This document shows, piece after piece, positions 1 through 36,787 of a DNA stretch of 36,787 nucleotides. Where the stretch lies: the IMG/VR virus record IMGVR_UViG_2541047684_000007; one strand, 5' to 3'. The stretch's first letter is position 1. The number at the start of each line of letters is the position of its first letter. The position numbers and the translations under genes were made by a program. The notes beneath the pieces are model-generated. The model was given only the letters and a program-made list of their open reading frames with translations, had not been told where the DNA came from and searched no databases. The DNA comes from a virus. Its lineage: Duplodnaviria; Heunggongvirae; Uroviricota; Caudoviricetes.

Positions 1-1143
1 CTATGCTGTTTTGATATCTACGATAATCCAGTCTTTACCACGATCATCATTGTATCGGTCGGTCATTTTTCTGGATTTATGACCTAACAACTTTTGCGTA
101 TCCAGACCCTGTTCCCGATATAACCGTTCTGACAGAGATCGCTGCTCATGAAATGTGGGCGCAGTTCCTGGCTCCCATTTTATGCCACATTTTTCCCTGG
201 CCTTTTTAAAAGCCGTTGTAAGAGTATTTGCAGACACCTGGTCTCCTCTGTTTGCTTGAGAGGTAGTGTGACGGTAATGGACCAGATATTTACTAACAAC
301 AGCATCCCTGCACTGAGATATAACTTCACGAAGGGTAATATTCAGAGCATCGCATTTCAGGTTAAGCGGAATAGCAAGTTTTGAACCGGTTTTTTCCTGA
401 GTAATGTGCAACATGTCGTCCCAGATATCAGAGAATTTCAAATTGCAGATATCGCCTAAACGTTGTCCAGTGACAAGAGCAAGTAGCATCCCGCATTTTA
501 AATAGGGCTGCCGTCTGCTTACGCTGTCAAATATTGCCTGCCATTCGGGCAGTGATAATCTTTGGCGGTTTACTCGATTTCGCGGTTGTTTTGTTGCCTG
601 CGCTGGGTTAAATCCTGGCGGAACATGTCCTGCGTGTTGTGCTTCTTTGAAGACGTCGATCAACACCATTCTCACGACTTGCGCCATCCTGTTATGACCT
701 TCAGCCTTTACAGCATCAATTATTTCGGCAATATCAAGTGCGGTAATATCCTTGAGGTGTTGCATTCCACAATGCTCACGGAAAAGACGAATGGGTTTGC
801 CTTTTTGCCGATAGGAGTTGGGTCTTAGTTCATTATGTTGCAGCCTGTCCTCCTGGATAGAAATATATTTATCAAGCCATTCTGTCACCGTAATGTCTGA
901 GCGCCTGCCTTTCATTCTTTCTAGACGCTCATTGACGCTTAATATTTGTCGGGTACGTTGTTCAGCAATAATGGTATTTGCTTCAGTAGCAACTTGTTTT
1001 GCTTCATTCTCATCAGTTCCTAAGCTATGAAAACGACCGGATAGTGGATGTTTGTATTGCCAATATACCTTTCCGGTTCGCTTATCTAATTTGCAATATA
1101 AATTGGGTATAGAGATTTTGTGAGATCGGGGTCTAGCAGCCAT
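1..1143 (-). CDS. int: Tyrosine integrase (lambda Int family)
   Basis: 380-aa ORF with ATG at 1141-1143. C-terminal ...HEQRSLSERLY...LLGHKSRKMTDRYNDDRGKDW matches the lambda Int catalytic region (HELRSLSARLY...LLGH...Y). The N-terminal domain differs from lambda Int. Confidence 0.9.
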   Translation of the reverse strand: MAARPRSHKISIPNLYCKLDKRTGKVYWQYKHPLSGRFHSLGTDENEAKQVATEANTIIAEQRTRQILSVNERLERMKGRRSDITVTEWLDKYISIQEDRLQHNELRPNSYRQKGKPIRLFREHCGMQHLKDITALDIAEIIDAVKAEGHNRMAQVVRMVLIDVFKEAQHAGHVPPGFNPAQATKQPRNRVNRQRLSLPEWQAIFDSVSRRQPYLKCGMLLALVTGQRLGDICNLKFSDIWDDMLHITQEKTGSKLAIPLNLKCDALNITLREVISQCRDAVVSKYLVHYRHTTSQANRGDQVSANTLTTAFKKAREKCGIKWEPGTAPTFHEQRSLSERLYREQGLDTQKLLGHKSRKMTDRYNDDRGKDWIIVDIKTA

Positions 1144-1369
1144 CAGCGATTATCCGTTGGAGTTTTGGGTTTGCGTTTATTGGGAGTTGCGGTTCTGCAA
1201 GCGTTCCTACAAAACGGGAATTTCGGTCAATCATCCAGTAGCGACCAACTTTTATAGCGGGTGGGGCCATCATTTTCCCTTGCGCGTATTTTTTCAGAAC
1301 TCGCTCACTTGGTGCTAAGTCCCCAAATTCTTCTTTAGCCCAGTCCTGTAAAGTGATTAGTCGAGACAT
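1133..1369 (-). CDS. xis: Excisionase
   Basis: 78 aa, overlaps the int start by 11 nt. ITLQDW...PPAIKVGRYW resembles lambda Xis LTLQEW...PPPVKDGREY. Strong SD (GAGGAGG) upstream of the ATG. Confidence 0.75.
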   Translation of the reverse strand: MSRLITLQDWAKEEFGDLAPSERVLKKYAQGKMMAPPAIKVGRYWMIDRNSRFVGTLAEPQLPINANPKLQRIIADGC

Positions 1370-1508
1370 TTGTCCTCCTCTTAGCTGCTGAGGGAGTTTG
1401 TGACCGATATATCTGACATGATATTAAGCTCATGGCAGGTACATCTCTTGACTGGTCATAGAGATAAATTTAATGCTGAGAAATGCAGTATTGAATTTAT
1501 CAATTTTT

Positions 1509-1748
1509 CTATTTCCTGCGTATGGCACGTAACTTCTTAATGTGTTCTGCTGTTTCGATCTCTTCAGCTATCCGATCTGCGTCAGCTTTATTCACAGGTT
1601 CAAAGTCATGATTAAAGCGGAACATGCTGGCGATACATGTTCTGCCTTTTCGGATGTAGTGAACTTTGTTGTGAGTGGAACGCAGGATTTTGCAGGGAGT
1701 GCCGTGGTGGTCGACGTACCAGGTGTTAGGGTAAATCACTCTGAACAT
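1509..1748 (-). CDS. Hypothetical phage protein
   Basis: 79-aa ORF with ATG start, co-oriented with the early-left operon. No recognisable motif. Confidence 0.4.
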   Translation of the reverse strand: MFRVIYPNTWYVDHHGTPCKILRSTHNKVHYIRKGRTCIASMFRFNHDFEPVNKADADRIAEEIETAEHIKKLRAIRRK

Positions 1749-1773
1749 TCTTGACCTTGTGTTGTGCGGATTG

Positions 1774-2058
1774 TTATTCAGTGCCGATATTTACCTTTAT
1801 CGCGTATACCTTTACCGGTTTATCACCGAAGTGCGGATGTGTGATTGTCTTCACTTCATATCCGTCATACGGAACATCAACTCTGCGGCTGGAATCGTCG
1901 CGCTTCGGATATCCCTTTGTGATAATCAGGCGGTCATGCTTACGGTTAACGAGGCGCTTTTTCCAGTAGTCATTACACAGGCGATACTCTTCCGTTTTCT
2001 CTCCGCGAATCATGGCATCGAAGTATTCACCTTTAACGGCAAGTTGCAGGTTAGCCAC
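1774..2058 (-). CDS. Hypothetical protein, possibly ASCH-like domain
   Basis: The track ORF 1774..2142 begins with TTG and would overlap the upstream gene by 92 nt. An in-frame GTG at 2058 lies 7 nt after AAGGAG and gives an 8-nt overlap instead. The pattern KGEYFDAMIRGEKTEEYR fits the ASCH N-terminal signature. Start choice and domain call are both inferential. Confidence 0.4.
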   Translation of the reverse strand: MANLQLAVKGEYFDAMIRGEKTEEYRLCNDYWKKRLVNRKHDRLIITKGYPKRDDSSRRVDVPYDGYEVKTITHPHFGDKPVKVYAIKVNIGTE

Positions 2059-2791
2059 GGTTAACTCCTTGCTGTGTGGCGTCGAGTAATAAATCCCACA
2101 ACCGCTGAGAGCAATTTCCGCATGTACAGCGTTGACCCACAACGTTTATCGCGTTGCTGATTTCCGGCGTTACCTGTTTAGGAACCATAACCCAACCATC
2201 CGGAGTTACCGGAAGCGAGAACGGCAGCACATCTCTGTGAACAAGTTTTTGCTGTGACAGGTTATCCAGAACTTTCTGTACTGCTGCATCACCGAATACA
2301 CCAAGCGCATCTGCCATAACTCCTACAACCTGATAAGCCTCAGCGCATACCGTGGATAAACCATCCGGAATTACCGGAGAGTTGCCGGGTTCTTTAATGT
2401 GCAAGCGAGGCTCACCATCTTTTGGCTCAGGCCACTGGCGCTCCATGTTGATCTTCAATTTATCTTCCATAGCAACGGTAATTTCAGCATCGCTGATGCC
2501 AGCACGGCGCTGTGCATCCCACAACAGAAACTGCATATCAGCCCACTCGCTAAGATCGTCTGGTTCGGCTGCGGCTTCCAGTGCCTCTTTTGAGAGGTGT
2601 TTCAGTGGACCAATGGGGCCAACGCAGCCAAATGTGGAGTCAGACCATTTGGCATGCTCGTGGCGAATCTGTTCGCGTTCCAGTGATGCCAGTGCAATTC
2701 GTGCTAGTTCCATTTGTTCGCCACGAGTAAGCCCGTTTTCAAGCGGATTTTTAATGAACAATTCAATACGTTCTTTGGTAATAGTGGTCAT
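2051..2791 (-). CDS. Hypothetical early-left protein (possible MazG-like nucleotide pyrophosphohydrolase domain)
   Basis: 246-aa ORF with ATG start. Acidic, helical central segment (EALEAAAEPDDLSEWADMQFLLWDAQRRAG) is reminiscent of MazG-type NTP-PPase helices. The functional call is weak. Confidence 0.5.
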   Translation of the reverse strand: MTTITKERIELFIKNPLENGLTRGEQMELARIALASLEREQIRHEHAKWSDSTFGCVGPIGPLKHLSKEALEAAAEPDDLSEWADMQFLLWDAQRRAGISDAEITVAMEDKLKINMERQWPEPKDGEPRLHIKEPGNSPVIPDGLSTVCAEAYQVVGVMADALGVFGDAAVQKVLDNLSQQKLVHRDVLPFSLPVTPDGWVMVPKQVTPEISNAINVVGQRCTCGNCSQRLWDLLLDATQQGVNRG

Positions 2792-2997
2792 GTGTTAATC
2801 CTCAAAACTTTATGCCCGGGCGCAAAAGTACGTGTTTTGTCTTTGCTTATTCGCCACCCGTCTTTACGGGCCTCTTTTGCACAACCAGACCATGACGTAC
2901 CGATATACTCACCGAAGTCTGGCACTGGATATACACCTTCCGTACACTGGCGACAATCACAATAGAGATGCATGGTGTAACTTGCGGCAATAGCCAT
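2788..2997 (-). CDS. Small Cys-rich hypothetical protein
   Basis: ATG at 2995-2997 abuts the upstream stop and there is a 4-nt overlap with the downstream gene. Cys/His pattern YCDCRQC...C suggests possible metal binding. Confidence 0.4.
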   Translation of the reverse strand: MAIAASYTMHLYCDCRQCTEGVYPVPDFGEYIGTSWSGCAKEARKDGWRISKDKTRTFAPGHKVLRINT

Positions 2998-2998
2998 A

Positions 2999-3532
2999 TC
3001 ACTCTCTTTTTCCCTGAAGCATGGCAGCGTGGCAGGCATCCTCTACGCCCTTAACTGCATCTGCGCAGTAGTTATAGCGATTGCATTCCACTAACTTCTG
3101 CCTGAGATTTTCAATTGCTTGCGCGACATCAGCCTGTATTACAGGAACTGGCGGAACGGCTGTCTGCTGCTCTCGAACGTCATTAGTCGCTATCGGTTCT
3201 GCTGCCAACTGACTGGCATATTTGTTAATGGTAACGATAAGCTCTTGCTCAGCCTCATCCAGACAATCACCGATACCTCGCCTGTCGCCGTCAAAATCAT
3301 CGAAATCAGCACGAACTCTGGCAAATTTCAGGATTGCGGACAACACCTCACCAGGAATTACCGGAGAGTTGGTTGACGTTTCCGAAATTTCCCGAAAATT
3401 ATTGGTTGACGAATTCGCGTTTTCCCGAAAGTTTCCGGCATGAAGCATAGCCGCGCGGCAGGCGTTCCAGCCTCTCACCTCTGCAATAGCGGCAACAGCA
3501 TCGACCGCGTACATGCTAAGAGGGTTAGGCAT
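2999..3532 (-). CDS. Hypothetical protein with internal low-complexity repeat
   Basis: The track ORF begins with TTG at 3607; the first ATG is at 3532. Contains a repeated GNFREN / TNNFREI segment encoded by short DNA repeats at about 3369-3430. Confidence 0.45.
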   Translation of the reverse strand: MPNPLSMYAVDAVAAIAEVRGWNACRAAMLHAGNFRENANSSTNNFREISETSTNSPVIPGEVLSAILKFARVRADFDDFDGDRRGIGDCLDEAEQELIVTINKYASQLAAEPIATNDVREQQTAVPPVPVIQADVAQAIENLRQKLVECNRYNYCADAVKGVEDACHAAMLQGKRE

Positions 3533-3549
3533 TGGTTTTTCTTCAGGTA

Positions 3550-3804
3550 CTACTGGCACTGGCTTGGCATATATAGCGGCTGAACATACCAACCCTTTGA
3601 TAACCAACTGTCAGCAATGTTTTTACTCCTCGTTATTGCCGGAATACCTAAGCCATTGTCTGAATGCAGCCATGCCACCGGATTCTCTTCCAGCGATGCC
3701 AGAGCAATTTCATAAGCCCGGCGCTCAACATTGTCTCGCACATCCAAACTGCTGATACGCTCTTTGATTTCTTTAATCAGTTCTTTGTCGGTAAAAGTGC
3801 TCAT
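3550..3804 (-). CDS. Hypothetical protein
   Basis: ATG at 3804 preceded by a GGAG SD. N-terminal RRAYEIALASLEE resembles ELARIALASLERE in the 246-aa ORF. Confidence 0.45.
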   Translation of the reverse strand: MSTFTDKELIKEIKERISSLDVRDNVERRAYEIALASLEENPVAWLHSDNGLGIPAITRSKNIADSWLSKGWYVQPLYMPSQCQ

Positions 3805-3805
3805 A

Positions 3806-4570
3806 TCAATCTCCATTGGTATCAATGTTTACAGCCTGACAAGACTCTTTGAGCACCCAGTCAATAGCGTCTTTCCATGCCTCTGTTTCGACTGGTGGAT
3901 TTTCACGCTTAACCTGTTCATAGAAGCGCACTGCTTTAACCAGTCCTTCCGGTACTACTGGTGATGGCTGTTTAGCTTCTAAATCAGCAATTCTGTCAAC
4001 CACGGCATCGACAGCATCTGAAAAGCCGAACCAGTTGCTCCACTCCGGCTCATCCCCGGTTGCTGCAAAGTACATATCTGCTAAAGCAGATTCAGCATGG
4101 TCACGCTCGTTAATGAGTTGCTCTTCGCTTTTCTCCAGTTCAGCAATACGCTTACCCCCATCCGAGATAACACCTTCGTAATACTCACGCTGCTCGTTGA
4201 GTTTTGATTTTGTCTCCTCAAGCTCAACTCTCAGCTTCCCAACAGTAAGAGCAATATCCTCGTTCTCCTGGTCGCGGCGTTTTATGTATTGCTGGTTTCT
4301 TTCCCGTTCATCCAGCAGTGCCAGCACAGTAGCCGGATTGGCTGCGGCGATGAATTCAGCATTGGCCTGCTGTTCCATTTGGAAATCTTCATCGAAACCG
4401 CTTTCTGGATGCGCTCCTTCAATTCTGCAAATGGGAATATATCCAGCAACTTCACGATGAATTAGCGCATAATCACCATCAAATCGGCTCTCTCCATATT
4501 CGAGCGACCACTCACCACACGTTGCTTTTTCTGCCGCTTCACGCAGTGCCTGATAGTTAATTTCGCTCAC
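3806..4570 (-). CDS. ea22: Ea22-like protein
   Basis: The segment ALLDERERNQQYIKRRDQENEDIALTVGKLRVELEE matches my recollection of lambda Ea22. GTG start overlaps the upstream stop (GTGA). Confidence 0.6.
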   Translation of the reverse strand: MSEINYQALREAAEKATCGEWSLEYGESRFDGDYALIHREVAGYIPICRIEGAHPESGFDEDFQMEQQANAEFIAAANPATVLALLDERERNQQYIKRRDQENEDIALTVGKLRVELEETKSKLNEQREYYEGVISDGGKRIAELEKSEEQLINERDHAESALADMYFAATGDEPEWSNWFGFSDAVDAVVDRIADLEAKQPSPVVPEGLVKAVRFYEQVKRENPPVETEAWKDAIDWVLKESCQAVNIDTNGD

Positions 4571-4788
4571 TTCGAACCTCTCTGTTTACTGATAAGCTCC
4601 AGATCCTCCTGGCAACTTGCACAAGTCCGACAACCCTGAACGACCAGGCGTCTTCGTTCATCTATGGGATCGCCACACTCACAACAATGAGTGGCGGATA
4701 TAGTCTGGTAGTTCAGACGACGCATTTTTATTGCTGTATTGCGCTGTAATTCTTCAATTTCTGATGCTGAATCAATGATGTCCGCCAT
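4567..4788 (-). CDS. TraR/DksA-family C4 zinc-finger protein
   Basis: 73 aa with a CxxC-(17)-CxxC pattern (CCECGDPIDERRRLVVQGCRTCASC) typical of phage TraR/DksA-like zinc fingers. Confidence 0.6.
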   Translation of the reverse strand: MADIIDSASEIEELQRNTAIKMRRLNYQTISATHCCECGDPIDERRRLVVQGCRTCASCQEDLELISKQRGSK

Positions 4789-4886
4789 CTTTCATTAATC
4801 CCTGAATTGTTGGTTAATACGCTTGAGGGTGAATGCGAATAATAAAAAAGGAGCCTGTAGCTCCCTGATGATTTTGCTTTTCATGT

Positions 4887-5168
4887 TCACCGTTCCTTAA
4901 AGACGCCGTTTAACATGCCGATCGCCAGGCTTAAATGAGTCGGTGTGAATCCCATCAGCGTTACCGTTTCGCGGTGCTTCTTTAGTACGCTACGGCAAAT
5001 GTCATCGACGTTTTTATCCGGAAACTGCTGTCTGGCTTTTTTGATTTCAGAATTAGCCTGACGGGCAATGCTGCGAAGGGCGTTTTCTTGCTGAGGTGTC
5101 ACTGAACAAGCCCCATGTCGGCAAGCATAAGCACACAGAATATGAAGCCCGCTGCCAGAAAAATGCAT
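4887..5168 (-). CDS. Hypothetical protein
   Basis: 93-aa ORF with ATG start in the early-left operon. No recognisable motif. Confidence 0.4.
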   Translation of the reverse strand: MHFSGSGLHILCAYACRHGACSVTPQQENALRSIARQANSEIKKARQQFPDKNVDDICRSVLKKHRETVTLMGFTPTHLSLAIGMLNGVFKER

Positions 5169-5178
5169 TCAGTGGTTG

Positions 5179-5370
5179 TCATACCTGGTCTCTCTCATCT
5201 GCTTCTGCTTTCGCCACCATCATTTCCAGCTTTTGTGAAAGGGATGTGGCTAACGTATGAAATTCTTCGTCTGTTTCTACTGGTATTGGCACAAACCTGA
5301 CTCCAATTTGAGCAAGGCTATGTGCCATCTCAATACTCGTTCTTAACTCAACAGGAGATGCTTTGTGCAT
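5179..5370 (-). CDS. Lambda orf63-like protein
   Basis: 63 aa with ATG start and GGGAGG SD. Matches the position and size of lambda orf63 upstream of exo. Confidence 0.55.
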   Translation of the reverse strand: MHKASPVELRTSIEMAHSLAQIGVRFVPIPVETDEEFHTLATSLSQKLEMMVAKAEADERDQV

Positions 5371-5525
5371 ACCGCCTCCCGTTTATTATTTATCTTCTCA
5401 GCCAGCCGCTGTGCTTTCAGTGGATTTCTGATAACAGAAAGGCCGGGAAATACCCAGCCTCGCTTTGTAACGGAGTAGACGAAAGTGATCGCGCCTACCC
5501 GGATATTATCGTGAGGATGCGTCAT
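5343..5525 (-). CDS. Lambda orf60a-like protein
   Basis: 60 aa from the MTHPHD start, immediately upstream of exo, with its start overlapping the exo stop. Confidence 0.5.
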
Positions 5526-6202
5526 CGCCATTGCTCCCCAAATACAAAACTAATTTCAGCCAGTGCCTCGTCCATTTTTTCGATGAACTCCGGCACCATC
5601 TCGTCAAAACTCGCCATGTACTTTTCATCCCGCTCAACCACGACATAATGCAGTCCTTCACGCTTCATACGCGGGTCATAGTTGGCAAAGTACCAGGCAT
5701 CTTTTCGCGTCACCCACATGCTGTACTGCACCTGGGCCATGTAAGCCGATTTTATGGCCTCGAAACCACCGAGCCGGAACTTCATGAAATCCCGGGAGGT
5801 AAACGGGCATTTCAGCTCAAGGCCGTTGCCGTCACTGCATAAACCATCGGGAGAGCAGGCGGTGCGCATACTTTCGTCGCGATAGATGATCGGGGATTCA
5901 GTAACATTCACGCCGGAAGTAAACTCAAACAGGGCTCTGGCGTCGTTCTCGTACTGTTTTCCCCAAGCCAGCGCCTTAGCGTTAACTTCCGGAGCCACAC
6001 CGGTGCAAACCTCAGCAAGCAGGGTGTGGAAGTAGGACATTTTCATGTCAGGCCATTTCTTTCCGGAGCGGGGTTTTGCTATCACGTTGTGAACTTCTGA
6101 AGCGGTGATGACGCCGAGCCGTAATTTGTGCCATGCATCATCCCCCTGTTCGACAGCTCTCACGTCGATCCCGGTACGCTGCAGGATAATGTCCGGTGTC
6201 AT
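5522..6202 (-). CDS. exo: Lambda exonuclease (Red alpha)
   Basis: 226 aa, near-identical to lambda Exo ([38 protein letters not shown]...). ATGA overlap with the bet stop. Confidence 0.95.
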
Positions 6203-6984
6203 GCTGCCACCTTCTGCTCAGTGGCTTTCTGTTTCAGGAATCCAAGAGCTTTCACTGCTTCGGCCTGTGTCAGTTCTGACGATGCGCGAATGTCGCGGCG
6301 AAATATCTGGGAACAGAGCGGCAATAAGTCGTCATCCCATGTTTTATCCAGGGCGATCAGCAGAGTGTTAATCTCCTGCATGGTTTCATCGTTAACCGGA
6401 GTGATGTCGCGTTCCGGCTGACGTTCTGCAGTGTATGCGGTATTTTCGACAATGCGCTCGGCTTCATCCTTGTCATAGATACCAGCAAATCCGAAGGCGA
6501 GACGGGCACACTGAATCATGGCTTTATGCCGTAACATCCGTTTGGGATGCGACTGCCACGGCCCCGTGATTTCTCTGCCTTCGCGGGTTTTGAATGGTTC
6601 GCGGCGGCATTCATCCATCCACTCGGTAACGCAGATCGGATGATTGCGGTCTTTGCGGTAAATCCGGCATGTACATGATTCATTGTCCTGCTCAAAGTCC
6701 ATACCATCAAACTGCTGGTTTTCATTGATGATGCGGGACCAGCCATCAACGCCCACCACCGGAACAATGCCGTTCTGCTTATCAGGGAAGGCGTAAATTT
6801 CTTTCGTCCACGGATTAAGGCCGTACTGGTTGGCGACGATCAACAATGCGATGAACTGCGCATCGCTGGCATCACCTTTAAATGCCGTCTGGCGAAGAGT
6901 GGTGATCAGTTCCTGTGGGTCGACAGAATCCATGCCGACACGTTCAGCCAGCTTCCCTGCCAGCGTTGCGAGTGCTGTACTCAT
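6199..6984 (-). CDS. bet: Bet single-strand annealing protein (Red beta)
   Basis: 261 aa, near-identical to lambda Bet ([75 protein letters not shown]...). Confidence 0.95.
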
Positions 6985-6989
6985 CCGTT

Positions 6990-7286
6990 TTATACCTCTG
7001 AATCAATATCAGCCTGATGGTGAGCAATGGTTTCAACTATGTACCGGATGTGTTCTGCCATGCGCTCCTGAAACTCAACATCGTCATCAAACGCACGGGT
7101 AATGGCTTTTTTGCTGGCCCCGTGGCGTTGTAAATGATCGATGCATAGCGATTCAAACAGGTGCTGGGGCAGGCCTTTTTCCATGTCGTCTGCCAGTTCT
7201 GCCTCTTTCTCTTCACGGGCGATCTGCTGGTAGTGACGCGCCCAGCTCTGAGCCTCAAGACGATCCTGAATGTAATAAGCGTTCAT
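6990..7286 (-). CDS. gam: Gam, RecBCD inhibitor (short GamS-length form)
   Basis: 98 aa beginning [21 protein letters not shown], which is the lambda GamS sequence. No longer in-frame ATG form is present in the track. Confidence 0.9.
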
Positions 7287-7361
7287 GGCTGAACTCCTGA
7301 AAATGGCTGTGAAAATATCGCCCGCGAAATGCCAGGCTGATTAGGAAAACAGGAAAGGGGG

Positions 7362-7505
7362 TTAGTGAATGCTTTTGCTTGATCTCAGTTTCAGTATTAA
7401 TATCCATTTTTTATAAGCGTCGACGGCCTCACGAAACATCTTTTCATCGCCAATAAAAGTGGCGATAGTGAATTTAGTCTGGATAGCCATAATTGTTTGA
7501 TCCAT
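7362..7505 (-). CDS. kil: Kil (host killing, FtsZ inhibitor)
   Basis: An internal ATG of track ORF 7362..7631 gives [47 protein letters not shown], which matches lambda Kil. Confidence 0.8.
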
Positions 7506-7638
7506 TTTTTGGGACTCCTGGCTGATTAAGTATGTCGATAAGGCGTTTCCATCCGTCACGTAATTTACGGGTGATTCGTTCAAGTAAAGATTCGGAAGGG
7601 CAGCCAGCAACAGGCCACCCTGCAATGGCATATTGCAT
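7474..7638 (-). CDS. cIII: cIII (FtsH/HflB inhibitor, lysogeny regulator)
   Basis: Absent from the ORF track because it is only 54 aa. Manual translation of the minus strand from the ATG at 7636-7638 (SD AAGGAG) gives [54 protein letters not shown], which matches lambda CIII. Overlaps kil in another frame, as in lambda. Confidence 0.85.
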   Translation of the reverse strand: MQYAIAGWPVAGCPSESLLERITRKLRDGWKRLIDILNQPGVPKNGSNNYGYPD

Positions 7639-7710
7639 GGTGTGCTCCTTATTTATACATAACGAAAAACGCCTCGAGTGAAGCGTAATTGGTATGCGGT
7701 AACGCCGCGC

Positions 7711-8079
7711 TCAGGCGGCCTTGATAGTCATATCATCTGAATCAAATATTCCTGATGTATCGATATCGGTAATTCTTATTCCTTCACTACCATCCATTGG
7801 AGGCCATCCTTCCTGACCATTTCCATCATTCCAGTCGAACTCACACACAACACCATATGCATTTAAGTCGCTTGAAATTGCTATAAGCAGAGCATGTTGC
7901 GCCAGCATGATTAATACAGCATTTAATACAGAGCCGTGTTTATTGAGTCGGTATTCAGAGTCTGACCAGAAATTATTAATCTGGTGAAGTTTTTCCTCTG
8001 TCATTACGTCATGGTCAATTTCAATTTCTATTGATGCTTTCCAGTCGTAATCAATGATGTATTTTTTGATGTTTGACAT
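7711..8079 (-). CDS. ea10: Ea10-like protein
   Basis: 122 aa in the lambda ea10 position (between cIII and ral) and of the same length as lambda Ea10. Confidence 0.6.
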   Translation of the reverse strand: MSNIKKYIIDYDWKASIEIEIDHDVMTEEKLHQINNFWSDSEYRLNKHGSVLNAVLIMLAQHALLIAISSDLNAYGVVCEFDWNDGNGQEGWPPMDGSEGIRITDIDTSGIFDSDDMTIKAA

Positions 8080-8261
8080 CTATTCATATCCTCATAGATA
8101 AAAAATCGCCCTCACACTGGAGGGCAAAGAAGATTTCCAATAATCAGAACAAGTCGGCTCCTGTTTAGTTACGAGCGACATTGCTCCGTGTATTCACTCG
8201 TTGGAATGAATACACAGTGCAGTGTTTATTCTGTTATTTATGCCAAAAATAAAGGCCACTA

Positions 8262-8462
8262 TCAGGCAGCTTTGTTGTTCTGTTTACCAAGTTCTCTGGC
8301 AATCATTGCCGTCGTTCGTATTGCCCATTTATCGACATATTTCCCATCTTCCATTACAGGAAACATTTCTTCAGGCTTAACCATGCATTCCGATTGCAGC
8401 TTGCATCCATTGCATCGTTTGAATTGTCCACACCATTGATTTGTATCAATAGTCGTAGTCAT
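8262..8462 (-). CDS. ral: Ral (restriction alleviation / antirestriction)
   Basis: 66 aa, MTTTIDTNQWCGQFKRCNGCKLQSECMVKPEEMF..., matching lambda Ral in sequence and position. Confidence 0.8.
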   Translation of the reverse strand: MTTTIDTNQWCGQFKRCNGCKLQSECMVKPEEMFPVMEDGKYVDKWAIRTTAMIARELGKQNNKAA

Positions 8463-8532
8463 ACGGATAGTCCTGGTATTGTTCCATCACATCTTGAGGA
8501 TGCTCTTCGAACTCTTCAAATTCTTCTTCCAT
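8446..8532 (-). CDS. Small acidic ORF (lambda orf28-like)
   Basis: Manual translation gives MEEEFEEFEEHPQDVMEQYQDYPYDYDY* (28 aa) with SD AAGGTG. Overlaps the ral start by 17 nt. Too short for the track. Confidence 0.35.
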   Translation of the reverse strand: MEEEFEEFEEHPQDVMEQYQDYPYDYDY

Positions 8533-8675
8533 ATATCACCTTAAATAGTGGATTGCGGTAGTAAAGATTGTGCCTGTCTTTTAACCACATCAGGCTCGGT
8601 GGTTCTCGTGTACCCCTACAACGAGAAATCGGATAAACTCTATTCACCCCTACAGAGAGCAAAAGAGAAACGCCG

Positions 8676-9257
8676 ATGAACAACTCATGGTGGCAGGAAC
8701 TAATGCATTTTTTCCTGCAAGGAATGACACTTAAACAGTTGATTCATATGCTAATCATCCTGATCATATTGATTATTGTTATGCCGGTAAGCGTAAAAGA
8801 ATGGATAAACCTGCATAGTCCAGAAATCCTTCCTCATTACTGGATGTATTACATCCTGTTGTTTTGCGTTAGCTATGTGCTTAACGGCGTTGTTAATTCC
8901 GCTTATCACGCTGTGACTGAAAGAATTGAGGTATTCGCTGCTCAGAAGCGCAAATCTAAAGAAGAAAAATATGTGCAAGATTTGTTTGATTCGTTAACTC
9001 TTGGAGAAAGAGCGTATTTGGCATTCGCTGTAGCCGCTAATAACCAGCTACAAACGGAAAAGGGCGCTCATGAATCAATTTCATTGCTCAAAAAAGGACT
9101 CCTCGTTCGAAGGCCTCCTGCTGTTGGATATCCTGATACCGACCGTTTCGTTATCCCTGAAAGCTATAGACATGAGTGCTACATTAGGTTTGCCGGGAAG
9201 GCAGACAGCCTTATGGATGAACTTATCGCTCAGGATAAGCATGGCAAAAACAAGTAA
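8676..9257 (+). CDS. sieB: SieB superinfection exclusion protein
   Basis: 193 aa, opposite in orientation to the pL operon and between ral and N as in lambda. Hydrophobic N-terminal segment (LIHMLIILIILIIVMPV). Confidence 0.75.
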   Translation: MNNSWWQELMHFFLQGMTLKQLIHMLIILIILIIVMPVSVKEWINLHSPEILPHYWMYYILLFCVSYVLNGVVNSAYHAVTERIEVFAAQKRKSKEEKYVQDLFDSLTLGERAYLAFAVAANNQLQTEKGAHESISLLKKGLLVRRPPAVGYPDTDRFVIPESYRHECYIRFAGKADSLMDELIAQDKHGKNK

Positions 9258-9273
9258 TTAGCAAATGAATTTA

Positions 9274-9546
9274 TCATCTCGCCGTCAGTTGTTTTGATTT
9301 CCGGTAGCCTGCCGCGTAAAGAGCTACGTTCGGAAGACAAGTTGAACCTTCATATTTTCTGGTCAACGTTGTCAGAGTTATCACTTCTGCTCTCATTGCT
9401 GGTTTGAGCTTGCATTGCAAGACCACTCGTGAAGGGGTTGGCCTGTGTAGCTTGTCGGAGCTGATCGCCTCCTGACTTTGCAGATTTGCGCGACGAGCTC
9501 TACGGCGAGAAGCTGCGGTGCCTTTAAATTCTGTTTTTCTGGACAT
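9274..9546 (-). CDS. N: N-type transcription antiterminator (P22 gp24-like)
   Basis: ATG at 9546 with GGGAGGA SD. Arginine-rich motif GTAASRRRARRAN near the N-terminus. C-terminus NVALYAAGYRKSKQLTAR resembles P22 gp24 (GVALYAAGHRKSKQITAR) rather than lambda N. Confidence 0.75.
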   Translation of the reverse strand: MSRKTEFKGTAASRRRARRANLQSQEAISSDKLHRPTPSRVVLQCKLKPAMRAEVITLTTLTRKYEGSTCLPNVALYAAGYRKSKQLTAR

Positions 9547-9645
9547 GGATTCCTCCCGAATAAACTTTGGCGATGCAATCTCGAAGCTCCTCCTGAGACG
9601 GTTGCTTCGGCATTGCATCCCACAGCTTATGTGGTTGGGTGATCT

Positions 9646-9689
9646 GGCTTTTCAGCCACGTAGTCGAGAGTCGACGTTGTTTAAAGAGC
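9646..9689 (-). promoter_or_regulatory. Candidate nutL (boxA plus boxB-like hairpin)
   Basis: Minus strand reads GGCTCTTTAAACAACG (boxA-like; compare the boxA consensus CGCTCTTTAACAA), followed about 20 nt downstream by GGCUGAAAAGCC (short stem, GAAA-type loop). Coordinates approximate. Confidence 0.35.
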
Positions 9690-9699
9690 CTGCCAGTCT

Positions 9700-9800
9700 G
9701 TTCCATTTGGCTTCCAGCGTCCTGCTGACGGTTAAATAGTACGATATGTACTTTACAAGATCAATACAATTTGTTGTAAGTTGGCGTGGTTTTTTATAAC
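9700..9800 (-). promoter_or_regulatory. pL / OL operator region (candidate)
   Basis: Intergenic region upstream of N. Contains ATATGTACTTT (9744-9754), the reverse complement of AAAGTACATAT found in the OR region at 12054-12064. Confidence 0.4.
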
Positions 9801-9949
9801 GCTTTGTATTTAATAGTGTTGTTTTTTAGCGTGGATGTATTGCCTCGGCGATGTAAGGAGAGATCAGAATTGCGTGGTTTAGTGGGTTGCATCTATTTAT
9901 TTTTCAATAAATATAATTGGTTATGTGTTTTTAGGTGGGCGAACGTGAG

Positions 9950-9978
9950 GCAAAGAAAACCCGGCGCTGAGGCCGGGT
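9950..9978 (-). terminator. Rho-independent terminator closing the cI / two-gene cassette operon
   Basis: Hairpin ACCCGGC-(loop)-GCCGGGT at 9959-9978, followed on the minus strand by a U-rich run (UUUCUUUG). Lies immediately 3' of the 250-aa gene stop at 9983. Confidence 0.55.
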
Positions 9979-9982
9979 TGTA

Positions 9983-10735
9983 TTATGCTGCAAGTCTCTT
10001 AACCCAAGTCTCTCTTTTGGAGAATGGTAGAACTTGGCTTGATTCATGGAAGAGTAAGGAGAGTTGTTGCATTTGATCACCAATTGCTTCGCTGTCTATA
10101 ACAACAAATCTGTTGTTATACTCCTCACTTGAAGCTTTAAGATCAATTAGTTTCCCAAGCAATGAGTAAGCACTATTCCAGCTTCCTCCGTGTTTCACGC
10201 TTGATGTAAAAACGTATTTAGGTATGTCGGTTTTTATTGTTACAGGGACGGTAATTTGATGTCCACTCAAGCCATATACGTTTTCACGAAGAGAAAGTGC
10301 GTCTCTAAGCTCTGTGTGATATAGATAATCAATAACCATACTTTCAAACTTTTCAGCTTGAACTGGCTGATACCAGTCTAACGACAAAGTTGATGCGAGT
10401 ATACCAGCTCTAATTATGTTCGATGTAATCGCACCGACATCCTTTTCTGTTGCCCAAGCAATGATTTCTCCTCGAGCATTGAGTTCTGCGCCTTCTTTAA
10501 GCAGTAATTGTCGTATCTCATCAAGTCGTTTTTTGGTAAGCGAGATCCCTCTTGCCTCCATATTCATTAAGGCATCGCATCTGTCACTAACTAAATACCT
10601 ACCATTGACTTCACGGATAAAGGCACCGACATGCTCTCCATCATCACAGTAAGTGAATGGACTGATAATTCTCAAGGTCTTGCCTATTGGATGGCATTCG
10701 AAACCTAGTTGTGAGATCACTGTTGAGCACATCAT
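9983..10735 (-). CDS. Hypothetical protein, distal gene of the rex-position cassette
   Basis: 250 aa. Its ATG overlaps the upstream stop (ATGA), implying translational coupling. No Walker A, HEPN or transmembrane segment visible by eye. AT-rich relative to flanking genes. Confidence 0.7.
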   Translation of the reverse strand: MMCSTVISQLGFECHPIGKTLRIISPFTYCDDGEHVGAFIREVNGRYLVSDRCDALMNMEARGISLTKKRLDEIRQLLLKEGAELNARGEIIAWATEKDVGAITSNIIRAGILASTLSLDWYQPVQAEKFESMVIDYLYHTELRDALSLRENVYGLSGHQITVPVTIKTDIPKYVFTSSVKHGGSWNSAYSLLGKLIDLKASSEEYNNRFVVIDSEAIGDQMQQLSLLFHESSQVLPFSKRETWVKRLAA

Positions 10736-11289
10736 ATTCCAAACCCCATTTGCCCCGACTCATCTTCAAGCGGTAAAGGTATTCTCCCAGAGTAAGTTAT
10801 GTTCAGATGTTTACAGAAGTAATTCCAATACCCTACCAGGTCATCTGGGTTTATGTCATCTTCGATTGGAAACGCTATTCTATCACTATAGTATCCAGCT
10901 TCTTCATAGTATACATGGTAGTGAGCACCGTAAATGATATCTTGGTACTTCGGATGATCGACCTTGTAACTATTCGTGTGTTTGTCAAAGTGATAGGTAT
11001 CTACCGCGAAAACCCTCTTGTTATGATAGAAAGCAATAATATTTATTTTAGGGTAAGAAATCGGGTCATCAGGTTCTGAATCCTGATCTGGTTTCCATTT
11101 CAGTTCAAACTTTAGCCCTTGTATAGGTATACAATCCTCATCCAAGGGGATGATATGGGCTTGTAGCCACATATCAGAGCGACTTGGTTTCTGTTTCCAT
11201 TTAACGCCAGAAAAGTTAACTATTTTTTTACAATAAAGTACTTTATCAACTTCTACTTGGCTTGGCTGATAATCATCTATTTTTGCCAA
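10732..11289 (-). CDS. Hypothetical Tyr/His/Asp-rich protein, proximal gene of the rex-position cassette
   Basis: 185 aa. Starts with TTG at 11287-11289, 40 nt after the cI stop, with an in-frame TAA two codons upstream. The first in-frame ATG is at codon 40. No recognisable motif. Confidence 0.6.
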   Translation of the reverse strand: MAKIDDYQPSQVEVDKVLYCKKIVNFSGVKWKQKPSRSDMWLQAHIIPLDEDCIPIQGLKFELKWKPDQDSEPDDPISYPKINIIAFYHNKRVFAVDTYHFDKHTNSYKVDHPKYQDIIYGAHYHVYYEEAGYYSDRIAFPIEDDINPDDLVGYWNYFCKHLNITYSGRIPLPLEDESGQMGFGI

Positions 11290-11328
11290 TGTTTACCGCC
11301 CTGTAAATTGTAGATAAAAGTGGTTTCA

Positions 11329-11988
11329 TCACCCAAACGTCTCTTCAGGCCATTGGCTGGCGATAACTTTCCCCACAACGGAACAACTCTCATTGCATGG
11401 GATCATTGGGTATTGTGGGTTTAGTGGCTGTAGAAACACCTGACCGCTATCCCTGATCAGTTTCTTGAAGGTAAATTCATCACCACCAAGTCTGGCTATG
11501 CAGAAATCGCCGGGCTCAACAGCTTGCTCAGGGTCAACCAGAATTAACATCCCGTCAGGAAAGCTGGGTTTGGAACCTGTTGGTGCGGTCATTGAGTTAC
11601 CTTCAACCTCAAGCCAGAATGCAGAGTCACTGGCTTTTTTGGTTGTGCTTACCAATCTCTCCGCATCGCCTTTGGTAAAGGTTCTGAGTTCTGGAGAGAA
11701 CATCCCAGCCTGAACATGAGAAAAAACAGGGTACTCATATTGTTTTTTAACTGGGGCCGATGAGTATTCGCCAACAGGTGAAAATGTCCCGTCGTGGTTG
11801 AATGATATGTTATCAATACCAAGGTATTTAAACACCACACCAATATCACTAAGAGATGGATGACGAGATCCGCGCAACCAGTGTCCAATCCCACCCTGCG
11901 TCATACCTAGCTCTTCGGCTAACTTCTCTTGAGTTATGCCGAGCTCTTTCATTCTGGATCTAGCCAGTTCATACCATTTCATTTTCAT
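11329..11988 (-). CDS. cI: CI prophage repressor (lambda-like C-terminal domain, distinct N-terminal HTH domain)
   Basis: The C-terminal ~135 aa are near-identical to the lambda CI RecA-mediated autocleavage domain ([95 protein letters not shown]...). The N-terminal HTH ([23 protein letters not shown]) is unlike lambda. Start chosen at the ATG at 11988 with AAGGAC SD; alternatives are ATG 12024 or TTG 12030. Confidence 0.9.
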
Positions 11989-12030
11989 GTCCTTATTATT
12001 ACGCTCTGTACTGGAACCATCCATGCACAA

Positions 12031-12098
12031 TGTGTATTTTTACTTGTATTCGCAAAGTACATATTGTATTTTTTATTCGTGTTTACTATGGAGGGCAT
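12031..12098. promoter_or_regulatory. OR operator / pRM-pR divergent promoter region
   Basis: 68-bp divergent intergenic region between cI and cro. Contains AAAGTACATAT (12054-12064) and repeated TTGTAT motifs, mirrored at OL. Confidence 0.6.
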
Positions 12099-12314
12099 AT
12101 GAGCAACCTACGAAAATATCGAGAGTCACTGAATATCTCTCAAACAACACTTGCTAAGGCAGTTGGATGCACACAGGGAGCTATCGGACATTGGGAATCT
12201 GGTCGTCGCTTCCCAGACCTTAAAACATGCCGTGCTCTTGTTGCGTGCCTAAACAAGTTAGGCGCAAAAGTCAGTCTTGATGACGTGTTCCCGCCGGAAC
12301 ACAAAGCCGCTTAA
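12099..12314 (+). CDS. cro: Cro-like HTH repressor
   Basis: 71 aa from the ATG at 12099 (SD GGAGGG), divergent from cI. HTH motif ISQTTLAKAVGCTQGAIGHWESG. Confidence 0.85.
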   Translation: MSNLRKYRESLNISQTTLAKAVGCTQGAIGHWESGRRFPDLKTCRALVACLNKLGAKVSLDDVFPPEHKAA

Positions 12315-12324
12315 TAAGCGGATC

Positions 12325-12370
12325 CGCTCTTTGTAACAACGGACATTCGTCCTACGTCGCTGAAAAGCGA
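12325..12370 (+). promoter_or_regulatory. Candidate nutR (boxA plus boxB-like hairpin)
   Basis: CGCTCTTTG (boxA-like) at about 12325-12333, followed by UCGCUGAAAAGCGA at about 12357-12370. The core GCUGAAAAGC is shared with the nutL candidate and resembles the P22 boxB GCGCUGACAAAGCGC. Confidence 0.35.
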
Positions 12371-12399
12371 GTTCCAAGATATCTGACCAACTAAGGCCA

Positions 12400-12425
12400 T
12401 ATGCGTTTCCACGCATACCTTTCAA
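12400..12425 (+). terminator. Candidate tR1-region hairpin
   Basis: Stem TATGCGT / ACGCATA with loop TTCC, followed by CCTTTCAACT, between cro and cII. Only a weak U-tract. Confidence 0.3.
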
Positions 12426-12455
12426 CTAACTATTCACTATTGGAAATCTTAAGAA

Positions 12456-12752
12456 ATGGAAAGAACAAGTTACAGCAAACTATCACAGCGTGACGTTGAT
12501 CGCGCAGAAACAGATTTACTTATCAATCTGTCAGCTATTACCCAGCGCGGTCTGGCAAAGATGATTGGCTGTCATGAATCGAAGATAAGCAGAACGGACT
12601 GGAGATTTATTGCTTCGGTCTTGTGTGCTTTCGGAATGGCATCAGACATCAGTCCGATTAGCAGGGCTTTTAAGTATGCGCTTGATGGACTCACCAATAA
12701 AAAACGCCCGGCGGCAACCGAGCGTTCTGAACAAATCCAGATGGAATTCTGA
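12456..12752 (+). CDS. cII: CII transcriptional activator
   Basis: 98 aa. C-terminus TNKKRPAATERSEQIQMEF is identical to lambda CII; the N-terminal half diverges. Confidence 0.9.
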   Translation: MERTSYSKLSQRDVDRAETDLLINLSAITQRGLAKMIGCHESKISRTDWRFIASVLCAFGMASDISPISRAFKYALDGLTNKKRPAATERSEQIQMEF

Positions 12753-12784
12753 GGTCATTACTGGATCAATCCACAGGAGTCATT

Positions 12785-13684
12785 ATGACAAATACAGCAA
12801 AAATACTCAACTTCTGCAGAGGTAACTTTGCCAAACAGGAGCGTAATGTGGCAGATCTCGATGATGGTTACGCCAGACTATCAAATATGCTGCTTGAGGC
12901 TTATTCAGGCGCAGATCTGACCAAGCGACAGTTTAAAGTGCTGCTTGCCATTCTGCGTAAAACCTATGGATGGAATAAACCAATGGACAGAATCACCGAT
13001 TCTCAACTTAGCGAGATTACAAAGTTACCCGTCAAACGGTGCAATGAAGCCAAGTTAGAACTCGTCAGAATGAATATTATCAAGCAGCAAGGCGGCATGT
13101 TTGGACCAAATAAAAACATCTCAGAATGGTGTATCCCTCAAAACGAGGGAAAATCCCCTAAAACGAGGGATAAAACATCCCTCAAATTGGGGGATTGCTA
13201 TCCCTCAAAACAGGGGGACACAAAAGACACTATTACAAAAGAAAAAAGAAAAGATTATTCGTCAGAGAATTCTGGCGAATCCTCTGACCAGCCAGAAAAC
13301 GACCTTTCTGTGGTGAAACCGGATGCTGCAATTCAGAGCGGCAGCAAGTGGGGGACAGCAGAAGACCTGACCGCCGCAGAATGGATGTTTGACATGGTGA
13401 AGACCATCGCGCCATCAGCCAGAAAACCGAATTTTGCAGGGTGGGCTAACGATATCCGCCTGATGCGTGAACGTGACGGACGTAACCATCGCGACATGTG
13501 TGTACTGTTCCGCTGGGCATGCCAGGACAACTTCTGGTCCGGTAACGTGCTGAGCCCGGCCAAACTCCGCGACAAGTGGACCCAGCTCGAAATCAACCGT
13601 AACAAGCAACAGGCAGGTGTGACAGCCTGCAAACCAAAACTCGACCTGACAAACACTGACTGGATTTACGGGGTGGATTTATGA
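12785..13684 (+). CDS. O: Replication initiator O
   Basis: 299 aa, near-identical to lambda O. Contains ori-lambda iterons within the coding sequence. Confidence 0.95.
   Translation: MTNTAKILNFCRGNFAKQERNVADLDDGYARLSNMLLEAYSGADLTKRQFKVLLAILRKTYGWNKPMDRITDSQLSEITKLPVKRCNEAKLELVRMNIIKQQGGMFGPNKNISEWCIPQNEGKSPKTRDKTSLKLGDCYPSKQGDTKDTITKEKRKDYSSENSGESSDQPENDLSVVKPDAAIQSGSKWGTAEDLTAAEWMFDMVKTIAPSARKPNFAGWANDIRLMRERDGRNHRDMCVLFRWACQDNFWSGNVLSPAKLRDKWTQLEINRNKQQAGVTACKPKLDLTNTDWIYGVDL
13133..13262 (+). repeat. ori-lambda: four iterons plus AT-rich unwinding region
   Basis: Four direct repeats of the ATCCCTCAAAACGAGGGA type at about 13133-13220, followed by an AT-rich tract (CAAAAGACACTATTACAAAAGAAAAAAGAAAAG). 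Confidence 0.85.
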
Positions 13685-14382
13685 AAAACATCGCCGCACA
13701 GATGGTTAATTTTGACCGTGAGCAGATGCGTCGGATCGCCAACAACATGCCGGAACAGTACGACGAAAAGCCGCAGGTACAGCAGGTAGCGCAGATCATC
13801 AACGGTGTGTTCAGCCAGTTACTGGCAACTTTCCCGGCGAGTCTGGCTAACCGTGACCAGAACGAACTGAACGAAATCCGCCGCCAGTGGGTTCTGGCTT
13901 TCCGGGAAAACGGGATCACCACAATGGAACAGGTTAACGCAGGAATGCGCGTAGCCCGTCGGCAGAATCGACCATTTCTGCCATCACCCGGGCAGTTTGT
14001 TGCATGGTGCCGGGAAGAAGCATCCGTTATCGCCGGACTGCCAAACGTCAGCGAGCTGGTTGATATGGTTTACGAGTATTGCCGGAAGCGAGGCCTGTAT
14101 CCGGATGCAGAGTCTTATCCGTGGAAATCGAACGCGCACTACTGGCTGGTTACCAACCTGTACCAGAACATGCGGGCCAATGCGCTGACTGACGCGGAAT
14201 TACGACGCAAGGCTGCCGATGAACTGACCTGTATGACAGCGCGAATTAACCGTGGTGAGACGATACCTGAACCAGTAAAACAACTTCCTGTCATGGGCGG
14301 CAGACCTCTAAATCGTGTTCAGGCGCTGGCGAAGATCGCAGAAATTAAAGCTAAGTTAGGACTGAAAGGAGCAAGTGTATGA
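13681..14382 (+). CDS. P: Replication protein P (DnaB helicase loader)
   Basis: 233 aa, near-identical to lambda P. Overlaps the O stop. Confidence 0.95.
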   Translation: MKNIAAQMVNFDREQMRRIANNMPEQYDEKPQVQQVAQIINGVFSQLLATFPASLANRDQNELNEIRRQWVLAFRENGITTMEQVNAGMRVARRQNRPFLPSPGQFVAWCREEASVIAGLPNVSELVDMVYEYCRKRGLYPDAESYPWKSNAHYWLVTNLYQNMRANALTDAELRRKAADELTCMTARINRGETIPEPVKQLPVMGGRPLNRVQALAKIAEIKAKLGLKGASV

Positions 14383-14669
14383 CGGGCAAAGAGGCAATTA
14401 TTCATTACCTGGGGACGCATAATAGCTTCTGTGCGCCGGACGTTGCCGCGCTAACAGGCGCAACAGTAACCAGCATAAATCAGGCCGCGGCTAAAATGGC
14501 ACGGGCAGGTCTTCTGGTTATCGAAGGTAAGGTCTGGCGAACGGTGTATTACCGGTTTGCTACCAAGGAAGAACGGGAAGGAAAGATGAGCACGAACCTG
14601 ATTTTTAAGGAGTGTCGCCAGAGTGCCACGATGAAACGGATATTGGCGGTATATGGAGTTAAAAGATGA
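14379..14669 (+). CDS. ren: Ren
   Basis: 96 aa at the lambda ren position, overlapping the P stop. Sequence matches lambda Ren as I recall it. Confidence 0.8.
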   Translation: MTGKEAIIHYLGTHNSFCAPDVAALTGATVTSINQAAAKMARAGLLVIEGKVWRTVYYRFATKEEREGKMSTNLIFKECRQSATMKRILAVYGVKR

Positions 14670-14742
14670 CCATCTACATCACTGAGCTAATAACAGGCCT
14701 GCAGGTAATCGCAGGCCTTTTTATTTGGGGGAGAGGGAAGTC

Positions 14743-15183
14743 ATGAAAAAACTAACCTTTGAAATTCGATCTCCGGCACATCAGCAAAACGCTATTCACG
14801 CAGTACAGCAAATCCTTCCAGACCCAACCAAACCAATCGTAGTAACCATTCAGGAACGCAACCGCAGCTTAGACCAAAACAGGAAGCTATGGGCCTGCTT
14901 AGGTGACGTCTCTCGTCAGGTTGAATGGCATGGTCGCTGGCTGGATGCAGAAAGCTGGAAGTGTGTGTTTACCGCAGCATTAAAGCAGCAGGATGTTGTT
15001 CCTAACCTTGCCGGGAATGGCTTTGTGGTAATAGGCCAGTCAACCAGCAGGATGCGTGTAAGCGAATTTGCGGAGCTATTAGAGCTTATACAGGCATTCG
15101 GTACAGAGCGTGGCGTTAAGTGGTCAGACGAAGCGCGACTGGCTCTCGAATGGAAAGCGCGATGGGGAGATCGGGCTGCATGA
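14743..15183 (+). CDS. ninB: NinB (Orf-family recombination mediator)
   Basis: ATG at 14743 with GAGGGAAG SD. 146 aa matching lambda NinB (MKKLTFEIRSPAHQQNAIHAVQQILPDPTKPIVVTIQERNRSLDQNRKLWACLGD...). Confidence 0.85.
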   Translation: MKKLTFEIRSPAHQQNAIHAVQQILPDPTKPIVVTIQERNRSLDQNRKLWACLGDVSRQVEWHGRWLDAESWKCVFTAALKQQDVVPNLAGNGFVVIGQSTSRMRVSEFAELLELIQAFGTERGVKWSDEARLALEWKARWGDRAA

Positions 15184-15707
15184 CTATCAAATCAAATACG
15201 CCAGCACACGACAAGGACTGCTGGCAAACGCCGCTTTGGCTTTTTGATGCACTGGATATTGAGTTTGGATTCTGGCTGGATTCGGCAGCGAGCGACAAAA
15301 ATGCTCTGTGCGCTCACTGGCTAACTGAGGACGACGACGCGCTCAATTCTGAGTGGGTAAGCCACGGTGCAATCTGGAATAACCCACCGTACAGCAATAT
15401 CAGGCCGTGGGTGGAAAAAGCCGCTGAGCAGTGTATACAACAGCGACAGACGGTAGTGATGCTTGTGCCAGAGGATATGTCTGTCGGATGGTTCAGCAAG
15501 GCTCTGGAGAGTGTTGACGAAGTTCGTATTATCACTGATGGACGGATTAATTTTATCGAACCATCGACAGGGCTGGAGAAGAAGGGAAACAGCAAAGGCT
15601 CCATGCTGCTGATTTGGCGACCGTTCATCAGTCCTCGACGGATGTTTACTACCGTATCCAAAGCGGCATTGATGGCGATCGGGCAGGGCGTCAGGAGGGC
15701 TGCATGA
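15180..15707 (+). CDS. Phage DNA N6-adenine methyltransferase (Dam-type)
   Basis: 175 aa from the ATG overlapping the ninB stop (ATGA). NPPY catalytic motif (WNNPPYSN). No adjacent restriction endonuclease gene. Confidence 0.8.
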
Positions 15708-15880
15708 GACGACAGCGACGAAGCATCACCGACATAATCTGCGAAAACTGCAAATACCTTCCAACGAAACGCTCCAGAAATAAACGCAAGCTAATCCCAA
15801 AAGAATCTGACGTAAAAACCTTCAATTACACAGCCCACCTGTGGGATATCCGGTGGCTAAGATATCGTGCGAGGAAATGA
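15704..15880 (+). CDS. ninE: NinE
   Basis: 58 aa, [58 protein letters not shown], matching lambda NinE. ATGA overlap with the methyltransferase stop. Confidence 0.8.
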
Positions 15881-16224
15881 CAATGGATTATTCACAGTTA
15901 AGTGATTTTGAAATTAACAGAATGGTAGGAGACATAATTTTTAAAGGCCTTTGGGCAAGTAAACCGGAAACATCAGGGAATAACACCAACAAATGGTATT
16001 ACGGAAATGCTGATACAACTTTTGAGCCATTAAATCATTTGCCTGACTACTGCAATGATCCGAGCGCTTCATGGCCGATTATTGAGAAATACAGGATTTC
16101 TATCTTAGACCAGTTAACTGAATGGTGTGTGGATGCAAAAGGCGTAAGCCCAATATTTGATACCAGACCTCTCCGCGCCGCCATGATTGTCTTTCTCCTG
16201 ATGCAGGAGGCCAATAATGCTTAG
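15877..16224 (+). CDS. Hypothetical nin-region protein
   Basis: 115 aa from the ATG at 15877, overlapping the ninE stop. No motif recognised. Confidence 0.5.
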
Positions 16225-16411
16225 CCCATCTCAATCCCTTCAATACCTGAAAGAAAGCATAGAGCGGGCTTCAATGTGCACAGAGTGGATTCTATCTAGG
16301 TTTAGCGCATACAGAAGATTGCCGGTAAAGGGCATGCCAAGCAAGTCGATGCTGCATATGCAAAAGAATGCGCGCTGGAAGGTATGGCGAGAACACAGGT
16401 TATGTGGCTGA
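16217..16411 (+). CDS. ninF: NinF-like protein
   Basis: 64 aa. The N-terminus [18 protein letters not shown] resembles lambda NinF ([18 protein letters not shown]); the C-terminal part diverges. Confidence 0.5.
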
Positions 16412-16430
16412 AAGAGGGGGTTATTAAGGC

Positions 16431-16793
16431 GTGAATACCTACAGCATCACATTACCCTGGCCTCCGAGCAATAATCGCTATTACCGCCATAATCGCGGGC
16501 GCACGCACGTCAGCGCAGAGGGGCAGGCATACCGCGATAACGTCGCCCGAATCATTAAAAACGCAATGCTGGATATCGGCCTGGCTATGCCTGTGAAAAT
16601 CCGCATTGAGTGCCACATGCCGGATCGCCGTCGCCGTGACCTGGATAATCTGCAAAAAGCCGCTTTTGACGCACTCACTAAAGCAGGTTTCTGGCTGGAT
16701 GATGCTCAGGTCGTTGATTACCGCGTTGTGAAGATGCCTGTTACCAAAGGTGGGAGGCTGGAACTGACCATCACCGAAATGGGGAATGAATGA
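16431..16793 (+). CDS. rusA: RusA Holliday-junction resolvase
   Basis: 120 aa, [42 protein letters not shown]... with the conserved catalytic-region motif RRRDLDN. Confidence 0.9.
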
Positions 16794-16930
16794 TGTTTGA
16801 GTTTAATATGGCAGAACTTCTTCGCCACCGCTGGGGGCGTCTGCGCTTATATCGTTTCCTCGGTTCTGTTTTGACCGATTACCGAATACTGAAGAATTAC
16901 GCCAAAACCCTGACAGGAACAGGAGTATGA
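16790..16930 (+). CDS. ylcG: Small protein, YlcG-like
   Basis: Manual translation gives [46 protein letters not shown] (46 aa), overlapping the rusA stop. Resembles DLP12 YlcG. Not in the track (under 60 aa). Confidence 0.5.
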
Positions 16931-17015
16931 AGTCAGAGATAACAATCAACTAATACTGTTTTGTTGATTTTTGCTTGTAATTGGCGTTCTGGTCTGATTT
17001 TTGTGGAGTAAGTTG

Positions 17016-17399
17016 ATGCGTGATATTCAGATGGTTCTTGAGCGTTGGGGTGCGTGGGCGGCTAATAATCATGAAGATGTGACCTGGTCGTCCATTGCCG
17101 CCGGTTTTAAGGGATTAATTCCTTCAAAAGTAAAATCTCGCCCGCAATGTTGTGACGATGACGCGATGATCATTTGCGGGTGCATGGCCCGTCTGAAAAA
17201 GAACAACAGCGATTTACACGATTTATTAGTAGATTATTATGTATGTGGTATGACATTCATGTCACTGGCAAGTAAGCATTGCTGCTCGGATGGTTATATC
17301 GGGAAAAGGTTACAGAAGGCTGAGGGCATAATTGAAGGGATGTTAATGGCATTAGATATCCGGTTAGATATGGATATCGTTGCTAATAATTCTAATTGA
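17016..17399 (+). CDS. quuD: Late antiterminator Q (phage 82 / DLP12 QuuD type)
   Basis: 127 aa from [26 protein letters not shown]..., matching the short Q family (QuuD) rather than the 207-aa lambda Q. Confidence 0.8.
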
Positions 17400-17415
17400 T
17401 ATGCAATTGTTTACT

Positions 17416-17449
17416 AAAAGTTATTAAAAATGGGGCGTGGAAACGCCCC
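17416..17449 (-). terminator. Candidate rho-independent terminator for the porin gene
   Basis: Hairpin GGGGCGT-GGAA-ACGCCCC at 17432-17449, with a U-rich tract (AUUUUUAAUAACUUUU) following on the minus strand. Confidence 0.4.
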
Positions 17450-17536
17450 CAAAATAAAGGGTAATATATAACAGAAGGTTTATATAGTAAGAAGCAAGGT
17501 AGTGCTTCTAAAGGAAGTGGCTTGAGGGCTCCACTT

Positions 17537-17578
17537 ATATGTTGCGGAGGCAAAGCCTCCCGCAACATATCTTTTTCG
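17537..17578 (+). terminator. Rho-independent terminator downstream of Q (tR'-like)
   Basis: 14-bp stem ATATGTTGCGGAGG / CCTCCCGCAACATAT with loop CAAAG, followed by CTTTTTCG on the plus strand. Confidence 0.55.
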
Positions 17579-17587
17579 TAAGTCAGA

Positions 17588-18670
17588 TTAGAACTGATAA
17601 ACCAGACCTACAGCGACGATGTCGTCGGTATCAATACCAGCTGTTTTGGTAAACTTACTATCGTCAATTAAGTTGATTTTGTAATCAACAAAAGTGGACA
17701 TGTTTTTATTAAAGTAGTAAGTAGCACCGACATCGACATACTTGACTAAGTCTCGGTCACCATGAACACCAAGGTCTTTACCTTTTGACTGAAGGTAAGC
17801 AACAGATGGACGCAGACCGAAGTCAAACTGATATTGTGCTACTGCTTCAAAGTTTTGTGCTTTGTTTGCAATATGGTTATTATCAAAAACGGTCATATTC
17901 TGAGTTTCAGAATATGTGGTAGCCAGATAGATATTGTTCGCATCATATTTCAGGCCTGCAGCCCATACTTCCGCATTTTTGCCGGAGGCATTGAATTTGC
18001 TCTTACCATAGGCGACCTGACCGTCAGTGCGATCTGATTTAGCATAGGTTGCACCCACGCCGAATCCTTCATACTCATAAGTAGTGGAGAAACCGAAACC
18101 ATCACCATTGGCTTCAGTTACGTCAGTGCGGTCATTTTTACCCTGATACTGAGCAGCAAAGTTCAGGCCATCGACCAGACCAAAGAAGTCGTTGTTACGA
18201 TAAGTTGCAACACCAGTAGTGCGACCAGTCATGAACACATCTGTTTGGGTCCAGGTATCACCACCGAATTCTGGCAGAACGTCAGTCCACGCACCGATGT
18301 CGTATGCTACACCGTAGTTACGGCCGTAATCGATTGAGCCGTAATCACCAAATTTCAGGCCTGCAAATGCAAGACGGGTTTTGTCTTTGGAAGAACCTTG
18401 AGATTCAGCACGGTTGCCTTTGAATTCATATTCCCACTGACCGAAACCAGTCAGTTGATCGTTGATTTGGGTTTCACCTTTGAAGCCAAGACGGGCATAA
18501 GTAGTATCACCATCATCTGCATCATTAGAGGAGAAGTAGTGCTTGGCATTAACTTTCCCGTATAGATCCAGCTTGTTACTGTCTTTATTATAAATTTCAG
18601 CTGCCTGAGCAGACATCGCCATCAGTACTGATGCAGCTACAGCAGAAATTGCCACTGTTAATTTTTTCAT
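17588..18670 (-). CDS. nmpC: Outer-membrane general porin (NmpC/Lc/OmpC family), lysogenic-conversion moron
   Basis: 360 aa from the ATG at 18670. Signal peptide [23 protein letters not shown]. Near-identical to my recollection of DLP12 NmpC, with the typical porin C-terminus ...VAVGLVYQF. Opposite strand to the late operon; very AT-rich upstream region. Confidence 0.85.
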
Positions 18671-19107
18671 TGTACGCCCTTTTTTTGAACTTTTATTAAA
18701 AAATGATGTCACTGCGCGATAAATATTCATCTAATCAATGTGATTATTTCAAGATGTAAGTTTTAGTTTCTCATTTAATTTGTGAAGTAGATCTCTATTT
18801 TTATCTGAACCTTTTCTATCTAATCCTATTCATGGCTCTTGTCTGAACAAAAATAAATCTATTAGCTAATTTATATTAATGGCACTTATTTATAAGTGCT
18901 CTATAATTCTTTAGCTTAATTTAAACAAACTAAAAATAACATCGGAAATTATTAACTGGTTATTTGTTGAAGTTTTCTTATGCATTTGTGGTGGTGTTTT
19001 GAACACTCGGTGGCATTCTCACAAATATCATTTAGTAGTTTACGTACGTAAAAAATTGGTTATGCTGTTAAGAGTGGTTACTTCGTCACACAGCTTAAAC
19101 CCGCCGT

Positions 19108-19140
19108 CGAGCGGGTTTTTCCATTTTTTGAGTCTCGATA
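19108..19140 (+). terminator. Rho-independent terminator upstream of the lysis genes
   Basis: Stem CCCGC / GCGGG with loop CGTCGA, followed by TTTTTCCATTTTTTG on the plus strand. Confidence 0.5.
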
Positions 19141-19258
19141 TTAGCTGATAACCCAATACCTGAGTTATTCACTGACTCCGAATCTGTTACGTTTCTGCCT
19201 TTATTGCGATACGTAGTATCCCCTTAATTTACACCCGCTTTGTCTGCGAGGTGGGGTT

Positions 19259-19474
19259 ATGAAATCCATGGATAAGTTAACAACGGGTGTCGCCTATGGT
19301 ACCTCAGCAGGTAGTGCCGGGTACTGGTTTTTACAGTTGCTCGATAAAGTCACGCCCTCACAGTGGGCGGCAATAGGTGTGCTGGGTAGCCTGGTATTTG
19401 GCCTGCTGACGTACCTGACAAACCTTTATTTCAAGATTAAAGAAGATAAGCGCAAGGCTGCGAGAGGTGAATAA
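19259..19474 (+). CDS. S: Class II holin (phage 21 S-type pinholin)
   Basis: 71 aa, [71 protein letters not shown]. Two transmembrane segments and a dual-start motif (MKSM). Confidence 0.85.
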
Positions 19475-19971
19475 TGCCTCCATCATTACGAAAAGCCGTT
19501 GCTGCTGCTATTGGTGGCGGAGCAATTGCTATAGCATCAGTGTTAATCACTGGCCCAAGTGGTAACGATGGTCTGGAAGGTGTCAGCTACATACCATACA
19601 AAGATATTGTTGGTGTATGGACTGTATGTCACGGGCATACAGGAAAAGACATCATGCTCGGTAAAACGTATACCAAAGCAGAATGCAAAGCCCTCCTGAA
19701 TAAAGACCTTGCCACGGTCGCCAGACAAATTAACCCGTACATCAAAGTCGATATACCGGAAACAATGCGCGGCGCTCTTTACTCATTCGTTTACAACGTG
19801 GGTGCTGGCAATTTCAGAACATCGACGCTTCTTCGCAAAATAAACCAGGGCGATATCAAAGGCGCATGTGATCAGCTACGTCGCTGGACATATGCTGGCG
19901 GTAAGCAATGGAAAGGTCTCATGACTCGTCGTGAGATTGAGCGTGAAATCTGTTTGTGGGGTCAGCAATGA
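19474..19971 (+). CDS. R: SAR endolysin (lysozyme, phage 21 R-type)
   Basis: 165 aa with N-terminal signal-anchor-release segment ([20 protein letters not shown]) followed by a lysozyme domain. Confidence 0.9.
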
Positions 19972-20429
19972 ACAGAGTAACCGCGATTATCTCCGCTCTG
20001 GTTATCTGCATCATCGTCTGCCTGTCATGGGCTGTTAATCATTACCGTGATAACGCCATTACCTACAAAGCCCAGCGCGACAAAAATGCCAGAGAACTGA
20101 CGCTGGCGAACGCGGCAATTACTGACATACAGATGCGTCAGCGTGATGTTGCTGCGCTCGATGCAAAATACACGAAGGAGTTAGCTGATGCGAAAGCTGA
20201 AAATGATGCTCTGCGTGATGATGTTGCCGCTGGTCGTCGTCGGTTGCACATCAAAGCAGTCTGTCAGTCAGTGCGTGAAGCCACCACCGCCTCCGGCGTG
20301 GATAATGCAGCCTCCCCCCGACTGGCAGACACCGCTGAACGGGATTATTTCACCCTCAGAGAGAGGCTGATCACTATGCAAAAACAACTGGAAGGAACCC
20401 AGAAGTATATTAATGAGCAGTGCAGATAG
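19968..20429 (+). CDS. Rz: Rz i-spanin
   Basis: ATG at 19968 overlapping the R stop. N-terminal transmembrane segment and coiled-coil, lambda Rz-like. Confidence 0.85.
20188..20370 (+). CDS. Rz1: Rz1 o-spanin lipoprotein, embedded in Rz in the +1 frame
   Basis: 60 aa with lipobox LVVVGC and proline-rich region ([16 protein letters not shown]), matching lambda Rz1. Confidence 0.8.
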
Positions 20430-20460
20430 AGCTGCCCATATCGATGGGCAACTCATGCAA

Positions 20461-20754
20461 TTATTGTGAGCAATACACACGCGCTTCCAGCGGAGTATAA
20501 ATGCCTAAAGTAATAAAACCGAGCAATCCATTTACGAATGTTTGCTGGGTTTCTGTTTTAACAACATTTTCTGCACCACCACAAATTTTTGCTGCATCGA
20601 CAGTTTTCTTCTGCCCAATTCCCGAAACGAAGAAATGATGGGTGATGGTTTCCTTTGGTGTTACTGCTGTAGGTTTGTTTCCAACAGTAAACGTCTGTTG
20701 AGCACATCCTGTAATAAGCATTGCCAGAGCGGCAGAAAACAACATTTTTTTCAT
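20461..20754 (-). CDS. bor: Bor lipoprotein (serum-resistance moron)
   Basis: 97 aa from MKKMLFSAALAMLITGC (lipobox), matching lambda Bor. Opposite strand to the late genes. Confidence 0.85.
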   Translation of the reverse strand: MKKMLFSAALAMLITGCAQQTFTVGNKPTAVTPKETITHHFFVSGIGQKKTVDAAKICGGAENVVKTETQQTFVNGLLGFITLGIYTPLEARVYCSQ

Positions 20755-21234
20755 CTTATTATCCTGCATTGTTAAAAACGGCAGAATCCTATGTGACAAC
20801 AATTAAACGATAGTTAAATGGATTGATGAAAATTAAAACTACACAGGTGGGCTCAGACTATTGGAGGAAGTTGGGGACACTCAGAATCCTGTGGAATGAA
20901 ATAAACCGGTCTATCCGTCCATTACCCTTTTAGCTGCGCTGTATCGTCGCCGTATTCCCGCATTAACCATGACCGTAGCCCGACGGGGAATTCCTTCTGC
21001 GTGAGTGTGCGGGAATAATTAAAAACGATGCACACCGGGTTTTTACCGCGTTAATGATTCGCGGGTTTATCCCGGTGCGATGGTGGAAGAAACAGGAAGC
21101 TGTATTACAGAAAGTGCTACTACTGTATCCCGATGCGATGTATGTAATGTGAGTCAGATAATGGCACAGGATGTGGTGATGTGGCAGTCTGGAACACAGG
21201 ATATATTGTCAGAATAAGACCCGTAGGAATAAAA

Positions 21235-21561
21235 ATGAAAAGACGCCTTTTACTACTTTTTCTGTTATCTGTCCTGGCAGTGGGATGCTCGCAGCAAAAA
21301 GCTGATGAGCCCCGGCAATTAGTGACGGTGTATCCACGATATCCGGAATATGCTGCAGCAAATTATATCAAGGGGCTGGTTGAGGTTAAGTTCGATATTG
21401 GTGCTGATGGGACTGTGACACGGATCGTTTTTCTCCGCTCAGAGCCTCATAATTTGTTTCGTGATGAAGTGGTGAAGGCCATGGCGAAATGGCGATTTGA
21501 AAAGAATCGCCCCTGTCAGGGAGTGAAGAGACAATTTATCTTTACGCCGTCACGTCCTTGA
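21235..21561 (+). CDS. Lipoprotein with TonB C-terminal-like domain
   Basis: ATG at 21235 (the track ORF starts at an upstream GTG). Signal peptide and lipobox MKRRLLLLFLLSVLAVGC. The segment VYPRYPEYAAANYIKGLVEVKFDIGADGTVTRIVFLRSEPHNLFRDEVVKAMAKWRFE fits the TonB_C pattern (YP...G.V.V.F.V..DG.V..V.V.......F...A..A...WRF). Confidence 0.6.
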   Translation: MKRRLLLLFLLSVLAVGCSQQKADEPRQLVTVYPRYPEYAAANYIKGLVEVKFDIGADGTVTRIVFLRSEPHNLFRDEVVKAMAKWRFEKNRPCQGVKRQFIFTPSRP

Positions 21562-21683
21562 TGCTTCCAGGTAGAGAGGGGCTGGAAGCAGGAGAAAAAT
21601 GAAAGAGCCAGCGGTTATATTTTTGTCATGGCTGACGAGGAATGATGGAAGAAGGCGTTGTATGCCACACAACGCCTCACTGT

Positions 21684-22037
21684 TCATTTCTTCTTTTTCT
21701 CTGGTGGAACCCGATGAATAAGAGTTGCACTGGTTTCCGATGAGATGGCGATATACTCGGGCAAAGTATGCTGGCAGTTTTCCAACTGGTCAAAAATACC
21801 TGCTCTCGTCTGTTGCAATGCCTGCAGCATGCGGCGGCAATGCGCCTTGCTTTTACTAACCATCTTTCCTTCCTCTATCAGTCGCTGCGTGAACTCATCA
21901 TGGAATACCAGGTAAATGCGGATGTTATCGGTTTTGGCTACGCAGCATAGTACAAAACGGACAGGTGCATCCCGGGACGGGGGAGGCGTCACATGTCCCT
22001 GTGATGGTTGTTCCGGGTAATGTACTGTGTGGGGCAT
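21684..22037 (-). CDS. Hypothetical ORF (uncertain)
   Basis: 117-aa track ORF that overlaps the next minus-strand ORF by about 110 nt in a different frame. Possibly a frameshifted remnant. Confidence 0.3.
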   Translation of the reverse strand: MPHTVHYPEQPSQGHVTPPPSRDAPVRFVLCCVAKTDNIRIYLVFHDEFTQRLIEEGKMVSKSKAHCRRMLQALQQTRAGIFDQLENCQHTLPEYIAISSETSATLIHRVPPEKKKK

Positions 22038-22176
22038 AAAAATGTCCGATAATTTTACTTTCTACCGCAGTTAGTTGATTCGTTGGTCCTGGTAGCACAT
22101 TGGGCGAGGATTTAAATGCCAGGCAACTGAAGGATGATGTCGCAAGGGAGATAGCGAGAATATTTCTGATTTTCAT
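21925..22176 (-). CDS. Hypothetical small secreted protein (uncertain)
   Basis: An internal ATG gives MKIRNILAISLATSSFSCLA (signal-peptide-like) followed by a Cys-containing mature region. Confidence 0.3.
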   Translation of the reverse strand: MKIRNILAISLATSSFSCLAFKSSPNVLPGPTNQLTAVESKIIGHFYAPHSTLPGTTITGTCDASPVPGCTCPFCTMLRSQNR

Positions 22177-22324
22177 TTGATGATGCCTCTGTGTGAAATG
22201 ACGGTAAACGACGCACTTGTGCCGGCACATAATAGCAAGCACCATAATAGATCAGATTCGATTCTTGCTGTAAGTGATAATTATTCTCGTTTTCGGGTCC
22301 TTTCCGTCGATCCAACAGGTTACG

Positions 22325-22512
22325 GGGCGGCGACCTCGCGGTTTTTCACTATTTATGAAAATTTTTCAGGGAAAATCGTGTCGGTACTTCTCGAATATAA
22401 CTTTTTGTTTTTTTTAATATTGCATCCGTAAAGGTCCGACATGAAAGTGTCCGAAAATGCCTTTTTCTGGCGTTTTCATGTCGGGCCTTGTATTTGATAA
22501 TGGGTTGTTTTC
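22325..22512. other. cos site: cosN cohesive-end sequence plus cosB
   Basis: GGGCGGCGACCT at about 22325-22336 is the lambda 12-nt cohesive end, and the flanking sequence parallels the lambda cos region. Inverted repeat GGTCCGACATGAAA / TTTCATGTCGGGCC at about 22433-22487, immediately upstream of nu1. Confidence 0.8.
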
Positions 22513-23061
22513 ATGAAGGTTAATAAAAAGAGGCTTGCCGAAATTTTCAACGTGGACCCGCGGACGATTGAACGCTGGCAGTCTCAGGGACTCCCTTGCG
22601 CCTCCAAAGGTAGTAAGGGCATTGAATCTGTATTTGATACTGCCATGGCAATTCAGTGGTATGCGCAGAGGGAAACTGATATCGAAAACGAAAAGCTCCG
22701 CAAAGAACTGGACGATTTGCGTGCGGCAGCGGAGTCAGATTTACAACCCGGCACCATTGACTATGAACGCTACCGGCTCACAAAAGCGCAGGCAGATGCG
22801 CAGGAACTGAAAAATGCCCGTGAAGACGGAGTAGTGCTGGAAACTGAACTGTTTACCTTCATTCTGCAACGTGTGGCACAGGAGATTTCGGGGATACTTG
22901 TGCGTGTGCCGTTGACATTACAGCGTAAATATCCGGACATTTCACCATCACACCTTGATGTGGTGAAAACTGAAATCGCGAAAGCCTCCAATGTTGCAGC
23001 TAAGGCCGGTGAAAACGTGGGCGGGTGGATCGATGATTTCAGACGCGCAGAAGGCAGCTAA
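22513..23061 (+). CDS. nu1: Terminase small subunit Nu1
   Basis: 182 aa, [28 protein letters not shown]... homologous to lambda Nu1 (MEVNKKQLADIFGASIRTIQNWQEQGMP...). Confidence 0.9.
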
Positions 23062-24961
23062 TGCAGCCGGTGCGATAGCTACAGGGCTTTTATCTCTCAT
23101 TATTCCTGTTCCACTGACGACAGTTCAGTGGGCCAATAAACATTATTACCTTCCTAAAGAGTCGTCTTATACCCCGGGGCGATGGGAAACACTGCCGTTT
23201 CAGGTTGGCATCATGAACTGTATGGGCAACGATCTGATTCGCACGGTTAACCTGATTAAATCTGCCCGTGTTGGTTATACAAAGATGTTGCTGGGAGTGG
23301 AGGCTTATTTTATTGAGCATAAATCACGCAACAGCCTTCTTTTTCAGCCCACGGACTCAGCTGCTGAAGATTTTATGAAATCTCATGTTGAGCCAACGAT
23401 AAGGGATGTTCCTGCATTGCTGGAGCTGGCTCCATGGTTCGGAAGAAAACACCGCGATAATACGCTCACCCTGAAGCGTTTTTCCTCCGGTGTGGGGTTC
23501 TGGTGTCTGGGTGGTGCGGCAGCAAAAAACTACCGTGAAAAATCCGTGGATGTGGTCTGTTATGACGAGCTTTCCTCGTTCGAACCGGATGTTGAAAAAG
23601 AGGGTTCGCCAACCCTGCTGGGGGATAAACGTATTGAGGGCTCTGTATGGCCAAAATCCATTCGCGGCTCGACGCCTAAAATCAAAGGCTCCTGCCAGAT
23701 CGAAAAAGCCGCTAACGAGTCGGCACACTTCATGCGTTTTTATGTGCCCTGTCCGCACTGTGGGGAGGAGCAGTATCTGAAATTTGGCGATGATGCCTCG
23801 CCTTTCGGTCTTAAGTGGGAGAAGAATAAGCCAGAAAGTGTTTTCTACCTTTGTGAGCATCATGGCTGTGTGATCCATCAGTCTGAGCTTGACCAGAGTA
23901 ACGGGCGGTGGATCTGTGAAAACACGGGCATGTGGACCCGTGACGGCCTGATGTTTTTCAGCGCCCGGGGTGATGAAATTCCGCCGCCGCGCTCCATCAC
24001 TTTCCATATCTGGACGGCGTACAGTCCGTTCACCACCTGGGTACAGATTGTCTATGACTGGCTGGATGCACTGAAAGATCCCAACGGCCTGAAAACCTTT
24101 GTGAACACCACGCTGGGCGAGACCTGGGAAGAGGCTGTGGGCGAAAAACTCGATCACCAGGTGCTGATGGATAAGGTTGTGCGTTACACGGCGGCGGTGC
24201 CTGCCCGGGTGGTTTATCTGACGGCGGGCATTGACTCGCAGCGAAACCGTTTTGAGATGTATGTCTGGGGATGGGCTCCGGGAGAGGAAGCCTTTCTGGT
24301 GGATAAAATCATCATTATGGGGCGTCCCGATGAGGAAGAGACGCTGTTACGTGTGGATGCGGCGATCAACAAAAAATACCGCCATGCGGATGGCACCGAA
24401 ATGACCATTTCCCGTGTCTGCTGGGACACCGGGGGGATCGATGGTGAAATCGTCTACCAGAGGTCAAAAAAACACGGTGTTTTCCGTGTGCTGCCGGTAA
24501 AAGGCGCGTCTGTCTATGGCAAGCCGGTGATCACCATGCCGAAAACCCGCAATCAGCGGGGCGTTTATCTGTGTGAAGTGGGGACGGACACCGCAAAAGA
24601 AATTCTCTATGCCCGTATGAAAGCCGAGCCCACGCCTGCGGATGAAGCCACGTCGTATGCCATCCGTTTTCCTGATGATCCGGAGATTTTTTCGCAGACA
24701 GAGGCGCAGCAACTGGTCGCGGAAGAGCTTGTGGAGAAGTGGGAAAAAGGAAAGATGCGTCTGCTGTGGGATAACAAAAAGCGGCGTAACGAAGCGCTGG
24801 ACTGCCTGGTGTATGCCTACGCGGCATTACGTGTGTCCGTGCAACGCTGGCAGCTTGATCTGGCTGTACTGGCAAAATCCCGGGAAGAAGAGACGACCCG
24901 GCCAACCCTTAAAGAACTGGCAGCGAAGCTGTCCGGAGGAGTGAATGGTTACAGTCGCTGA
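23033..24961 (+). CDS. A: Terminase large subunit A
   Basis: About 642 aa from the ATG at 23033, overlapping the Nu1 3' end as in lambda. Extensive similarity to lambda gpA (YYLPKES...GRWETLPFQ...KSARVGY...). Confidence 0.9.
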
Positions 24962-25151
24962 ACTGCAGGCGCTGCGTCAGGCGCGCCTTGATTTATTAAC
25001 CGGTAAACGGGTGGTGTCTGTCCAGAAAGATGGTCGAAGAATTGAATATACGGCGGCCTCTCTGGATGAGCTTAACCGGGCGATCAATGATGCGGAGTTG
25101 GTACTGGGGACAACCCGCCGTCGCCGTCGTCCGCTGGGAGTGAGGTTATGA
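24945..25151 (+). CDS. W: Head-tail joining protein W (copy 1)
   Basis: 68 aa, homologous to lambda W (...LLTGKRVVSVQKDGRRIEYTAASLDEL...). Confidence 0.85.
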   Translation: MVTVAELQALRQARLDLLTGKRVVSVQKDGRRIEYTAASLDELNRAINDAELVLGTTRRRRRPLGVRL

Positions 25152-26233
25152 AACGAACGCCTGTCCTGATTGATGTGAACGGCGTTCCGCTTCGTGAGAG
25201 TCTCAGCTACAACGGGGGCGGCGCAGGATTTGGCGGGCAAATGGCGGAGTGGTTGCCACCAGCGCAGAGTGCCGATGCAGCCCTGCTGCCTGCGTTGCGT
25301 CTGGGGAATGCCCGGGCAGATGATCTGGTGCGCAATAACGGGATAGCGGCTAATGCGGTGGCTCTGCATAAGGATCACATTGTCGGGCATATGTTTCTGA
25401 TCAGCTACCGTCCGAACTGGCGCTGGCTGGGGATGCGGGAGACCGCGGCAAAAAGCTTTGTCGATGAGGTGGAGGCGGCCTGGTCGGAATACGCCGAAGG
25501 GATGTTTGGCGAGATCGACGTGGAAGGAAAACGCACGTTCACGGAATTTATCCGTGAAGGTGTGGGCGTTCATGCGTTTAACGGCGAAATCTTTGTGCAG
25601 CCGGTCTGGGATACGGAAACCACGCAGTTATTCCGTACGCGTTTTAAAGCCGTGAGTCCGAAACGGGTGGACACGCCAGGACACGGTATGGGGAACCGTT
25701 TTCTGCGGGCCGGTGTGGAGGTCGATCGATATGGTCGTGCCGTTGCGTACCATATCTGTGAGGATGATTTTCCGTTCTCTGGTAGTGGACGATGGGAACG
25801 GATCCCGCGTGAACTTCCCACCGGGCGTCCGGCCATGCTGCATATTTTCGAGCCGGTGGAGGACGGGCAGACCCGTGGGGCTAATCAGTTTTACAGCGTC
25901 ATGGAACGGCTGAAGATGCTCGATTCCCTGCAGGCAACACAGCTTCAGTCGGCCATAGTGAAGGCGATGTATGCAGCGACGATTGAAAGTGAACTTGATA
26001 CCGAAAAGGCCTTTGAATATATCGCCGGCGCGCCACAGGAGCAGAAGGATAATCCGCTTATTAATATTCTGGAGAAGTTCTCCAGCTGGTATGACACGAA
26101 TAACGTGACACTGGGCGGTGTCAAAATTCCGCACCTTTTCCCTGGTGATGATCTGAAACTACAGACTGCGCAGGATTCATGGATAAGGTCGTGCATTACA
26201 CGGCGGCGGTGCCTGCCCGGGTGGTTTATCTGA
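25148..26233 (+). pseudogene. B: Truncated portal gene B (N-terminal ~344 codons), interrupted at the duplication junction
   Basis: Identical in-frame to the first ~344 aa of the intact portal at 27160..28752, then diverges at about 26179/26180 into out-of-frame terminase-A sequence, ending at a stop at 26233. Confidence 0.7.
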
Positions 26234-26973
26234 CGGCGGGCATTGACTCGCAGCGAAACCGTTTTGAGATGTATGTCTGGGGATGGGCACCGGGAGAGGA
26301 AGCTTTTCTGGTGGATAAAATCATCATTATGGGGCGTCCTGATGAGGAAGAGACGCTGTTACGTGTGGATGCGGCGATCAACAAAAAATACCGCCATGCA
26401 GACGGAACCGAAATGACCATTTCCCGTGTCTGCTGGGACATCGGGGGGATCGATGGCGAAATCGTTTATCAGAGGTCAAAAAAACACGGTGTTTTCCGGG
26501 TGCTGCCGGTAAAAGGCGCGTCTGTCTATGGCAAGCCGGTGATCACCATGCCGAAAACCCGCAATCAGCGGGGCGTTTATCTGTGTGAAGTGGGGACGGA
26601 CACCGCAAAAGAAATTCTCTATGCCCGTATGAAAGCCGAGCCCACGCCTGCGGATGAAGCCACGTCGTATGCCATCCGTTTTCCTGATGATCCGGAGATT
26701 TTTTCGCAGACAGAGGCGCAGCAACTGGTCGCGGAAGAGCTTGTGGAGAAGTGGGAAAAAGGAAAGATGCGTCTGCTGTGGGATAACAAAAAGCGGCGTA
26801 ACGAAGCGCTGGACTGCCTGGTGTATGCCTACGCGGCATTACGTGTGTCCGTGCAACGCTGGCAGCTTGATCTGGCTGTACTGGCAAAATCCCGGGAAGA
26901 AGAGACGACCCGGCCAACCCTTAAAGAACTGGCAGCGAAGCTGTCCGGAGGAGTGAATGGTTACAGTCGCTGA
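26179..26973 (+). pseudogene. Terminase A 3' fragment (C-terminal ~264 codons) from duplication copy 2
   Basis: Track ORF beginning [25 protein letters not shown]..., which is the C-terminal part of A (compare [12 protein letters not shown]... in the intact A). An ATG at 26179-26181 is formed at the junction with AGGA 4 nt upstream. Confidence 0.7.
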
Positions 26974-27163
26974 ACTGCAGGCGCTGCGTCAGGCGCGCCT
27001 TGATTTATTAACCGGTAAACGGGTGGTGTCTGTCCAGAAAGATGGACGAAGAATTGAATATACGGCGGCCTCTCTGGATGAGCTTAACCGGGCGATCAAT
27101 GATGCGGAGTCGGTACTGGGGACAACCCGGTGTCGCCGTCGTCCGCTGGGAGTGAGGTTATGA
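26957..27163 (+). CDS. W: Head-tail joining protein W (copy 2)
   Basis: 68 aa, differing from copy 1 at two residues (ESVLGTTRCRRRP versus ELVLGTTRRRRRP). Confidence 0.8.
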   Translation: MVTVAELQALRQARLDLLTGKRVVSVQKDGRRIEYTAASLDELNRAINDAESVLGTTRCRRRPLGVRL

Positions 27164-28752
27164 AACGAACGCCTGTCCTGATTGATGTGAACGGCGTTCC
27201 GCTTCGTGAGAGTCTCAGCTACAACGGGGGCGGTGCAGGATTTGGCGGGCAAATGGCTGAGTGGTTGCCACCGGCGCAGAGTGCCGATGCGGCCCTGCTG
27301 CCCGCGTTGCGTCTGGGGAATGCCCGGGCAGATGATCTGGTGCGCAATAACGGGATAGCGGCTAATGCGGTGGCCCTGCATAAGGATCATATTGTCGGGC
27401 ATATGTTTCTGATCAGCTACCGTCCGAACTGGCGCTGGCTGGGGATGCGGGAGACTGCGGCAAAAAGTTTTGTCGATGAGGTGGAGGCGGCCTGGTCGGA
27501 ATACGCCGAAGGGATGTTTGGCGAGATCGACGTGGAAGGGAAACGCACGTTTACGGAATTTATCCGTGAAGGTGTGGGCGTTCATGCGTTTAACGGCGAA
27601 ATCTTTGTGCAGCCGGTCTGGGATACGGAAACCACGCAGTTATTCCGTACGCGTTTTAAAGCCGTGAGTCCGAAACGGGTGGACACGCCTGGACACGGTA
27701 TGGGGAACCGTTTTCTGCGGGCCGGTGTGGAGGTCGATCGATATGGCCGTGCCGTCGCGTACCATATCTGTGAGGATGATTTTCCGTTCTCTGGTAGTGG
27801 ACGATGGGAACGGATCCCGCGTGAACTTCCCACCGGGCGTCCGGCCATGCTGCATATTTTCGAGCCGGTGGAGGACGGGCAGACCCGTGGGGCTAATCAG
27901 TTTTACAGCGTCATGGAACGGCTGAAGATGCTCGATTCCCTGCAGGCAACACAGCTTCAGTCGGCCATAGTGAAGGCGATGTATGCAGCGACGATTGAAA
28001 GTGAACTTGATACCGAAAAGGCCTTTGAATATATCGCCGGCGCGCCACAGGAGCAGAAGGATAATCCGCTTATTAATATTCTGGAGAAGTTCTCCAGCTG
28101 GTATGACACGAATAACGTGACACTGGGCGGTGTCAAAATTCCGCACCTTTTCCCTGGTGATGATCTGAAACTACAGACAGCGCAGGATTCAGACAATGGA
28201 TTTTCTGCGCTTGAACAGGCGCTGCTGCGGTATATCGCCGCCGGTCTTGGCGTTTCCTACGAACAGTTGTCCCGTGATTACTCGAAGGTCAGTTACTCAA
28301 GTGCCCGCGCCTCCGCCAATGAGTCGTGGCGCTATTTTATGGGGCGGCGAAAATTTATTGCGTCCCGGCTGGCCACGCAGATGTTTTCCTGCTGGCTGGA
28401 AGAGGCACTTCTTCGGGGGATTATTCGTCCGCCACGGGCACGTTTTGATTTTTATCAGGCGCGATCAGCCTGGTCACGGGCAGAGTGGATTGGTGCCGGA
28501 AGAATGGCCATTGACGGGCTCAAGGAGGTTCAGGAATCAGTGATGCGCATTGAGGCCGGACTGAGCACGTATGAGAAAGAGCTGGCGCTGATGGGCGAGG
28601 ATTATCAGGACATTTTCCGCCAGCAGGTCAGGGAATCTGCTGAGCGGCAAAAAGCCGGACTCTCACGTCCGGTGTGGATAGAGCAGGCGTATCAGCAGCA
28701 GATAGCGGAGAGTCGCAGGCCGGAAGAGGAGACAACACCACGTGAGACGTAA
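27160..28752 (+). CDS. B: Portal protein B (intact)
   Basis: 530 aa from MKRTPVLIDVNGVPLRESLSYNGGGAGFGGQMAEWLPP..., a lambda-family portal. Confidence 0.9.
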   Translation: MKRTPVLIDVNGVPLRESLSYNGGGAGFGGQMAEWLPPAQSADAALLPALRLGNARADDLVRNNGIAANAVALHKDHIVGHMFLISYRPNWRWLGMRETAAKSFVDEVEAAWSEYAEGMFGEIDVEGKRTFTEFIREGVGVHAFNGEIFVQPVWDTETTQLFRTRFKAVSPKRVDTPGHGMGNRFLRAGVEVDRYGRAVAYHICEDDFPFSGSGRWERIPRELPTGRPAMLHIFEPVEDGQTRGANQFYSVMERLKMLDSLQATQLQSAIVKAMYAATIESELDTEKAFEYIAGAPQEQKDNPLINILEKFSSWYDTNNVTLGGVKIPHLFPGDDLKLQTAQDSDNGFSALEQALLRYIAAGLGVSYEQLSRDYSKVSYSSARASANESWRYFMGRRKFIASRLATQMFSCWLEEALLRGIIRPPRARFDFYQARSAWSRAEWIGAGRMAIDGLKEVQESVMRIEAGLSTYEKELALMGEDYQDIFRQQVRESAERQKAGLSRPVWIEQAYQQQIAESRRPEEETTPRET

Positions 28753-30247
28753 TCTTTCACACATTATTGCCGCAGCATTCAATGAACCGCTGCTTCTGGA
28801 GCCCGCCTATGCGCGGGTTTTCTTTTGCGCGCTCGGGCGCGAGATGGGGGCAGCAAGTCTTTCGGTACCACAACAGCAGGTACAGTTTGATGCTCCCGGA
28901 ATGCTGGCTGAAACGGACGAGTACATGGCCGGAGGTAAACGACCGGCCCGTGTTTACCGGGTGGTGAACGGTATTGCTGTACTGCCGGTGACCGGCACGC
29001 TGGTGCACCGGCTGGGGGGGATGCGGCCATTTTCCGGAATGACAGGCTATGACGGCATTGTCGCCTGTCTTCAGCAGGCAATGGCGGATAGCCAGGTGCG
29101 GGGCGTACTGCTGGACATTGACAGTCCGGGCGGGCAGGCCGCCGGCGCGTTTGACTGCGCTGACATGATTTACCGCCTCCGTCAGCAGAAGCCGGTCTGG
29201 GCACTGTGCAATGACACGGCCTGTTCTGCAGCCATGCTGCTGGCGTCGGCCTGCTCCCGACGGCTGGTTACCCAGACATCCCGTATCGGCTCCATTGGCG
29301 TGATGATGAGCCATGTCAGCTATGCCGGTCATCTGGCGCAGGCCGGTGTGGATATCACGCTGATTTACTCAGGGGCGCACAAGGTGGATGGCAATCAGTT
29401 TGAAGCGTTGCCGGCAGAGGTTCGCCAGGACATGCAGCAGCGGATTGATGCGGCGCGCCGGATGTTTGCCGAAAAAGTGGCGATGTATACCGGTCTGTCT
29501 GTTGATGCCGTCACGGGAACAGAGGCTGCCGTTTTTGAAGGTCAGTCCGGCATTGAGGCCGGGCTGGCGGATGAATTAATCAATGCGTCGGATGCCATCA
29601 GTGTGATGGCCACGGCGCTGAACAGTAATGTCAGAGGAGGCACTATGCCGCAATTAACTGCAACGGAAGCCGCCGCGCAGGAGAACCAGCGAGTGATGGG
29701 GAGCCTGACATGCCAGGAAGCGAAAGGACGTGAACAGCTTGCCACGATGCTGGCAGGACAACAGGGCATGAGCGTTGAACAGGCCCGGGCGATTCTGGCC
29801 GCGGCGGCACCGCAGCAGCCGGTGGCATCCACGCAGAGTGAAGCCGATCGCATTATGGCGTGTGAAGAAGCGAACGGTCGTGAACAACTGGCGGCAACGC
29901 TGGCGGCGATGCCGGAGATGACGGTGGAAAAAGCCCGCCCGATCCTGGCTGCTTCACCGCAGGCGGATGCCGGACCATCACTCCGTGATCAGATCATGGC
30001 ACTGGATGAGGCAAAAGGGGCTGAGGCGCAGGCTGAACAGCTGGCTGCCTGCCCGGGAATGACAGTGGAGAGCGCCCGGGCTGTGCTGGCTGCGGGATCA
30101 GGTAAGGCAGAACCGGTCTCTGCATCCACAACCGCCATGTTTGAACATTTCATGGCGAACCATTCACCGGCAGCGGTACAGGGTGGCGTGGCACAGACGT
30201 CAGCAGACGGTGATGCGGACGTGAAAATGCTCATGGCCATGCCATGA
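28742..30247 (+). CDS. C: Head maturation protease C (S49/ClpP-like), with nested Nu3-type scaffold region
   Basis: 501 aa. N-terminal two-thirds homologous to lambda gpC (AFNEPLLLEPAYARVFFCAL...GIAVLPVTGTLV...WALCNDTACSAA...GSIGVMMSH...). C-terminal region carries three tandem ~45-aa repeats. Confidence 0.9.
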   Translation: MRRNLSHIIAAAFNEPLLLEPAYARVFFCALGREMGAASLSVPQQQVQFDAPGMLAETDEYMAGGKRPARVYRVVNGIAVLPVTGTLVHRLGGMRPFSGMTGYDGIVACLQQAMADSQVRGVLLDIDSPGGQAAGAFDCADMIYRLRQQKPVWALCNDTACSAAMLLASACSRRLVTQTSRIGSIGVMMSHVSYAGHLAQAGVDITLIYSGAHKVDGNQFEALPAEVRQDMQQRIDAARRMFAEKVAMYTGLSVDAVTGTEAAVFEGQSGIEAGLADELINASDAISVMATALNSNVRGGTMPQLTATEAAAQENQRVMGSLTCQEAKGREQLATMLAGQQGMSVEQARAILAAAAPQQPVASTQSEADRIMACEEANGREQLAATLAAMPEMTVEKARPILAASPQADAGPSLRDQIMALDEAKGAEAQAEQLAACPGMTVESARAVLAAGSGKAEPVSASTTAMFEHFMANHSPAAVQGGVAQTSADGDADVKMLMAMP

Positions 30248-30283
30248 AGTCAGTGCTGACCATCAATAGGAGGTTTTTACAAT

Positions 30284-30631
30284 ATGGTGACGAAAACCAT
30301 CACTGAACAGCGTGCGGAAGTACGTATTTTTGCCGGTAATGATCCGGCTCATACCGCCACAGGCAGCAGCGGGATTTCCTCGCCAACACCGGCACTGACG
30401 CCCCTGATGCTGGATGAAGCCACCGGGAAACTGGTGGTCTGGGACGGACAGAAAGCCGGTAGTGCGGTTGGCATACTGGTACTGCCGCTTGAAGGCACAG
30501 AGACGGCGCTGACGTATTACAAGTCGGGAACCTTTGCGACGGAGGCAATCCACTGGCCTGAAAGTGTGGATGAACACAAAAAGGCCAACGCCTTTGCTGG
30601 CAGTGCCCTGAGTCACGCGGCGCTGCCGTAA
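30284..30631 (+). CDS. D: Head decoration protein D
   Basis: 115 aa, homologous to lambda gpD (DPAHTATG...TPLMLD...KLVVWDG...YYKSGTF...). Strong SD AGGAGG. Confidence 0.9.
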   Translation: MVTKTITEQRAEVRIFAGNDPAHTATGSSGISSPTPALTPLMLDEATGKLVVWDGQKAGSAVGILVLPLEGTETALTYYKSGTFATEAIHWPESVDEHKKANAFAGSALSHAALP

Positions 30632-30688
30632 CACGTTATCAGGCCACCGCGGTGGCCTGACTGATTTCTGAATGAAAGGAACTGATTT

Positions 30689-31717
30689 ATGGGATTGTTT
30701 ACGACCCGCCAGTTACTCGGTTATACCGAACAAAAAGTTAAATTTCGTGCGCTGTTTCTGGAGCTGTTTTTCCGCCGTACGGTGAATTTCCATACCGAAG
30801 AGGTGATGCTGGACAAAATTACCGGAAAAACGCCGGTGGCGGCCTATGTCTCCCCGGTTGTTGAAGGAAAAGTGCTGCGTCATCGTGGTGGTGAAACCCG
30901 CGTGTTGCGTCCGGGCTACGTCAAGCCGAAACACGAATTTAATTACCAGCAGGCGGTTGAGCGCCTTCCTGGTGAAGATCCATCTCAACTGAATGATCCG
31001 GCTTACCGCCGTCTGCGTATCATTACCGATAACCTCAAACAGGAAGAGCACGCGATTGTCCAGGTGGAAGAAATGCAGGCGGTAAATGCTGTGTTGTATG
31101 GCAAATACACCATGGAAGGAGACCAGTTCGAGAAAATTGAGGTCGATTTTGGCAGGTCGACGAAGAATAACATCACTCAGGGTAGTGGTAAGGAGTGGTC
31201 AAAACAGGATCGTGACACGTTCGATCCTACACATGATATTGACCTCTACTGCGACCTGGCCAGCGGTCTTGTGAATATTGCCATTATGGACGGTACCGTC
31301 TGGCGTCTTCTGAATGGTTTTAAGCTGTTCCGCGAAAAACTGGATACCCGTCGCGGTTCAAATTCTCAACTCGAAACGGCAGTGAAAGATCTGGGCGCAG
31401 TGGTGTCCTTCAAGGGGTATTACGGCGATCTGGCCATTGTGGTGGCGAAAACGTCTTATATAGCAGAAGACGGTATCGAAAAACGTTATCTTCCAGATGG
31501 CATGCTGGTTCTGGGGAATACTGCTGCAGATGGGATCCGTTGTTACGGTGCCATTCAGGATGCTCAGGCGTTGTCCGAAGGTGTGGTGGCCTCTTCCCGT
31601 TATCCGAAACACTGGCTGACGGTAGGGGATCCCGCCCGTGAATTTACCATGACGCAGTCCGCGCCGCTGATGGTGTTGCCGGACCCGGATGAGTTTGTGG
31701 TGGTACAGGTGAAATAA
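30689..31717 (+). CDS. E: Major capsid protein E
   Basis: 342 aa, homologous throughout to lambda gpE (LFLELFFR..., PGYVKPKHE..., IVQVEEMQAVNAVLYGKYTM..., KLDTRRGSNSQLETAVKDLG..., GDPAREFTMTQSAPLMVLPDPDEF). Confidence 0.95.
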   Translation: MGLFTTRQLLGYTEQKVKFRALFLELFFRRTVNFHTEEVMLDKITGKTPVAAYVSPVVEGKVLRHRGGETRVLRPGYVKPKHEFNYQQAVERLPGEDPSQLNDPAYRRLRIITDNLKQEEHAIVQVEEMQAVNAVLYGKYTMEGDQFEKIEVDFGRSTKNNITQGSGKEWSKQDRDTFDPTHDIDLYCDLASGLVNIAIMDGTVWRLLNGFKLFREKLDTRRGSNSQLETAVKDLGAVVSFKGYYGDLAIVVAKTSYIAEDGIEKRYLPDGMLVLGNTAADGIRCYGAIQDAQALSEGVVASSRYPKHWLTVGDPAREFTMTQSAPLMVLPDPDEFVVVQVK

Positions 31718-31768
31718 TCCGTGAGCGGGGGCGAAATGCCCCCGTGTCTTTTTTCACAGGGGGCTGAT

Positions 31769-32143
31769 ATGGCAACGAAAGAGCAAAATCTGAAACGGCT
31801 TGATGAACTGGCCCTGATTCTGGGGCGTGAGCCGGATATATCCGGGAGTGCCGCAGAGATAGCGCAGCGGGTGGCAGAATGGGAAGAGGAAATGCAGTCA
31901 TCCGGCGATGATGTACAGGTTATGAATATGGATATCCGGGAGCGGGAAACCGCGGCTCATGATGTTCGTGAGGAAACATCCGGCGCGTTAACGCGCATCA
32001 GAGTTCTGACCTGCCTCCATCTCTGTGGCGTTGATGGTGAAACGGGGGAATCCGTTGAGCTTGCGGATGTTGGTCGGGTGATTCTGATTATGTCCTCAGA
32101 TGCAAAAACACACGTTGATGGTGGAATGGCTGTTTATGCGTGA
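31769..32143 (+). CDS. FI: DNA packaging protein FI
   Basis: About 124 aa from the ATG at 31769, in the FI position between E and FII. Acidic, as expected for FI; sequence diverged from lambda FI. Confidence 0.7.
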   Translation: MATKEQNLKRLDELALILGREPDISGSAAEIAQRVAEWEEEMQSSGDDVQVMNMDIRERETAAHDVREETSGALTRIRVLTCLHLCGVDGETGESVELADVGRVILIMSSDAKTHVDGGMAVYA

Positions 32144-32489
32144 TTTTCAGAATGCCTTTGATGCCGCCCTTGCCGGGGTGGACAGTACGATTGTTGAAGT
32201 GATGGGCATCAGTGCGCAGTTCACCTCCGGTGCACAGCGTGGCGGCGAGGTTCATGGCGTTTTTGACGATCCGGAGTCGCTGGGTTTTGCCAGTAGTGGG
32301 ATCCGTATTGAAGGAAGTAACCCGTCATTATTTGTGCTTACGGATACGGTTTGTGCTGTACGGCGTGGTGACACGCTGACCATTAACGGCGAGATGTTCT
32401 GGGTGGACCGTGTTTCTCCGGATGACGGAGGGAGTTGTTATCTCTGGCTCAACCGGGGGCAACCACCTGCCGCCAGCCGTCGCCGCTGA
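32136..32489 (+). CDS. FII: Head-tail connector protein FII
   Basis: 117 aa from MRDFQNAFDAAL..., homologous to lambda FII (MADFDNLFDAAI...GVFDDPE...SLFV.TD...RRGDTLTI....FWVDRVSPDDGGSC.LWL). Confidence 0.85.
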   Translation: MRDFQNAFDAALAGVDSTIVEVMGISAQFTSGAQRGGEVHGVFDDPESLGFASSGIRIEGSNPSLFVLTDTVCAVRRGDTLTINGEMFWVDRVSPDDGGSCYLWLNRGQPPAASRRR

Positions 32490-32500
32490 AAGGGGGATGT

Positions 32501-33079
32501 ATGGCCATAAAAGGTCTTGAGCAGGCCGTTGAAAACCTCAGCCGTATCAGCAAAACGGCAGTGCCTGGTGCCGCCGCAATGGCCATTAACCGCGTTGCTT
32601 CATCCGCGATATCGCAGTCGGCGTCACTGGTTGCCCGTGAGACAAAGGTACGCCGGAAACTGGTAAAGGAAAGGGCCAGGCTGAAAAGGGCCACGGTCAA
32701 AAATCCGCAGGCCAGAATCAAAGTTAACCGGGGGGATTTGCCCGTAATCAGGCTGGGTAATGCGCGGGTTGTCCTTTCGCGCCGCAGGCGTCGTAAAAAG
32801 GGGCAGCGTTCATCCCTGAAAGGTGGCGGCAGCGTGCTTGTGGTGGGTAACCGTCGTATTCCCGGCGCGTTTATTCAGCAACTGAAAAATGGCCGCTGGC
32901 ATGTCATGCAGCGTGTGGCCGGGAAAAACCGTTACCCCATTGATGTGGTGAAAATTCCGATGGCGGTGCCGCTGACCACGGCGTTTAAACAGAATATTGA
33001 GCGGATACGGCGTGAGCGTCTTCCGAAAGAGCTGGGCTATGCGCTGCAGCATCAACTGAGGATGGTAATAAAGCGATGA
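32501..33079 (+). CDS. Z: Tail completion protein Z
   Basis: 192 aa from the ATG at 32501, in the lambda Z position; basic protein. Confidence 0.8.
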   Translation: MAIKGLEQAVENLSRISKTAVPGAAAMAINRVASSAISQSASLVARETKVRRKLVKERARLKRATVKNPQARIKVNRGDLPVIRLGNARVVLSRRRRRKKGQRSSLKGGGSVLVVGNRRIPGAFIQQLKNGRWHVMQRVAGKNRYPIDVVKIPMAVPLTTAFKQNIERIRRERLPKELGYALQHQLRMVIKR

Positions 33080-33471
33080 AACATACTGAATTCCGTGCAG
33101 CCGTACTGGATGCACTGGAAAAACATGACACCGAGGCGACGCTTTTTGATGGTCGCCCCGCTGTTTTTGATGAGGCGGATTTTCCGGCAATTGCCGTTTA
33201 TCTCACCGGCGCTGAATACACGGGCGAAGAGCTGGACAGCGATACCTGGCAGGCGGAGCTGCATATTGAAGTTTTCCTGCCTGCTCAGGTGCCGGATTCA
33301 GAGCTGGATTCGTGGATGGAAAGCCGGATTTATCCGGCGATGAGCGATATCCCGGCACTGTCAGATTTGATCACCAGTATGGTGGCCAGTGGCTATGACT
33401 ACCGGCGCGACGATGATGCGGGCCTGTGGAGTTCAGCCGATCTGACTTATGTCATTACCTATGAAATGTGA
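33076..33471 (+). CDS. U: Tail terminator protein U
   Basis: 131 aa, ATGA overlap with the Z stop, in the lambda U position. Confidence 0.85.
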
Positions 33472-33478
33472 GGACGAT

Positions 33479-34219
33479 ATGCCAACACCAAATCCTCTGG
33501 CACCGGTGAAAGGGGCCGGAACCACACTGTGGGTTTATAACGGGAGCGGCGACCCTTATGCAAACCCGCTTTCAGACAATGACTGGTCGCGTCTGGCAAA
33601 AATTAAAGACCTGACGCCCGGCGAACTGACCGCTGAGTCCTATGACGACAGTTATCTCGATGATGAAGATGCGGACTGGACCGCGACCGGGCAGGGGCAG
33701 AAATCCGCCGGAGATACCAGCTTCACGCTGGCGTGGATGCCCGGAGAGCAGGGGCAGCAGGCGCTGCTGGCGTGGTTTAATGAAGGTGATACCCGTGCCT
33801 ATAAAATCCGCTTCCCGAACGGCACGGTCGATGTGTTCCGTGGCTGGGTCAGCAGTATCGGTAAGGCGGTGACGGCGAAGGAAGTGATCACCCGTACGGT
33901 GAAGGTCACCAATGTGGGCCGTCCGTCAATGGCAGAAGATCGCAGTACGGTGACGGCGGCAACCGGTATGACCGTGACGCCTGCCAGCTCCTCGGTGGTG
34001 AAAGGGCAGAGCACCACGCTGACCGTGGCCTTCCAGCCGGAGGGCGCAACTGACAAGAGCTTCCGTGCGGTGTCAGCGGATAAAACAAAAGCCACCGTGT
34101 CGGTCAGTGGTATGACCATCACCGTGAACGGCGTTGCTGCAGGCAAGGTCAACATTCCGGTTGTATCCGGTAATGGTGAACTTGCTGCGGTTGCAGAAAT
34201 CACTGTCACCGACAGTTAA
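33479..34219 (+). CDS. V: Major tail tube protein V (with C-terminal Ig-like domain)
   Basis: 246 aa from [20 protein letters not shown]..., near-identical to lambda gpV. Confidence 0.95.
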
Positions 34220-34234
34220 TCCGGAGAGTCAGCG

Positions 34235-34657
34235 ATGTTCCTGAAAACCGAATCATTTGAACATAACGGCGTGACCGTCACGCTTTCTGAACTGTCAGCC
34301 CTGCAGCGTATTGAGCATCTCGCCCTGATGAAACAGCAGGCAGAACAGGCGGAGTCAGACAGCAACCGGCAGGTTACTGTGGAAGACGCCATCAGAACCG
34401 GTGCTTTTGTGGTGGCGATGTCCCTGTGGCATAACCATCCGCAGAAGACAAAGCAGCCTTCCATGAATGAAGCCGTTAAACAGATTGAGCAGGAAGTGCT
34501 TACCACCTGGCCCGCGGAGGCAATTTCTCATGCTGAAAACGTGGTGTACCGGCTGTCCGGTATGTATGGGTTTGTGGTGAATGATGCCCCTGACCAGGCA
34601 GAGGACTCCGGGCCTGCAGAGCCTGTTTCTGCGGGAAAGTGTTCGACGGTGAGCTGA
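34235..34657 (+). CDS. G: Tail assembly chaperone G
   Basis: 140 aa, lambda gpG-like. Slippery heptamer GGGAAAG at 34633-34639 near the 3' end. Confidence 0.85.
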   Translation: MFLKTESFEHNGVTVTLSELSALQRIEHLALMKQQAEQAESDSNRQVTVEDAIRTGAFVVAMSLWHNHPQKTKQPSMNEAVKQIEQEVLTTWPAEAISHAENVVYRLSGMYGFVVNDAPDQAEDSGPAEPVSAGKCSTVS

Positions 34658-35073
34658 GTTTTGCCCTGAAACTGGCGCGAGAGATGGGGCGACCTGACTG
34701 GCGCGCCATGCTTGCCGGGATGTCATCCACGGAGTATGCCGACTGGCACCGCTTTTACAGTACCCATTATTTTCATGATGTTCTGCTGGATATGCACTTT
34801 TCCGGGCTGACGTACACTGTGCTCAGCCTGTTTTTCAGCGATCCGGATATGCATCCGCTGGATTTCAGTTTGCTGAACCGGCGTGAGGATGACGAAGAGC
34901 CTGAAGATGATGTGCTGATGCAGAAAGCGGCAGGGCTTACCGGAGGCGTCCGCTTTGACCCGGACGGAAATGAAGTTATCCCCGCTTCCCCGGATATGGC
35001 GGGCATGACGGAGGATGACGTAATGCTGATGACAGTATCAGAAGGGATCGCAGGAGGAGTCCGGTATGGCTGA
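34235..35073 (+). CDS. T: Tail assembly chaperone G-T fusion, via -1 programmed ribosomal frameshift at G GGA AAG
   Basis: Zero-frame codons GGA AAG at 34634-34639. The -1 frame continues as VFDGELSFALKLAREMGRPDW... to the stop at 35071-35073, the same arrangement as lambda G/GT. Confidence 0.75.
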
Positions 35074-36787
35074 ACCGGTAGGCGATCTGGTCGTTGATTT
35101 AAGTCTGGATGCGGCCAGATTTGACGAGCAGATGGCCAGAGTCAGGCGTCATTTTTCCGGTACGGAAAGTGATGCGAAAAAAACAGCGGCAGTCGTTGAA
35201 CAGTCGCTGAGCCGACAGGCGCTGGCTGCACAGAAAGCGGGGATTTCCGTCGGGCAGTATAAAGCCGCCATGCGTATGCTGCCTGCACAGTTCACCGACG
35301 TGGCCACGCAGCTTGCAGGCGGGCAAAGCCCGTGGCTGATCCTGCTGCAACAGGGTGGTCAGGTTAAGGACTCCTTCGGCGGGATGATCCCCATGTTCCG
35401 GGGGCTTGCCGGTGCGATCACCCTGCCGATGGTCGGGGCCACCTCGCTGGCGGTGGCGACCGGTGCGCTGGCGTATGCCTGGTATCAGGGTAACTCAACC
35501 CTGTCCGATTTCAACAAAACGCTGGTCCTTTCCGGCAATCAGTCGGGTCTGACGGCAGATCGTATGCTGGTCCTGTCCAGAGCCGGGCAGGCGGCAGGGC
35601 TGACGTTTAACCAGACCAGCGAGTCACTCAGCGCACTGGTTAAGGCGGGAGTAAGCGGTGAGGCTCAGATTGCATCCATCAGCCAGAGTGTGGCGCGTTT
35701 CTCCTCTGCATCCGGCGTGGAGGTGGACAAGGTCGCTGAAGCCTTCGGGAAGCTGACCACTGACCCGACGTCGGGGCTGACGGCGATGGCGCGCCAGTTC
35801 CATAACGTAACGGCGGAGCAGATTGCGTATGTTGCTCAGTTGCAGCGTTCCGGCGATGAATCCGGGGCATTGCAGGCGGCGAACGAGGCCGCAACGAAAG
35901 GGTTTGATGACCAGACCCGACGCCTGAAAGAGAACATGGGCACGCTGGAAACCTGGGCAGACAGGACAGCACGGGCATTCAAATCCATGTGGGATGCGGT
36001 GCTGGATATTGGTCGTCCTGATACCGCTCAGGAGATGCTGATTAAGGCAGAGGCTGCGTTTAAGAAAGCGGACGACATCTGGAATCTGCGCAAGGATGAT
36101 TATTTTGTTAACGATGAAGCGCGGGCGCGTTACTGGGATGATCGTGAAAAGGCCCGTCTTGCGCTTGAAGCCGCCCGAAAGAAGGCTGAACAGCAGAGTC
36201 AACAGGACAAAAATGCGCAGCAGCAGAGCGATACCGAAGCATCACGGCTGAAATATACCGAAGAGGCGCAGAAGGCTTACGAACGGCTGCAGACACCGCT
36301 GGAGAAATATACCGCCCGTCAGGAAGAACTGAACAAGGCACTGAAAGACGGGAAAATCCTGCAGGCAGATTACAACACGCTGATGGCGGCGGCGAAAAAG
36401 GATTATGAAGCGACGCTGAAAAAGCCGAAACAGTCCGGCGTGAAGGTGTCTGCGGGCGATCGTCAGGAAGACAGTGCTCATGCTGCCCTGCTGACGCTTC
36501 AGGCTGAACTCCGGACGCTGGAGAAGCATGCCGGAGCAAATGAGAAAATCAGCCAGCAGCGCCGGGATTTGTGGAAGGCGGAGAGTCAGTTCGCGGTACT
36601 GGAGGAGGCGGCGCAACGTCGCCAGCTGTCTGCACAGGAGAAATCCCTGCTGGCGCATAAAGATGAGACGCTGGAGTACAAACGCCAGCTGGCTGCACTT
36701 GGCGACAAGGTTACGTATCAGGAGCGCCTGAACGCGCTGGCGCAGCAGGCGGATAAATTCGCACAGCAGCAACGGGCAAAACGGGCC
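35066..36787 (+). CDS. H: Tail tape-measure protein H (5' part only; continues past the window end)
   Basis: ATG at 35066 overlapping the T stop. Open in frame to the last base of the window (574 codons) and absent from the track because no stop is reached. The translation starts MAEPVGDLVVDLSLDAARFDEQMARVRRHF..., matching lambda gpH. Confidence 0.9.
   Translation, partial: MAEPVGDLVVDLSLDAARFDEQMARVRRHFSGTESDAKKTAAVVEQSLSRQALAAQKAGISVGQYKAAMRMLPAQFTDVATQLAGGQSPWLILLQQGGQVKDSFGGMIPMFRGLAGAITLPMVGATSLAVATGALAYAWYQGNSTLSDFNKTLVLSGNQSGLTADRMLVLSRAGQAAGLTFNQTSESLSALVKAGVSGEAQIASISQSVARFSSASGVEVDKVAEAFGKLTTDPTSGLTAMARQFHNVTAEQIAYVAQLQRSGDESGALQAANEAATKGFDDQTRRLKENMGTLETWADRTARAFKSMWDAVLDIGRPDTAQEMLIKAEAAFKKADDIWNLRKDDYFVNDEARARYWDDREKARLALEAARKKAEQQSQQDKNAQQQSDTEASRLKYTEEAQKAYERLQTPLEKYTARQEELNKALKDGKILQADYNTLMAAAKKDYEATLKKPKQSGVKVSAGDRQEDSAHAALLTLQAELRTLEKHAGANEKISQQRRDLWKAESQFAVLEEAAQRRQLSAQEKSLLAHKDETLEYKRQLAALGDKVTYQERLNALAQQADKFAQQQRAKRA

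What the first reader, a model, noticed from the sequence alone, without database searches (positions are those of the whole stretch)
9950..11328. Unrecognised two-gene cassette in the rexA-rexB position downstream of cI
In lambda the repressor operon is cI-rexA-rexB, a classic prophage-encoded phage-exclusion system. Here the cI homologue (11329..11988) is followed 40 nt downstream, on the same strand, by two ORFs (185 aa at 10732..11289; 250 aa at 9983..10735) that resemble neither RexA nor RexB nor any protein family I recognise. The two genes overlap by ATGA, implying translational coupling, and end at a hairpin-plus-U-tract terminator (about 9950-9978) just before the pL/N region. The cassette looks AT-rich by eye relative to the flanking cI and N genes, typical of horizontally swapped accessory modules. 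Neither protein shows a signal peptide, transmembrane helix, Walker A, or obvious HEPN or nuclease motif; RexB is a membrane protein, so a Rex-like mechanism is unlikely. The proximal gene uses a TTG start, consistent with low-level constitutive expression from the lysogen. Position, operon structure and composition together make this a strong candidate for an undescribed defence or superinfection-exclusion system expressed from pRM.
Basis: partly seen in the sequence, partly recalled or inferred. Interest (0 to 1): 0.85.

Follow-up and report, generated by a model that had tools for sequence, protein, structure and literature searches.

The report
Untested two-gene cargo after cI
A lambda-like E. 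coli phage carries, exactly where lambda has its rexAB exclusion genes, a conserved pair of uncharacterised genes that is very probably a new anti-phage defence module, is also present in E. coli CFT073 and Nissle 1917, and has never been tested.

Summary
Two overlapping, purifying-selected genes (A, 185 aa, 10732-11289; B, 250 aa, 9983-10735; minus strand) lie between cI and the Timm terminator of phage PhiR57_1. B is a Pfam DUF1828 protein and a full-length match to PADLOC candidate PDC-M24B. A is a weak, divergent match to DUF6978/PDC-M24A. No function has been tested in any source I could search.

The swapped module is 9980-11326. Phage PhiR11_1 has a 99% identical cI and other cargo there. 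Among 70 viral contigs with this cI, the slot holds at least 16 cargo types, including RexA, BstA and PD-lambda-2/TAC. A+B is the commonest (26 of 70, in two diverged alleles). A directly precedes B in all 92 loci surveyed, from Enterobacterales to Aeromonas and Pseudomonas phages, nearly always after a prophage repressor.

B's model has a chaperone-like N-domain and a restriction-endonuclease-like C-domain without the canonical catalytic motif. A has no known fold and a conserved Asp/His cluster.

Best reading: a lysogen-expressed two-protein defence module. Defence is inferred from context only, and the mechanism is speculative. Interest is moderate to high.

The parts
11329..12024 (-). cI-type prophage repressor (HTH_3 + Peptidase_S24). 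It is the upstream gene of the presumed operon and is context, not cargo.
   Evidence: Pfam S24 E 1e-28 and HTH_3 E 2e-10. Annotated cI in PV340572.1. 99% identical to the cI of PhiR11_1, which carries different cargo.
11290..11328 (-). 39-nt cI-A spacer. It lies inside the swapped module and has a GGGCGG Shine-Dalgarno-like element 6 nt before the TTG start.
   Evidence: Sequence. No terminator-like site here. Homology to PhiR11_1 resumes only at 11327.
10732..11289 (-). Gene A: 185 aa, 21.8 kDa, acidic, beta-rich, soluble. Family-wide invariant R92, D97, N106, G121, H123 and H125, with H104 nearly invariant. Conserved but disordered C-terminal tail (…ESGQMGFGI). TTG start.
9983..10735 (-). 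Gene B: 250 aa, soluble, two domains. The N-terminal DUF1828 domain (about 1-117) has an alpha-beta(4)-alpha-alpha-beta-alpha topology resembling YbjN/T3SS chaperones. The C-terminal domain (about 129-250) has an alpha-beta-beta-beta-alpha-beta restriction-endonuclease-like topology. G155-x-S157-G158, P164, G194 and D198 are invariant, and H159 is kept in 8 of 9 sequences.
10732..10735 (-). ATGA stop/start overlap between A and B, implying translational coupling.
   Evidence: My tblastn-based coordinates give a 4-nt overlap in all 29 distinct orthologue contexts, but in the seven most divergent ones B's true start looks to lie upstream, so the overlap there may be longer. The overlap is also present in the Pseudomonas phage phPA-G.
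9949..9979 (-). Timm-type intrinsic terminator. It ends the presumed cI-A-B transcript and forms the conserved left boundary of the hotspot.
   Evidence: Terminator scan. RNAfold -17 kcal/mol. About 94% identical to the lambda rexB 3' end/Timm region and present in 214 phage records. Annotated as Timm in HK542.
9980..11326 (-). The mobile cargo module as delimited by recombination breakpoints (1347 bp).
   Evidence: blastn against PhiR11_1 and 2G7b: 99% identity up to 9979 and from 11327 onward, and nothing in between.

Best explanation
The cassette is a mobile two-gene cargo module of the lambdoid cI-to-Timm hotspot. It is most probably expressed in the lysogen as the distal part of the cI transcript, and most probably protects the lysogen against other phages.

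Shown:
- A and B are an obligate, co-inherited, translationally coupled pair under strong purifying selection.
- The pair moves as a unit between prophage immunity regions with at least ten sequence clusters of S24-type repressor, plus a few HTH-only ones.
- It is the commonest of at least 16 alternative cargos behind this window's cI. Those alternatives include RexA, BstA and PD-lambda-2/TAC.

Inferred mechanism:
- A and B form a cytoplasmic complex. A's conserved disordered C-terminal tail is a candidate for docking onto B's chaperone-like DUF1828 domain.
- That domain, or A's Asp/His putative metal site, senses a phage component.
- B's restriction-endonuclease-like C-terminal domain acts on nucleic acid to block the invader or abort the infection. 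It would use a non-canonical site built around GxSGH and D198, or it would only bind.
- The conserved non-ATG start of A keeps the level of both proteins low.
For: Pairing:
- A lies directly upstream of B in all 92 surveyed loci.
- The pairing persists at 22-33% identity for A in 5 further distinct loci and in a Pseudomonas phage.
- The stop/start overlap and the non-ATG start are conserved.
- dN/dS is about 0.08.

Operon context:
- The upstream gene is an S24 or HTH repressor in nearly all of 91 loci.
- There is no terminator between cI and A, and Timm follows directly after B.

Hotspot:
- Breakpoints fall at 9979 and 11327 relative to PhiR11_1, whose cI is 99% identical.
- 70 same-cI contigs hold at least 16 cargo types: A+B in 21, a diverged A+B allele in 5, and also RexA (E 3.5e-116), BstA (E 4e-106), PD-Lambda-2_B plus PD-T4-9_C, and PDC-S13.
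- mEp506 carries HicA/B/C at this position.
- The literature describes this position as a defence locus (PMC8585504; 10.1101/2024.02.24.581848).

Family:
- Among 5,027 PADLOC models, both proteins hit only the two halves of one candidate system, PDC-M24.

Folds:
- B. A: conserved D/H cluster.

Retention:
- The cassette is at least 99% identical in 241 of 5,426 complete E. coli genomes, including the defective Nissle prophage.
Against: - There is no phenotype for this pair or for PDC-M24 in any text I could search.
- Hotspot neighbours prove nothing about a given cargo. Several cargos in the slot are equally unknown.
- The A-to-DUF6978/PDC-M24A link is weak: E about 1e-4, below Pfam's threshold, and covering the C-terminal third only.
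- B's nuclease-like domain lacks a conserved D…(D/E)xK. K173 is lost in distant members, and no nuclease Pfam family is hit. It may be catalytically dead.
- The A-B interaction was not modelled.
- Co-transcription with cI is not shown.
- One distant pair (L101) lies in a non-prophage context.
Confidence: 0.55

Rival explanations
1. The pair modulates the prophage's own lysis-lysogeny switch or induction. Lambda RexA has such a role besides exclusion. It would not defend against other phages.
For: The position in the repressor operon is strictly conserved. The RexA precedent (Thomason et al. 2021) is cited in PMC12315714. A BRCT-domain protein accompanies the pair in Aeromonas and Pseudomonas phages, which hints at DNA-damage or DNA-end biology.
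Against: The pair is carried behind at least ten unrelated repressor clusters, so it cannot depend on one specific repressor or operator. It is kept intact in a defective, non-inducible Nissle prophage (PMC5987069). It is freely exchanged with bona fide defence systems behind the same cI.
Confidence: 0.12
2. The pair is a toxin-antitoxin-type addiction module that stabilises the prophage. One protein would be toxic and the other would neutralise it, with no phage-sensing role.
For: Two overlapping genes on a mobile element, with a weak start on the first gene. TA and TAC modules do occupy this slot: the mEp506 HicABC annotation and L160.
Against: There is no match to any TA family in Pfam, NCBIfam or PADLOC. 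No HTH/RHH antitoxin-like domain is present. Both proteins are large for a type II TA (185 and 250 aa). In this slot, TA-type modules have themselves proved to be defence systems, so this rival overlaps with the main explanation.
Confidence: 0.12
3. The pair is a lysogenic-conversion or host-fitness factor unrelated to phages, for example a stress, metal or nucleic-acid metabolism function that benefits extraintestinal E. coli.
For: It is fixed at >=99% identity in 241 genomes, including CFT073 and Nissle. A has a putative metal site. One distant pair sits beside merR-type and cation-efflux genes (L101).
Against: Almost every occurrence is in a prophage immunity region, not in metabolic or virulence islands. 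It occurs on no plasmid. The slot's characterised cargos are all anti-phage.
Confidence: 0.08

Closest known systems
Lambda RexAB (phage exclusion, cI-rexA-rexB operon)
   Same: Identical genomic slot, bounded by the cI stop and Timm. Two genes on the cI strand, presumably lysogen-expressed. Found as an alternative cargo behind the same cI (L171: RexA E 3.5e-116).
   Different: No sequence or fold relationship. Neither A nor B hits the RexA model. RexB is a membrane protein, whereas A and B have no TM segment.
PADLOC-DB v2 candidate system PDC-M24 (a two-gene 'guilt-by-embedding' candidate, not experimentally verified to my knowledge)
   Same: B matches PDC-M24B end to end (positions 4-254 of 256, E 4.7e-10). 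A's only PADLOC hits are PDC-M24A models. The gene order is A then B.
   Different: A's match is marginal (E 5e-4, last third only). This branch lives in prophage immunity regions rather than inside RM, BREX or Hma loci. It is a deeply diverged subfamily.
BstA (Salmonella BTP1) and HigBAC / PD-lambda-2 toxin-antitoxin-chaperone systems
   Same: These are defence cargos located downstream of the prophage repressor, and they alternate with A+B behind the same cI. BstA and a HigBAC have shown anti-phage phenotypes in the cited papers.
   Different: Unrelated proteins. BstA is a single KilA-N-type protein. TAC is an RNase toxin plus antitoxin plus SecB-like chaperone.
Can2/Card1 and the Cfr10I/NgoMIV/PspGI group of PD-(D/E)xK nucleases
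   Different: B's N-domain is chaperone-like, not CARF. No conserved catalytic D…(D/E)xK or SxK…E set is present. There is no sequence-level relationship.

Membership tests
PADLOC PDC-M24 (candidate) | Protein matching the PDC-M24B profile | tested here: met
   E 4.7e-10, profile positions 4-254 of 256. A second M24B model gives 1.5e-7. The diverged allele L118 also hits M24B.
PADLOC PDC-M24 (candidate) | Adjacent protein matching the PDC-M24A profile | tested here: inconclusive
   E 4.8e-4, profile positions 79-134 of 148 only. No M24A model is hit by more than 3 of the 15 A-family members scanned (3, 3 and 1 members for three models). No other PADLOC family is hit.
PADLOC PDC-M24 (candidate) | Anti-phage phenotype | not testable with these tools
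   No report found for M24. PDCs are described as predictions by embedding.
Pfam DUF1828 (PF08861) | Score above the gathering threshold | tested here: met
   B scores 33.5 bits against 22, over residues 26-110. RefSeq names it a DUF1828 domain-containing protein.
Pfam DUF6978 (PF22398) | Score above the gathering threshold | tested here: not met
   A scores 22 bits against 29.6. 5 of 15 family members hit weakly, best E 1.1e-4. This is a distant relationship at most.
RexAB | RexA homologue | tested here: not met
   The PADLOC RexA model is not hit by A or B. The same model does detect RexA in L171 at E 3.5e-116.
RexAB | RexB polytopic membrane protein | tested here: not met
   Maximum 19-residue hydropathy is 0.45 for A and 1.19 for B.
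RexAB | Location between cI and Timm on the cI strand | tested here: met
PD-(D/E)xK nuclease superfamily (B C-terminal domain) | alpha-beta-beta-beta-alpha-beta core fold | tested here: met
PD-(D/E)xK nuclease superfamily (B C-terminal domain) | Conserved catalytic D…(D/E)xK, or a variant with a conserved Lys | tested here: not met
   In the wide alignment only G155, S157, G158, P164, G194 and D198 are invariant, and H159 is kept in 8 of 9 sequences. K173 is replaced in distant members. No nuclease Pfam family is hit even at E<=10.
Type II toxin-antitoxin | Match to a known toxin or antitoxin family, or a DNA-binding antitoxin domain | tested here: not met
   No such hit in Pfam, NCBIfam or PADLOC.
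BstA | Match to the BstA profile | tested here: not met
   Not hit by A or B. The model detects BstA in L172 at E 4e-106.

The most novel reading that the evidence does not exclude
A+B is a mechanistically new, lysogen-expressed anti-phage system. A would be a small metalloprotein with a fold not seen in any solved or predicted viral structure. It would work with a chaperone-like sensor fused to a non-canonical restriction-endonuclease-fold effector. The system would also be the unidentified prophage factor behind the lambda and Stx-phage resistance of E. coli Nissle 1917, where Bury et al. 2018 cloned only the neighbouring cII-like 'pr' gene.
Probability: 0.3. Interest if true: 0.78.

Novelty: new variant of a known kind. 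Interest (0 to 1): 0.62.

Why it matters
If the pair defends, it adds a new protein family pair, with one new fold, to the set of prophage defence systems. It would turn a PADLOC candidate (PDC-M24) into a tractable E. coli model.

The cassette sits in a natural isogenic series: the same cI and the same flanks, with RexAB, BstA, TAC or A+B as cargo. That series suits direct comparison of cargo function.

The cassette is in 4.4% of complete E. coli genomes, including the probiotic Nissle 1917 and the uropathogen CFT073. It could therefore affect phage therapy, phage-based engineering of these strains, and Stx-phage transfer.

Tried and rejected
- **HK542/HK244 pair at the same slot:** not homologous to A or B.
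- **PDB sequence hit of A to 'SAKe6AC' (E 4e-6, and 3e-12 with the profile):** an artefact. Six identical designed Kelch blades each score i-E of about 33, and the scores add up.
- **afdb50 fold library:** unavailable.
- **Profile searches of both families against PDB sequences:** nothing.
- **Internal promoters, such as a pLit analogue:** promoter-like hits are not above the shuffle expectation.
- **B's C-terminal domain scanned alone against Pfam at E<=10:** only one weak DUF1829 hit, and no nuclease family.
- **Literature:** no paper mentions DUF1828, DUF6978 or PDC-M24 in a defence context, nor the RefSeq or GenBank protein accessions. The source paper of the PhiR phages was not found.
- **The Nissle 'phage repressor pr' of Bury et al.:** checked as a possible prior test of this locus. 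Its primers map to the cII homologue, not to the cassette.
- **Plasmids:** none carries B.

Full report
**What is there.** The window is Escherichia phage PhiR57_1 (PV340572.1, host ECOR13), at identical coordinates. On the minus strand the order is as follows.
- cI (11329-12024; HTH_3 + Peptidase_S24).
- A 39-nt spacer.
- Gene A (10732-11289; 185 aa; TTG start).
- Gene B (9983-10735; 250 aa), overlapping A by ATGA.
- An intrinsic terminator with its stem at 9979-9958 and a U-tract, folding at -17 kcal/mol.
- After that come the pL region, N (9274-9546) and sieB (8676-9257, plus strand).

The cassette is AT-rich. Its GC is 0.396, against 0.496 for the window, 0.465 for cI and 0.495 for N. sieB is similar at 0.412. 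Neither protein has a TM segment, a Walker A motif or an Rx4-6H motif.

**Are they genes?** Yes. Against orthologues at 58-82% protein identity, substitutions pile up at third codon positions (for example 39/16/155 for B and 42/29/101 for A). dS is saturated, and dN/dS is about 0.08 where it can be computed. The N-terminus MAK… of A is conserved, which fixes its start codon. 28 of 29 distinct orthologue contexts use GTG (26) or TTG (2) and only one uses ATG. My tblastn-based coordinates give a 4-nt A/B overlap in all 29, although in the seven most divergent contexts B's true start looks to lie upstream, so the overlap there may be longer. A weak start codon kept across genera looks selected. 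The simplest reading, which is an inference, is that it holds expression of the coupled pair low.

- B passes Pfam's threshold for DUF1828. It matches PADLOC's PDC-M24B model from end to end (E 4.7e-10).
- A weakly matches DUF6978 (22 bits, below the 29.6 threshold) and PDC-M24A (E 4.8e-4, C-terminal third only).
- Distant A relatives give the same weak hits and no others.
- Both belong to PHROGs of unknown function. NCBIfam has nothing.
- Among 5,027 PADLOC models, the two proteins hit only the two halves of one candidate system. That supports the view that this is a deeply diverged branch of that pair.
- PDC entries are predictions by recurrent embedding in known defence loci, not validated systems. 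I found no test of M24 and no defence paper mentioning these DUFs or these protein accessions.
- Every database name for the proteins is 'hypothetical' or 'DUF1828 domain-containing'.

**An obligate pair tied to the prophage repressor.**
- In 92 loci recovered through B (8 genomes, 80 viral contigs and 4 Aeromonas loci), an A homologue lies directly upstream of B in every one. A diverges faster than B: 36-66% against 50-82% identity.
- The next gene upstream is almost always a repressor. I found S24-type repressors in at least ten distinct sequence clusters, plus a few HTH-only repressors.
- Downstream lie N-like antiterminators or sieB.
- Distant A-family members (22-33% identity) still have a gene of about 250 aa immediately downstream. 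It is called DUF1828 in 4 of the 5 distinct loci, and two of the loci again follow an S24 repressor.
- In Pseudomonas phage phPA-G a B homologue (29.5% identity) follows a CI-like repressor. The 'empty' 670 nt in front of it encodes an unannotated A homologue with the family motifs and the 4-nt overlap.
- A's family is small. An exhaustive profile search of 1.84 billion cluster representatives found 20 at E<=1e-3.
- No plasmid carries B.

**A swapped module in a defence hotspot.**
- Phages PhiR11_1 and 2G7b have a 99% identical cI, and N and sieB genes of the same annotated length and position, but an unrelated 283 + 163 aa pair in the slot.
- Homology to the window stops at 9979 and resumes at 11327, so the module is 9980-11326.
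- The left flank, Timm, is about 94% identical to lambda's rexB 3' end.
- I fetched 80 viral contigs encoding a cI at least 97% identical to this one. 70 of them keep both flanks, and they hold at least 16 cargo types, 627-1478 nt long, with GC 0.35-0.44.
- A+B is the commonest cargo (21). A second, deeply diverged A+B allele (A 40.5%, B 51% identical) adds 5.
- PADLOC identifies other cargos as RexA (E 3.5e-116, followed by a hydrophobic ORF I take to be RexB), BstA (E 4e-106), PD-Lambda-2_B plus a PD-T4-9_C-type SecB chaperone (a TAC system), and candidate PDC-S13.
- mEp506 carries an annotated HicA/B/C module there, and HK542 carries another unknown pair.
- This is strong contextual evidence, but it is not a phenotype.

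**Structure.**
- B (AF2, pLDDT 79.5) has two domains joined by a low-confidence linker at 120-126.
- The canonical catalytic signature is not conserved. Across distant members only G155-x-S157-G158, P164, G194 and D198 stay invariant in the C-domain, and H159 is kept in 8 of 9 sequences. K173 is lost. The domain on its own hits no nuclease Pfam family, and gives only one weak DUF1829 match.
- The N-domain keeps C3, C14, S25-P26, D32-G33 and D51.
- The A family keeps R92, D97, N106, G121, H123 and H125, with H104 nearly invariant, on neighbouring strands. That is a plausible metal site. It also keeps a disordered C-terminal tail, …SGQ..(L/F).

**Most likely function and mechanism.** I commit to a lysogen-expressed, two-protein anti-phage module (confidence 0.55 overall).
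- Shown: obligate pairing, translational coupling, purifying selection, mobility as a unit between immunity regions, and occupancy of a slot whose characterised cargos are all anti-phage.
- Inferred: co-transcription with cI; an A-B complex, with A's tail on the chaperone-like domain as the obvious candidate; sensing of a phage component; and action on nucleic acid through B's non-canonical nuclease-fold domain.
- Rivals: a modulator of the phage's own switch, as described for RexA; a pure addiction module; or a host-fitness factor.
- The first rival is weakened by the many unrelated repressors the pair travels with, and by its retention in the defective Nissle prophage.

**Distribution and a lead.** The cassette is at least 99% identical, single-copy and chromosomal in 241 of 5,426 complete E. 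coli genomes, including CFT073, Nissle 1917 and ATCC 11775. In Nissle it sits in a degraded lambdoid prophage next to icd. Bury et al. 2018 attributed part of Nissle's lambda and Stx-phage resistance to a 'phage repressor pr' of this prophage, and they concluded that another prophage factor must exist. Their primers map to window 12410-12779, which is the cII homologue. Their gene table lists two 'hypothetical' genes (EcN_1291 and EcN_1292) between sieB and cI that are absent from the comparison strains. These are probably A and B, and the paper does not report cloning them.

**Verdict.** This is a real, well-delimited and widespread cargo module in a known defence hotspot. A distant relative is already catalogued as an untested PADLOC candidate. 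It is functionally uncharacterised, and one of its proteins has an unrecognised fold. I rate it a new variant of a known kind, namely repressor-linked prophage defence cargo. Interest is 0.62.

Noticed in passing
window 12410-12779 (cII homologue at 12456-12752, + strand): The cloning and qPCR primers for the E. coli Nissle 1917 'phage repressor pr' (EcN_1294) of Bury et al. 2018 map to this window's cII homologue, not to cI. The protective effect reported there was therefore obtained with a cII-like gene.
   Followed up: partly
window 11287-11289, and orthologous loci L003-L094: The start codon of gene A is GTG or TTG in 28 of 29 distinct orthologue contexts, and it sits behind only a weak GGA-type Shine-Dalgarno element. 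This looks like a selected weak initiation signal for the coupled pair.
   Followed up: yes
L105 2920-3504 (probable start at 3001, 'MAKQK…'); PP083311.1, about 14449-15033: Pseudomonas phage VB_PaD_phPA-G has an unannotated homologue of gene A in a 670-nt 'empty' stretch. It overlaps the B homologue by 4 nt and lies downstream of the CI-like repressor.
   Followed up: yes
L105 2180-2830, and L003 8876-9796: A protein with repeats and a BRCT domain accompanies the A+B pair in two distant lineages. It lies upstream of A in the Pseudomonas phage and downstream of B in the Aeromonas caviae prophages. The two proteins are homologous (E 8e-26). It is absent from the E. coli cassette. It could be an optional third component or separate cargo.
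   Followed up: partly
L108, L110, L174/L154, L155 (= PhiR11_1/2G7b cargo; L102 2680-4060), L138 (HK542-like): Behind the same cI, several other cargos have no PADLOC hit. A single 173-aa ORF type occurs in 12 of 70 contigs and a 126-aa type in 6 of 70 (the latter was not scanned). Related 348- and 332-aa proteins occur in 6 of 70, and only the 348-aa one was scanned. The PhiR11_1 283 + 163 aa pair has no Pfam hit either. These are further untested candidates in the same hotspot.
   Followed up: partly
L118-type loci (5 of 70 same-cI contigs): A second allele of the A+B pair (A 40.5%, B 51% identical) occupies the same slot behind an essentially identical cI. Two deeply diverged versions therefore circulate in one immunity group.
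   Followed up: partly
window 10732-10766 (A residues 173-185): A's C-terminal tail (P-L-E-D-E-S-G-Q-M-G-F-G-I) is conserved across the family, with 'GQ' plus hydrophobic residues kept even in Pseudomonas. AlphaFold predicts it to be disordered (pLDDT below 50). It looks like a short docking motif.
   Followed up: no
window 8676-9257 (+): A sieB superinfection-exclusion gene lies just beyond N. This phage therefore carries a second, already known exclusion function about 700 bp from the cassette. Any phenotype test of the region must separate the two.
   Followed up: no
L014 (NZ_JBHSON010000334.1, a 518-bp contig labelled Actinomadura rugatobispora): This tiny contig encodes the A/B junction at 64-82% identity to the enterobacterial pair. 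It is most likely enterobacterial contamination in an actinomycete assembly.
   Followed up: no

Follow-up and report, generated by a model that had tools for sequence, protein, structure and literature searches.

A reverse-oriented NmpC/Lc-type porin cassette between Q and its predicted late promoter in a lambda-like phage

The locus described here holds a porin gene on the minus strand between the antiterminator gene Q and the holin gene, both of which are on the plus strand. This arrangement raises the question of whether late transcription controlled by Q has to run antisense through the porin gene. The locus lies in a stretch of 36,787 nt (the window, meaning the whole of the DNA analysed), the first 26 kb of which is 99.9% identical to Escherichia phage PhiR57_1 by sequence comparison. 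Upstream of Q and on the same strand are lambda-type N, cI, cro, cII, O, P and nin genes, and the window is a lambda-like temperate phage; J and Stf fall outside it. The holin gene S is the first late gene and is followed by R and Rz (PhiR57_1 annotation). The preferred reading, to which a probability of about 0.85 is given, is that the porin gene and its ipeX tail form an autonomous cassette of ~1.6 kb that lies in reverse orientation between Q and Q's own promoter pR', and that the late operon is a separate unit. The features of the locus are collected in Table 1.

Table 1. Positions of the features between Q and the holin gene, in window coordinates.
Feature	Position	Strand	Basis or description
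Q antiterminator gene (QuuD type, 127 aa, Q21/Q933W family)	17016..17399	+	Pfam PF06530 Phage_antitermQ, E 6.7e-54
Structured porin 3'UTR, counterpart of ipeX of DLP12/PA-2	17421..17587	-	96% identical to K-12 quuD-nmpC spacer
Intrinsic terminator of porin/ipeX transcript	17426..17449	-	stem 17449-17432, U-run 17430-17426
First 3'UTR hairpin (stem-loop 17537-17570), then C-TTTTT on plus strand	17537..17576	.	possible terminator of transcripts coming from Q
NmpC/Lc-type general porin gene, intact, 360 aa	17588..18670	-	ORF with MKKL start at 18670
Porin signal peptide, residues 1-23, ending AQA/AE	18602-18670	-	PDB alignment
AT-rich tract, 25-29% GC	18650..19024	.	porin regulatory region and variable distal spacer
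Porin 5'UTR and promoter region (PnmpC homologue)	18671..18869	-	95% identical to K-12
Porin transcription start, inferred	near 18715-18717	-	read from sequence
Porin -10 GAATAT, inferred	18728-18723	-	read from sequence
Porin -35 TTGAAA, inferred	18752-18747	-	read from sequence; TTGAAA conserved in P7
Crp-like site TGTGAAGTAGATCTCT, putative	18781-18796	-	P7 alignment
Late promoter pR', predicted	19039..19066	+	-35 TTTACG 19039-19044, 16-nt spacer, -10 TATGCT 19061-19066; start about 19073
Conserved early transcribed block, presumed Q-utilisation/pause region, with AAGAGTGGTTAC at 19070-19081	19067..19096	+	933W qut annotation
tR' of late operon, predicted: hairpin AAACCCGC/GCGGGTTT and T-runs	19097..19129	+	homologous to first 933W terminator after pR'
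Holin S gene (P21 type)	19259..19474	+	Pfam PF04971, E 2e-35; PhiR57_1 annotation

The marks of a general porin are all present in the translation, namely the full domain (Pfam Porin_1, PF00267, model positions 1-337 of 337, E 3.7e-151), a cleavable signal peptide, PEFGGD within the loop-3 motif LPEFGGD, and a C-terminal aromatic residue in the terminal YQF. The first 23 residues are assigned to the signal peptide because alignment with mature OmpC and OmpF chains in the PDB begins at residue 24, just after the AQA end. Its closest sequences in the PDB are OmpC, OmpK36 and OmpK37 (E about 1e-135). The protein passes the NCBIfam cut-off for the OmpC subfamily (517.8 bits against 484), and it falls below the equivalog cut-offs for PhoE and OmpF. 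It is 91% identical to NmpC of E. coli K-12 over 346 residues, with the differences clustered at residues 181-235 and 262-266, and 81% identical to NmpC of phage P7. Chromosomal OmpC, OmpF and PhoE and Salmonella OmpD share the full-length Porin_1 domain, but the window porin differs from them in that a phage carries it, under a regulatory region of its own and with an ipeX tail. In some deposited records the start of the porin ORF is placed 60 nt too early.

High identity to NmpC, location on the opposite strand, and placement with a QuuD-type Q on one side and an EssD-type holin gene on the other together characterize the NmpC/Lc locus; all are found here, and the synteny is common to K-12 and nine other E. 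coli or phage copies. With the Pfam matches of both neighbours, to Phage_antitermQ and to the P21-type holin, these findings bear out the initial annotation of an NmpC/Lc-type porin with a signal peptide between Q and the holin. The comparison with DLP12 that had been proposed there is also the closest one. In DLP12 (qsr') of K-12, quuD, nmpC and essD are arranged and oriented alike; identity is 96% for Q and 95-96% for the two intergenic regions, and the three hairpins and the pR' block discussed below all occur there. The two loci differ by a 17-bp indel between tR' and S and by IS5, which lies in codon 347 of the K-12 porin whereas the window porin is intact; moreover, DLP12 is a remnant whereas the window element is a complete lambda-like phage. 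By these comparisons the locus is the intact counterpart of quuD-nmpC(::IS5)-essD. It is the well-known NmpC/Lc porin gene of lambda-like E. coli phages, already known and ordinary in itself, and it is the architecture that is corrected here. In phage PA-2 the gene lc (Lc, 'protein 2') is a catabolite-repressed porin gene of lysogenic conversion beside the Q/S region; ipeX forms part of its transcript, which reduces OmpC, the receptor for PA-2 (the ipeX part is backed by reviews). The parallel with the window locus is drawn from this description. Part of this ipeX/lc account was reportedly given by Castillo-Keller et al. in 2006.

The spacer between Q and the porin gene is 189 bp long. The porin 3'UTR within it folds into five local hairpins (-54.1 kcal/mol, z -7.0), and the 3'UTR of the P7 porin folds alike (z -5.3). 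Between the two, five base pairs have both partners substituted, where shuffled controls give 0.6, and the paired share of cells is 93%; in hairpin 3 the A-U/G-U variation pairs only in the minus-strand sense. When the conserved motif was searched for in one genome per species only three E. coli contigs matched, and the porin loci in IMG/VR are all at least 99% identical, so that the covariation comes essentially from one diverged sequence, that of P7. At the distal end of the 3'UTR a minus-strand hairpin (17449-17432) with seven pairs, six of them GC in the terminator scan, is followed by AUUUUU (-13.8 kcal/mol, z -2.9) and is predicted to end the transcript 33 nt from the Q stop codon. All E. 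coli copies keep its stem but vary in the loop, and the P7 equivalent is a GGGCGC/GCGCCC hairpin followed by U7. From the porin stop codon to the U-run is about 162-167 nt; reviews describe ipeX as an RNA of 167 nt that is made within the porin transcript and lowers OmpC and OmpF. The earlier proposal that this hairpin terminates the porin transcript is supported, both because it is kept with the cassette in P7 and because this distance fits. The untranslated stretch from stop codon to terminator is 96% identical to that of DLP12 and corresponds to the ipeX RNA tail of the porin mRNA; it would repress OmpC and OmpF post-transcriptionally, as the literature on its homologues describes. Rfam, in which there is no ipeX model, gave no matching family over the region at gathering or permissive thresholds; matches to sau-19 and Trp_leader (E 0.35-0.5) are chance matches to hairpins. 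A minus-strand ORF of 58 aa (17392-17568) matches nothing in Pfam or NCBIfam and sits in the structured UTR, and was rejected as a gene.

Q belongs to the Q21/Q933W family, an assignment that follows Yin et al., and matches the Q21 structures 6p18 and 6jnx (E 4e-8). It is 76-80% identical to Q of 933W and H-19B until about residue 120, after which the C-terminus is different and 17 residues shorter. The divergence is confined to this end, where the 933W gene overlaps pR'. A cassette of this family consists of a Q of PF06530 followed immediately by pR', qut and a terminator. The components are all present in the window but are split by the porin cassette: the block homologous to the one that overlaps the Q end in 933W and H-19B lies at 19039-19129 (aligned homology 19036-19125), 1.64 kb downstream. 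The Stx phages (933W, H-19B, Sakai Sp5/Sp15), whose Q is of the same Pfam family, have a homologous -35, spacing, early block and first hairpin. The promoter lines up position by position with the pR' annotated in 933W (TTTACG-16-TATCAT) and in H-19B. It is nearly invariant in nine E. coli copies, whereas P7 and the SF-166 remnant, which have the porin cassette, lose homology at this place. Only 8 of the 12 hexamer positions agree with the consensus, and the promoter falls under the threshold of the promoter scan. The early transcribed block does not vary among the window, cdtI, PhiR40_1 and 933W, despite differences in the -35 and the spacer, and its 12-mer AAGAGTGGTTAC has exactly one copy in the window. 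A frame upstream of pR' ends at TAA (19049-19051) with '...SVAFSQISFSSLRT', compared with '...SVFYQRKNSLRS' in 933W; as a relic of the Q C-terminus this is too weak to claim.

The homology of 19039-19129 to the pR' block of related Qs places the predicted late start near 19073, downstream of the porin gene, so that Q-modified polymerase would avoid the porin and meet only the terminator at 19097-19129. The porin gene is thus predicted to lie upstream of the late promoter and outside the late transcription unit. The initial annotation had it otherwise, with late transcription running antisense through the porin and past two plus-strand terminators and silencing the porin in lytic growth; this model places pR' directly after Q (17400-17536) and has Q-modified polymerase read through the hairpins at 17537-17578 and 19097-19129. 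Such a layout would agree with lambda, 933W and H-19B, in which pR' adjoins or overlaps the end of Q; a weak -10-like TAATAT (17462-17467) and a TATAGT (17483-17488) can be read in the spacer, and the hairpin at 17537-17576 with its T5 resembles a plus-strand terminator. However, the promoter scan finds nothing on the plus strand of 17400-17590, and the block conserved with pR' of the same Q family is at 19039-19129, its core 12-mer having no second copy. P7, whose porin has no Q annotated next to it, also conserves the spacer, including GGTAATA(T/A)ATAACA, and a late promoter therefore does not explain this conservation; the variation in hairpin 3 likewise fits minus-strand RNA only. A promoter in the style of phage 82, with TAATAT as -10, TATAGT as pause site and a late leader antisense to ipeX, was rejected on the same P7 conservation, on the pR' homologue at 19039-19129 and on a mismatch of features, since the published GCC at +15 to +17 is absent and Q is of the Q21/Q933W family. 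A late promoter directly after Q is thus highly improbable, and with it the claim that the porin is antisense to the late operon. On the corrected map the porin cassette would not be part of the late transcript, nor could it be silenced by Q-driven antisense transcription; at most, N-antiterminated early transcription that passes Q might act in this way.

All three hairpin and T-run elements listed as terminators in the initial annotation are real, although the third lies ~10 nt to the left of the 19108-19140 given for it. A simple terminator scan returned eight terminator-like sites in 5 kb against 4.3 expected, a count that is weak evidence by itself; the case for the three hairpins lies in their stability and conservation. 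The third, a plus-strand hairpin at 19097-19118 with T-runs to 19129 (-12 kcal/mol, z -2.9), is the only terminator between pR' and the holin gene. In Sakai Stx phages with a short Q of 144 aa, which is the annotated length of H-19B Q, the pR' start has been mapped by dRNA-seq and the 3' end of StxS lies 258 nt downstream, to within 1 nt of where 933W has its second annotated terminator. As this 258-nt StxS precursor extends to the second terminator, some polymerase evidently passes the Stx-phage homologue of the 19097-19129 hairpin even when Q is absent. The window differs in having neither this second terminator nor the 258-nt StxS leader. For late-gene reporters the pR'-tR' block to use would be 19039-19129, not the DNA adjoining Q, and the corrected map is relevant in the same way to prophage annotation and to the design of expression experiments.

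The hairpin nearest the porin gene (17537-17570) is stable on both strands (plus, -21.9 kcal/mol, z -6.1; minus, -23 kcal/mol, z -4.9). It is present with compensatory changes in P7 and belongs primarily to the porin 3'UTR. The plus-strand T-run that follows it measures T5 or T4 in the nine copies adjacent to Q. The SF-166 remnant has only T3 and P7 no T-run, and neither of these two has a Q annotated beside the porin. In the Q-adjacent copies the T-run probably stops early (pR) transcripts that leave Q without being antiterminated. In lambda, N-modified polymerase disregards downstream terminators. It is possible, if on balance unlikely, that in lytic growth N-antiterminated pR transcription passes both Q and this hairpin and runs antisense over ipeX and the porin, the hairpin and T5 acting as an insulating terminator in the prophage or when N is lacking, with the two units overlapping by ~150-165 nt (17426-17585). 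The lambda-type early genes upstream of Q and the distribution of the T-run agree with this. However, copies without an adjacent Q number only two, the porin 3'UTR already accounts for the hairpin, and the silencing effect is speculative and not needed for the anatomy. An extension of the same idea is distinctly doubtful: the 3' overlap of Q (RNA end 17537-17576) and porin-ipeX (17426-17449) would act as a two-way switch, in which porin/ipeX transcription in the lysogen damps leaky Q, perhaps by polymerase collision or an RNA duplex, and N-driven antisense transcription after induction shuts off the conversion functions. More generally, the gap between Q and pR' may be a dedicated slot for reverse cargo in QuuD-type phages, since cdtI and PhiR40_1 have other genes in it.

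On the preferred reading of a separate cassette, the porin has its own promoter. The initial annotation had taken 18731-19100 as an AT-rich promoter region; the AT-richness stands, but that interval mixes the porin promoter with pR'. The distal half of the AT-rich tract is the most variable part among the E. coli copies. In K-12 the nmpC start site, a G, has been mapped by 5' RACE, and PnmpC is abolished by deletion of -199 to -1, is described as Crp-activated and as repressed by OmpR, IHF and MprA, and is active enough to drive the IS5 transposase. At the position aligned with the putative Crp site of the window, P7 has a perfect TGTGA-N6-TCACA. By analogy with close homologues, the window porin would be expressed in lysogens in a Crp-dependent manner.

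In P7, a P1-like phage with a P1-type genome, the same cassette is flanked by ssb and odaA and has homologous 3'UTR hairpins, terminator, promoter-proximal blocks and Crp site and about 19 extra nt before the terminator; no Q, pR' or lysis cassette is annotated beside it. As P7 carries it in another genomic context, the cassette is an autonomous unit. It is a classical 'moron', an extra gene with its own promoter and terminator that is absent at the same position in related phages: 933W and H-19B are without it, and in both Q abuts pR'. Phages cdtI and PhiR40_1 share the layout of Q, reverse cargo and pR' block. Among their cargo genes Pfam gave only DUF6731, and PADLOC gave no match.

The proposed working of the locus follows from its homologues. 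A sigma-70, Crp-activated promoter less than ~200 bp from the start codon would transcribe the porin leftwards, as in K-12, and the mRNA would carry the structured ipeX 3'UTR of ~165 nt and end at the intrinsic terminator before the Q stop codon. A lysogen would thereby gain the NmpC/Lc porin while ipeX lowers host OmpC and OmpF, which according to the literature would remodel the outer membrane and the surface of phage receptors. In the late operon, Q would bind the pR'-qut block (19039-19096) and polymerase starting at ~19073 would pass tR' into S-R-Rz, the porin gene never being entered by late transcription. The locus is in itself a textbook case of lysogenic conversion, in which a phage porin and its RNA tail remodel the outer membrane of the host.

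The porin might instead be a quiescent passenger that hitch-hikes with the Q-S region and has no role for the phage. IS5 splits nmpC in K-12, IS1 interrupts the locus in strain EC24, and nmpC has been referred to as a quiescent porin gene in E. coli B. The passenger reading is very doubtful, however, given that the locus is very common, with a match in 3,343 of the 5,426 complete E. coli genomes (unbroken over 80% or more of the region in 2,466) and 454 loci in IMG/VR, and that the porin ORF is intact in inducible phages. The activity of the K-12 promoter and the conservation of 3'UTR structure and regulatory sites as far as P7 also argue for a functional cassette. The earlier suggestions that the porin is expressed in the lysogen and that the locus affects host porins both find support in work on homologues, the latter in what reviews say of ipeX. 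Expression of nmpC is strain- and condition-dependent because IS5 disrupts the gene in K-12. In LF82, NmpC of the Perceval prophage, which is 99.3% identical, is transcribed 10-fold above the prophage background.

By its gene content the record represents a temperate, lambda-like phage that is complete, with the order int, xis, exo/bet/gam, cIII, N, cI, cro, cII, O, P, nin genes, Q, porin, S-R-Rz, bor and lambda-type head and tail genes. The lambda cIII thermoregulator RNA element (RF01804 in Rfam) is matched over its full length and with a high score (88.5 bits), confirming a lambda-type early left operon. The region 16900–19300 has 100% identity to two Escherichia phages, ev017 and PhiR57_1, and PhiR57_1 aligns with window positions 1–26179 at 99.87% with a one-base offset. 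A tandem direct duplication of 2,012 bp (24167–28190), which is not present in PhiR57_1, runs from the 3' portion of the large terminase gene through W into the 5' portion of the portal gene; its copies differ at 32 positions (98.4% identical). If real it would disrupt the head genes, and it may stem from an assembly chimera.

The porin region, between the antiterminator gene Q and the P21-type holin gene S, is the already known nmpC/lc-ipeX locus in its intact form. The gene order in DLP12, the cryptic prophage of K-12 that carries nmpC, is the same (rusA-ylcG-quuD-nmpC(::IS5)-essD-rrrD-rzpD-borD), and the intergenic regions on either side of the porin share 96% and 95% identity with those of DLP12. 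Matches were found in 3,343 of the 5,426 complete genomes of E. coli, in 2,466 of them across 80% or more of the region, and at 454 loci in IMG/VR, which makes the locus extremely common.

Pfam Porin_1 covers the porin end to end (E 3.7e-151), the protein scores above the NCBIfam OmpC-subfamily cut-off, and it is 91% identical to K-12 NmpC with the differences grouped at residues 181–235 and 262–266. Because mature OmpC/OmpF chains in the PDB align from residue 24, the signal peptide comprises 23 residues, ending in AQA before AE, and the initial annotation of a minus-strand porin with a signal peptide is borne out. The deposited PhiR57_1 porin is 380 residues long and starts at an upstream ATG (window 17588–18730, minus strand); the 20 extra N-terminal residues fall within DNA that belongs to the mapped 5'UTR and the promoter. 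RefSeq genomes and the position of the signal peptide point to the MKKL at 18670 as the start.

The Q and porin stop codons are separated by 189 bp. On the minus strand this spacer reads as a porin 3'UTR, which folds into five local hairpins (-54.1 kcal/mol, z -7.0), the last of which is an intrinsic terminator, and ~162–167 nt separate the porin stop codon from its U-run. The spacer corresponds to ipeX, described as a 167-nt RNA produced within the porin transcript, and the earlier reading of the minus-strand hairpin as the end of the porin transcript is right because the 3'UTR/ipeX ends there. ipeX was reportedly defined by Castillo-Keller and colleagues in 2006 as the untranslated DNA from nmpC to its predicted terminator; they are also said to have found the identical sequence after lc of phage PA-2, whose lysogens reportedly lose OmpC. 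In phage P7 an 81%-identical porin lies between ssb and odaA, and its 3'UTR gives a matching series of hairpins. Across the alignment 93% of cells are paired, and five pairs are changed on both sides (0.6 in shuffles, 0–3 in slid controls), all five coming from P7, a thin sample. An A-to-G change in hairpin 3 of four E. coli copies gives G-U in the minus-strand RNA and C-A in the plus-strand RNA. Among species-representative genomes the conserved 3'UTR motif occurs in E. coli only.

All three hairpin/T-run elements initially annotated are present and stable, although the third had been placed about 10 nt too far right. They are split over two units, as shown or supported by homology, with two in the porin mRNA tail and one in the late leader. 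The element at 17537–17570 does have the hairpin and T-run of a plus-strand terminator, as proposed, but is primarily the first hairpin of the porin 3'UTR; the T-run counts five or four T residues in the nine Q-adjacent copies and three in E. coli SF-166, and P7 lacks it. The hairpin may serve additionally to halt early transcripts coming out of Q, in which case its plus-strand T5 would insulate the porin from early transcription without antitermination. N-modified polymerase may transcribe antisense across the porin after induction.

Positions of features in the window
Feature	Position	Strand	Remarks
cIII thermoregulator element	7593–7651	-	RF01804
Hairpin with AU5	17449–17432	-	-13.8 kcal/mol, z -2.9
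Hairpin with C-T5	17537–17570	+	-21.9 kcal/mol, z -6.1
Porin	17588–18670	-	MKKL start at 18670; 360 aa
Sigma-E-like promoter	18686–18719	+	TGAACTT-N16-TCACT; in porin 5'UTR DNA
GCAGUGAC	18706–18713	-	opens porin 5'UTR
Putative porin transcription start	near 18715–18717	-	predicted
Putative porin -10, GAATAT	18728–18723	-	predicted
Putative porin -35, TTGAAA	18752–18747	-	predicted
Crp-like site TGTGAAGTAGATCTCT	18781–18796		centred near -72.5
Sigma-70-like promoter	18879–18907	+	ATGGCA-17-TATAAT (10/12); AT-rich spacer; directed at pR' and S
pR' -35, TTTACG	19039–19044	+	then 16-nt spacer
pR' -10, TATGCT	19061–19066	+	colinear with 933W
Invariant AAGAGTGGTTAC	19070–19081	+	colinear with 933W
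tR' hairpin AAACCCGCC...GCGGGTTTTT	19097–19118	+	downstream of AAGAGTGGTTAC; T-runs to 19129; colinear with 933W; -12.0 kcal/mol, z -2.9
Indel CTGCCTTTATTGCGATA	19224–19240		17 bp; between tR' and holin start
Duplication, copy 1	24167–26178
Duplication, copy 2	26179–28190

A sensitive DNA search matched 19036–19120 to the end-of-Q region in ~290 Stx and related phages. In 933W the matching stretch is annotated with the late promoter pR' (TTTACG-16 nt-TATCAT) over the last Q codons, the Q-utilisation site qut and a rho-independent terminator, and the two sequences are colinear at this block. The window hexamers are weak (8/12 consensus positions); the block is almost invariant in nine E. coli/phage copies, and the AAGAGTGGTTAC core occurs once in the whole window. 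Homology ends at the block in P7 and the SF-166 remnant, both porin copies without annotated Q or lysis genes adjoining. The window Q belongs to the Q21/Q933W family (Pfam PF06530); it is 76–80% identical to the Q proteins of 933W and H-19B up to ~residue 120, exactly where the 933W Q gene meets its promoter, then diverges and is 17 residues shorter. The pR' start was located by dRNA-seq in Sakai Stx phages with a short 144-aa Q, with the StxS 3' end 258 nt downstream (Sy et al.); the annotated H-19B Q has the same length. Counted from the annotated 933W -10, the StxS 3' end lies no more than one base from the second terminator annotated in 933W, and this agreement identifies the annotated promoter as the experimentally mapped pR'.

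It is concluded that late transcription would begin near 19073, meet one terminator (tR', 19097–19129) and reach S 130 nt later, and that it would not cross the porin. The initial annotation had Q-dependent late transcription running antisense through the porin gene; the pR' homologue lies on the porin-S side and not beside Q. The mechanism proposed on that basis, silencing of the porin during lytic growth by antisense transcription that reads through two terminators, is unsupported, as pR' is downstream of the porin and a single terminator precedes S. In Stx phages the homologue of this terminator is partly read through. Three copies (PhiR29_1, CE0026a and DX6) carry a G-to-T change (GCGGG to GCTGG, aligned to 19111) on the 3' side of the tR' hairpin, with loss of one stem pair. 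PhiR29_1 was deposited as the complete genome of a phage, with E. coli ECOR13 named as host, so it seems that weakening of tR' can be tolerated. The indel CTGCCTTTATTGCGATA is present in the window and four aligned copies and not in K-12, E15, F1005 and EC1.

The AT-rich DNA noted upstream of the porin is confirmed (25–29% GC at 18650–19024). In K-12, PnmpC was lost on deletion of -199 to -1, and its start was mapped to a G by 5' RACE; Crp is described as its activator, and OmpR, IHF and MprA as its repressors. At the position aligned with TGTGAAGTAGATCTCT, P7 has a perfect TGTGA-N6-TCACA. The conserved GCAGUGAC, present in P7 too, is similar to the target of the RybB seed, GCCACUGC. RybB is reported to target nmpC mRNA in E. 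coli. The Perceval prophage of strain LF82 is 99.3% identical over the porin region, and in LB transcription of its NmpC gene is 10-fold above the prophage background, so that expression in the lysogen, as initially proposed, is documented for a near-identical phage. On direct evidence or by homology, the cassette forms an autonomous unit: it has a promoter and a terminator of its own and is set between Q and pR'. According to the literature, porin and ipeX remodel the lysogen's outer membrane.

The sole departure from the textbook Q cassette is the cargo separating Q from pR', which is common to DLP12 and to phages cdtI and PhiR40_1. The latter two, with a QuuD-like Q, share the layout of the window, with unrelated reverse-strand genes between Q and the pR' block that precedes the late genes. 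These are a 147-aa and a 313-aa (DUF6731) gene in cdtI (L099, 2169–4200) and one 148-aa gene in PhiR40_1 (L100, 1540–2640); none of them had a PADLOC match. The gap between Q and pR' looks like a slot that repeatedly receives cargo. In SF-166 (L008, 2500–4300) a DLP12 remnant retains emrE-ybcL-ybcM along with the porin cassette, which is intact and includes its 3'UTR and its promoter region; Q, pR' and the lysis genes have been lost and the porin adjoins chromosomal yedK. The porin cassette thus outlives prophage decay.

Two further promoter-like sites lie on the plus strand. In a K-12 study the DLP12 lysis-cassette promoter was cloned as -121 to +650, with Rueggeberg 2015 cited there for RpoE control. 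The forward primer of this clone maps to 18598–18617, which places +1 at ~18719, at the sigma-E-like site, back to back with the porin start and ~540 nt upstream of S; transcripts from here would still encounter tR'. The TTGAACT and GTCACTGC blocks are invariant in P7 as well. The TATAAT of the sigma-70-like site is retained in all E. coli copies, its surroundings being the most variable part of the region, and an 8-bp perfect palindrome, GCACTTAT/ATAAGTGC, overlaps this promoter in this window only.

What the first reader, a model, noticed from the sequence alone, without database searches (positions are those of the whole stretch)
20803..21561. Moron encoding a lipoprotein with a TonB C-terminal-like domain
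ORF 21235..21561 has a lipoprotein signal (MKRRLLLLFLLSVLAVGC) followed directly by about 90 residues fitting the TonB C-terminal domain pattern (YPxYP...G.V.V.F.V..DG.V..V.......F...WRF), with no proline-rich spacer or inner-membrane anchor. An outer-membrane or periplasmic lipoprotein carrying only the TonB-box-binding domain could compete with host TonB for TonB-dependent receptors such as FhuA, FepA or BtuB, blocking TonB-dependent phages (T1, phi80 type) or colicins. This would parallel the known Cor and Llp exclusion lipoproteins in function but through a different fold.
Basis: partly seen in the sequence, partly recalled or inferred. Interest (0 to 1): 0.5.

Follow-up and report, generated by a model that had tools for sequence, protein, structure and literature searches.

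The report
Prophage lipoprotein carrying only TonB's head
A small gene at the right end of a phage-21-like E. coli prophage encodes an outer-membrane lipoprotein that consists of little more than the receptor-docking domain of TonB. It is present in roughly 30% of complete E. coli genomes, is annotated only as "TonB family protein", and most plausibly acts as a decoy that dampens TonB-dependent entry of phages and bacteriocins, which has not been tested.

Summary
ORF 21235..21561 (+) encodes 108 aa: a lipoprotein signal peptide (LAVGC|S, Cys18, Ser at +2), an eight-residue tether and a TonB C-terminal domain (Pfam TonB_C 7e-13; E. coli TonB CTD 1e-14, 41% identity; AF2 model 1.0 A rmsd to TonB in the BtuB:TonB complex). 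There is no membrane anchor and no Pro-rich spacer.

The gene is real and under purifying selection (dN/dS 0.12 between two alleles). It is identical in classic phage 21, Nissle 1917 and UTI89. Allele A occurs in 1221 and allele B in 414 of 5426 complete E. coli genomes. It belongs to a subfamily of ~110-aa lipoprotein TonB_C proteins found after the lysis cassette in E. coli, Klebsiella and Serratia prophages, and chromosomally in Serratia grimesii.

The function is inferred, not shown. An OM-tethered, unenergisable TonB head should bind Ton boxes (or TonB) and act as a dominant-negative. Exported TonB fragments do this experimentally, and Llp shows that an OM lipoprotein can dock under FhuA.

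"Moron" is only loosely right: no own promoter or terminator was found, and the gene is co-oriented with the late operon. Phage 21 uses LamB, so any exclusion would act against other phages. The domain call is already in the databases; I found no functional study.

The parts
21235..21561 (+). CDS, 108 aa: lipoprotein with a TonB C-terminal domain (= WP_000830178, phage 21 CPT_21_73)
   Evidence: ORF list and sequence. Identical CDS annotated in Nissle 1917 and phage 21. dN/dS 0.12 against the 72%-identical allele.
21224..21228 (+). Shine-Dalgarno TAGGA, 6 nt before the ATG
   Evidence: Sequence read directly. Phage 21 annotators marked an RBS just upstream of the start codon.
21235..21288 (+). 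Signal peptide with lipobox LAVGC. The Cys18 codon is 21286-21288 and the +2 residue is Ser, which predicts outer-membrane sorting.
   Evidence: Regex lipobox test met in 23 of 30 family members, none with Asp at +2. The Lol sorting rule is established knowledge.
21289..21309 (+). Short tether, residues 19-25 (SQQKADE), low model confidence
   Evidence: AF2 pLDDT <50 for residues 15-21. The distance from the lipidated Cys to the YP motif is 14 residues here and 14-25 in most of the family.
21310..21546 (+). TonB_C domain, residues 26-104 (corresponding to TonB 153-231): strand 28-30, helix 38-42, strands 47-55 and 61-70, helix 76-83, strand 94-103 (equivalent of the Ton-box-pairing strand beta3)
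   Evidence: Pfam, NCBIfam and PDB matches. AF2 model and Foldseek hits to the TonB CTD.
21043..21234 (+). Leader that travels with the gene: conserved at ~71% in the allele-B module, not shared with lambda. The small ORF 21080-21217 is not conserved as a reading frame.
   Evidence: blastn against JLK-2012 and lambda. Three-way alignment. No promoter-like site.
20935..21042 (+). Conserved structured element shared by many lambdoid phages. It is independent of the TonB_C gene and marks the recurrent left recombination boundary of the module.
   Evidence: 432 phage records. 98 of 120 sampled IMG/VR loci, only 10 of them with the TonB_C gene. RNAalifold pair counts. 98.7% standard pairs on the + strand against 86.7% on the - strand. 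Left breakpoint at 20935 in 25 loci.
20462..20757 (-). Neighbouring bor/iss lipoprotein gene (context; a true lysogen-expressed moron in lambda)
   Evidence: Pfam Lambda_Bor 1e-30. Annotated as Iss in Nissle and Bor in phage 21.
22324..22325 (.). cos cleavage position (right and left ends of the phage 21 virion DNA). The gene lies 763 bp from the right end.
   Evidence: The phage 21 record ends at window 22324 and restarts at 22325. cosQ is annotated just upstream.

Best explanation
The gene encodes a small lipoprotein that the Lol pathway places in the inner leaflet of the outer membrane. Its only folded part is a TonB C-terminal (receptor-docking) domain, held about 8 residues from the lipid anchor. 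It has no inner-membrane anchor and no contact with ExbB/ExbD, so it cannot transmit force. Sitting where the Ton boxes of TonB-dependent transporters emerge, it most likely pairs with them by beta-strand addition along its strand 94-103, as TonB does. It may also trap the head of host TonB. Either way it would compete with productive TonB docking. The expected result is a dominant-negative damping of all TonB-dependent gating. That would reduce irreversible adsorption of TonB-dependent phages (T1, phi80, H8 types) and uptake of group B colicins and siderophore-mimicking microcins, at some cost in siderophore and B12 uptake. Shown here: identity, fold, lipobox, purifying selection, prophage position and prevalence. 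Inferred: outer-membrane location, Ton-box binding, the inhibitory effect, and when the gene is expressed.
For: Domain and fold: (rmsd 1.0 A to TonB as bound to BtuB). The YP motif and the TonB aromatic residues are conserved. Lipobox with a non-Asp +2 residue and a uniformly short tether are conserved in relatives down to 37-46% identity. This argues that proximity to the outer membrane is part of the function. Strong purifying selection, dN/dS 0.12 at dS 1.5. The gene recurs at the accessory-gene hotspot after the lysis cassette in unrelated lambdoid backbones of E. coli, Klebsiella and Serratia. Experimental precedent that unanchored periplasmic TonB fragments abolish ferrichrome transport and cause iron-deficient growth. 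Precedent that an OM inner-leaflet phage lipoprotein reaches the periplasmic face of FhuA. The same phage lineage carries sitABCD, a metal importer that I know from prior knowledge to be TonB-independent, and a porin gene. These could offset a loss of TonB-dependent uptake; this is weak, lineage-confounded evidence.
Against: There is no direct evidence of binding or of any phenotype. No own promoter or terminator was detected, so expression in lysogens is unproven, and late-only expression would give little time for exclusion. The 'Q160 region' of TonB, genetically linked to Ton-box recognition (my own knowledge), is not conserved: Q160 is Y33 or L33, R158 is T or K, and R166, which contacts the FhuA plug, is Y39. 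Two positions of the pairing strand are charged here (V225/V226 become K98/R99). The gene is carried by ExPEC strains such as UTI89, which from my own knowledge depend on TonB for virulence, so a strong constitutive inhibitor would be costly. A chromosomal copy in a housekeeping neighbourhood in Serratia grimesii hints at a physiological role that is not anti-phage. PADLOC has no matching defence family.
Confidence: 0.4

Rival explanations
1. Same outcome, different target. The lipoprotein heterodimerises with the C-terminal domain of host TonB and parks it at the outer membrane, titrating the scarce TonB rather than the abundant receptors.
For: TonB CTD fragments crystallise as dimers: 1u07 and 1qxx appear among the PDB matches. 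The aromatic residues implicated in TonB-TonB contacts (my own knowledge) are conserved. TonB is far less abundant than its receptors (established knowledge), so titrating it would need less protein.
Against: The model superposes best on the monomeric, receptor-bound conformation. The physiological relevance of CTD dimers is disputed.
Confidence: 0.15
2. An envelope or lysis accessory protein: an outer-membrane lipoprotein whose TonB-like domain binds peptidoglycan or another envelope component. It is made late with the lysis genes and tunes envelope integrity or lysis. PHROGs labels the family 'Rz-like spanin'.
For: Full-length match to phrog_1267, category lysis. The gene always sits directly after the lysis cassette and is co-oriented with it, 42 nt after Rz1 in the Serratia prophage. 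No own promoter, so it is probably co-transcribed late. Binding of the TonB CTD to peptidoglycan has been reported (my own knowledge).
Against: The window already has a complete Rz/Rz1 pair at 19969-20430 and 20188-20370. The protein is a globular TonB fold with no C-terminal membrane helix and no Rz1-like Pro-rich peptide. In this window bor, on the opposite strand, separates it from the lysis genes. Serratia grimesii has a chromosomal copy with no lysis genes nearby. The PHROG label is probably positional mis-annotation.
Confidence: 0.12
3. A decoy for incoming Ton-box-bearing toxins rather than for receptors. It captures the N-terminal Ton boxes of group B colicins or pyocin-like bacteriocins as they thread into the periplasm, and so protects the lysogen in bacterial warfare with little effect on nutrient uptake.
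For: The same structural arguments as for Ton-box binding. Gut E. coli are exposed to colicins and microcins. The gene is common in commensal and ExPEC lineages.
Against: Nothing in the sequence distinguishes colicin Ton boxes from receptor Ton boxes, so a domain that binds one should bind the other. Untested.
Confidence: 0.1
4. A host-interaction or virulence factor, or a positive modulator of a specific transporter, unrelated to exclusion. This would resemble the neighbouring Bor/Iss serum-resistance lipoprotein.
For: It lies next to bor/iss and in the same prophage as a porin gene and, beyond the window, sitABCD. It is enriched in strains such as UTI89, Nissle and O157.
Against: The predicted topology faces the periplasm and there is no surface-exposure signal. 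The domain is known only from periplasmic energy-transduction proteins.
Confidence: 0.08
5. A decaying fragment of a captured tonB gene with no function (annotations such as 'TonB fragment' and 'partial tonB-like membrane protein').
For: Database names used by several annotators. Some truncated or frameshifted copies exist.
Against: dN/dS 0.12 with saturated synonymous change. The lipobox and domain are conserved down to 37-46% identity in several genera. In a neighbour-joining tree the phage alleles group with stand-alone lipoproteins, not with enterobacterial TonB. 1203 genomes carry it at >=99% identity and mostly intact.
Confidence: 0.03

Closest known systems
TonB of E. coli (C-terminal domain, residues ~150-239; PDB 1u07, 1xx3, 2gsk, 2grx)
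   Same: Same fold (rmsd ~1 A) and 41% identity over 81 residues. The YP motif, F180, F202, W213, Y215 (as F) and F230 are kept, as is the edge strand that pairs with Ton boxes.
   Different: No N-terminal membrane helix, no Pro-rich rod and no ExbBD coupling. It is anchored to the opposite (outer) membrane by a lipid. Only five residues follow the pairing strand, against nine in TonB. The Q160 region and R166 are not conserved. It scores far below the TonB equivalog cut-offs (69 against 315 bits).
Engineered periplasmic TonB fragments (33-239, 103-239, 122-239) used as dominant-negative inhibitors
   Same: An unenergised TonB head in the periplasm. These fragments block ferrichrome transport and cause iron-deficient growth. 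This is the mechanism proposed for the phage protein.
   Different: The fragments are soluble, overexpressed and artificial, and they carry extra spacer sequence that may also disturb ExbD-TonB contacts. The phage protein is natural, minimal and lipid-tethered at the outer membrane.
Llp of phage T5 and Cor of phi80/N15/HK022 (exclusion lipoproteins acting on FhuA)
   Same: Small phage-encoded lipoproteins of the outer-membrane inner leaflet that act on a TonB-dependent transporter from the periplasmic side.
   Different: No sequence or fold relationship. Llp and Cor are specific for FhuA, which is their own phage's receptor. The TonB_C lipoprotein would be receptor-generic, and its carrier phage 21 uses LamB.
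Bor/Iss and Lom (lambdoid lysogenic-conversion outer-membrane proteins)
   Same: Accessory envelope proteins encoded in or next to the late region of lambdoid prophages. bor is the immediate neighbour.
   Different: bor is transcribed against the late operon and is described as expressed in lysogens. The TonB_C gene is co-oriented with the late operon and has no detectable promoter.
Specialised TonB paralogues (HasB, FusB, TonB2)
   Same: TonB_C domains dedicated to particular partners. FusB CTD (7zc8) and TonB2 (2k9k) are among the sequence matches, and FusB, TonB2 and HasB CTD (2m2k, weak, E 0.06) among the structural matches.
   Different: From my own knowledge, all of these keep the inner-membrane anchor and work with an ExbBD-type motor. 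None is a lipoprotein.

Membership tests
TonB_C domain (Pfam PF03544 / TIGR01352) | Profile match above the curated cut-off | tested here: met
   PF03544 49.2 bits (cut-off 24.6), E 7.3e-13. TIGR01352 47.4 bits (cut-off 27.1).
TonB_C domain (Pfam PF03544 / TIGR01352) | Three-stranded sheet plus two helices as in solved TonB CTDs | tested here: met
   AF2 model with pLDDT >90 over the domain. Foldseek hits to 1u07, 2gsk_B and 1xx3 at rmsd 0.8-1.1 A, probability 1.00.
TonB energy transducer (TonB proper, NCBIfam PRK10819 equivalogs) | Full-length match above the equivalog cut-off | tested here: not met
   Best score 69.2 bits against a cut-off of 315. Only model positions 156-240 are matched.
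TonB energy transducer (TonB proper, NCBIfam PRK10819 equivalogs) | N-terminal inner-membrane helix and Pro-rich periplasmic spacer | tested here: not met
   108 aa in all. The only hydrophobic segment is the cleavable signal peptide, and 8 residues separate Cys18 from the start of the domain.
Bacterial lipoprotein (Lgt/LspA/Lnt substrate, Lol-sorted to the outer membrane) | Basic n-region, hydrophobic h-region, lipobox [LVI..][AST..][GAS]C, non-Asp at +2 | tested here: met
   MKRR-LLLLFLLSVL-AVGC|S. The PROSITE-type regex matches in 23 of 30 relatives, none with Asp at +2.
Bacterial lipoprotein (Lgt/LspA/Lnt substrate, Lol-sorted to the outer membrane) | Actual lipidation and outer-membrane location | not testable with these tools
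   Needs globomycin or palmitate labelling and membrane fractionation.
Moron (autonomous accessory transcription unit in a phage genome) | Gene dispensable for lytic growth, present in some relatives and absent in others at the same position | tested here: met
   Lambda has a different segment between the conserved element and cos. Only 10 of 98 sampled loci that have the upstream element carry the gene.
Moron (autonomous accessory transcription unit in a phage genome) | Own promoter and terminator flanking the gene | tested here: not met
   The consensus scan finds no + strand promoter between 20400 and 22472 and no + strand terminator-like site until 22032, about 470 nt past the stop codon. 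A simple scan cannot exclude weak or non-sigma-70 signals.
Cor / Llp superinfection-exclusion lipoproteins | Homology or shared fold with Llp or Cor | tested here: not met
   Pfam returns only TonB_C at E<=1. There is no BFVD viral structure match at E<=0.001, whereas the Llp fold is reported to hit many BFVD proteins.
Cor / Llp superinfection-exclusion lipoproteins | Inactivates the carrier phage's own receptor | tested here: not met
   Phage 21, with the identical gene, uses LamB, which is not TonB-dependent.
Spanin (PHROG 1267 label 'Rz-like spanin') | o-spanin: short Pro-rich lipoprotein embedded in or overlapping an i-spanin gene. u-spanin: lipobox plus a C-terminal membrane helix. | tested here: not met
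   Rz and Rz1 are present elsewhere (19969-20430, 20188-20370). The protein is a globular TonB fold with no C-terminal hydrophobic segment.
Known anti-phage defence systems (PADLOC-DB) | Match to any defence-protein model | tested here: not met
   No family at E<=1.

The most novel reading that the evidence does not exclude
Lambdoid prophages in about 30% of complete E. coli genomes, including phage 21, Nissle 1917, UTI89 and O157:H7, carry a natural TonB mimic: a lipid-anchored, motor-less TonB head parked under the outer membrane. It acts as a generic brake on every TonB-dependent gate, giving broad cross-protection against TonB-dependent phages, group B colicins and siderophore-microcins. 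In the phage-21 lineage the cost would be buffered by prophage-borne TonB-independent metal import (sitABCD) and an extra porin. This would be a receptor-generic, energy-coupling-targeted form of exclusion, distinct from receptor-specific Cor and Llp.
Probability: 0.3. Interest if true: 0.75.

Novelty: new variant of a known kind. Interest (0 to 1): 0.55.

Why it matters
If the protein is a dominant-negative TonB mimic, a very common prophage gene would modulate three things at once in E. coli: susceptibility to TonB-dependent phages, which matters for phage therapy and host-range prediction; sensitivity to colicins, microcins and siderophore-antibiotic conjugates such as cefiderocol-type 'Trojan horses'; and iron or B12 acquisition in commensal, probiotic (Nissle) and pathogenic (UTI89, O157) strains. 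It would also be a natural minimal inhibitor of TonB-receptor coupling, an interaction already pursued as an antibiotic target (papers listed). Even if the mechanism is wrong, the gene is a widespread, conserved, uncharacterised envelope protein in one of the oldest model phages. The experiments to test it are simple.

Tried and rejected
- **Fur box upstream.** This would have tied the gene to iron regulation. The best match in 20758-21300 is 11 of 19 to the consensus, which is common by chance in this window. Rejected.
- **Own sigma-70 promoter or intrinsic terminator.** None found on the + strand next to the gene. Comparing the two alleles by eye showed conserved GATAAT and ATTGTYAGAATAAGAC blocks but no acceptable -35 element. 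Left open.
- **Upstream ORF 21080-21217** (annotated in phage 21 as hypothetical). The reading frame is not conserved in the allele-B module (stop after about 21 codons, read), and there is no PHROG hit. Judged spurious.
- **Rfam.** No family matches the interval. The only Rfam hit in the whole window is the cIII thermoregulator.
- **Literature.** Searches for a characterised phage-encoded TonB or TonB-like lipoprotein, the accession WP_000830178, and 'phage 21' with TonB gave nothing relevant. The phage 21 genome announcement does not mention the gene. The original report on inhibitory TonB fragments (PubMed 11566987) is not held. It was cited through a preprint that describes and reproduces the result.
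- **Link with sitABCD.** All allele-A phage records, seven in all, have sitA. About twenty sit-bearing lambda-like phage records lack the gene, and the allele-B and Klebsiella phage records lack sit. The association is lineage-confounded, so I treat it only as a hint.
Full report
**1. What is there**

The window is a lambdoid prophage, essentially identical to Escherichia phage PhiR57_1 from ECOR13 (99.7% over window 12000-36787). Its late region is 99.4% identical to that of classic phage 21. Around the finding the gene order is Q, a porin gene on the minus strand, S, R, Rz/Rz1, bor/iss on the minus strand, the ORF in question, two or three small doubtful ORFs, cos, and Nu1/A.

It starts with ATG preceded by TAGGA six bases upstream, ends with TGA, and encodes 108 codons. 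One deposited annotation starts it at an upstream GTG (21182). RefSeq and the phage 21 annotators use the ATG, and I follow them because of the ribosome-binding site and the canonical signal peptide.

**2. Identity of the protein**

- Residues 1-18 are a lipoprotein signal: MKRR, a Leu-rich core, and the lipobox LAVGC with Ser at +2.
- Residues 26-104 are a TonB C-terminal domain. The matches are Pfam PF03544 at E 7.3e-13, TIGR01352 above its cut-off, and E. coli TonB CTD chains at E~1e-14. Query residue n aligns with TonB residue n+127, and 33 of 81 residues are identical.
- An AlphaFold2 model built on 16 relatives has pLDDT >90 across the domain. Its best structural matches are E. coli TonB CTD chains, including the one bound to BtuB (2gsk_B), at about 1.0 A rmsd.
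- TonB's YP motif and its aromatic residues are kept.
- There is no inner-membrane helix and no Pro-rich rod. The TonB equivalog models score far below their cut-offs.

So the protein is a member of the TonB_C domain family but is not a TonB.

**3. Is it a real gene?**

Yes. A second allele, 72% identical in protein, sits in Stx1a phages and in phage JLK-2012. Between the two alleles dN/dS is 0.12 while synonymous sites are near saturation (dS 1.5).

More distant relatives (37-46% identity) have the same architecture: about 110 aa, a lipobox, a 14-25-residue distance from the lipidated Cys to the YP motif, and never Asp at +2. They occur in several settings:
- a Klebsiella phage and Klebsiella genomes;
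- a Serratia montpellierensis prophage, between lysozyme/spanin-like genes and the small terminase;
- Shimwellia, Raoultella and Erwinia;
- a housekeeping chromosomal neighbourhood in Serratia grimesii, flanked by a ycgN-like gene, dsbB, nhaB and fadR.

In a neighbour-joining tree the phage alleles group with these stand-alone lipoproteins and apart from enterobacterial TonB CTDs (no bootstrap, so indicative only). Shared motifs such as SEPxxLFD and YPxYA replace TonB's AKPANMFE and YPARA. The label "TonB fragment" is therefore misleading. This is a distinct subfamily, not debris of the host tonB gene.

**4. Prevalence and what is already known**

- The identical gene is CPT_21_73 of phage 21, annotated "TonB C-terminal domain protein". 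It is WP_000830178, "TonB family protein", in Nissle 1917.
- Allele A is in 1221 of 5426 complete E. coli genomes, including UTI89 and the type strain. Allele B is in 414, including O157:H7 and O55:H7.
- 218 IMG/VR viral contigs encode a relative.

The domain call is therefore already in public annotation. I found no functional study in seven full-text searches. The phage 21 genome announcement does not discuss the gene. PADLOC has no model for it. PHROGs has a full-length family, phrog_1267, labelled "Rz-like spanin". I judge this label to be positional mis-annotation, because the window has its own Rz/Rz1, the protein is a globular TonB fold, and it lacks a C-terminal membrane helix.

**5. 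Genomic anatomy**

Compared with lambda, homology runs through bor to 20808. It resumes for a conserved element at 20932-21042, then is lost until the cos region (22269-22324). The allele-B module shares 20935-21544 at 71%.

Across 80 IMG/VR loci the commonest left breakpoint is 20935, seen in 25 loci. The commonest right breakpoint is about 22365-22375, just past cos at 22324/22325. The gene therefore travels in a ~1.4-kb module that begins at a conserved element and ends at cos. It lies 763 bp from the right end of the virion DNA.

I found no + strand sigma-70 promoter and no terminator next to the gene, no Fur box, and no distinctive GC content. The gene is co-oriented with the late operon. 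It is an accessory gene at the classic moron hotspot, but an autonomous transcription unit is not demonstrated. Expression in lysogens is an open question.

**6. Mechanism**

Shown here: a TonB receptor-docking domain, a lipoprotein signal that predicts outer-membrane sorting, and a conserved short tether.

Established from the literature:
- TonB's C-terminal domain binds the Ton box of ligand-loaded transporters by strand addition.
- Exporting TonB fragments without the membrane anchor to the periplasm abolishes ferrichrome transport and causes iron-deficient growth.
- T5 Llp, an acylated lipoprotein of the outer-membrane inner leaflet, docks on the periplasmic face of FhuA, a surface that TonB partly occludes.

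Inference: the phage protein sits under the outer membrane, binds Ton boxes and/or the TonB head, cannot pull, and so damps TonB-dependent gating. That would lower sensitivity to TonB-dependent phages and to group B colicins and microcins, at a cost in siderophore and B12 uptake. I give this 0.4. I give a further 0.15 to the TonB-titration variant and 0.1 to a decoy for colicin Ton boxes. All three share the same core idea.

Points against the inference:
- The TonB Q160 region and R166 are not conserved, and two residues of the pairing strand are charged.
- There is no evidence of expression in lysogens.
- ExPEC strains that need TonB for virulence (my own knowledge) carry the gene.
- A chromosomal Serratia copy suggests a housekeeping role.

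Because phage 21 uses LamB, any exclusion would act against other phages and could not be self-exclusion.

**7. Comparison and novelty**

By the proposed mechanism the protein would work like the engineered dominant-negative TonB fragments. By ecological role it would resemble Cor and Llp. It is a member of neither exclusion family: the fold differs and no viral structure matches it. It is not a TonB, not a spanin and not a known defence protein.

I rate it a new variant of a known kind: a phage outer-membrane lipoprotein acting on TonB-dependent transport, but through mimicry of the energy transducer and therefore receptor-generic. This holds if the inference is right. The bare observation, a TonB_C lipoprotein in prophages, is already in the databases.

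**8. Seen in passing**

- The conserved element at 20935-21042 occurs in 432 phage records, including lambda and Stx phages, always after the lysis genes and mostly without the TonB_C gene.
  - It folds into a long hairpin (UAUUCCCGCA...UGCGGGAAUA) that encloses a smaller one.
  - Across 23 distinct copies, 3 pairs show double compensatory changes and many show G-U-compatible single changes.
  - Standard pairing is 98.7% on the + strand against 86.7% on the - strand. This points to an RNA structure on the late transcript.
  - Rfam has no matching family.
- The full phage, and phage 21 itself, also carry sitABCD beyond the window. A porin gene lies at 17589-18731.

Noticed in passing
window 20935-21042 (+), extending weakly to ~21100: A conserved non-coding element found in 432 phage records (lambda 46865-46974, Stx1/Stx2 phages, a Salmonella phage), always downstream of the lysis cassette and mostly without the TonB_C gene. 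It folds into a long hairpin enclosing a smaller one. There are 3 compensatory pairs and many G-U-compatible changes, and pairing is 98.7% on the + strand against 86.7% on the - strand, which suggests an RNA structure on the late transcript. It has no Rfam family. It is also the recurrent left recombination breakpoint of the TonB_C module.
   Followed up: partly
locus L018 (PV340572.1) 44298-47747, beyond the window's end; also phage 21 OL657228 ~24505-25416: The same phage, and classic phage 21 itself, carry sitABCD (an Fe/Mn ABC importer that I know from prior knowledge to be TonB-independent) next to the tail-fibre genes. All allele-A TonB_C phage records, seven in all, have sitA, but about twenty sit-bearing lambda-like phage records lack TonB_C. 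The link is therefore confounded by shared lineage.
   Followed up: partly
window 17589-18731 (-): A porin gene (annotated OmpD / 'porin OmpC', NmpC-like) sits between Q and the holin gene on the opposite strand. It is a second envelope-modifying accessory gene in this prophage.
   Followed up: no
window 21684-21863 (-), within the longer ORF 21684-22037: The C-terminal 59 codons of this minus-strand ORF match phrog_4843 (unknown function) over its full length at E 3e-46. RefSeq and the phage 21 annotators instead call a 60-aa + strand ORF at 21768-21950. Which strand codes is unresolved.
   Followed up: partly
PHROGs family phrog_1267 (database, hit by window 21235-21561): The PHROG family that holds these TonB_C lipoproteins is labelled 'Rz-like spanin' (category lysis). 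Some RefSeq phage records also carry a 'Rz-like spanin' annotation over the conserved upstream element in this region, which may be related. The label appears to be mis-annotation.
   Followed up: partly
locus L011 (Serratia grimesii NBRC 13537) 5989-6315: A chromosomal, non-prophage member of the same lipoprotein TonB_C subfamily lies between a ycgN-like gene and dsbB/nhaB/fadR. This suggests that the phage genes derive from, or share a role with, a bacterial housekeeping lipoprotein of unknown function.
   Followed up: partly
window 7593-7651 (-): The lambda cIII thermoregulator RNA element (Rfam RF01804, 88.5 bits) is the only Rfam family above threshold in the window. The window has no tRNA genes, whereas phage 21 has two after pR'.
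   Followed up: no
proteins P0050, P0056, P0060 and others: Many database proteins of 300-900 aa contain 3-6 tandem TonB_C-like stretches. This multi-domain architecture is quite unlike TonB. I did not examine it.
   Followed up: no

Follow-up and report, generated by a model that had tools for sequence, protein, structure and literature searches.

The record of an E. coli lambdoid prophage integrated at icd, with head genes of the phage 21 type, contains a 2-kb tandem repeat covering parts of its terminase large subunit and portal genes and the whole of the small gene W between them, and on balance this is probably a false, “heterotype-like” tandem duplication that arose when short-read assembly mixed two paralogous prophages. 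That the repeat is truly present in the record, and that it goes beyond anything attributable to chance, is plain; the reasons for doubting it lie in the way the differences between its two copies are distributed, in the uniqueness of its junction and in the draft status of its source.

The repeat and its genes as assembled

The window (the whole stretch of DNA analysed here, 36,787 nucleotides in length) corresponds to bases 16065-52851 of the draft scaffold KE698876.1 (GCA_000456125.1), which terminates 2 nt past the window end, within the tape-measure gene. KE-prefixed scaffolds in this accession range are presumably Broad ALLPATHS-LG assemblies; a literature search for the assembly accession GCA_000456125.1 returned no match. 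There is no N anywhere in the window, and hence no run of N between the repeat copies.

The repeat is direct and head-to-tail with a period of exactly 2012 bp, its copies (24168-26179 and 26180-28191) differing by 32 substitutions and no indels (98.4% identity), so that the imperfect 2,012-bp tandem duplication described in the initial annotation is confirmed at these positions. So too is the 1-nt microhomology reported there for 26179/26180, which corresponds to an A at 24167/26179 common to both repeat edges. The features concerned are as follows, alleles being called icd-type or potB-type according to the prophage (see below) to which they belong.

22513..23061, + strand: Nu1 / phage 21 gp1, terminase small subunit (ORF; Pfam Phage_Nu1; 99% nucleotide identity to phage 21)
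23033..24961, + strand: A / gp2, terminase large subunit, full length, 642 aa (GpA_ATPase and GpA_nuclease domains)
24168..26179, + strand: repeat copy 1, made up of the 3' 41% of A, all of W and portal codons 1-344
24945..25151, + strand: W (gp3) copy 1 (protein identical to W of the CFT073 potB prophage)
25148..26233, + strand: truncated portal ORF, with 344 native codons followed by an out-of-frame tail of 17 aa
26167..26195, + strand: region of the junction 26179/26180, where portal codon 344 runs into A codon 379 with an overlap of 1 nt
26179..26973, + strand: A' fragment ORF of 264 aa, covering residues 379-642 of A and only its nuclease domain
26180..28191, + strand: repeat copy 2 (allele phase the exact complement of copy 1)
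26957..27163, + strand: W (gp3) copy 2 (protein identical to W of the icd prophage)
27160..28752, + strand: full-length portal B / gp4, 530 aa (ORF, domain search)
28192..29020, + strand: single-copy stretch past the repeat (potB-type alleles scattered among icd-type)

Reading frames and domains thus bear out the gene outcome originally proposed, namely an intact A, a W, a truncated portal, an A fragment, a second W and an intact B.

The junction itself, of which ACTGCGCAGGATTCATGGATAAGGTCGTGC is a k-mer, is hybrid within 16 nt, the site on its left (26167) being icd-type and those on its right (26190 and 26195) potB-type. It was searched for as the 20-mer GCAGGATTCATGGATAAGGT, which occurs in none of 5,426 complete E. 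coli genomes and is missing from the GTDB representatives and IMG/VR; four metagenome matches were put down to chance, their flanks being unrelated. Neither the junction nor a second W was found in the 1,856 complete genomes having this region, in 142 other fetched W loci or in 31 phage records, and the source scaffold is the only one of 143 loci with W to have two W genes, while the exact truncated-portal protein occurs in one contig only in an index of 153 billion genes. The strains O55:H7 RM12579 and NJS001 were considered as possible junction carriers and rejected, as what they have are A'-B' deletion fusions in a normal gene order. The comparison with related prophages that had been suggested at the outset gave a uniform result, since all six finished relatives compared (DA61218, SCU-112, CFT073, clone D i14, ATCC 25922 and Nissle 1917) have the unduplicated single copy.

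Origin and phase of the alleles

The source strain shares its lineage with CFT073, Nissle 1917, clone D and ATCC 25922, and, to judge from these close relatives, it very probably has a lambdoid prophage at each of two sites, icd and potB. In the related genomes of CFT073 and clone D i14 the potB prophage is oriented like the icd prophage, 61-76 kb away from it, and has the same head genes, and its A-W-B region is 96-100% identical (the range also found over this zone between the potB and icd prophages of CFT073 itself; for the source lineage the A-W-B head genes of the two prophages are stated to be 98-100% identical). Outside the region of interest the window follows the icd prophage of DA61218 very closely, positions 1-24177 and 29044-36787 being identical to it except for one 1-nt indel near 12060, so that all divergence from that prophage is confined to 24178-29020. 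Within this interval the intact A (23033..24961) is icd-type as far as 24328 and then has potB-type alleles at 24388-24487, whilst in the single-copy stretch beyond the repeat potB-type sites (28363, 28527, 28530, 28716, 29017 and 29020) are interleaved with icd-type alleles at 28482-28978.

Every one of the 32 differences between the copies is a difference between an icd-type and a potB-type allele, 13 of them one way round and 19 the other, and comparison with the icd and potB references reveals no base private to either copy. If all 35 sites at which the two references differ across the repeat are considered, 32 have one allele of each type; at the other three both copies are potB-type, and at no site are both icd-type. 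Along the repeat the two kinds of allele fall into seven alternating blocks, the copies being complementary in each; over the 32 sites the phase of copy 1 (1 = icd-type, 2 = potB-type) reads as follows, several of the switches being spaced by only 24-72 nt.

11111 22222222 1 22222222 111111 222 1

The chance of complementarity to the extent observed is about 0.008 if reckoned by blocks and 1e-6 if reckoned by sites. Re-phasing of the alleles yields a potB-type haplotype that at least 12 complete genomes match perfectly (2012/2012; in clone D i14 at its potB prophage), and an icd-type haplotype 4 bases off the Nissle/CFT073/DA61218 allele. As assembled, the copies have best matches 13 and 14 mismatches away, and neither copy haplotype exists in the 5,426 complete E. 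coli genomes, whereas the re-sorted potB-type haplotype does.

The nature of the differences also bears on the age of the repeat. No fewer than 28 of the 32 are synonymous third-position changes (P about 2e-11 under neutrality), even though truncation affects two of the four gene pieces in the duplication, and the other four change residues (R/H, T/I, L/S and R/C, all of them correctly listed in the initial annotation). Given this, and given that every difference is a pre-existing allele of another prophage, the suggestion of an older duplication that has since diverged must be rejected.

It would be tempting to take the number of phase switches as itself diagnostic of an artefact, but this was rejected, since divergent natural alleles can reach 25 such “switches”; it is because the count is undiagnostic alone that the argument has to rest on complementarity, on the lack of private bases and on the exact match after re-phasing. 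For what the count is worth, complete genomes and a sequenced phage have 0-3 phase switches (among those fetched contigs that are almost wholly icd- or potB-type), and an exact-segment scan of IMG/VR across the switch between blocks a and b gave 70 contigs of the pure icd-type and 68 of the pure potB-type, hybrids being rare yet present (1 and 2 contigs). Natural exchange is seen in finished genomes, the icd prophages of SCU-112 and ATCC 25922 each having one long potB-type tract and those of CFT073 and clone D i14 having single potB-type sites. A checkerboard similar to that described here appears in several draft-derived contigs (L019, L063 and L146). Contig breaks are frequent inside the A-W-B zone. 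The idea that the repeat borders mark the ends of homology between the icd and potB prophages was also rejected, as in unit coordinates identity stays high over roughly 23600-29100 and there is no step at either 24168 or 26179.

Assembly artefact or event in the cell

In the reading that we prefer, the assembler would have been unable to separate the icd and potB loci across the A-W-B zone and would have extended two layouts inward from the unique flanks of the icd prophage, one of which ended at 26179 while the other started at the equivalent of 24168. Each layout would have drawn part of the reads of both prophages, and the two would then have been joined end to end rather than merged as a 2,012-bp overlap. 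The manner of this joining is something we infer, but a complementary checkerboard is just what should result if two layouts divide between them the reads of two paralogous loci, and it is predicted by no known recombination route. The initial annotation had offered recombination between two related phages as one explanation; it was right to the extent that there is a second allele set, belonging to the potB prophage that the same lineage carries, but recombination does not account for the checkerboard. Its further view, that this was not an obvious collapsed-repeat artefact, is unsupported in the light of the checkerboard, the draft scaffold and a junction seen nowhere else. There are nonetheless several points that sit less comfortably with a false duplication. 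Most documented cases flank a gap, and here there is no run of N between the copies; the join lacks an overlap usable by an assembly graph, so that an end-to-end join free of reads must be assumed; the 24-72 nt spacing of some switches requires that the assembler used small k-mers or a step working by consensus; and the mixing is narrower (unit coordinates 24178-27008) than the similarity of the icd and potB prophages, which remain alike for about 2 kb beyond. A slight excess of potB-type calls (40/72) would be compatible, too, with three real copies, two of them potB-type.

It is possible, if doubtful, that the junction exists in the cell, private to this strain, and that the checkerboard alone is due to mis-phasing by the assembler. 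The junction markers are matched by one version of this idea, a templated insertion running from the icd portal gene (after codon 344) into the potB A gene (codon 379), in which a template switch during replication or repair, or illegitimate recombination, copied some 2-2.8 kb of potB-type DNA before a return by homology; such an insertion predicts that the true copy 1 is icd-type throughout and the true copy 2 potB-type throughout. The icd-type markers to the left and potB-type markers to the right of the junction are what a join between two prophages predicts, 1-nt microhomology is typical of illegitimate joins, the potB-type alleles start exactly at the junction and end at 29020, and the small surplus of potB-type calls and the lack of an N gap between the copies are in keeping with it. 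The icd prophage moreover encodes Bet, Exo and Gam, and Red-type recombinases of this kind drive exchange with resident prophages (PMC3945230), while the A'-B' deletion fusions of O55:H7 and NJS001 are evidence of natural illegitimate events in the A/W/B region. On the other hand, the junction is known from a single draft scaffold, and mis-phasing still has to account for the swaps in blocks b, d and f and again for the icd-type alleles at 28482-28978, as a potB-derived stretch there would have none in the genome. Two identical icd-type copies are disfavoured by there being no site that is icd-type in both. We regard as unlikely the specific proposal that the A-W-B segment of the potB prophage was copied into the icd portal gene by a microhomology-mediated template switch or some other illegitimate event, giving a tandem duplication with a second copy derived from another resident prophage, and that the assembler merely scrambled the phase of the copies.

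Two further explanations have much less to be said for them. The record might be literally true, the repeat being a real tandem duplication with really mosaic copies, whether through divergence after an older event or through gene conversion with the potB prophage. Short patches of real conversion do occur in finished genomes (the single sites and longer tracts described above), natural alleles of the head module are highly mosaic, and an assembler using a large k-mer would require hybrid k-mers spanning 24-72 nt to be present in the reads. However, gene conversion is non-reciprocal, so that sites of the same type in both copies would be expected rather than the one-of-each pattern found at 32 of 35; nor should it produce block borders that match exactly in both copies. 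Divergence after duplication is excluded by the proportion of synonymous changes together with the complete lack of private bases, and the copy haplotypes are unknown among the 5,426 genomes whereas the re-sorted ones occur, all of which makes this explanation highly improbable. Scarcely more credible is the proposal that the junction came from a chimeric read over the circularisation point of a mate-pair (jumping-library) fragment of about 2 kb, used as an assembly patch. The geometry suits, in that a downstream end is joined with almost no homology to a start 2,012 bp upstream, as in a circularised fragment, and 2-3 kb jumping libraries were standard input for ALLPATHS-LG (PMC4580222), but a single fragment should carry one prophage's alleles on both sides of the join; with alleles of two prophages meeting there, an origin in one such fragment was rejected.

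The readings have different consequences. If the repeat is an assembly artefact, then the 2-kb segment would have two genomic copies, one per prophage, rather than three; no truncated portal, A' fragment or second W would exist in the cell, these being phantom genes of the public annotation; and the locus would be uninformative as to duplication, packaging tolerance or prophage decay. The lesson would then be a methodological one, that two near-identical lambdoid prophages in a genome can lead to chimeric head genes, or even false tandem repeats, in short-read drafts, where recombination or gene gain may wrongly be read into them. Such false repeats can be exposed simply, by asking whether every difference between copies is an allele of the paralogue, and whether these alleles are distributed complementarily. 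Should the junction instead prove real, it would document that a resident prophage had served as template for an insertion into a second one, a result of modest interest.

Relation to known systems

The closest known head module is that of phage 21 (gp1/Nu1, gp2/A, gp3/W, gp4/B; OL657228.1, M81255.1), which has the same gene order; the order Nu1-A-W-B-C and the Pfam domains of the window fit a module of this type, with 99.0% nucleotide identity to OL657228.1. All 31 matching phage records have the unduplicated order, unlike the source scaffold.

Tandem duplications formed by illegitimate recombination in phage lambda provide an experimentally confirmed precedent for a few-kb head-to-tail repeat in a cos phage. 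As there, the present junction has little or no homology, and the extra length would count against the packaging limit; but copies of a lambda duplication are identical at formation, whereas here they differ, and only by alleles of another prophage, at a junction that lacks independent support.

Lambdoid phages exchange DNA with resident prophages by means of Red/Rad52-like recombinases (De Paepe et al. 2014, PMC3945230), which accounts for the real potB-type tracts in the icd prophages of SCU-112 and ATCC 25922 and forms the background to the rival idea of a templated insertion. Such exchange gives contiguous replaced tracts at homologous positions, however, and not complementary mosaics in a tandem repeat.

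Adjacent false duplications of two diverged alleles, sometimes with a gap fill that is unsupported by reads, are a documented class of assembly error (PMC9516828), and it is the false heterotype duplications of Ko et al. (2022, Genome Biol 23:205, PMC9516828) that the present repeat most resembles. On the artefact reading, both of the diverged versions would here as there be retained side by side, with version-specific alleles in each copy and with false extra and false truncated genes; the duplication is missing from better assemblies. The cases differ in that those concerned the haplotypes of diploids, whereas the two versions here would be paralogous prophages of one haploid genome, their alleles interleaved between the copies and with no N gap to separate them.

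The repeat and its source record

When the window is compared with itself at an offset of 2012 bp, the tandem repeat described in the initial annotation is confirmed: near-perfect identity runs from 24167/24168 to 26179 and is absent outside these limits, and the two copies (24168-26179 and 26180-28191) differ by 32 substitutions and no indels (98.4% identity). The left border (...CAGGTGCTG/ATGGATAAGG) lies in gene A, for the terminase large subunit, and the right border (...CAGGATTCA/GACAATGG) in the portal gene, while the junction at 26179/26180 reads ...CAGGATTC-A-TGGATAAGG, one A being common to both sides. The window contains no N, and no N gap separates the copies. The reading frames already listed for A, W (gp3) and the portal (B, gp4) match exactly.

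Open reading frames across the repeat (window coordinates)
23033-24961: intact A
24945-25151: W, copy 1
25148-26233: truncated portal, 344 codons followed by a frameshifted tail of 17 aa
26179-26973: A fragment, 264 aa
26957-27163: W, copy 2
27160-28752: intact portal

An exact look-up of the truncated-portal protein found just one contig in the whole index, namely scaffold KE698876.1 (52,853 bp) of the NCBI draft assembly GCA_000456125.1, of which the window comprises bases 16065-52851. Positions 1-22000 are 100% identical to the icd prophage found in many complete E. coli genomes (the CFT073, Nissle 1917, ATCC 25922 and DA61218 group). Relative to DA61218 there are no mismatches at approximately 12100-24177 or at 29021-36787, and upstream of 12100 the sole difference is one 1-nt indel near 12060 (about 12020-12070); this indel, also the only difference from clone D i14 in the first 24 kb, has the cI-like repressor region on one side and the cro-like gene on the other. 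Against the single DA61218 copy there are 23 differing sites in copy 1 and 17 in copy 2, with 6 more mismatches at 28363-29020. The head region is 99.0-99.3% identical to that of phage 21 and its relatives, and a check of related phages for the unduplicated arrangement found that order in all 31 matching phage records. Also inside the prophage is a porin gene (17588-18730, minus strand; Porin_1 domain, annotated as ompC in related genomes), flanked by the Q antiterminator and lysis genes, and immediately downstream of the lysis cassette, at about 20461-21561, there is a Bor/Iss lipoprotein gene together with a small TonB_C-domain ORF.

The junction was found in none of 5,426 complete E. coli genomes (1,856 of them containing the region), nor in GTDB species representatives or IMG/VR, and among 143 fetched W-containing loci only the source scaffold has two W genes. 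Four metagenome matches to the junction 20-mer were rejected, all having unrelated flanks, as were two complete genomes that seemed to cover the junction query; the latter prove to be A'-B' deletion fusions in degraded prophages, a different event.

Deletion fusions of A and portal
O55:H7 RM12579, NC_017656.1, 322571-324738: 5' A joined to 3' portal
NJS001, NZ_CP114130.1, 3081895-3084684: 5' A joined to 3' portal (929-aa in-frame ORF, annotated 'phage portal protein')

These two deletions are independent of each other, and the A/W/B interval seems to be prone to illegitimate deletion.

Alleles of the icd and potB prophages

A second lambdoid prophage is present at potB in CFT073, 76 kb from the icd prophage, in the same orientation and sharing its head gene set; in clone D i14 the two prophages are arranged likewise, 61 kb apart. 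In unit coordinates (in which window 24178-29020 becomes 24178-27008) the icd and potB prophages are 96-100% identical at about 23600-29100, with perfectly matching runs as long as 546 bp, as against 85-95% in the 5' part of A.

If the DA61218/CFT073 icd allele is called type I and the potB allele type II, then every one of the 32 differences between the copies is a type I versus type II difference, and neither copy has any other base at any of these sites. Copy 1 has type I and copy 2 type II at 13 sites, and the opposite holds at 19; taken in order, the copy holding the type I allele is 11111 22222222 1 22222222 111111 222 1. There are thus seven alternating blocks, with the two copies exactly complementary (chance about 0.008 by blocks, about 1e-6 by sites). 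The references differ at 35 sites in the unit, the remaining three being type II in both copies and none type I in both. Picking type II at every site yields a sequence found without mismatch (2012/2012 positions, 3716 bits) in at least a dozen complete genomes, and in clone D i14 this match (1311101-1313112) is the potB prophage; picking type I throughout leaves 4 differences from the icd allele that is standard in Nissle 1917, CFT073 and DA61218. As assembled, the copies have best matches among the 5,426 genomes of 3644 and 3639 bits, corresponding to 13 and 14 mismatches. The W protein of copy 1 is potB-type and that of copy 2 icd-type, type I and type II alleles are interleaved in the single-copy stretch 28192-29020 as well, and the junction itself is hybrid, its nearest left marker (26167, 12 nt away) being type I and its nearest right markers (26190 and 26195, 11 and 16 nt away) type II.

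An older duplication followed by divergence, one of the options originally put forward, is excluded by these data: of the 32 changes, 28 fall at third codon positions and are synonymous (P ~2e-11 if neutral), even though selection could not be acting on a truncated portal and an A fragment, and every variant already exists in another prophage. Repeated gene conversion, as a real source of the differences, is very unlikely, since it is non-reciprocal and should leave sites that are I/I or II/II, whereas the copies are complementary with identical block borders. Such complementarity is what would be expected when the reads of two loci are split between two layouts, each being used once.

Finished and draft sequences

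Phase was scored at 91 sites that distinguish types I and II, considering only contigs composed almost wholly of type I and type II alleles. The loci of complete genomes, like that of one sequenced phage, switch phase 0-3 times. The icd prophage of SCU-112 (NZ_CP051725.1) has one long contiguous type II tract (unit 24163-25678), that of ATCC 25922 (NZ_CP009072.1) has one running from unit 25678 to beyond 27100, and CFT073 and clone D i14 have a single potB-type (converted) site each in their icd copy; these look like real conversion between resident prophages, though short-read polishing artefacts are possible too. Three draft-derived IMG/VR contigs (IMGVR_UViG_2541047914_000003, IMGVR_UViG_2541047717_000004 and IMGVR_UViG_2563366950_000002) have 8-19 switches and 2-5 private bases, with the same fine checkerboard in A-W-B, which suggests that assemblies in this lineage are repeatedly affected. 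Several draft contigs, including the first of these (at unit 25734), end inside the A-W-B mixing zone. KE698876.1 itself ends within the tape-measure gene, about 840 nt short of the gene end (window 36787 being base 52851 of 52853), where the potB homologue is about 90% identical, another sign of assembly breaking where both prophages are alike. It must be remembered that a switch count alone proves nothing, as more divergent natural alleles score up to 25 'switches'; the argument therefore rests on complementarity, the lack of private bases and the exact match after re-phasing.

Two further observations come from complete genomes. In ATCC 25922, small insertions (GCAAGCAATTCAAATGAAACC versus GCAGCATTCAATGAACC) are clustered at the start of the S49 peptidase gene (unit about 26760-26775); they look like long-read indel error in NZ_CP009072.1, where the gene is annotated as frameshifted. 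In AVS0970 (NZ_CP124502.1) the portal gene itself shows real decay: an internal stop (CAG to TAG, unit 26519) interrupts it, and it carries a pseudogene annotation.

Origin of the repeat

Our preferred explanation, which we consider probable without being assured, is a false duplication of the 'heterotype' kind. Starting in the unique flanks of the icd prophage, two contigs would have extended into the zone where the two prophages are hard to separate, overshooting each other by 2,012 bp and splitting the reads of both prophages between them, before being joined end to end. This picture would explain why the copies are complementary, why mixing is limited to 24178-29020, why the junction is unique and why the total allele content is that of two copies. 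Its weak points are the lack of an N gap, the spacing of some phase switches (just 24-72 nt) and a slight type II excess.

It is possible, if rather doubtful, that the junction is real and the copies are mis-phased. A potB-templated insertion into the icd portal gene is the version of this that best fits the hybrid junction, but assembler mixing would still be needed to account for the swapped blocks and for the type I alleles at 28482-28978, while the lack of any site with type I in both copies tells against a duplication of identical type I units. A junction derived from a circularised mate-pair fragment has suitable geometry, and 2-3 kb jumping libraries were standard for ALLPATHS-LG (PMC4580222), but alleles of two prophages could not lie on a single fragment, and we regard this origin as highly improbable; there is similarly very little likelihood that the record is literally true. 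Were the duplication real, A, one W and one portal would be intact, so that the head genes would be formally complete, although a 344-residue portal fragment made from the normal position could disturb assembly of the portal ring. Packaging of a prophage lengthened by about 2 kb would probably still be possible, given that relatives with the same phage-21-type head module measure between 42.9 and 54.4 kb.

The original view that this was not an obvious collapsed-repeat artefact is thus not upheld: the duplication is most probably absent from the cell, and what makes it imperfect is the mixing of two paralogous prophages. The finding is of use as a warning about prophage paralogy in draft assemblies. 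In a 'heterotype' duplication, both diverged versions of a sequence are kept and set side by side, sometimes joined by a gap fill that no reads support (PMC9516828); such duplications are known from diploid assemblies, whereas here the two versions would be the icd and potB prophages.

What the first reader, a model, noticed from the sequence alone, without database searches (positions are those of the whole stretch)
25148..26973. Duplication creates two potentially expressible fragments: portal N-terminal ~344 aa and terminase C-terminal ~264 aa
The truncated B ORF (25148..26233) keeps the native B start and its translational coupling to W, so a portal N-terminal fragment should be made whenever late genes are expressed. 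At the junction an ATG (26179-26181) sits 4 nt after AGGA, in frame with the A C-terminal coding sequence (26179..26973). That fragment would lack the N-terminal ATPase region; whether it retains a nuclease centre is not shown by the sequence. Truncated portal or terminase fragments could poison head assembly or packaging in trans, of this phage or of related superinfecting lambdoid phages, or simply cripple this prophage.
Basis: inference. Interest (0 to 1): 0.5.

Follow-up and report, generated by a model that had tools for sequence, protein, structure and literature searches.

The report
One-off tandem duplication in prophage
A 2-kb stretch of a phage-21-like prophage in one E. coli draft genome is written twice in a row, leaving a truncated portal gene and a truncated terminase gene. 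It is seen in no other genome, may partly reflect assembly error, and shows no sign of a selected function.

Summary
Window 24167-26178 and 26179-28190 are head-to-tail copies of a 2,012-bp unit, 98.5% identical, joined with 1 nt of microhomology.

This creates two truncated ORFs:
- B' (25148-26233) carries 344 aa of portal plus 17 out-of-frame aa.
- A-C' (26179-26973) is 264 aa and starts at the native Met379 of the large terminase.

Full-length A, two W genes and full-length B remain intact.

New here:
- A-C' keeps the whole RNase-H-like nuclease core (D401, E408, D465, E587, D590) and the C-terminal portal-binding end. It lacks the ATPase and the small-subunit-binding parts.
- B' ends just after the clip domain. 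It lacks the second stem helix, tunnel loop, second wing half and crown.
- The SD-like sequence before ATG 26179 is weak, and the ATG is overlapped by the B' reading frame.

The junction occurs only in E. coli HVH 7 (GCA_000456125.1). It is absent from 5,426 complete E. coli genomes, phage records, GTDB representatives, IMG/VR and JGI metagenomes.

The two copies are complementary mosaics of two natural alleles, which suggests scrambled phasing in a short-read assembly. The duplication needs read-level confirmation.

Most likely it is a recent, unstable, non-adaptive rearrangement, or else an artefact. Interest is low.

The parts
22325..22512 (+). Phage-21 cos region (cosN cohesive end 22325-22336; cosB R3/I1/R2/R1) directly upstream of Nu1
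   Evidence: 188/188 identical to bases 1-188 of phage 21 OL657228.1, whose record annotates these sites
22513..23061 (+). Nu1, small terminase subunit, 182 aa, single copy
   Evidence: Pfam Phage_Nu1, E=1.9e-81. 100% DNA identity to phage 21
23033..24961 (+). A, full-length large terminase, 642 aa. The mechanical ORF list starts it at 22991.
   Evidence: Pfam GpA_ATPase plus GpA_nuclease. Called as 642 aa in the NCBI record. 67% identical to lambda gpA with the same numbering up to residue 535
24167..26178 (+). Duplication copy 1 (2,012 bp): A codons 379-642, W, B codons 1-344
   Evidence: Offset-2012 identity profile and mismatch list
24945..25151 (+). W copy 1, head-tail adaptor, 68 aa, intact
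   Evidence: Pfam gpW, E=2.8e-22
25148..26233 (+). B': truncated portal, 344 aa of B plus a 17-aa out-of-frame tail. Native ATGA overlap with the W stop.
   Evidence: Pfam Phage_portal_2, profile positions 2-300 of 354. Residue 344 corresponds to lambda gpB 347, just after the clip domain. Tail sequence
26172..26181 (+). Novel joint: AGGA (26172-26175, from B codons Q342-D343), TTC, then ATG (26179-26181, the Met379 codon of A). The breakpoint lies at 26178/26179, with 1 nt (A) of microhomology.
   Evidence: Boundary alignment of both copies with their native contexts. Anti-SD duplex of -4.1 kcal/mol
26179..26973 (+). A-C': C-terminal 264 aa of the large terminase (residues 379-642). It holds the nuclease core, the coiled-coil helix and the portal-binding C-terminus.
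   Evidence: Pfam GpA_nuclease, profile positions 70-287 of 294. Catalytic acidic residues retained. AF2 model and Foldseek hits to terminase nucleases
26179..28190 (+). Duplication copy 2 (2,012 bp)
26957..27163 (+). W copy 2, 68 aa, intact. Differs from copy 1 at L52S and R59C.
27160..28752 (+). B, full-length portal, 530 aa
   Evidence: Pfam Phage_portal_2, profile positions 2-354 of 354. E=3.4e-214 to lambda portal 8K38
28742..30247 (+). C, S49 prohead protease/scaffold, 501 aa. First gene downstream of the duplication.
   Evidence: Pfam Peptidase_S49

Best explanation
This is a recent, strain-specific 2,012-bp head-to-tail duplication inside the late operon of a phage-21-like prophage integrated at icd in E. 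coli HVH 7.

How it formed (inferred): an illegitimate, essentially homology-free join linked B codon 344 to A codon 379. It involved, or was followed by exchange with, a second allele of the same head module. The short-read assembly then scrambled the phase of the two alleles.

What it does: it is a by-product, not a device. It leaves one intact A, two intact W genes and one intact B, and adds two truncated ORFs.

- B' is probably translated, because its native start and W coupling are unchanged. It lacks the inner stem helix, tunnel loop, second wing half and crown. It is therefore expected to be assembly-incompetent and largely inert or degraded.
- A-C' is a complete nuclease domain plus the portal-binding tail, without the ATPase or the Nu1-binding N-terminus. 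It sits behind a weak, badly spaced SD and inside the B' reading frame, so it is expected to be made at low level if at all.

Expected fate (inferred): the repeat should be unstable, because RecA, and on induction the prophage's own Red system, can collapse it to one copy. If the rest of the prophage is as in strain DA61218, the duplication takes the genome to about 51.8 kb. That is at or beyond the efficient lambda-type packaging limit.

Shown here: the anatomy, the domain content and the singleton status. Inferred: the formation mechanism, the expression levels and the lack of function.
For: Anatomy and junction:
- Anatomy; source genome.
- The junction has 1 nt of microhomology and no shared k-mer, so a k-mer graph cannot create it without reads that contain it.

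Singleton status:
- No place matching the junction in 5,426 complete E. coli genomes, although about 1,870 of them carry the module.
- None in 50,697 phage records, GTDB representatives, IMG/VR or JGI metagenomes.
- The 361-aa protein sits on exactly one contig of the 15-billion-protein collection.
- 0 of 80 IMG/VR relatives have a second copy of the unit.

Natural alleles rather than decay:
- Nearly all 31 differences are third-codon-position sites that match known alleles.

Prophage background:
- The prophage is otherwise identical to one in DA61218, which has no duplication: 100% over window 1-22500 and 6 mismatches over 28191-35247.

Domain content:
-.

Start strength:
-.

Instability and size:
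- exo, bet and gam are present at window 5522-7286.
- The DA61218 prophage is about 49.8 kb.
Against: - The two copies are complementary mosaics of two natural alleles. Each copy is at least 11 and at least 17 mismatches from any of 54 distinct natural alleles. The unordered pair ATCC 25922-type plus L019-type explains all but 4 of 2,012 columns, with 5 phase switches. Control natural pairs gain only 0-6 sites from such re-phasing, against 24 here.
- That shows the assembly graph here was tangled, so the tandem arrangement itself could be wrong.
- A duplication between sister chromosomes would give identical copies. A second allele has to be brought in by an extra event.
- The single-copy right flank (28363-29020) is also an unusual patchwork. 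Its best match among complete genomes is 99.7%.
- No reads, expression data or phenotype are available.
Confidence: 0.55

Rival explanations
1. Assembly artefact. HVH 7 carries two lambdoid prophages whose A-W-B-C regions are 98-99% identical (an ATCC 25922/DA61218-type allele and an L019-type allele). The short-read assembler threaded both alleles into one scaffold, joined by a spurious or chimeric link such as a read across a mate-pair circularisation junction. Such a read joins the end of a roughly 2-kb fragment to its start in the same orientation. On this view no tandem duplication, and no B' or A-C' ORF, exists in the cell.
For: - The two copies show a complementary-mosaic signature with about 5 phase switches, unlike natural allele pairs.
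- Both inferred parental alleles exist exactly in nature: the L019 allele is 100% identical in at least 18 complete genomes. Neither assembled copy does; the best matches are 99.4-99.6%.
- The single-copy right flank also alternates between the two allele types at 28363-29020, as if a second copy of that region exists elsewhere in the genome.
- Genomes that carry this module typically have about two places that match it (median 2).
- The scaffold ends inside the tape-measure gene, as happens at repeated prophage sequence.
- The junction is a singleton.
Against: - The join has only 1 nt of overlap and lies in an N-free sequence. Graph assemblers do not create such joins without reads that contain them, and single chimeric reads are normally discarded.
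- The right breakpoint (B nt 1031) does not coincide with any allele branch point.
- The left flank is cleanly one allele up to 24163.
Confidence: 0.33
2. The duplication is real, and one or both fragments act in trans. A-C' would compete with holoterminase for the portal, or nick DNA non-specifically. B' would co-assemble into defective portal rings. The result would be reduced yield of this phage or of superinfecting phage-21/lambda-type phages, acting as a crude packaging-interference or exclusion function.
For: - B' has the native, coupled start.
- A-C' contains an intact nuclease fold and the C-terminal region, which in lambda TerL is the portal-docking tether (PMC9026076 and PMC4856287).
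- Isolated TerL nuclease domains can be active nucleases (T4 and RB49 C-domains, PMC3074133).
- From my own recollection, not checked here: the T4 gp17 C-terminal domain inhibits in vitro packaging in trans (Kanamaru et al. 2004, J Biol Chem 279:40795).
Against: - It is a singleton with no sign of conservation or spread.
- Neither fragment hits a PADLOC model.
- The A-C' start is weak and occluded.
- B' lacks the elements that line the channel and complete the wing and crown.
- Established lambda genetics (my own knowledge): amber fragments of A and B are recessive in the complementation tests that defined these genes. Aam42 terminase is complemented in trans (PMC4856287).
- Any poison would hit the prophage's own progeny first.
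Confidence: 0.07

Closest known systems
Spontaneous tandem duplications in phage lambda genomes (classical work of the 1970s by Emmons, Bellett, Busse and Baldwin; recalled from my own knowledge, not checked here)
   Same: A head-to-tail repeat of a few kb inside a lambdoid genome. It has a novel joint with little or no homology, leaves one functional copy of each interrupted gene, and is expected to be lost by homologous recombination.
   Different: Those were isolated in the laboratory, usually from deletion phages in which extra DNA is advantageous. Here the event sits in a natural prophage that is already near full size. The two copies carry different alleles, and the event is known only from a draft assembly.
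Decayed lambdoid prophages with truncated or fused A and B genes, e.g. E. coli O55:H7 RM12579 and strain NJS001
   Same: The same two genes are broken by illegitimate joins, leaving ORFs annotated as partial terminase or portal. Nuclease-only 'terminase gpA endonuclease subunit' ORFs are common in E. coli.
   Different: Those are deletions. The A N-terminus is fused to the B C-terminus, W is lost, and no intact copy remains, so they inactivate the phage. Here the join runs the opposite way (B N-terminus to A C-terminus), and intact A, W and B are all retained.
False duplications in assemblies caused by two diverged copies or haplotypes of one region
   Same: Adjacent near-identical copies, differing only at sites where two real alleles differ, with the phase mixed between the copies.
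   Different: Such artefacts normally sit at contig joins or gaps. Here the joint is inside N-free sequence and has no overlap that would explain a mis-join.
Packaging-interference proteins of phage-inducible chromosomal islands (a Ppi/Rpp-type proteins that target helper terminase; PICI biology reviewed in PMC9026076)
   Same: Only the idea: a resident element makes a protein that diverts or blocks a lambda-type packaging machine.
   Different: Those are dedicated, conserved genes acting on TerS, carried by satellites that benefit from the diversion. Here the candidates are accidental fragments of the phage's own TerL and portal. There is no conservation and no beneficiary.

Membership tests
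Tandem segmental duplication (illegitimate-recombination type) | Two adjacent direct copies with no spacer | tested here: met
   24167-26178 and 26179-28190, period 2,012 bp, 98.5% identity
Tandem segmental duplication (illegitimate-recombination type) | One novel joint linking the downstream end of the unit to its upstream end, with little or no homology | tested here: met
   ...GCGCAGGATTC[A]TGGATAAGG...; a single shared A between the native B and A contexts
Tandem segmental duplication (illegitimate-recombination type) | Physical support: junction-spanning reads and two-fold read depth over the unit | not testable with these tools
   No read data are available. The phase-scrambled copies make this test necessary.
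Lambda-type large terminase gpA (applied to A-C') | N-terminal TerS-binding segment and packaging ATPase domain (PF05876) | tested here: not met
   No GpA_ATPase hit. The fragment starts at residue 379.
Lambda-type large terminase gpA (applied to A-C') | RNase-H-like nuclease domain with its acidic catalytic residues | tested here: met
   PF20454, E=6.8e-50, profile positions 70-287 of 294. D401, E408, D465, E587 and D590 are present and are 90-100% conserved in 23 homologues. The model is confident from residue 371, with beta-strand 1 at 395-403. Top Foldseek hits are Sf6 gp2, HCMV UL89 and HK97 TerL nuclease domains. Catalysis itself was not tested.
Lambda-type large terminase gpA (applied to A-C') | C-terminal coiled-coil helix and portal-docking tail | tested here: met
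   Residues 555-642 are present and align with lambda gpA 554-638. The role of this region is taken from PMC9026076 and PMC4856287. Binding was not tested.
Lambda-family portal protein gpB (applied to B') | Complete portal fold: wing, stem (two helices), clip, tunnel loop, crown | tested here: not met
   B' ends at residue 344, which is lambda gpB 347. Lambda domains are wing 24-249 and 368-452, stem 250-279 and 343-367, clip 280-342, crown 453-511 (PMC10721106; alignment). Pfam covers profile positions 2-300 of 354.
Anti-phage defence or interference gene | Match to a known defence family | tested here: not met
   0 PADLOC hits for both fragments
Anti-phage defence or interference gene | Conservation or recurrence of the arrangement across genomes | tested here: not met
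   The junction is found only in GCA_000456125.1.

The most novel reading that the evidence does not exclude
The duplication is real, and the fragments it creates act as dominant-negative inhibitors of head assembly or DNA packaging. The candidates are the native-start portal N-terminal fragment and/or the nuclease-plus-portal-tether fragment of TerL. They would act on superinfecting phage-21/lambda-type phages. This would be an example of how an accidental rearrangement in a prophage can instantly create a packaging-interference (exclusion) function.
Probability: 0.04. Interest if true: 0.55.

Novelty: new member of a known kind. Interest (0 to 1): 0.13.

Why it matters
As it stands, it matters little. 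It is one more structural variant, or an assembly error, in one of thousands of near-identical E. coli prophages.

It has two modest uses:
- It is a caution for annotation. The GenBank entries EQN36207.1 and EQN36208.1 are truncation products of a possibly mis-assembled region.
- If it is confirmed by reads, it offers a natural construct for a simple test. One could ask whether a TerL nuclease-plus-tether fragment or a clip-containing portal fragment interferes with lambda-type packaging.

Only a positive result in that experiment would make it interesting.

Tried and rejected
1. Three O55:H7 genomes and strain NJS001 looked like partial matches across the junction. Their annotation shows they are A-B deletion fusions with other breakpoints, not this junction or its reciprocal.

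2. The exact 264-aa A-C' protein also occurs on two ENA metagenome contigs.
- Both are contig-start truncations of a normal A gene.
- One begins with a Nextera adapter followed by native A sequence.
- Their DNA differs from copy 2 at 16 or more sites.
- They are therefore not independent evidence for the junction.

3. I tested whether each copy is simply a natural mosaic allele.
- A natural allele 1 mismatch from copy 1 exists across 24270-24500.
- Across 25020-25400, and over the whole unit, none exists.

4. I asked whether ATCC 25922, whose icd prophage is near-identical to the HVH 7 prophage, carries the L019 allele in its second prophage. It is not among the genomes at 99.8% or better. I did not pursue this further.

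5. A sequence search of A against the PDB found no solved relative. I therefore used an AlphaFold model plus Foldseek.

6. Ortega et al. 2007, on the gpA maturation domain, is not held in the library. Literature searches for dominant-negative portal fragments, and for prophage terminase/portal duplications, found nothing relevant.

7. I considered biological routes to complementary mosaics, namely repeated intramolecular double crossovers between the copies. I rejected this as less parsimonious than mis-phasing, because single crossovers, which delete the repeat, should be far more frequent.
Full report
**1. What is in the sequence**

The window carries the left arm of a lambdoid late operon:

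| Feature | Coordinates | Note |
|---|---|---|
| Nu1 | 22513-23061 | |
| A | 23033-24961 | 642 aa |
| W | 24945-25151 | |
| B' | 25148-26233 | 361-aa ORF |
| A-C' | 26179-26973 | 264-aa ORF |
| W, second copy | 26957-27163 | |
| B | 27160-28752 | 530 aa |
| C | 28742-30247 | |
| D, E | 30284-31717 | |

- Comparing the window with itself at an offset of 2,012 bp gives about 98.5% identity from 24167 to 26178 and background identity outside.
- This is therefore a head-to-tail duplication with no spacer.
- The joint reads ...GCGCAGGATTC-A-TGGATAAGG....
- The native B context continues ...GGATTCAGACAATGG.... The native A context is ...CAGGTGCTGATGGATAAGG.... The two parents share only the single A at the breakpoint.
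- ATG 26179 is the ordinary Met379 codon of A. The AGGA three nucleotides upstream comes from B codons Q342-D343.
- B' is 344 residues of B plus 17 out-of-frame residues, ending at TGA 26231-26233.
- The B' start overlaps the W stop (ATGA) exactly as in copy 2.

**2. Where it comes from, and how common it is**

- An exact look-up of the 361-aa protein returns a single contig: scaffold KE698876.1 of E. coli HVH 7 (4-7315031), GCA_000456125.1. There both fragments are annotated as 'portal protein' and 'large terminase'.
- The window starts at the integrase next to icd. Over its first 22.5 kb it is 100% identical to a prophage found in DA61218 and SCU-112, and in ATCC 25922, where IS elements interrupt it.
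- The cos region and the segment from Nu1 to the N-terminal part of A are 100% identical to phage 21.
- Downstream, 28191-35247 differs from DA61218 at only six sites, all between 28363 and 29020. None of these relatives has the duplication.
- No place matching the joint was found in 5,426 complete E. coli genomes, although about 1,870 of them carry the module.
- It is also absent from 50,697 phage records, GTDB species representatives, IMG/VR and JGI metagenome contigs.
- None of 80 IMG/VR relatives has a second copy of the unit within 4.5 kb of B.
- The exact 264-aa protein does occur on two ENA contigs. These are contig-start truncations of a normal A gene, and one begins with a Nextera adapter.
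- The event is a singleton.

**3. Is the tandem arrangement physically real?**

- The 31 differences between the copies are almost all at third codon positions and coincide with alleles known from other prophages. They are allelic variation, not decay or sequencing error.
- I assembled a panel of 78 natural alleles of the unit, 54 of them distinct. Copy 1 is at least 11 mismatches, and copy 2 at least 17, from every allele in the panel.
- The unordered pair of the ATCC 25922 allele and the 'L019' allele accounts for all but 4 of the 2,012 columns, if the phase is allowed to switch five times. The switches fall between 24328/24388, 24487/25034, 25034/25099, 25291/25363 and 25744/26167.
- In a leave-two-out control on 60 natural allele pairs, allowing such re-phasing gained only 0-6 sites, against 24 here.
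- The L019 allele is a real haplotype, 100% identical in at least 18 complete genomes. Neither assembled copy matches any complete genome better than about 99.3%.
- Complementary mosaics are what a de Bruijn-graph assembler produces when it passes twice through a chain of SNP bubbles and uses each branch once. Biological routes exist, such as repeated reciprocal double crossovers between direct repeats without loss of the repeat, but they are much less likely.
- The single-copy right flank also alternates between the two allele types at 28363-29020. It has no exact match among complete genomes; the best is 99.7%.
- These results show the assembly was tangled here. They leave open that HVH 7 has two separate prophages whose alleles were threaded into one scaffold.
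- Against a pure artefact: the joint has no overlap from which a graph could create it, and the sequence contains no N. Reads containing the joint must have existed. They could be genuine, or chimeric, for example across a mate-pair circularisation junction, which would produce exactly this topology.
- I put a real duplication at roughly 0.6 and an artefact at roughly 0.35. Only the reads or a PCR can settle it.

**4. What the terminase fragment A-C' contains**

- The terminase aligns with lambda gpA at 67% identity, with identical numbering up to residue 535.
- Met379 lies 22 residues before the conserved GIDSQ motif that contains D401.
- E408, D465 (CWD), E587 (lambda E586, in the NEALD motif) and D590 all follow. 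All are invariant or at least 90% conserved among 23 homologues down to 43% identity.
- I recall D401, E408, D465 and E586 as the residues studied in lambda TerL by Arens, Duffy and Feiss (2019). That paper is cited in PMC9026076, but I did not read it.
- An AlphaFold model of residues 301-642 (mean pLDDT 80) is low-confidence before residue about 370 and high-confidence after it.
- In the model, a short helix at 375-379 is followed by beta-strand 1 at 395-403 and the rest of an alpha/beta domain.
- The best PDB matches of that domain are the nuclease domains of Sf6 gp2, HCMV UL89, HK97 TerL and HSV pUL15, followed by RuvC.
- A-C' therefore begins in the inter-domain linker. It contains the complete nuclease core, the distal helix proposed to form a coiled coil, and the C-terminal portal-docking tether (roles from PMC9026076 and PMC4856287).
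- The Pfam profile positions it lacks (3-69 of PF20454) correspond to residues 323-378, which are not part of the folded nuclease core in the model.
- It lacks the Nu1-binding N-terminus and the ATPase domain. It could not be positioned at cos and could not translocate DNA.

**5. What the portal fragment B' contains**

- The portal is closely related to lambda gpB (8K38, E=3.4e-214). Residue 344 corresponds to lambda residue 347.
- The published lambda domain limits are wing 24-249 and 368-452, stem 250-279 and 343-367, clip 280-342, and crown 453-511 (PMC10721106).
- On these limits, B' has the first wing half, the first stem helix and the clip.
- It lacks the second stem helix, the tunnel loop, the second wing half and the crown.
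- Such a fragment cannot complete a portal subunit.

**6. Would the fragments be made, and would they matter?**

- B' should be translated like B.
- For A-C', the best anti-SD pairing upstream of ATG 26179 is -4.1 kcal/mol with a 3-nt spacer. The values for W, B, C and D are -9.5, -8.5, -9.1 and -10.9. Nu1 (-3.1) and E (-5.6) are also weak, so SD strength alone does not decide expression.
- In addition, ribosomes translating B' run over this ATG and terminate 55 nt downstream of it. This should hinder independent initiation. I therefore expect little A-C' (inference).
- As for effects, isolated TerL nuclease domains can cut DNA weakly and non-specifically (PMC3074133).
- From memory, the T4 gp17 C-domain inhibits packaging in trans, so interference is conceivable.
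- On the other side, classical lambda complementation with amber mutants in A and B shows that N-terminal fragments are recessive (my own knowledge). A terminase defective in prohead binding is complemented in trans (PMC4856287).
- Neither fragment matches a defence-system model, and nothing indicates selection.

**7. Consequences for the prophage**

- All essential genes remain intact, so the prophage is not inactivated at the gene level.
- The prophage encodes exo, bet and gam (window 5522-7286). On induction, the 2-kb repeats should recombine efficiently and regenerate single-copy genomes.
- In DA61218 the same prophage spans about 49.8 kb, from icd to the icd' remnant, and includes sitABCD cargo.
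- If HVH 7 is alike beyond the scaffold end, the duplication brings the genome to about 51.8 kb, or about 107% of lambda length.
- That is at or beyond the roughly 105% limit for efficient lambda packaging (my own knowledge: Feiss et al. 1977). Lytic growth should then select against the duplication.

**8. Verdict**

The finding is a correct reading of the deposited sequence. What it describes is an ordinary kind of event: a unique, probably very recent and unstable tandem duplication in a common prophage, or possibly an assembly artefact. The suggested poisoning role has no support beyond plausibility. Interest is low.

Noticed in passing
window 28363-29020: The single-copy region just right of the duplication (3' part of B and 5' part of C) alternates between L019-type alleles (28363, 28527, 28530, 28716, 29017, 29020) and DA61218-type alleles at the sites in between. 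No complete E. coli genome matches it better than 99.7%. This hints that a second copy of this region exists elsewhere in HVH 7.
   Followed up: partly
window 26172-26190 versus 28184-28205 and 24155-24176: The hexamer ATGGAT occurs at the A breakpoint and again 4 nt downstream of the B breakpoint, and both parents have CAGG a few nt upstream. The joint does not use this microhomology. It lacks the intervening 4 nt, so the event is either a 1-nt join or a slipped microhomology join.
   Followed up: no
L001 4867-7034 (E. coli O55:H7 RM12579) and L002 3867-6656 (strain NJS001): Other prophages with this head module carry the opposite kind of rearrangement: deletions that fuse the N-terminal part of A to the C-terminal part of B, removing W. 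In NJS001 the fusion is annotated as one 929-aa 'portal protein'.
   Followed up: partly
proteins P0042, P0066, P0069, P0094, P0104, P0121: Several E. coli proteins combine Phage_Nu1 (PF07471) with GpA_nuclease (PF20454) and have no ATPase domain. They are Nu1-to-A-C-terminus fusions, some on contigs of 126-367 kb. Nuclease-only or fused gpA remnants seem to recur in cryptic prophages.
   Followed up: no
window 17589-18671 (-), 20462-20755 (-), 8676-9257 (+), 15181-15708 (+): Prophage cargo and accessory genes, read from the identical DA61218 annotation: an OmpC-family porin between Q and the lysis genes, iss/bor, sieB, and an N6-adenine methyltransferase. In DA61218 the right end of the prophage also carries sitABCD.
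   Followed up: no
L008 9218-10727 (E. coli ATCC 25922) and one search hits H97-H102: The copy of this prophage in ATCC 25922 has a frameshifted C (protease/scaffold) gene and IS3-family insertions in the early region. That widely used reference strain therefore carries a defective version.
   Followed up: no
L093 1-22 (ENA ERZ652325 NODE_3751): This metagenome contig begins with the Nextera transposase adapter (…AGATGTGTATAAGAGACAG) fused to native A sequence. The untrimmed adapter created an apparent 264-aa 'terminase' ORF identical to A-C'.
   Followed up: yes
window 24945-25151 versus 26957-27163: The two intact W genes differ at two residues (L52S, R59C). The duplicated A segment differs at R384H and T466I, the latter next to the catalytic D465. 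Ile466 is the phage-21/Nissle allele and Thr466 the SCU-112/lambda-like allele.
   Followed up: partly
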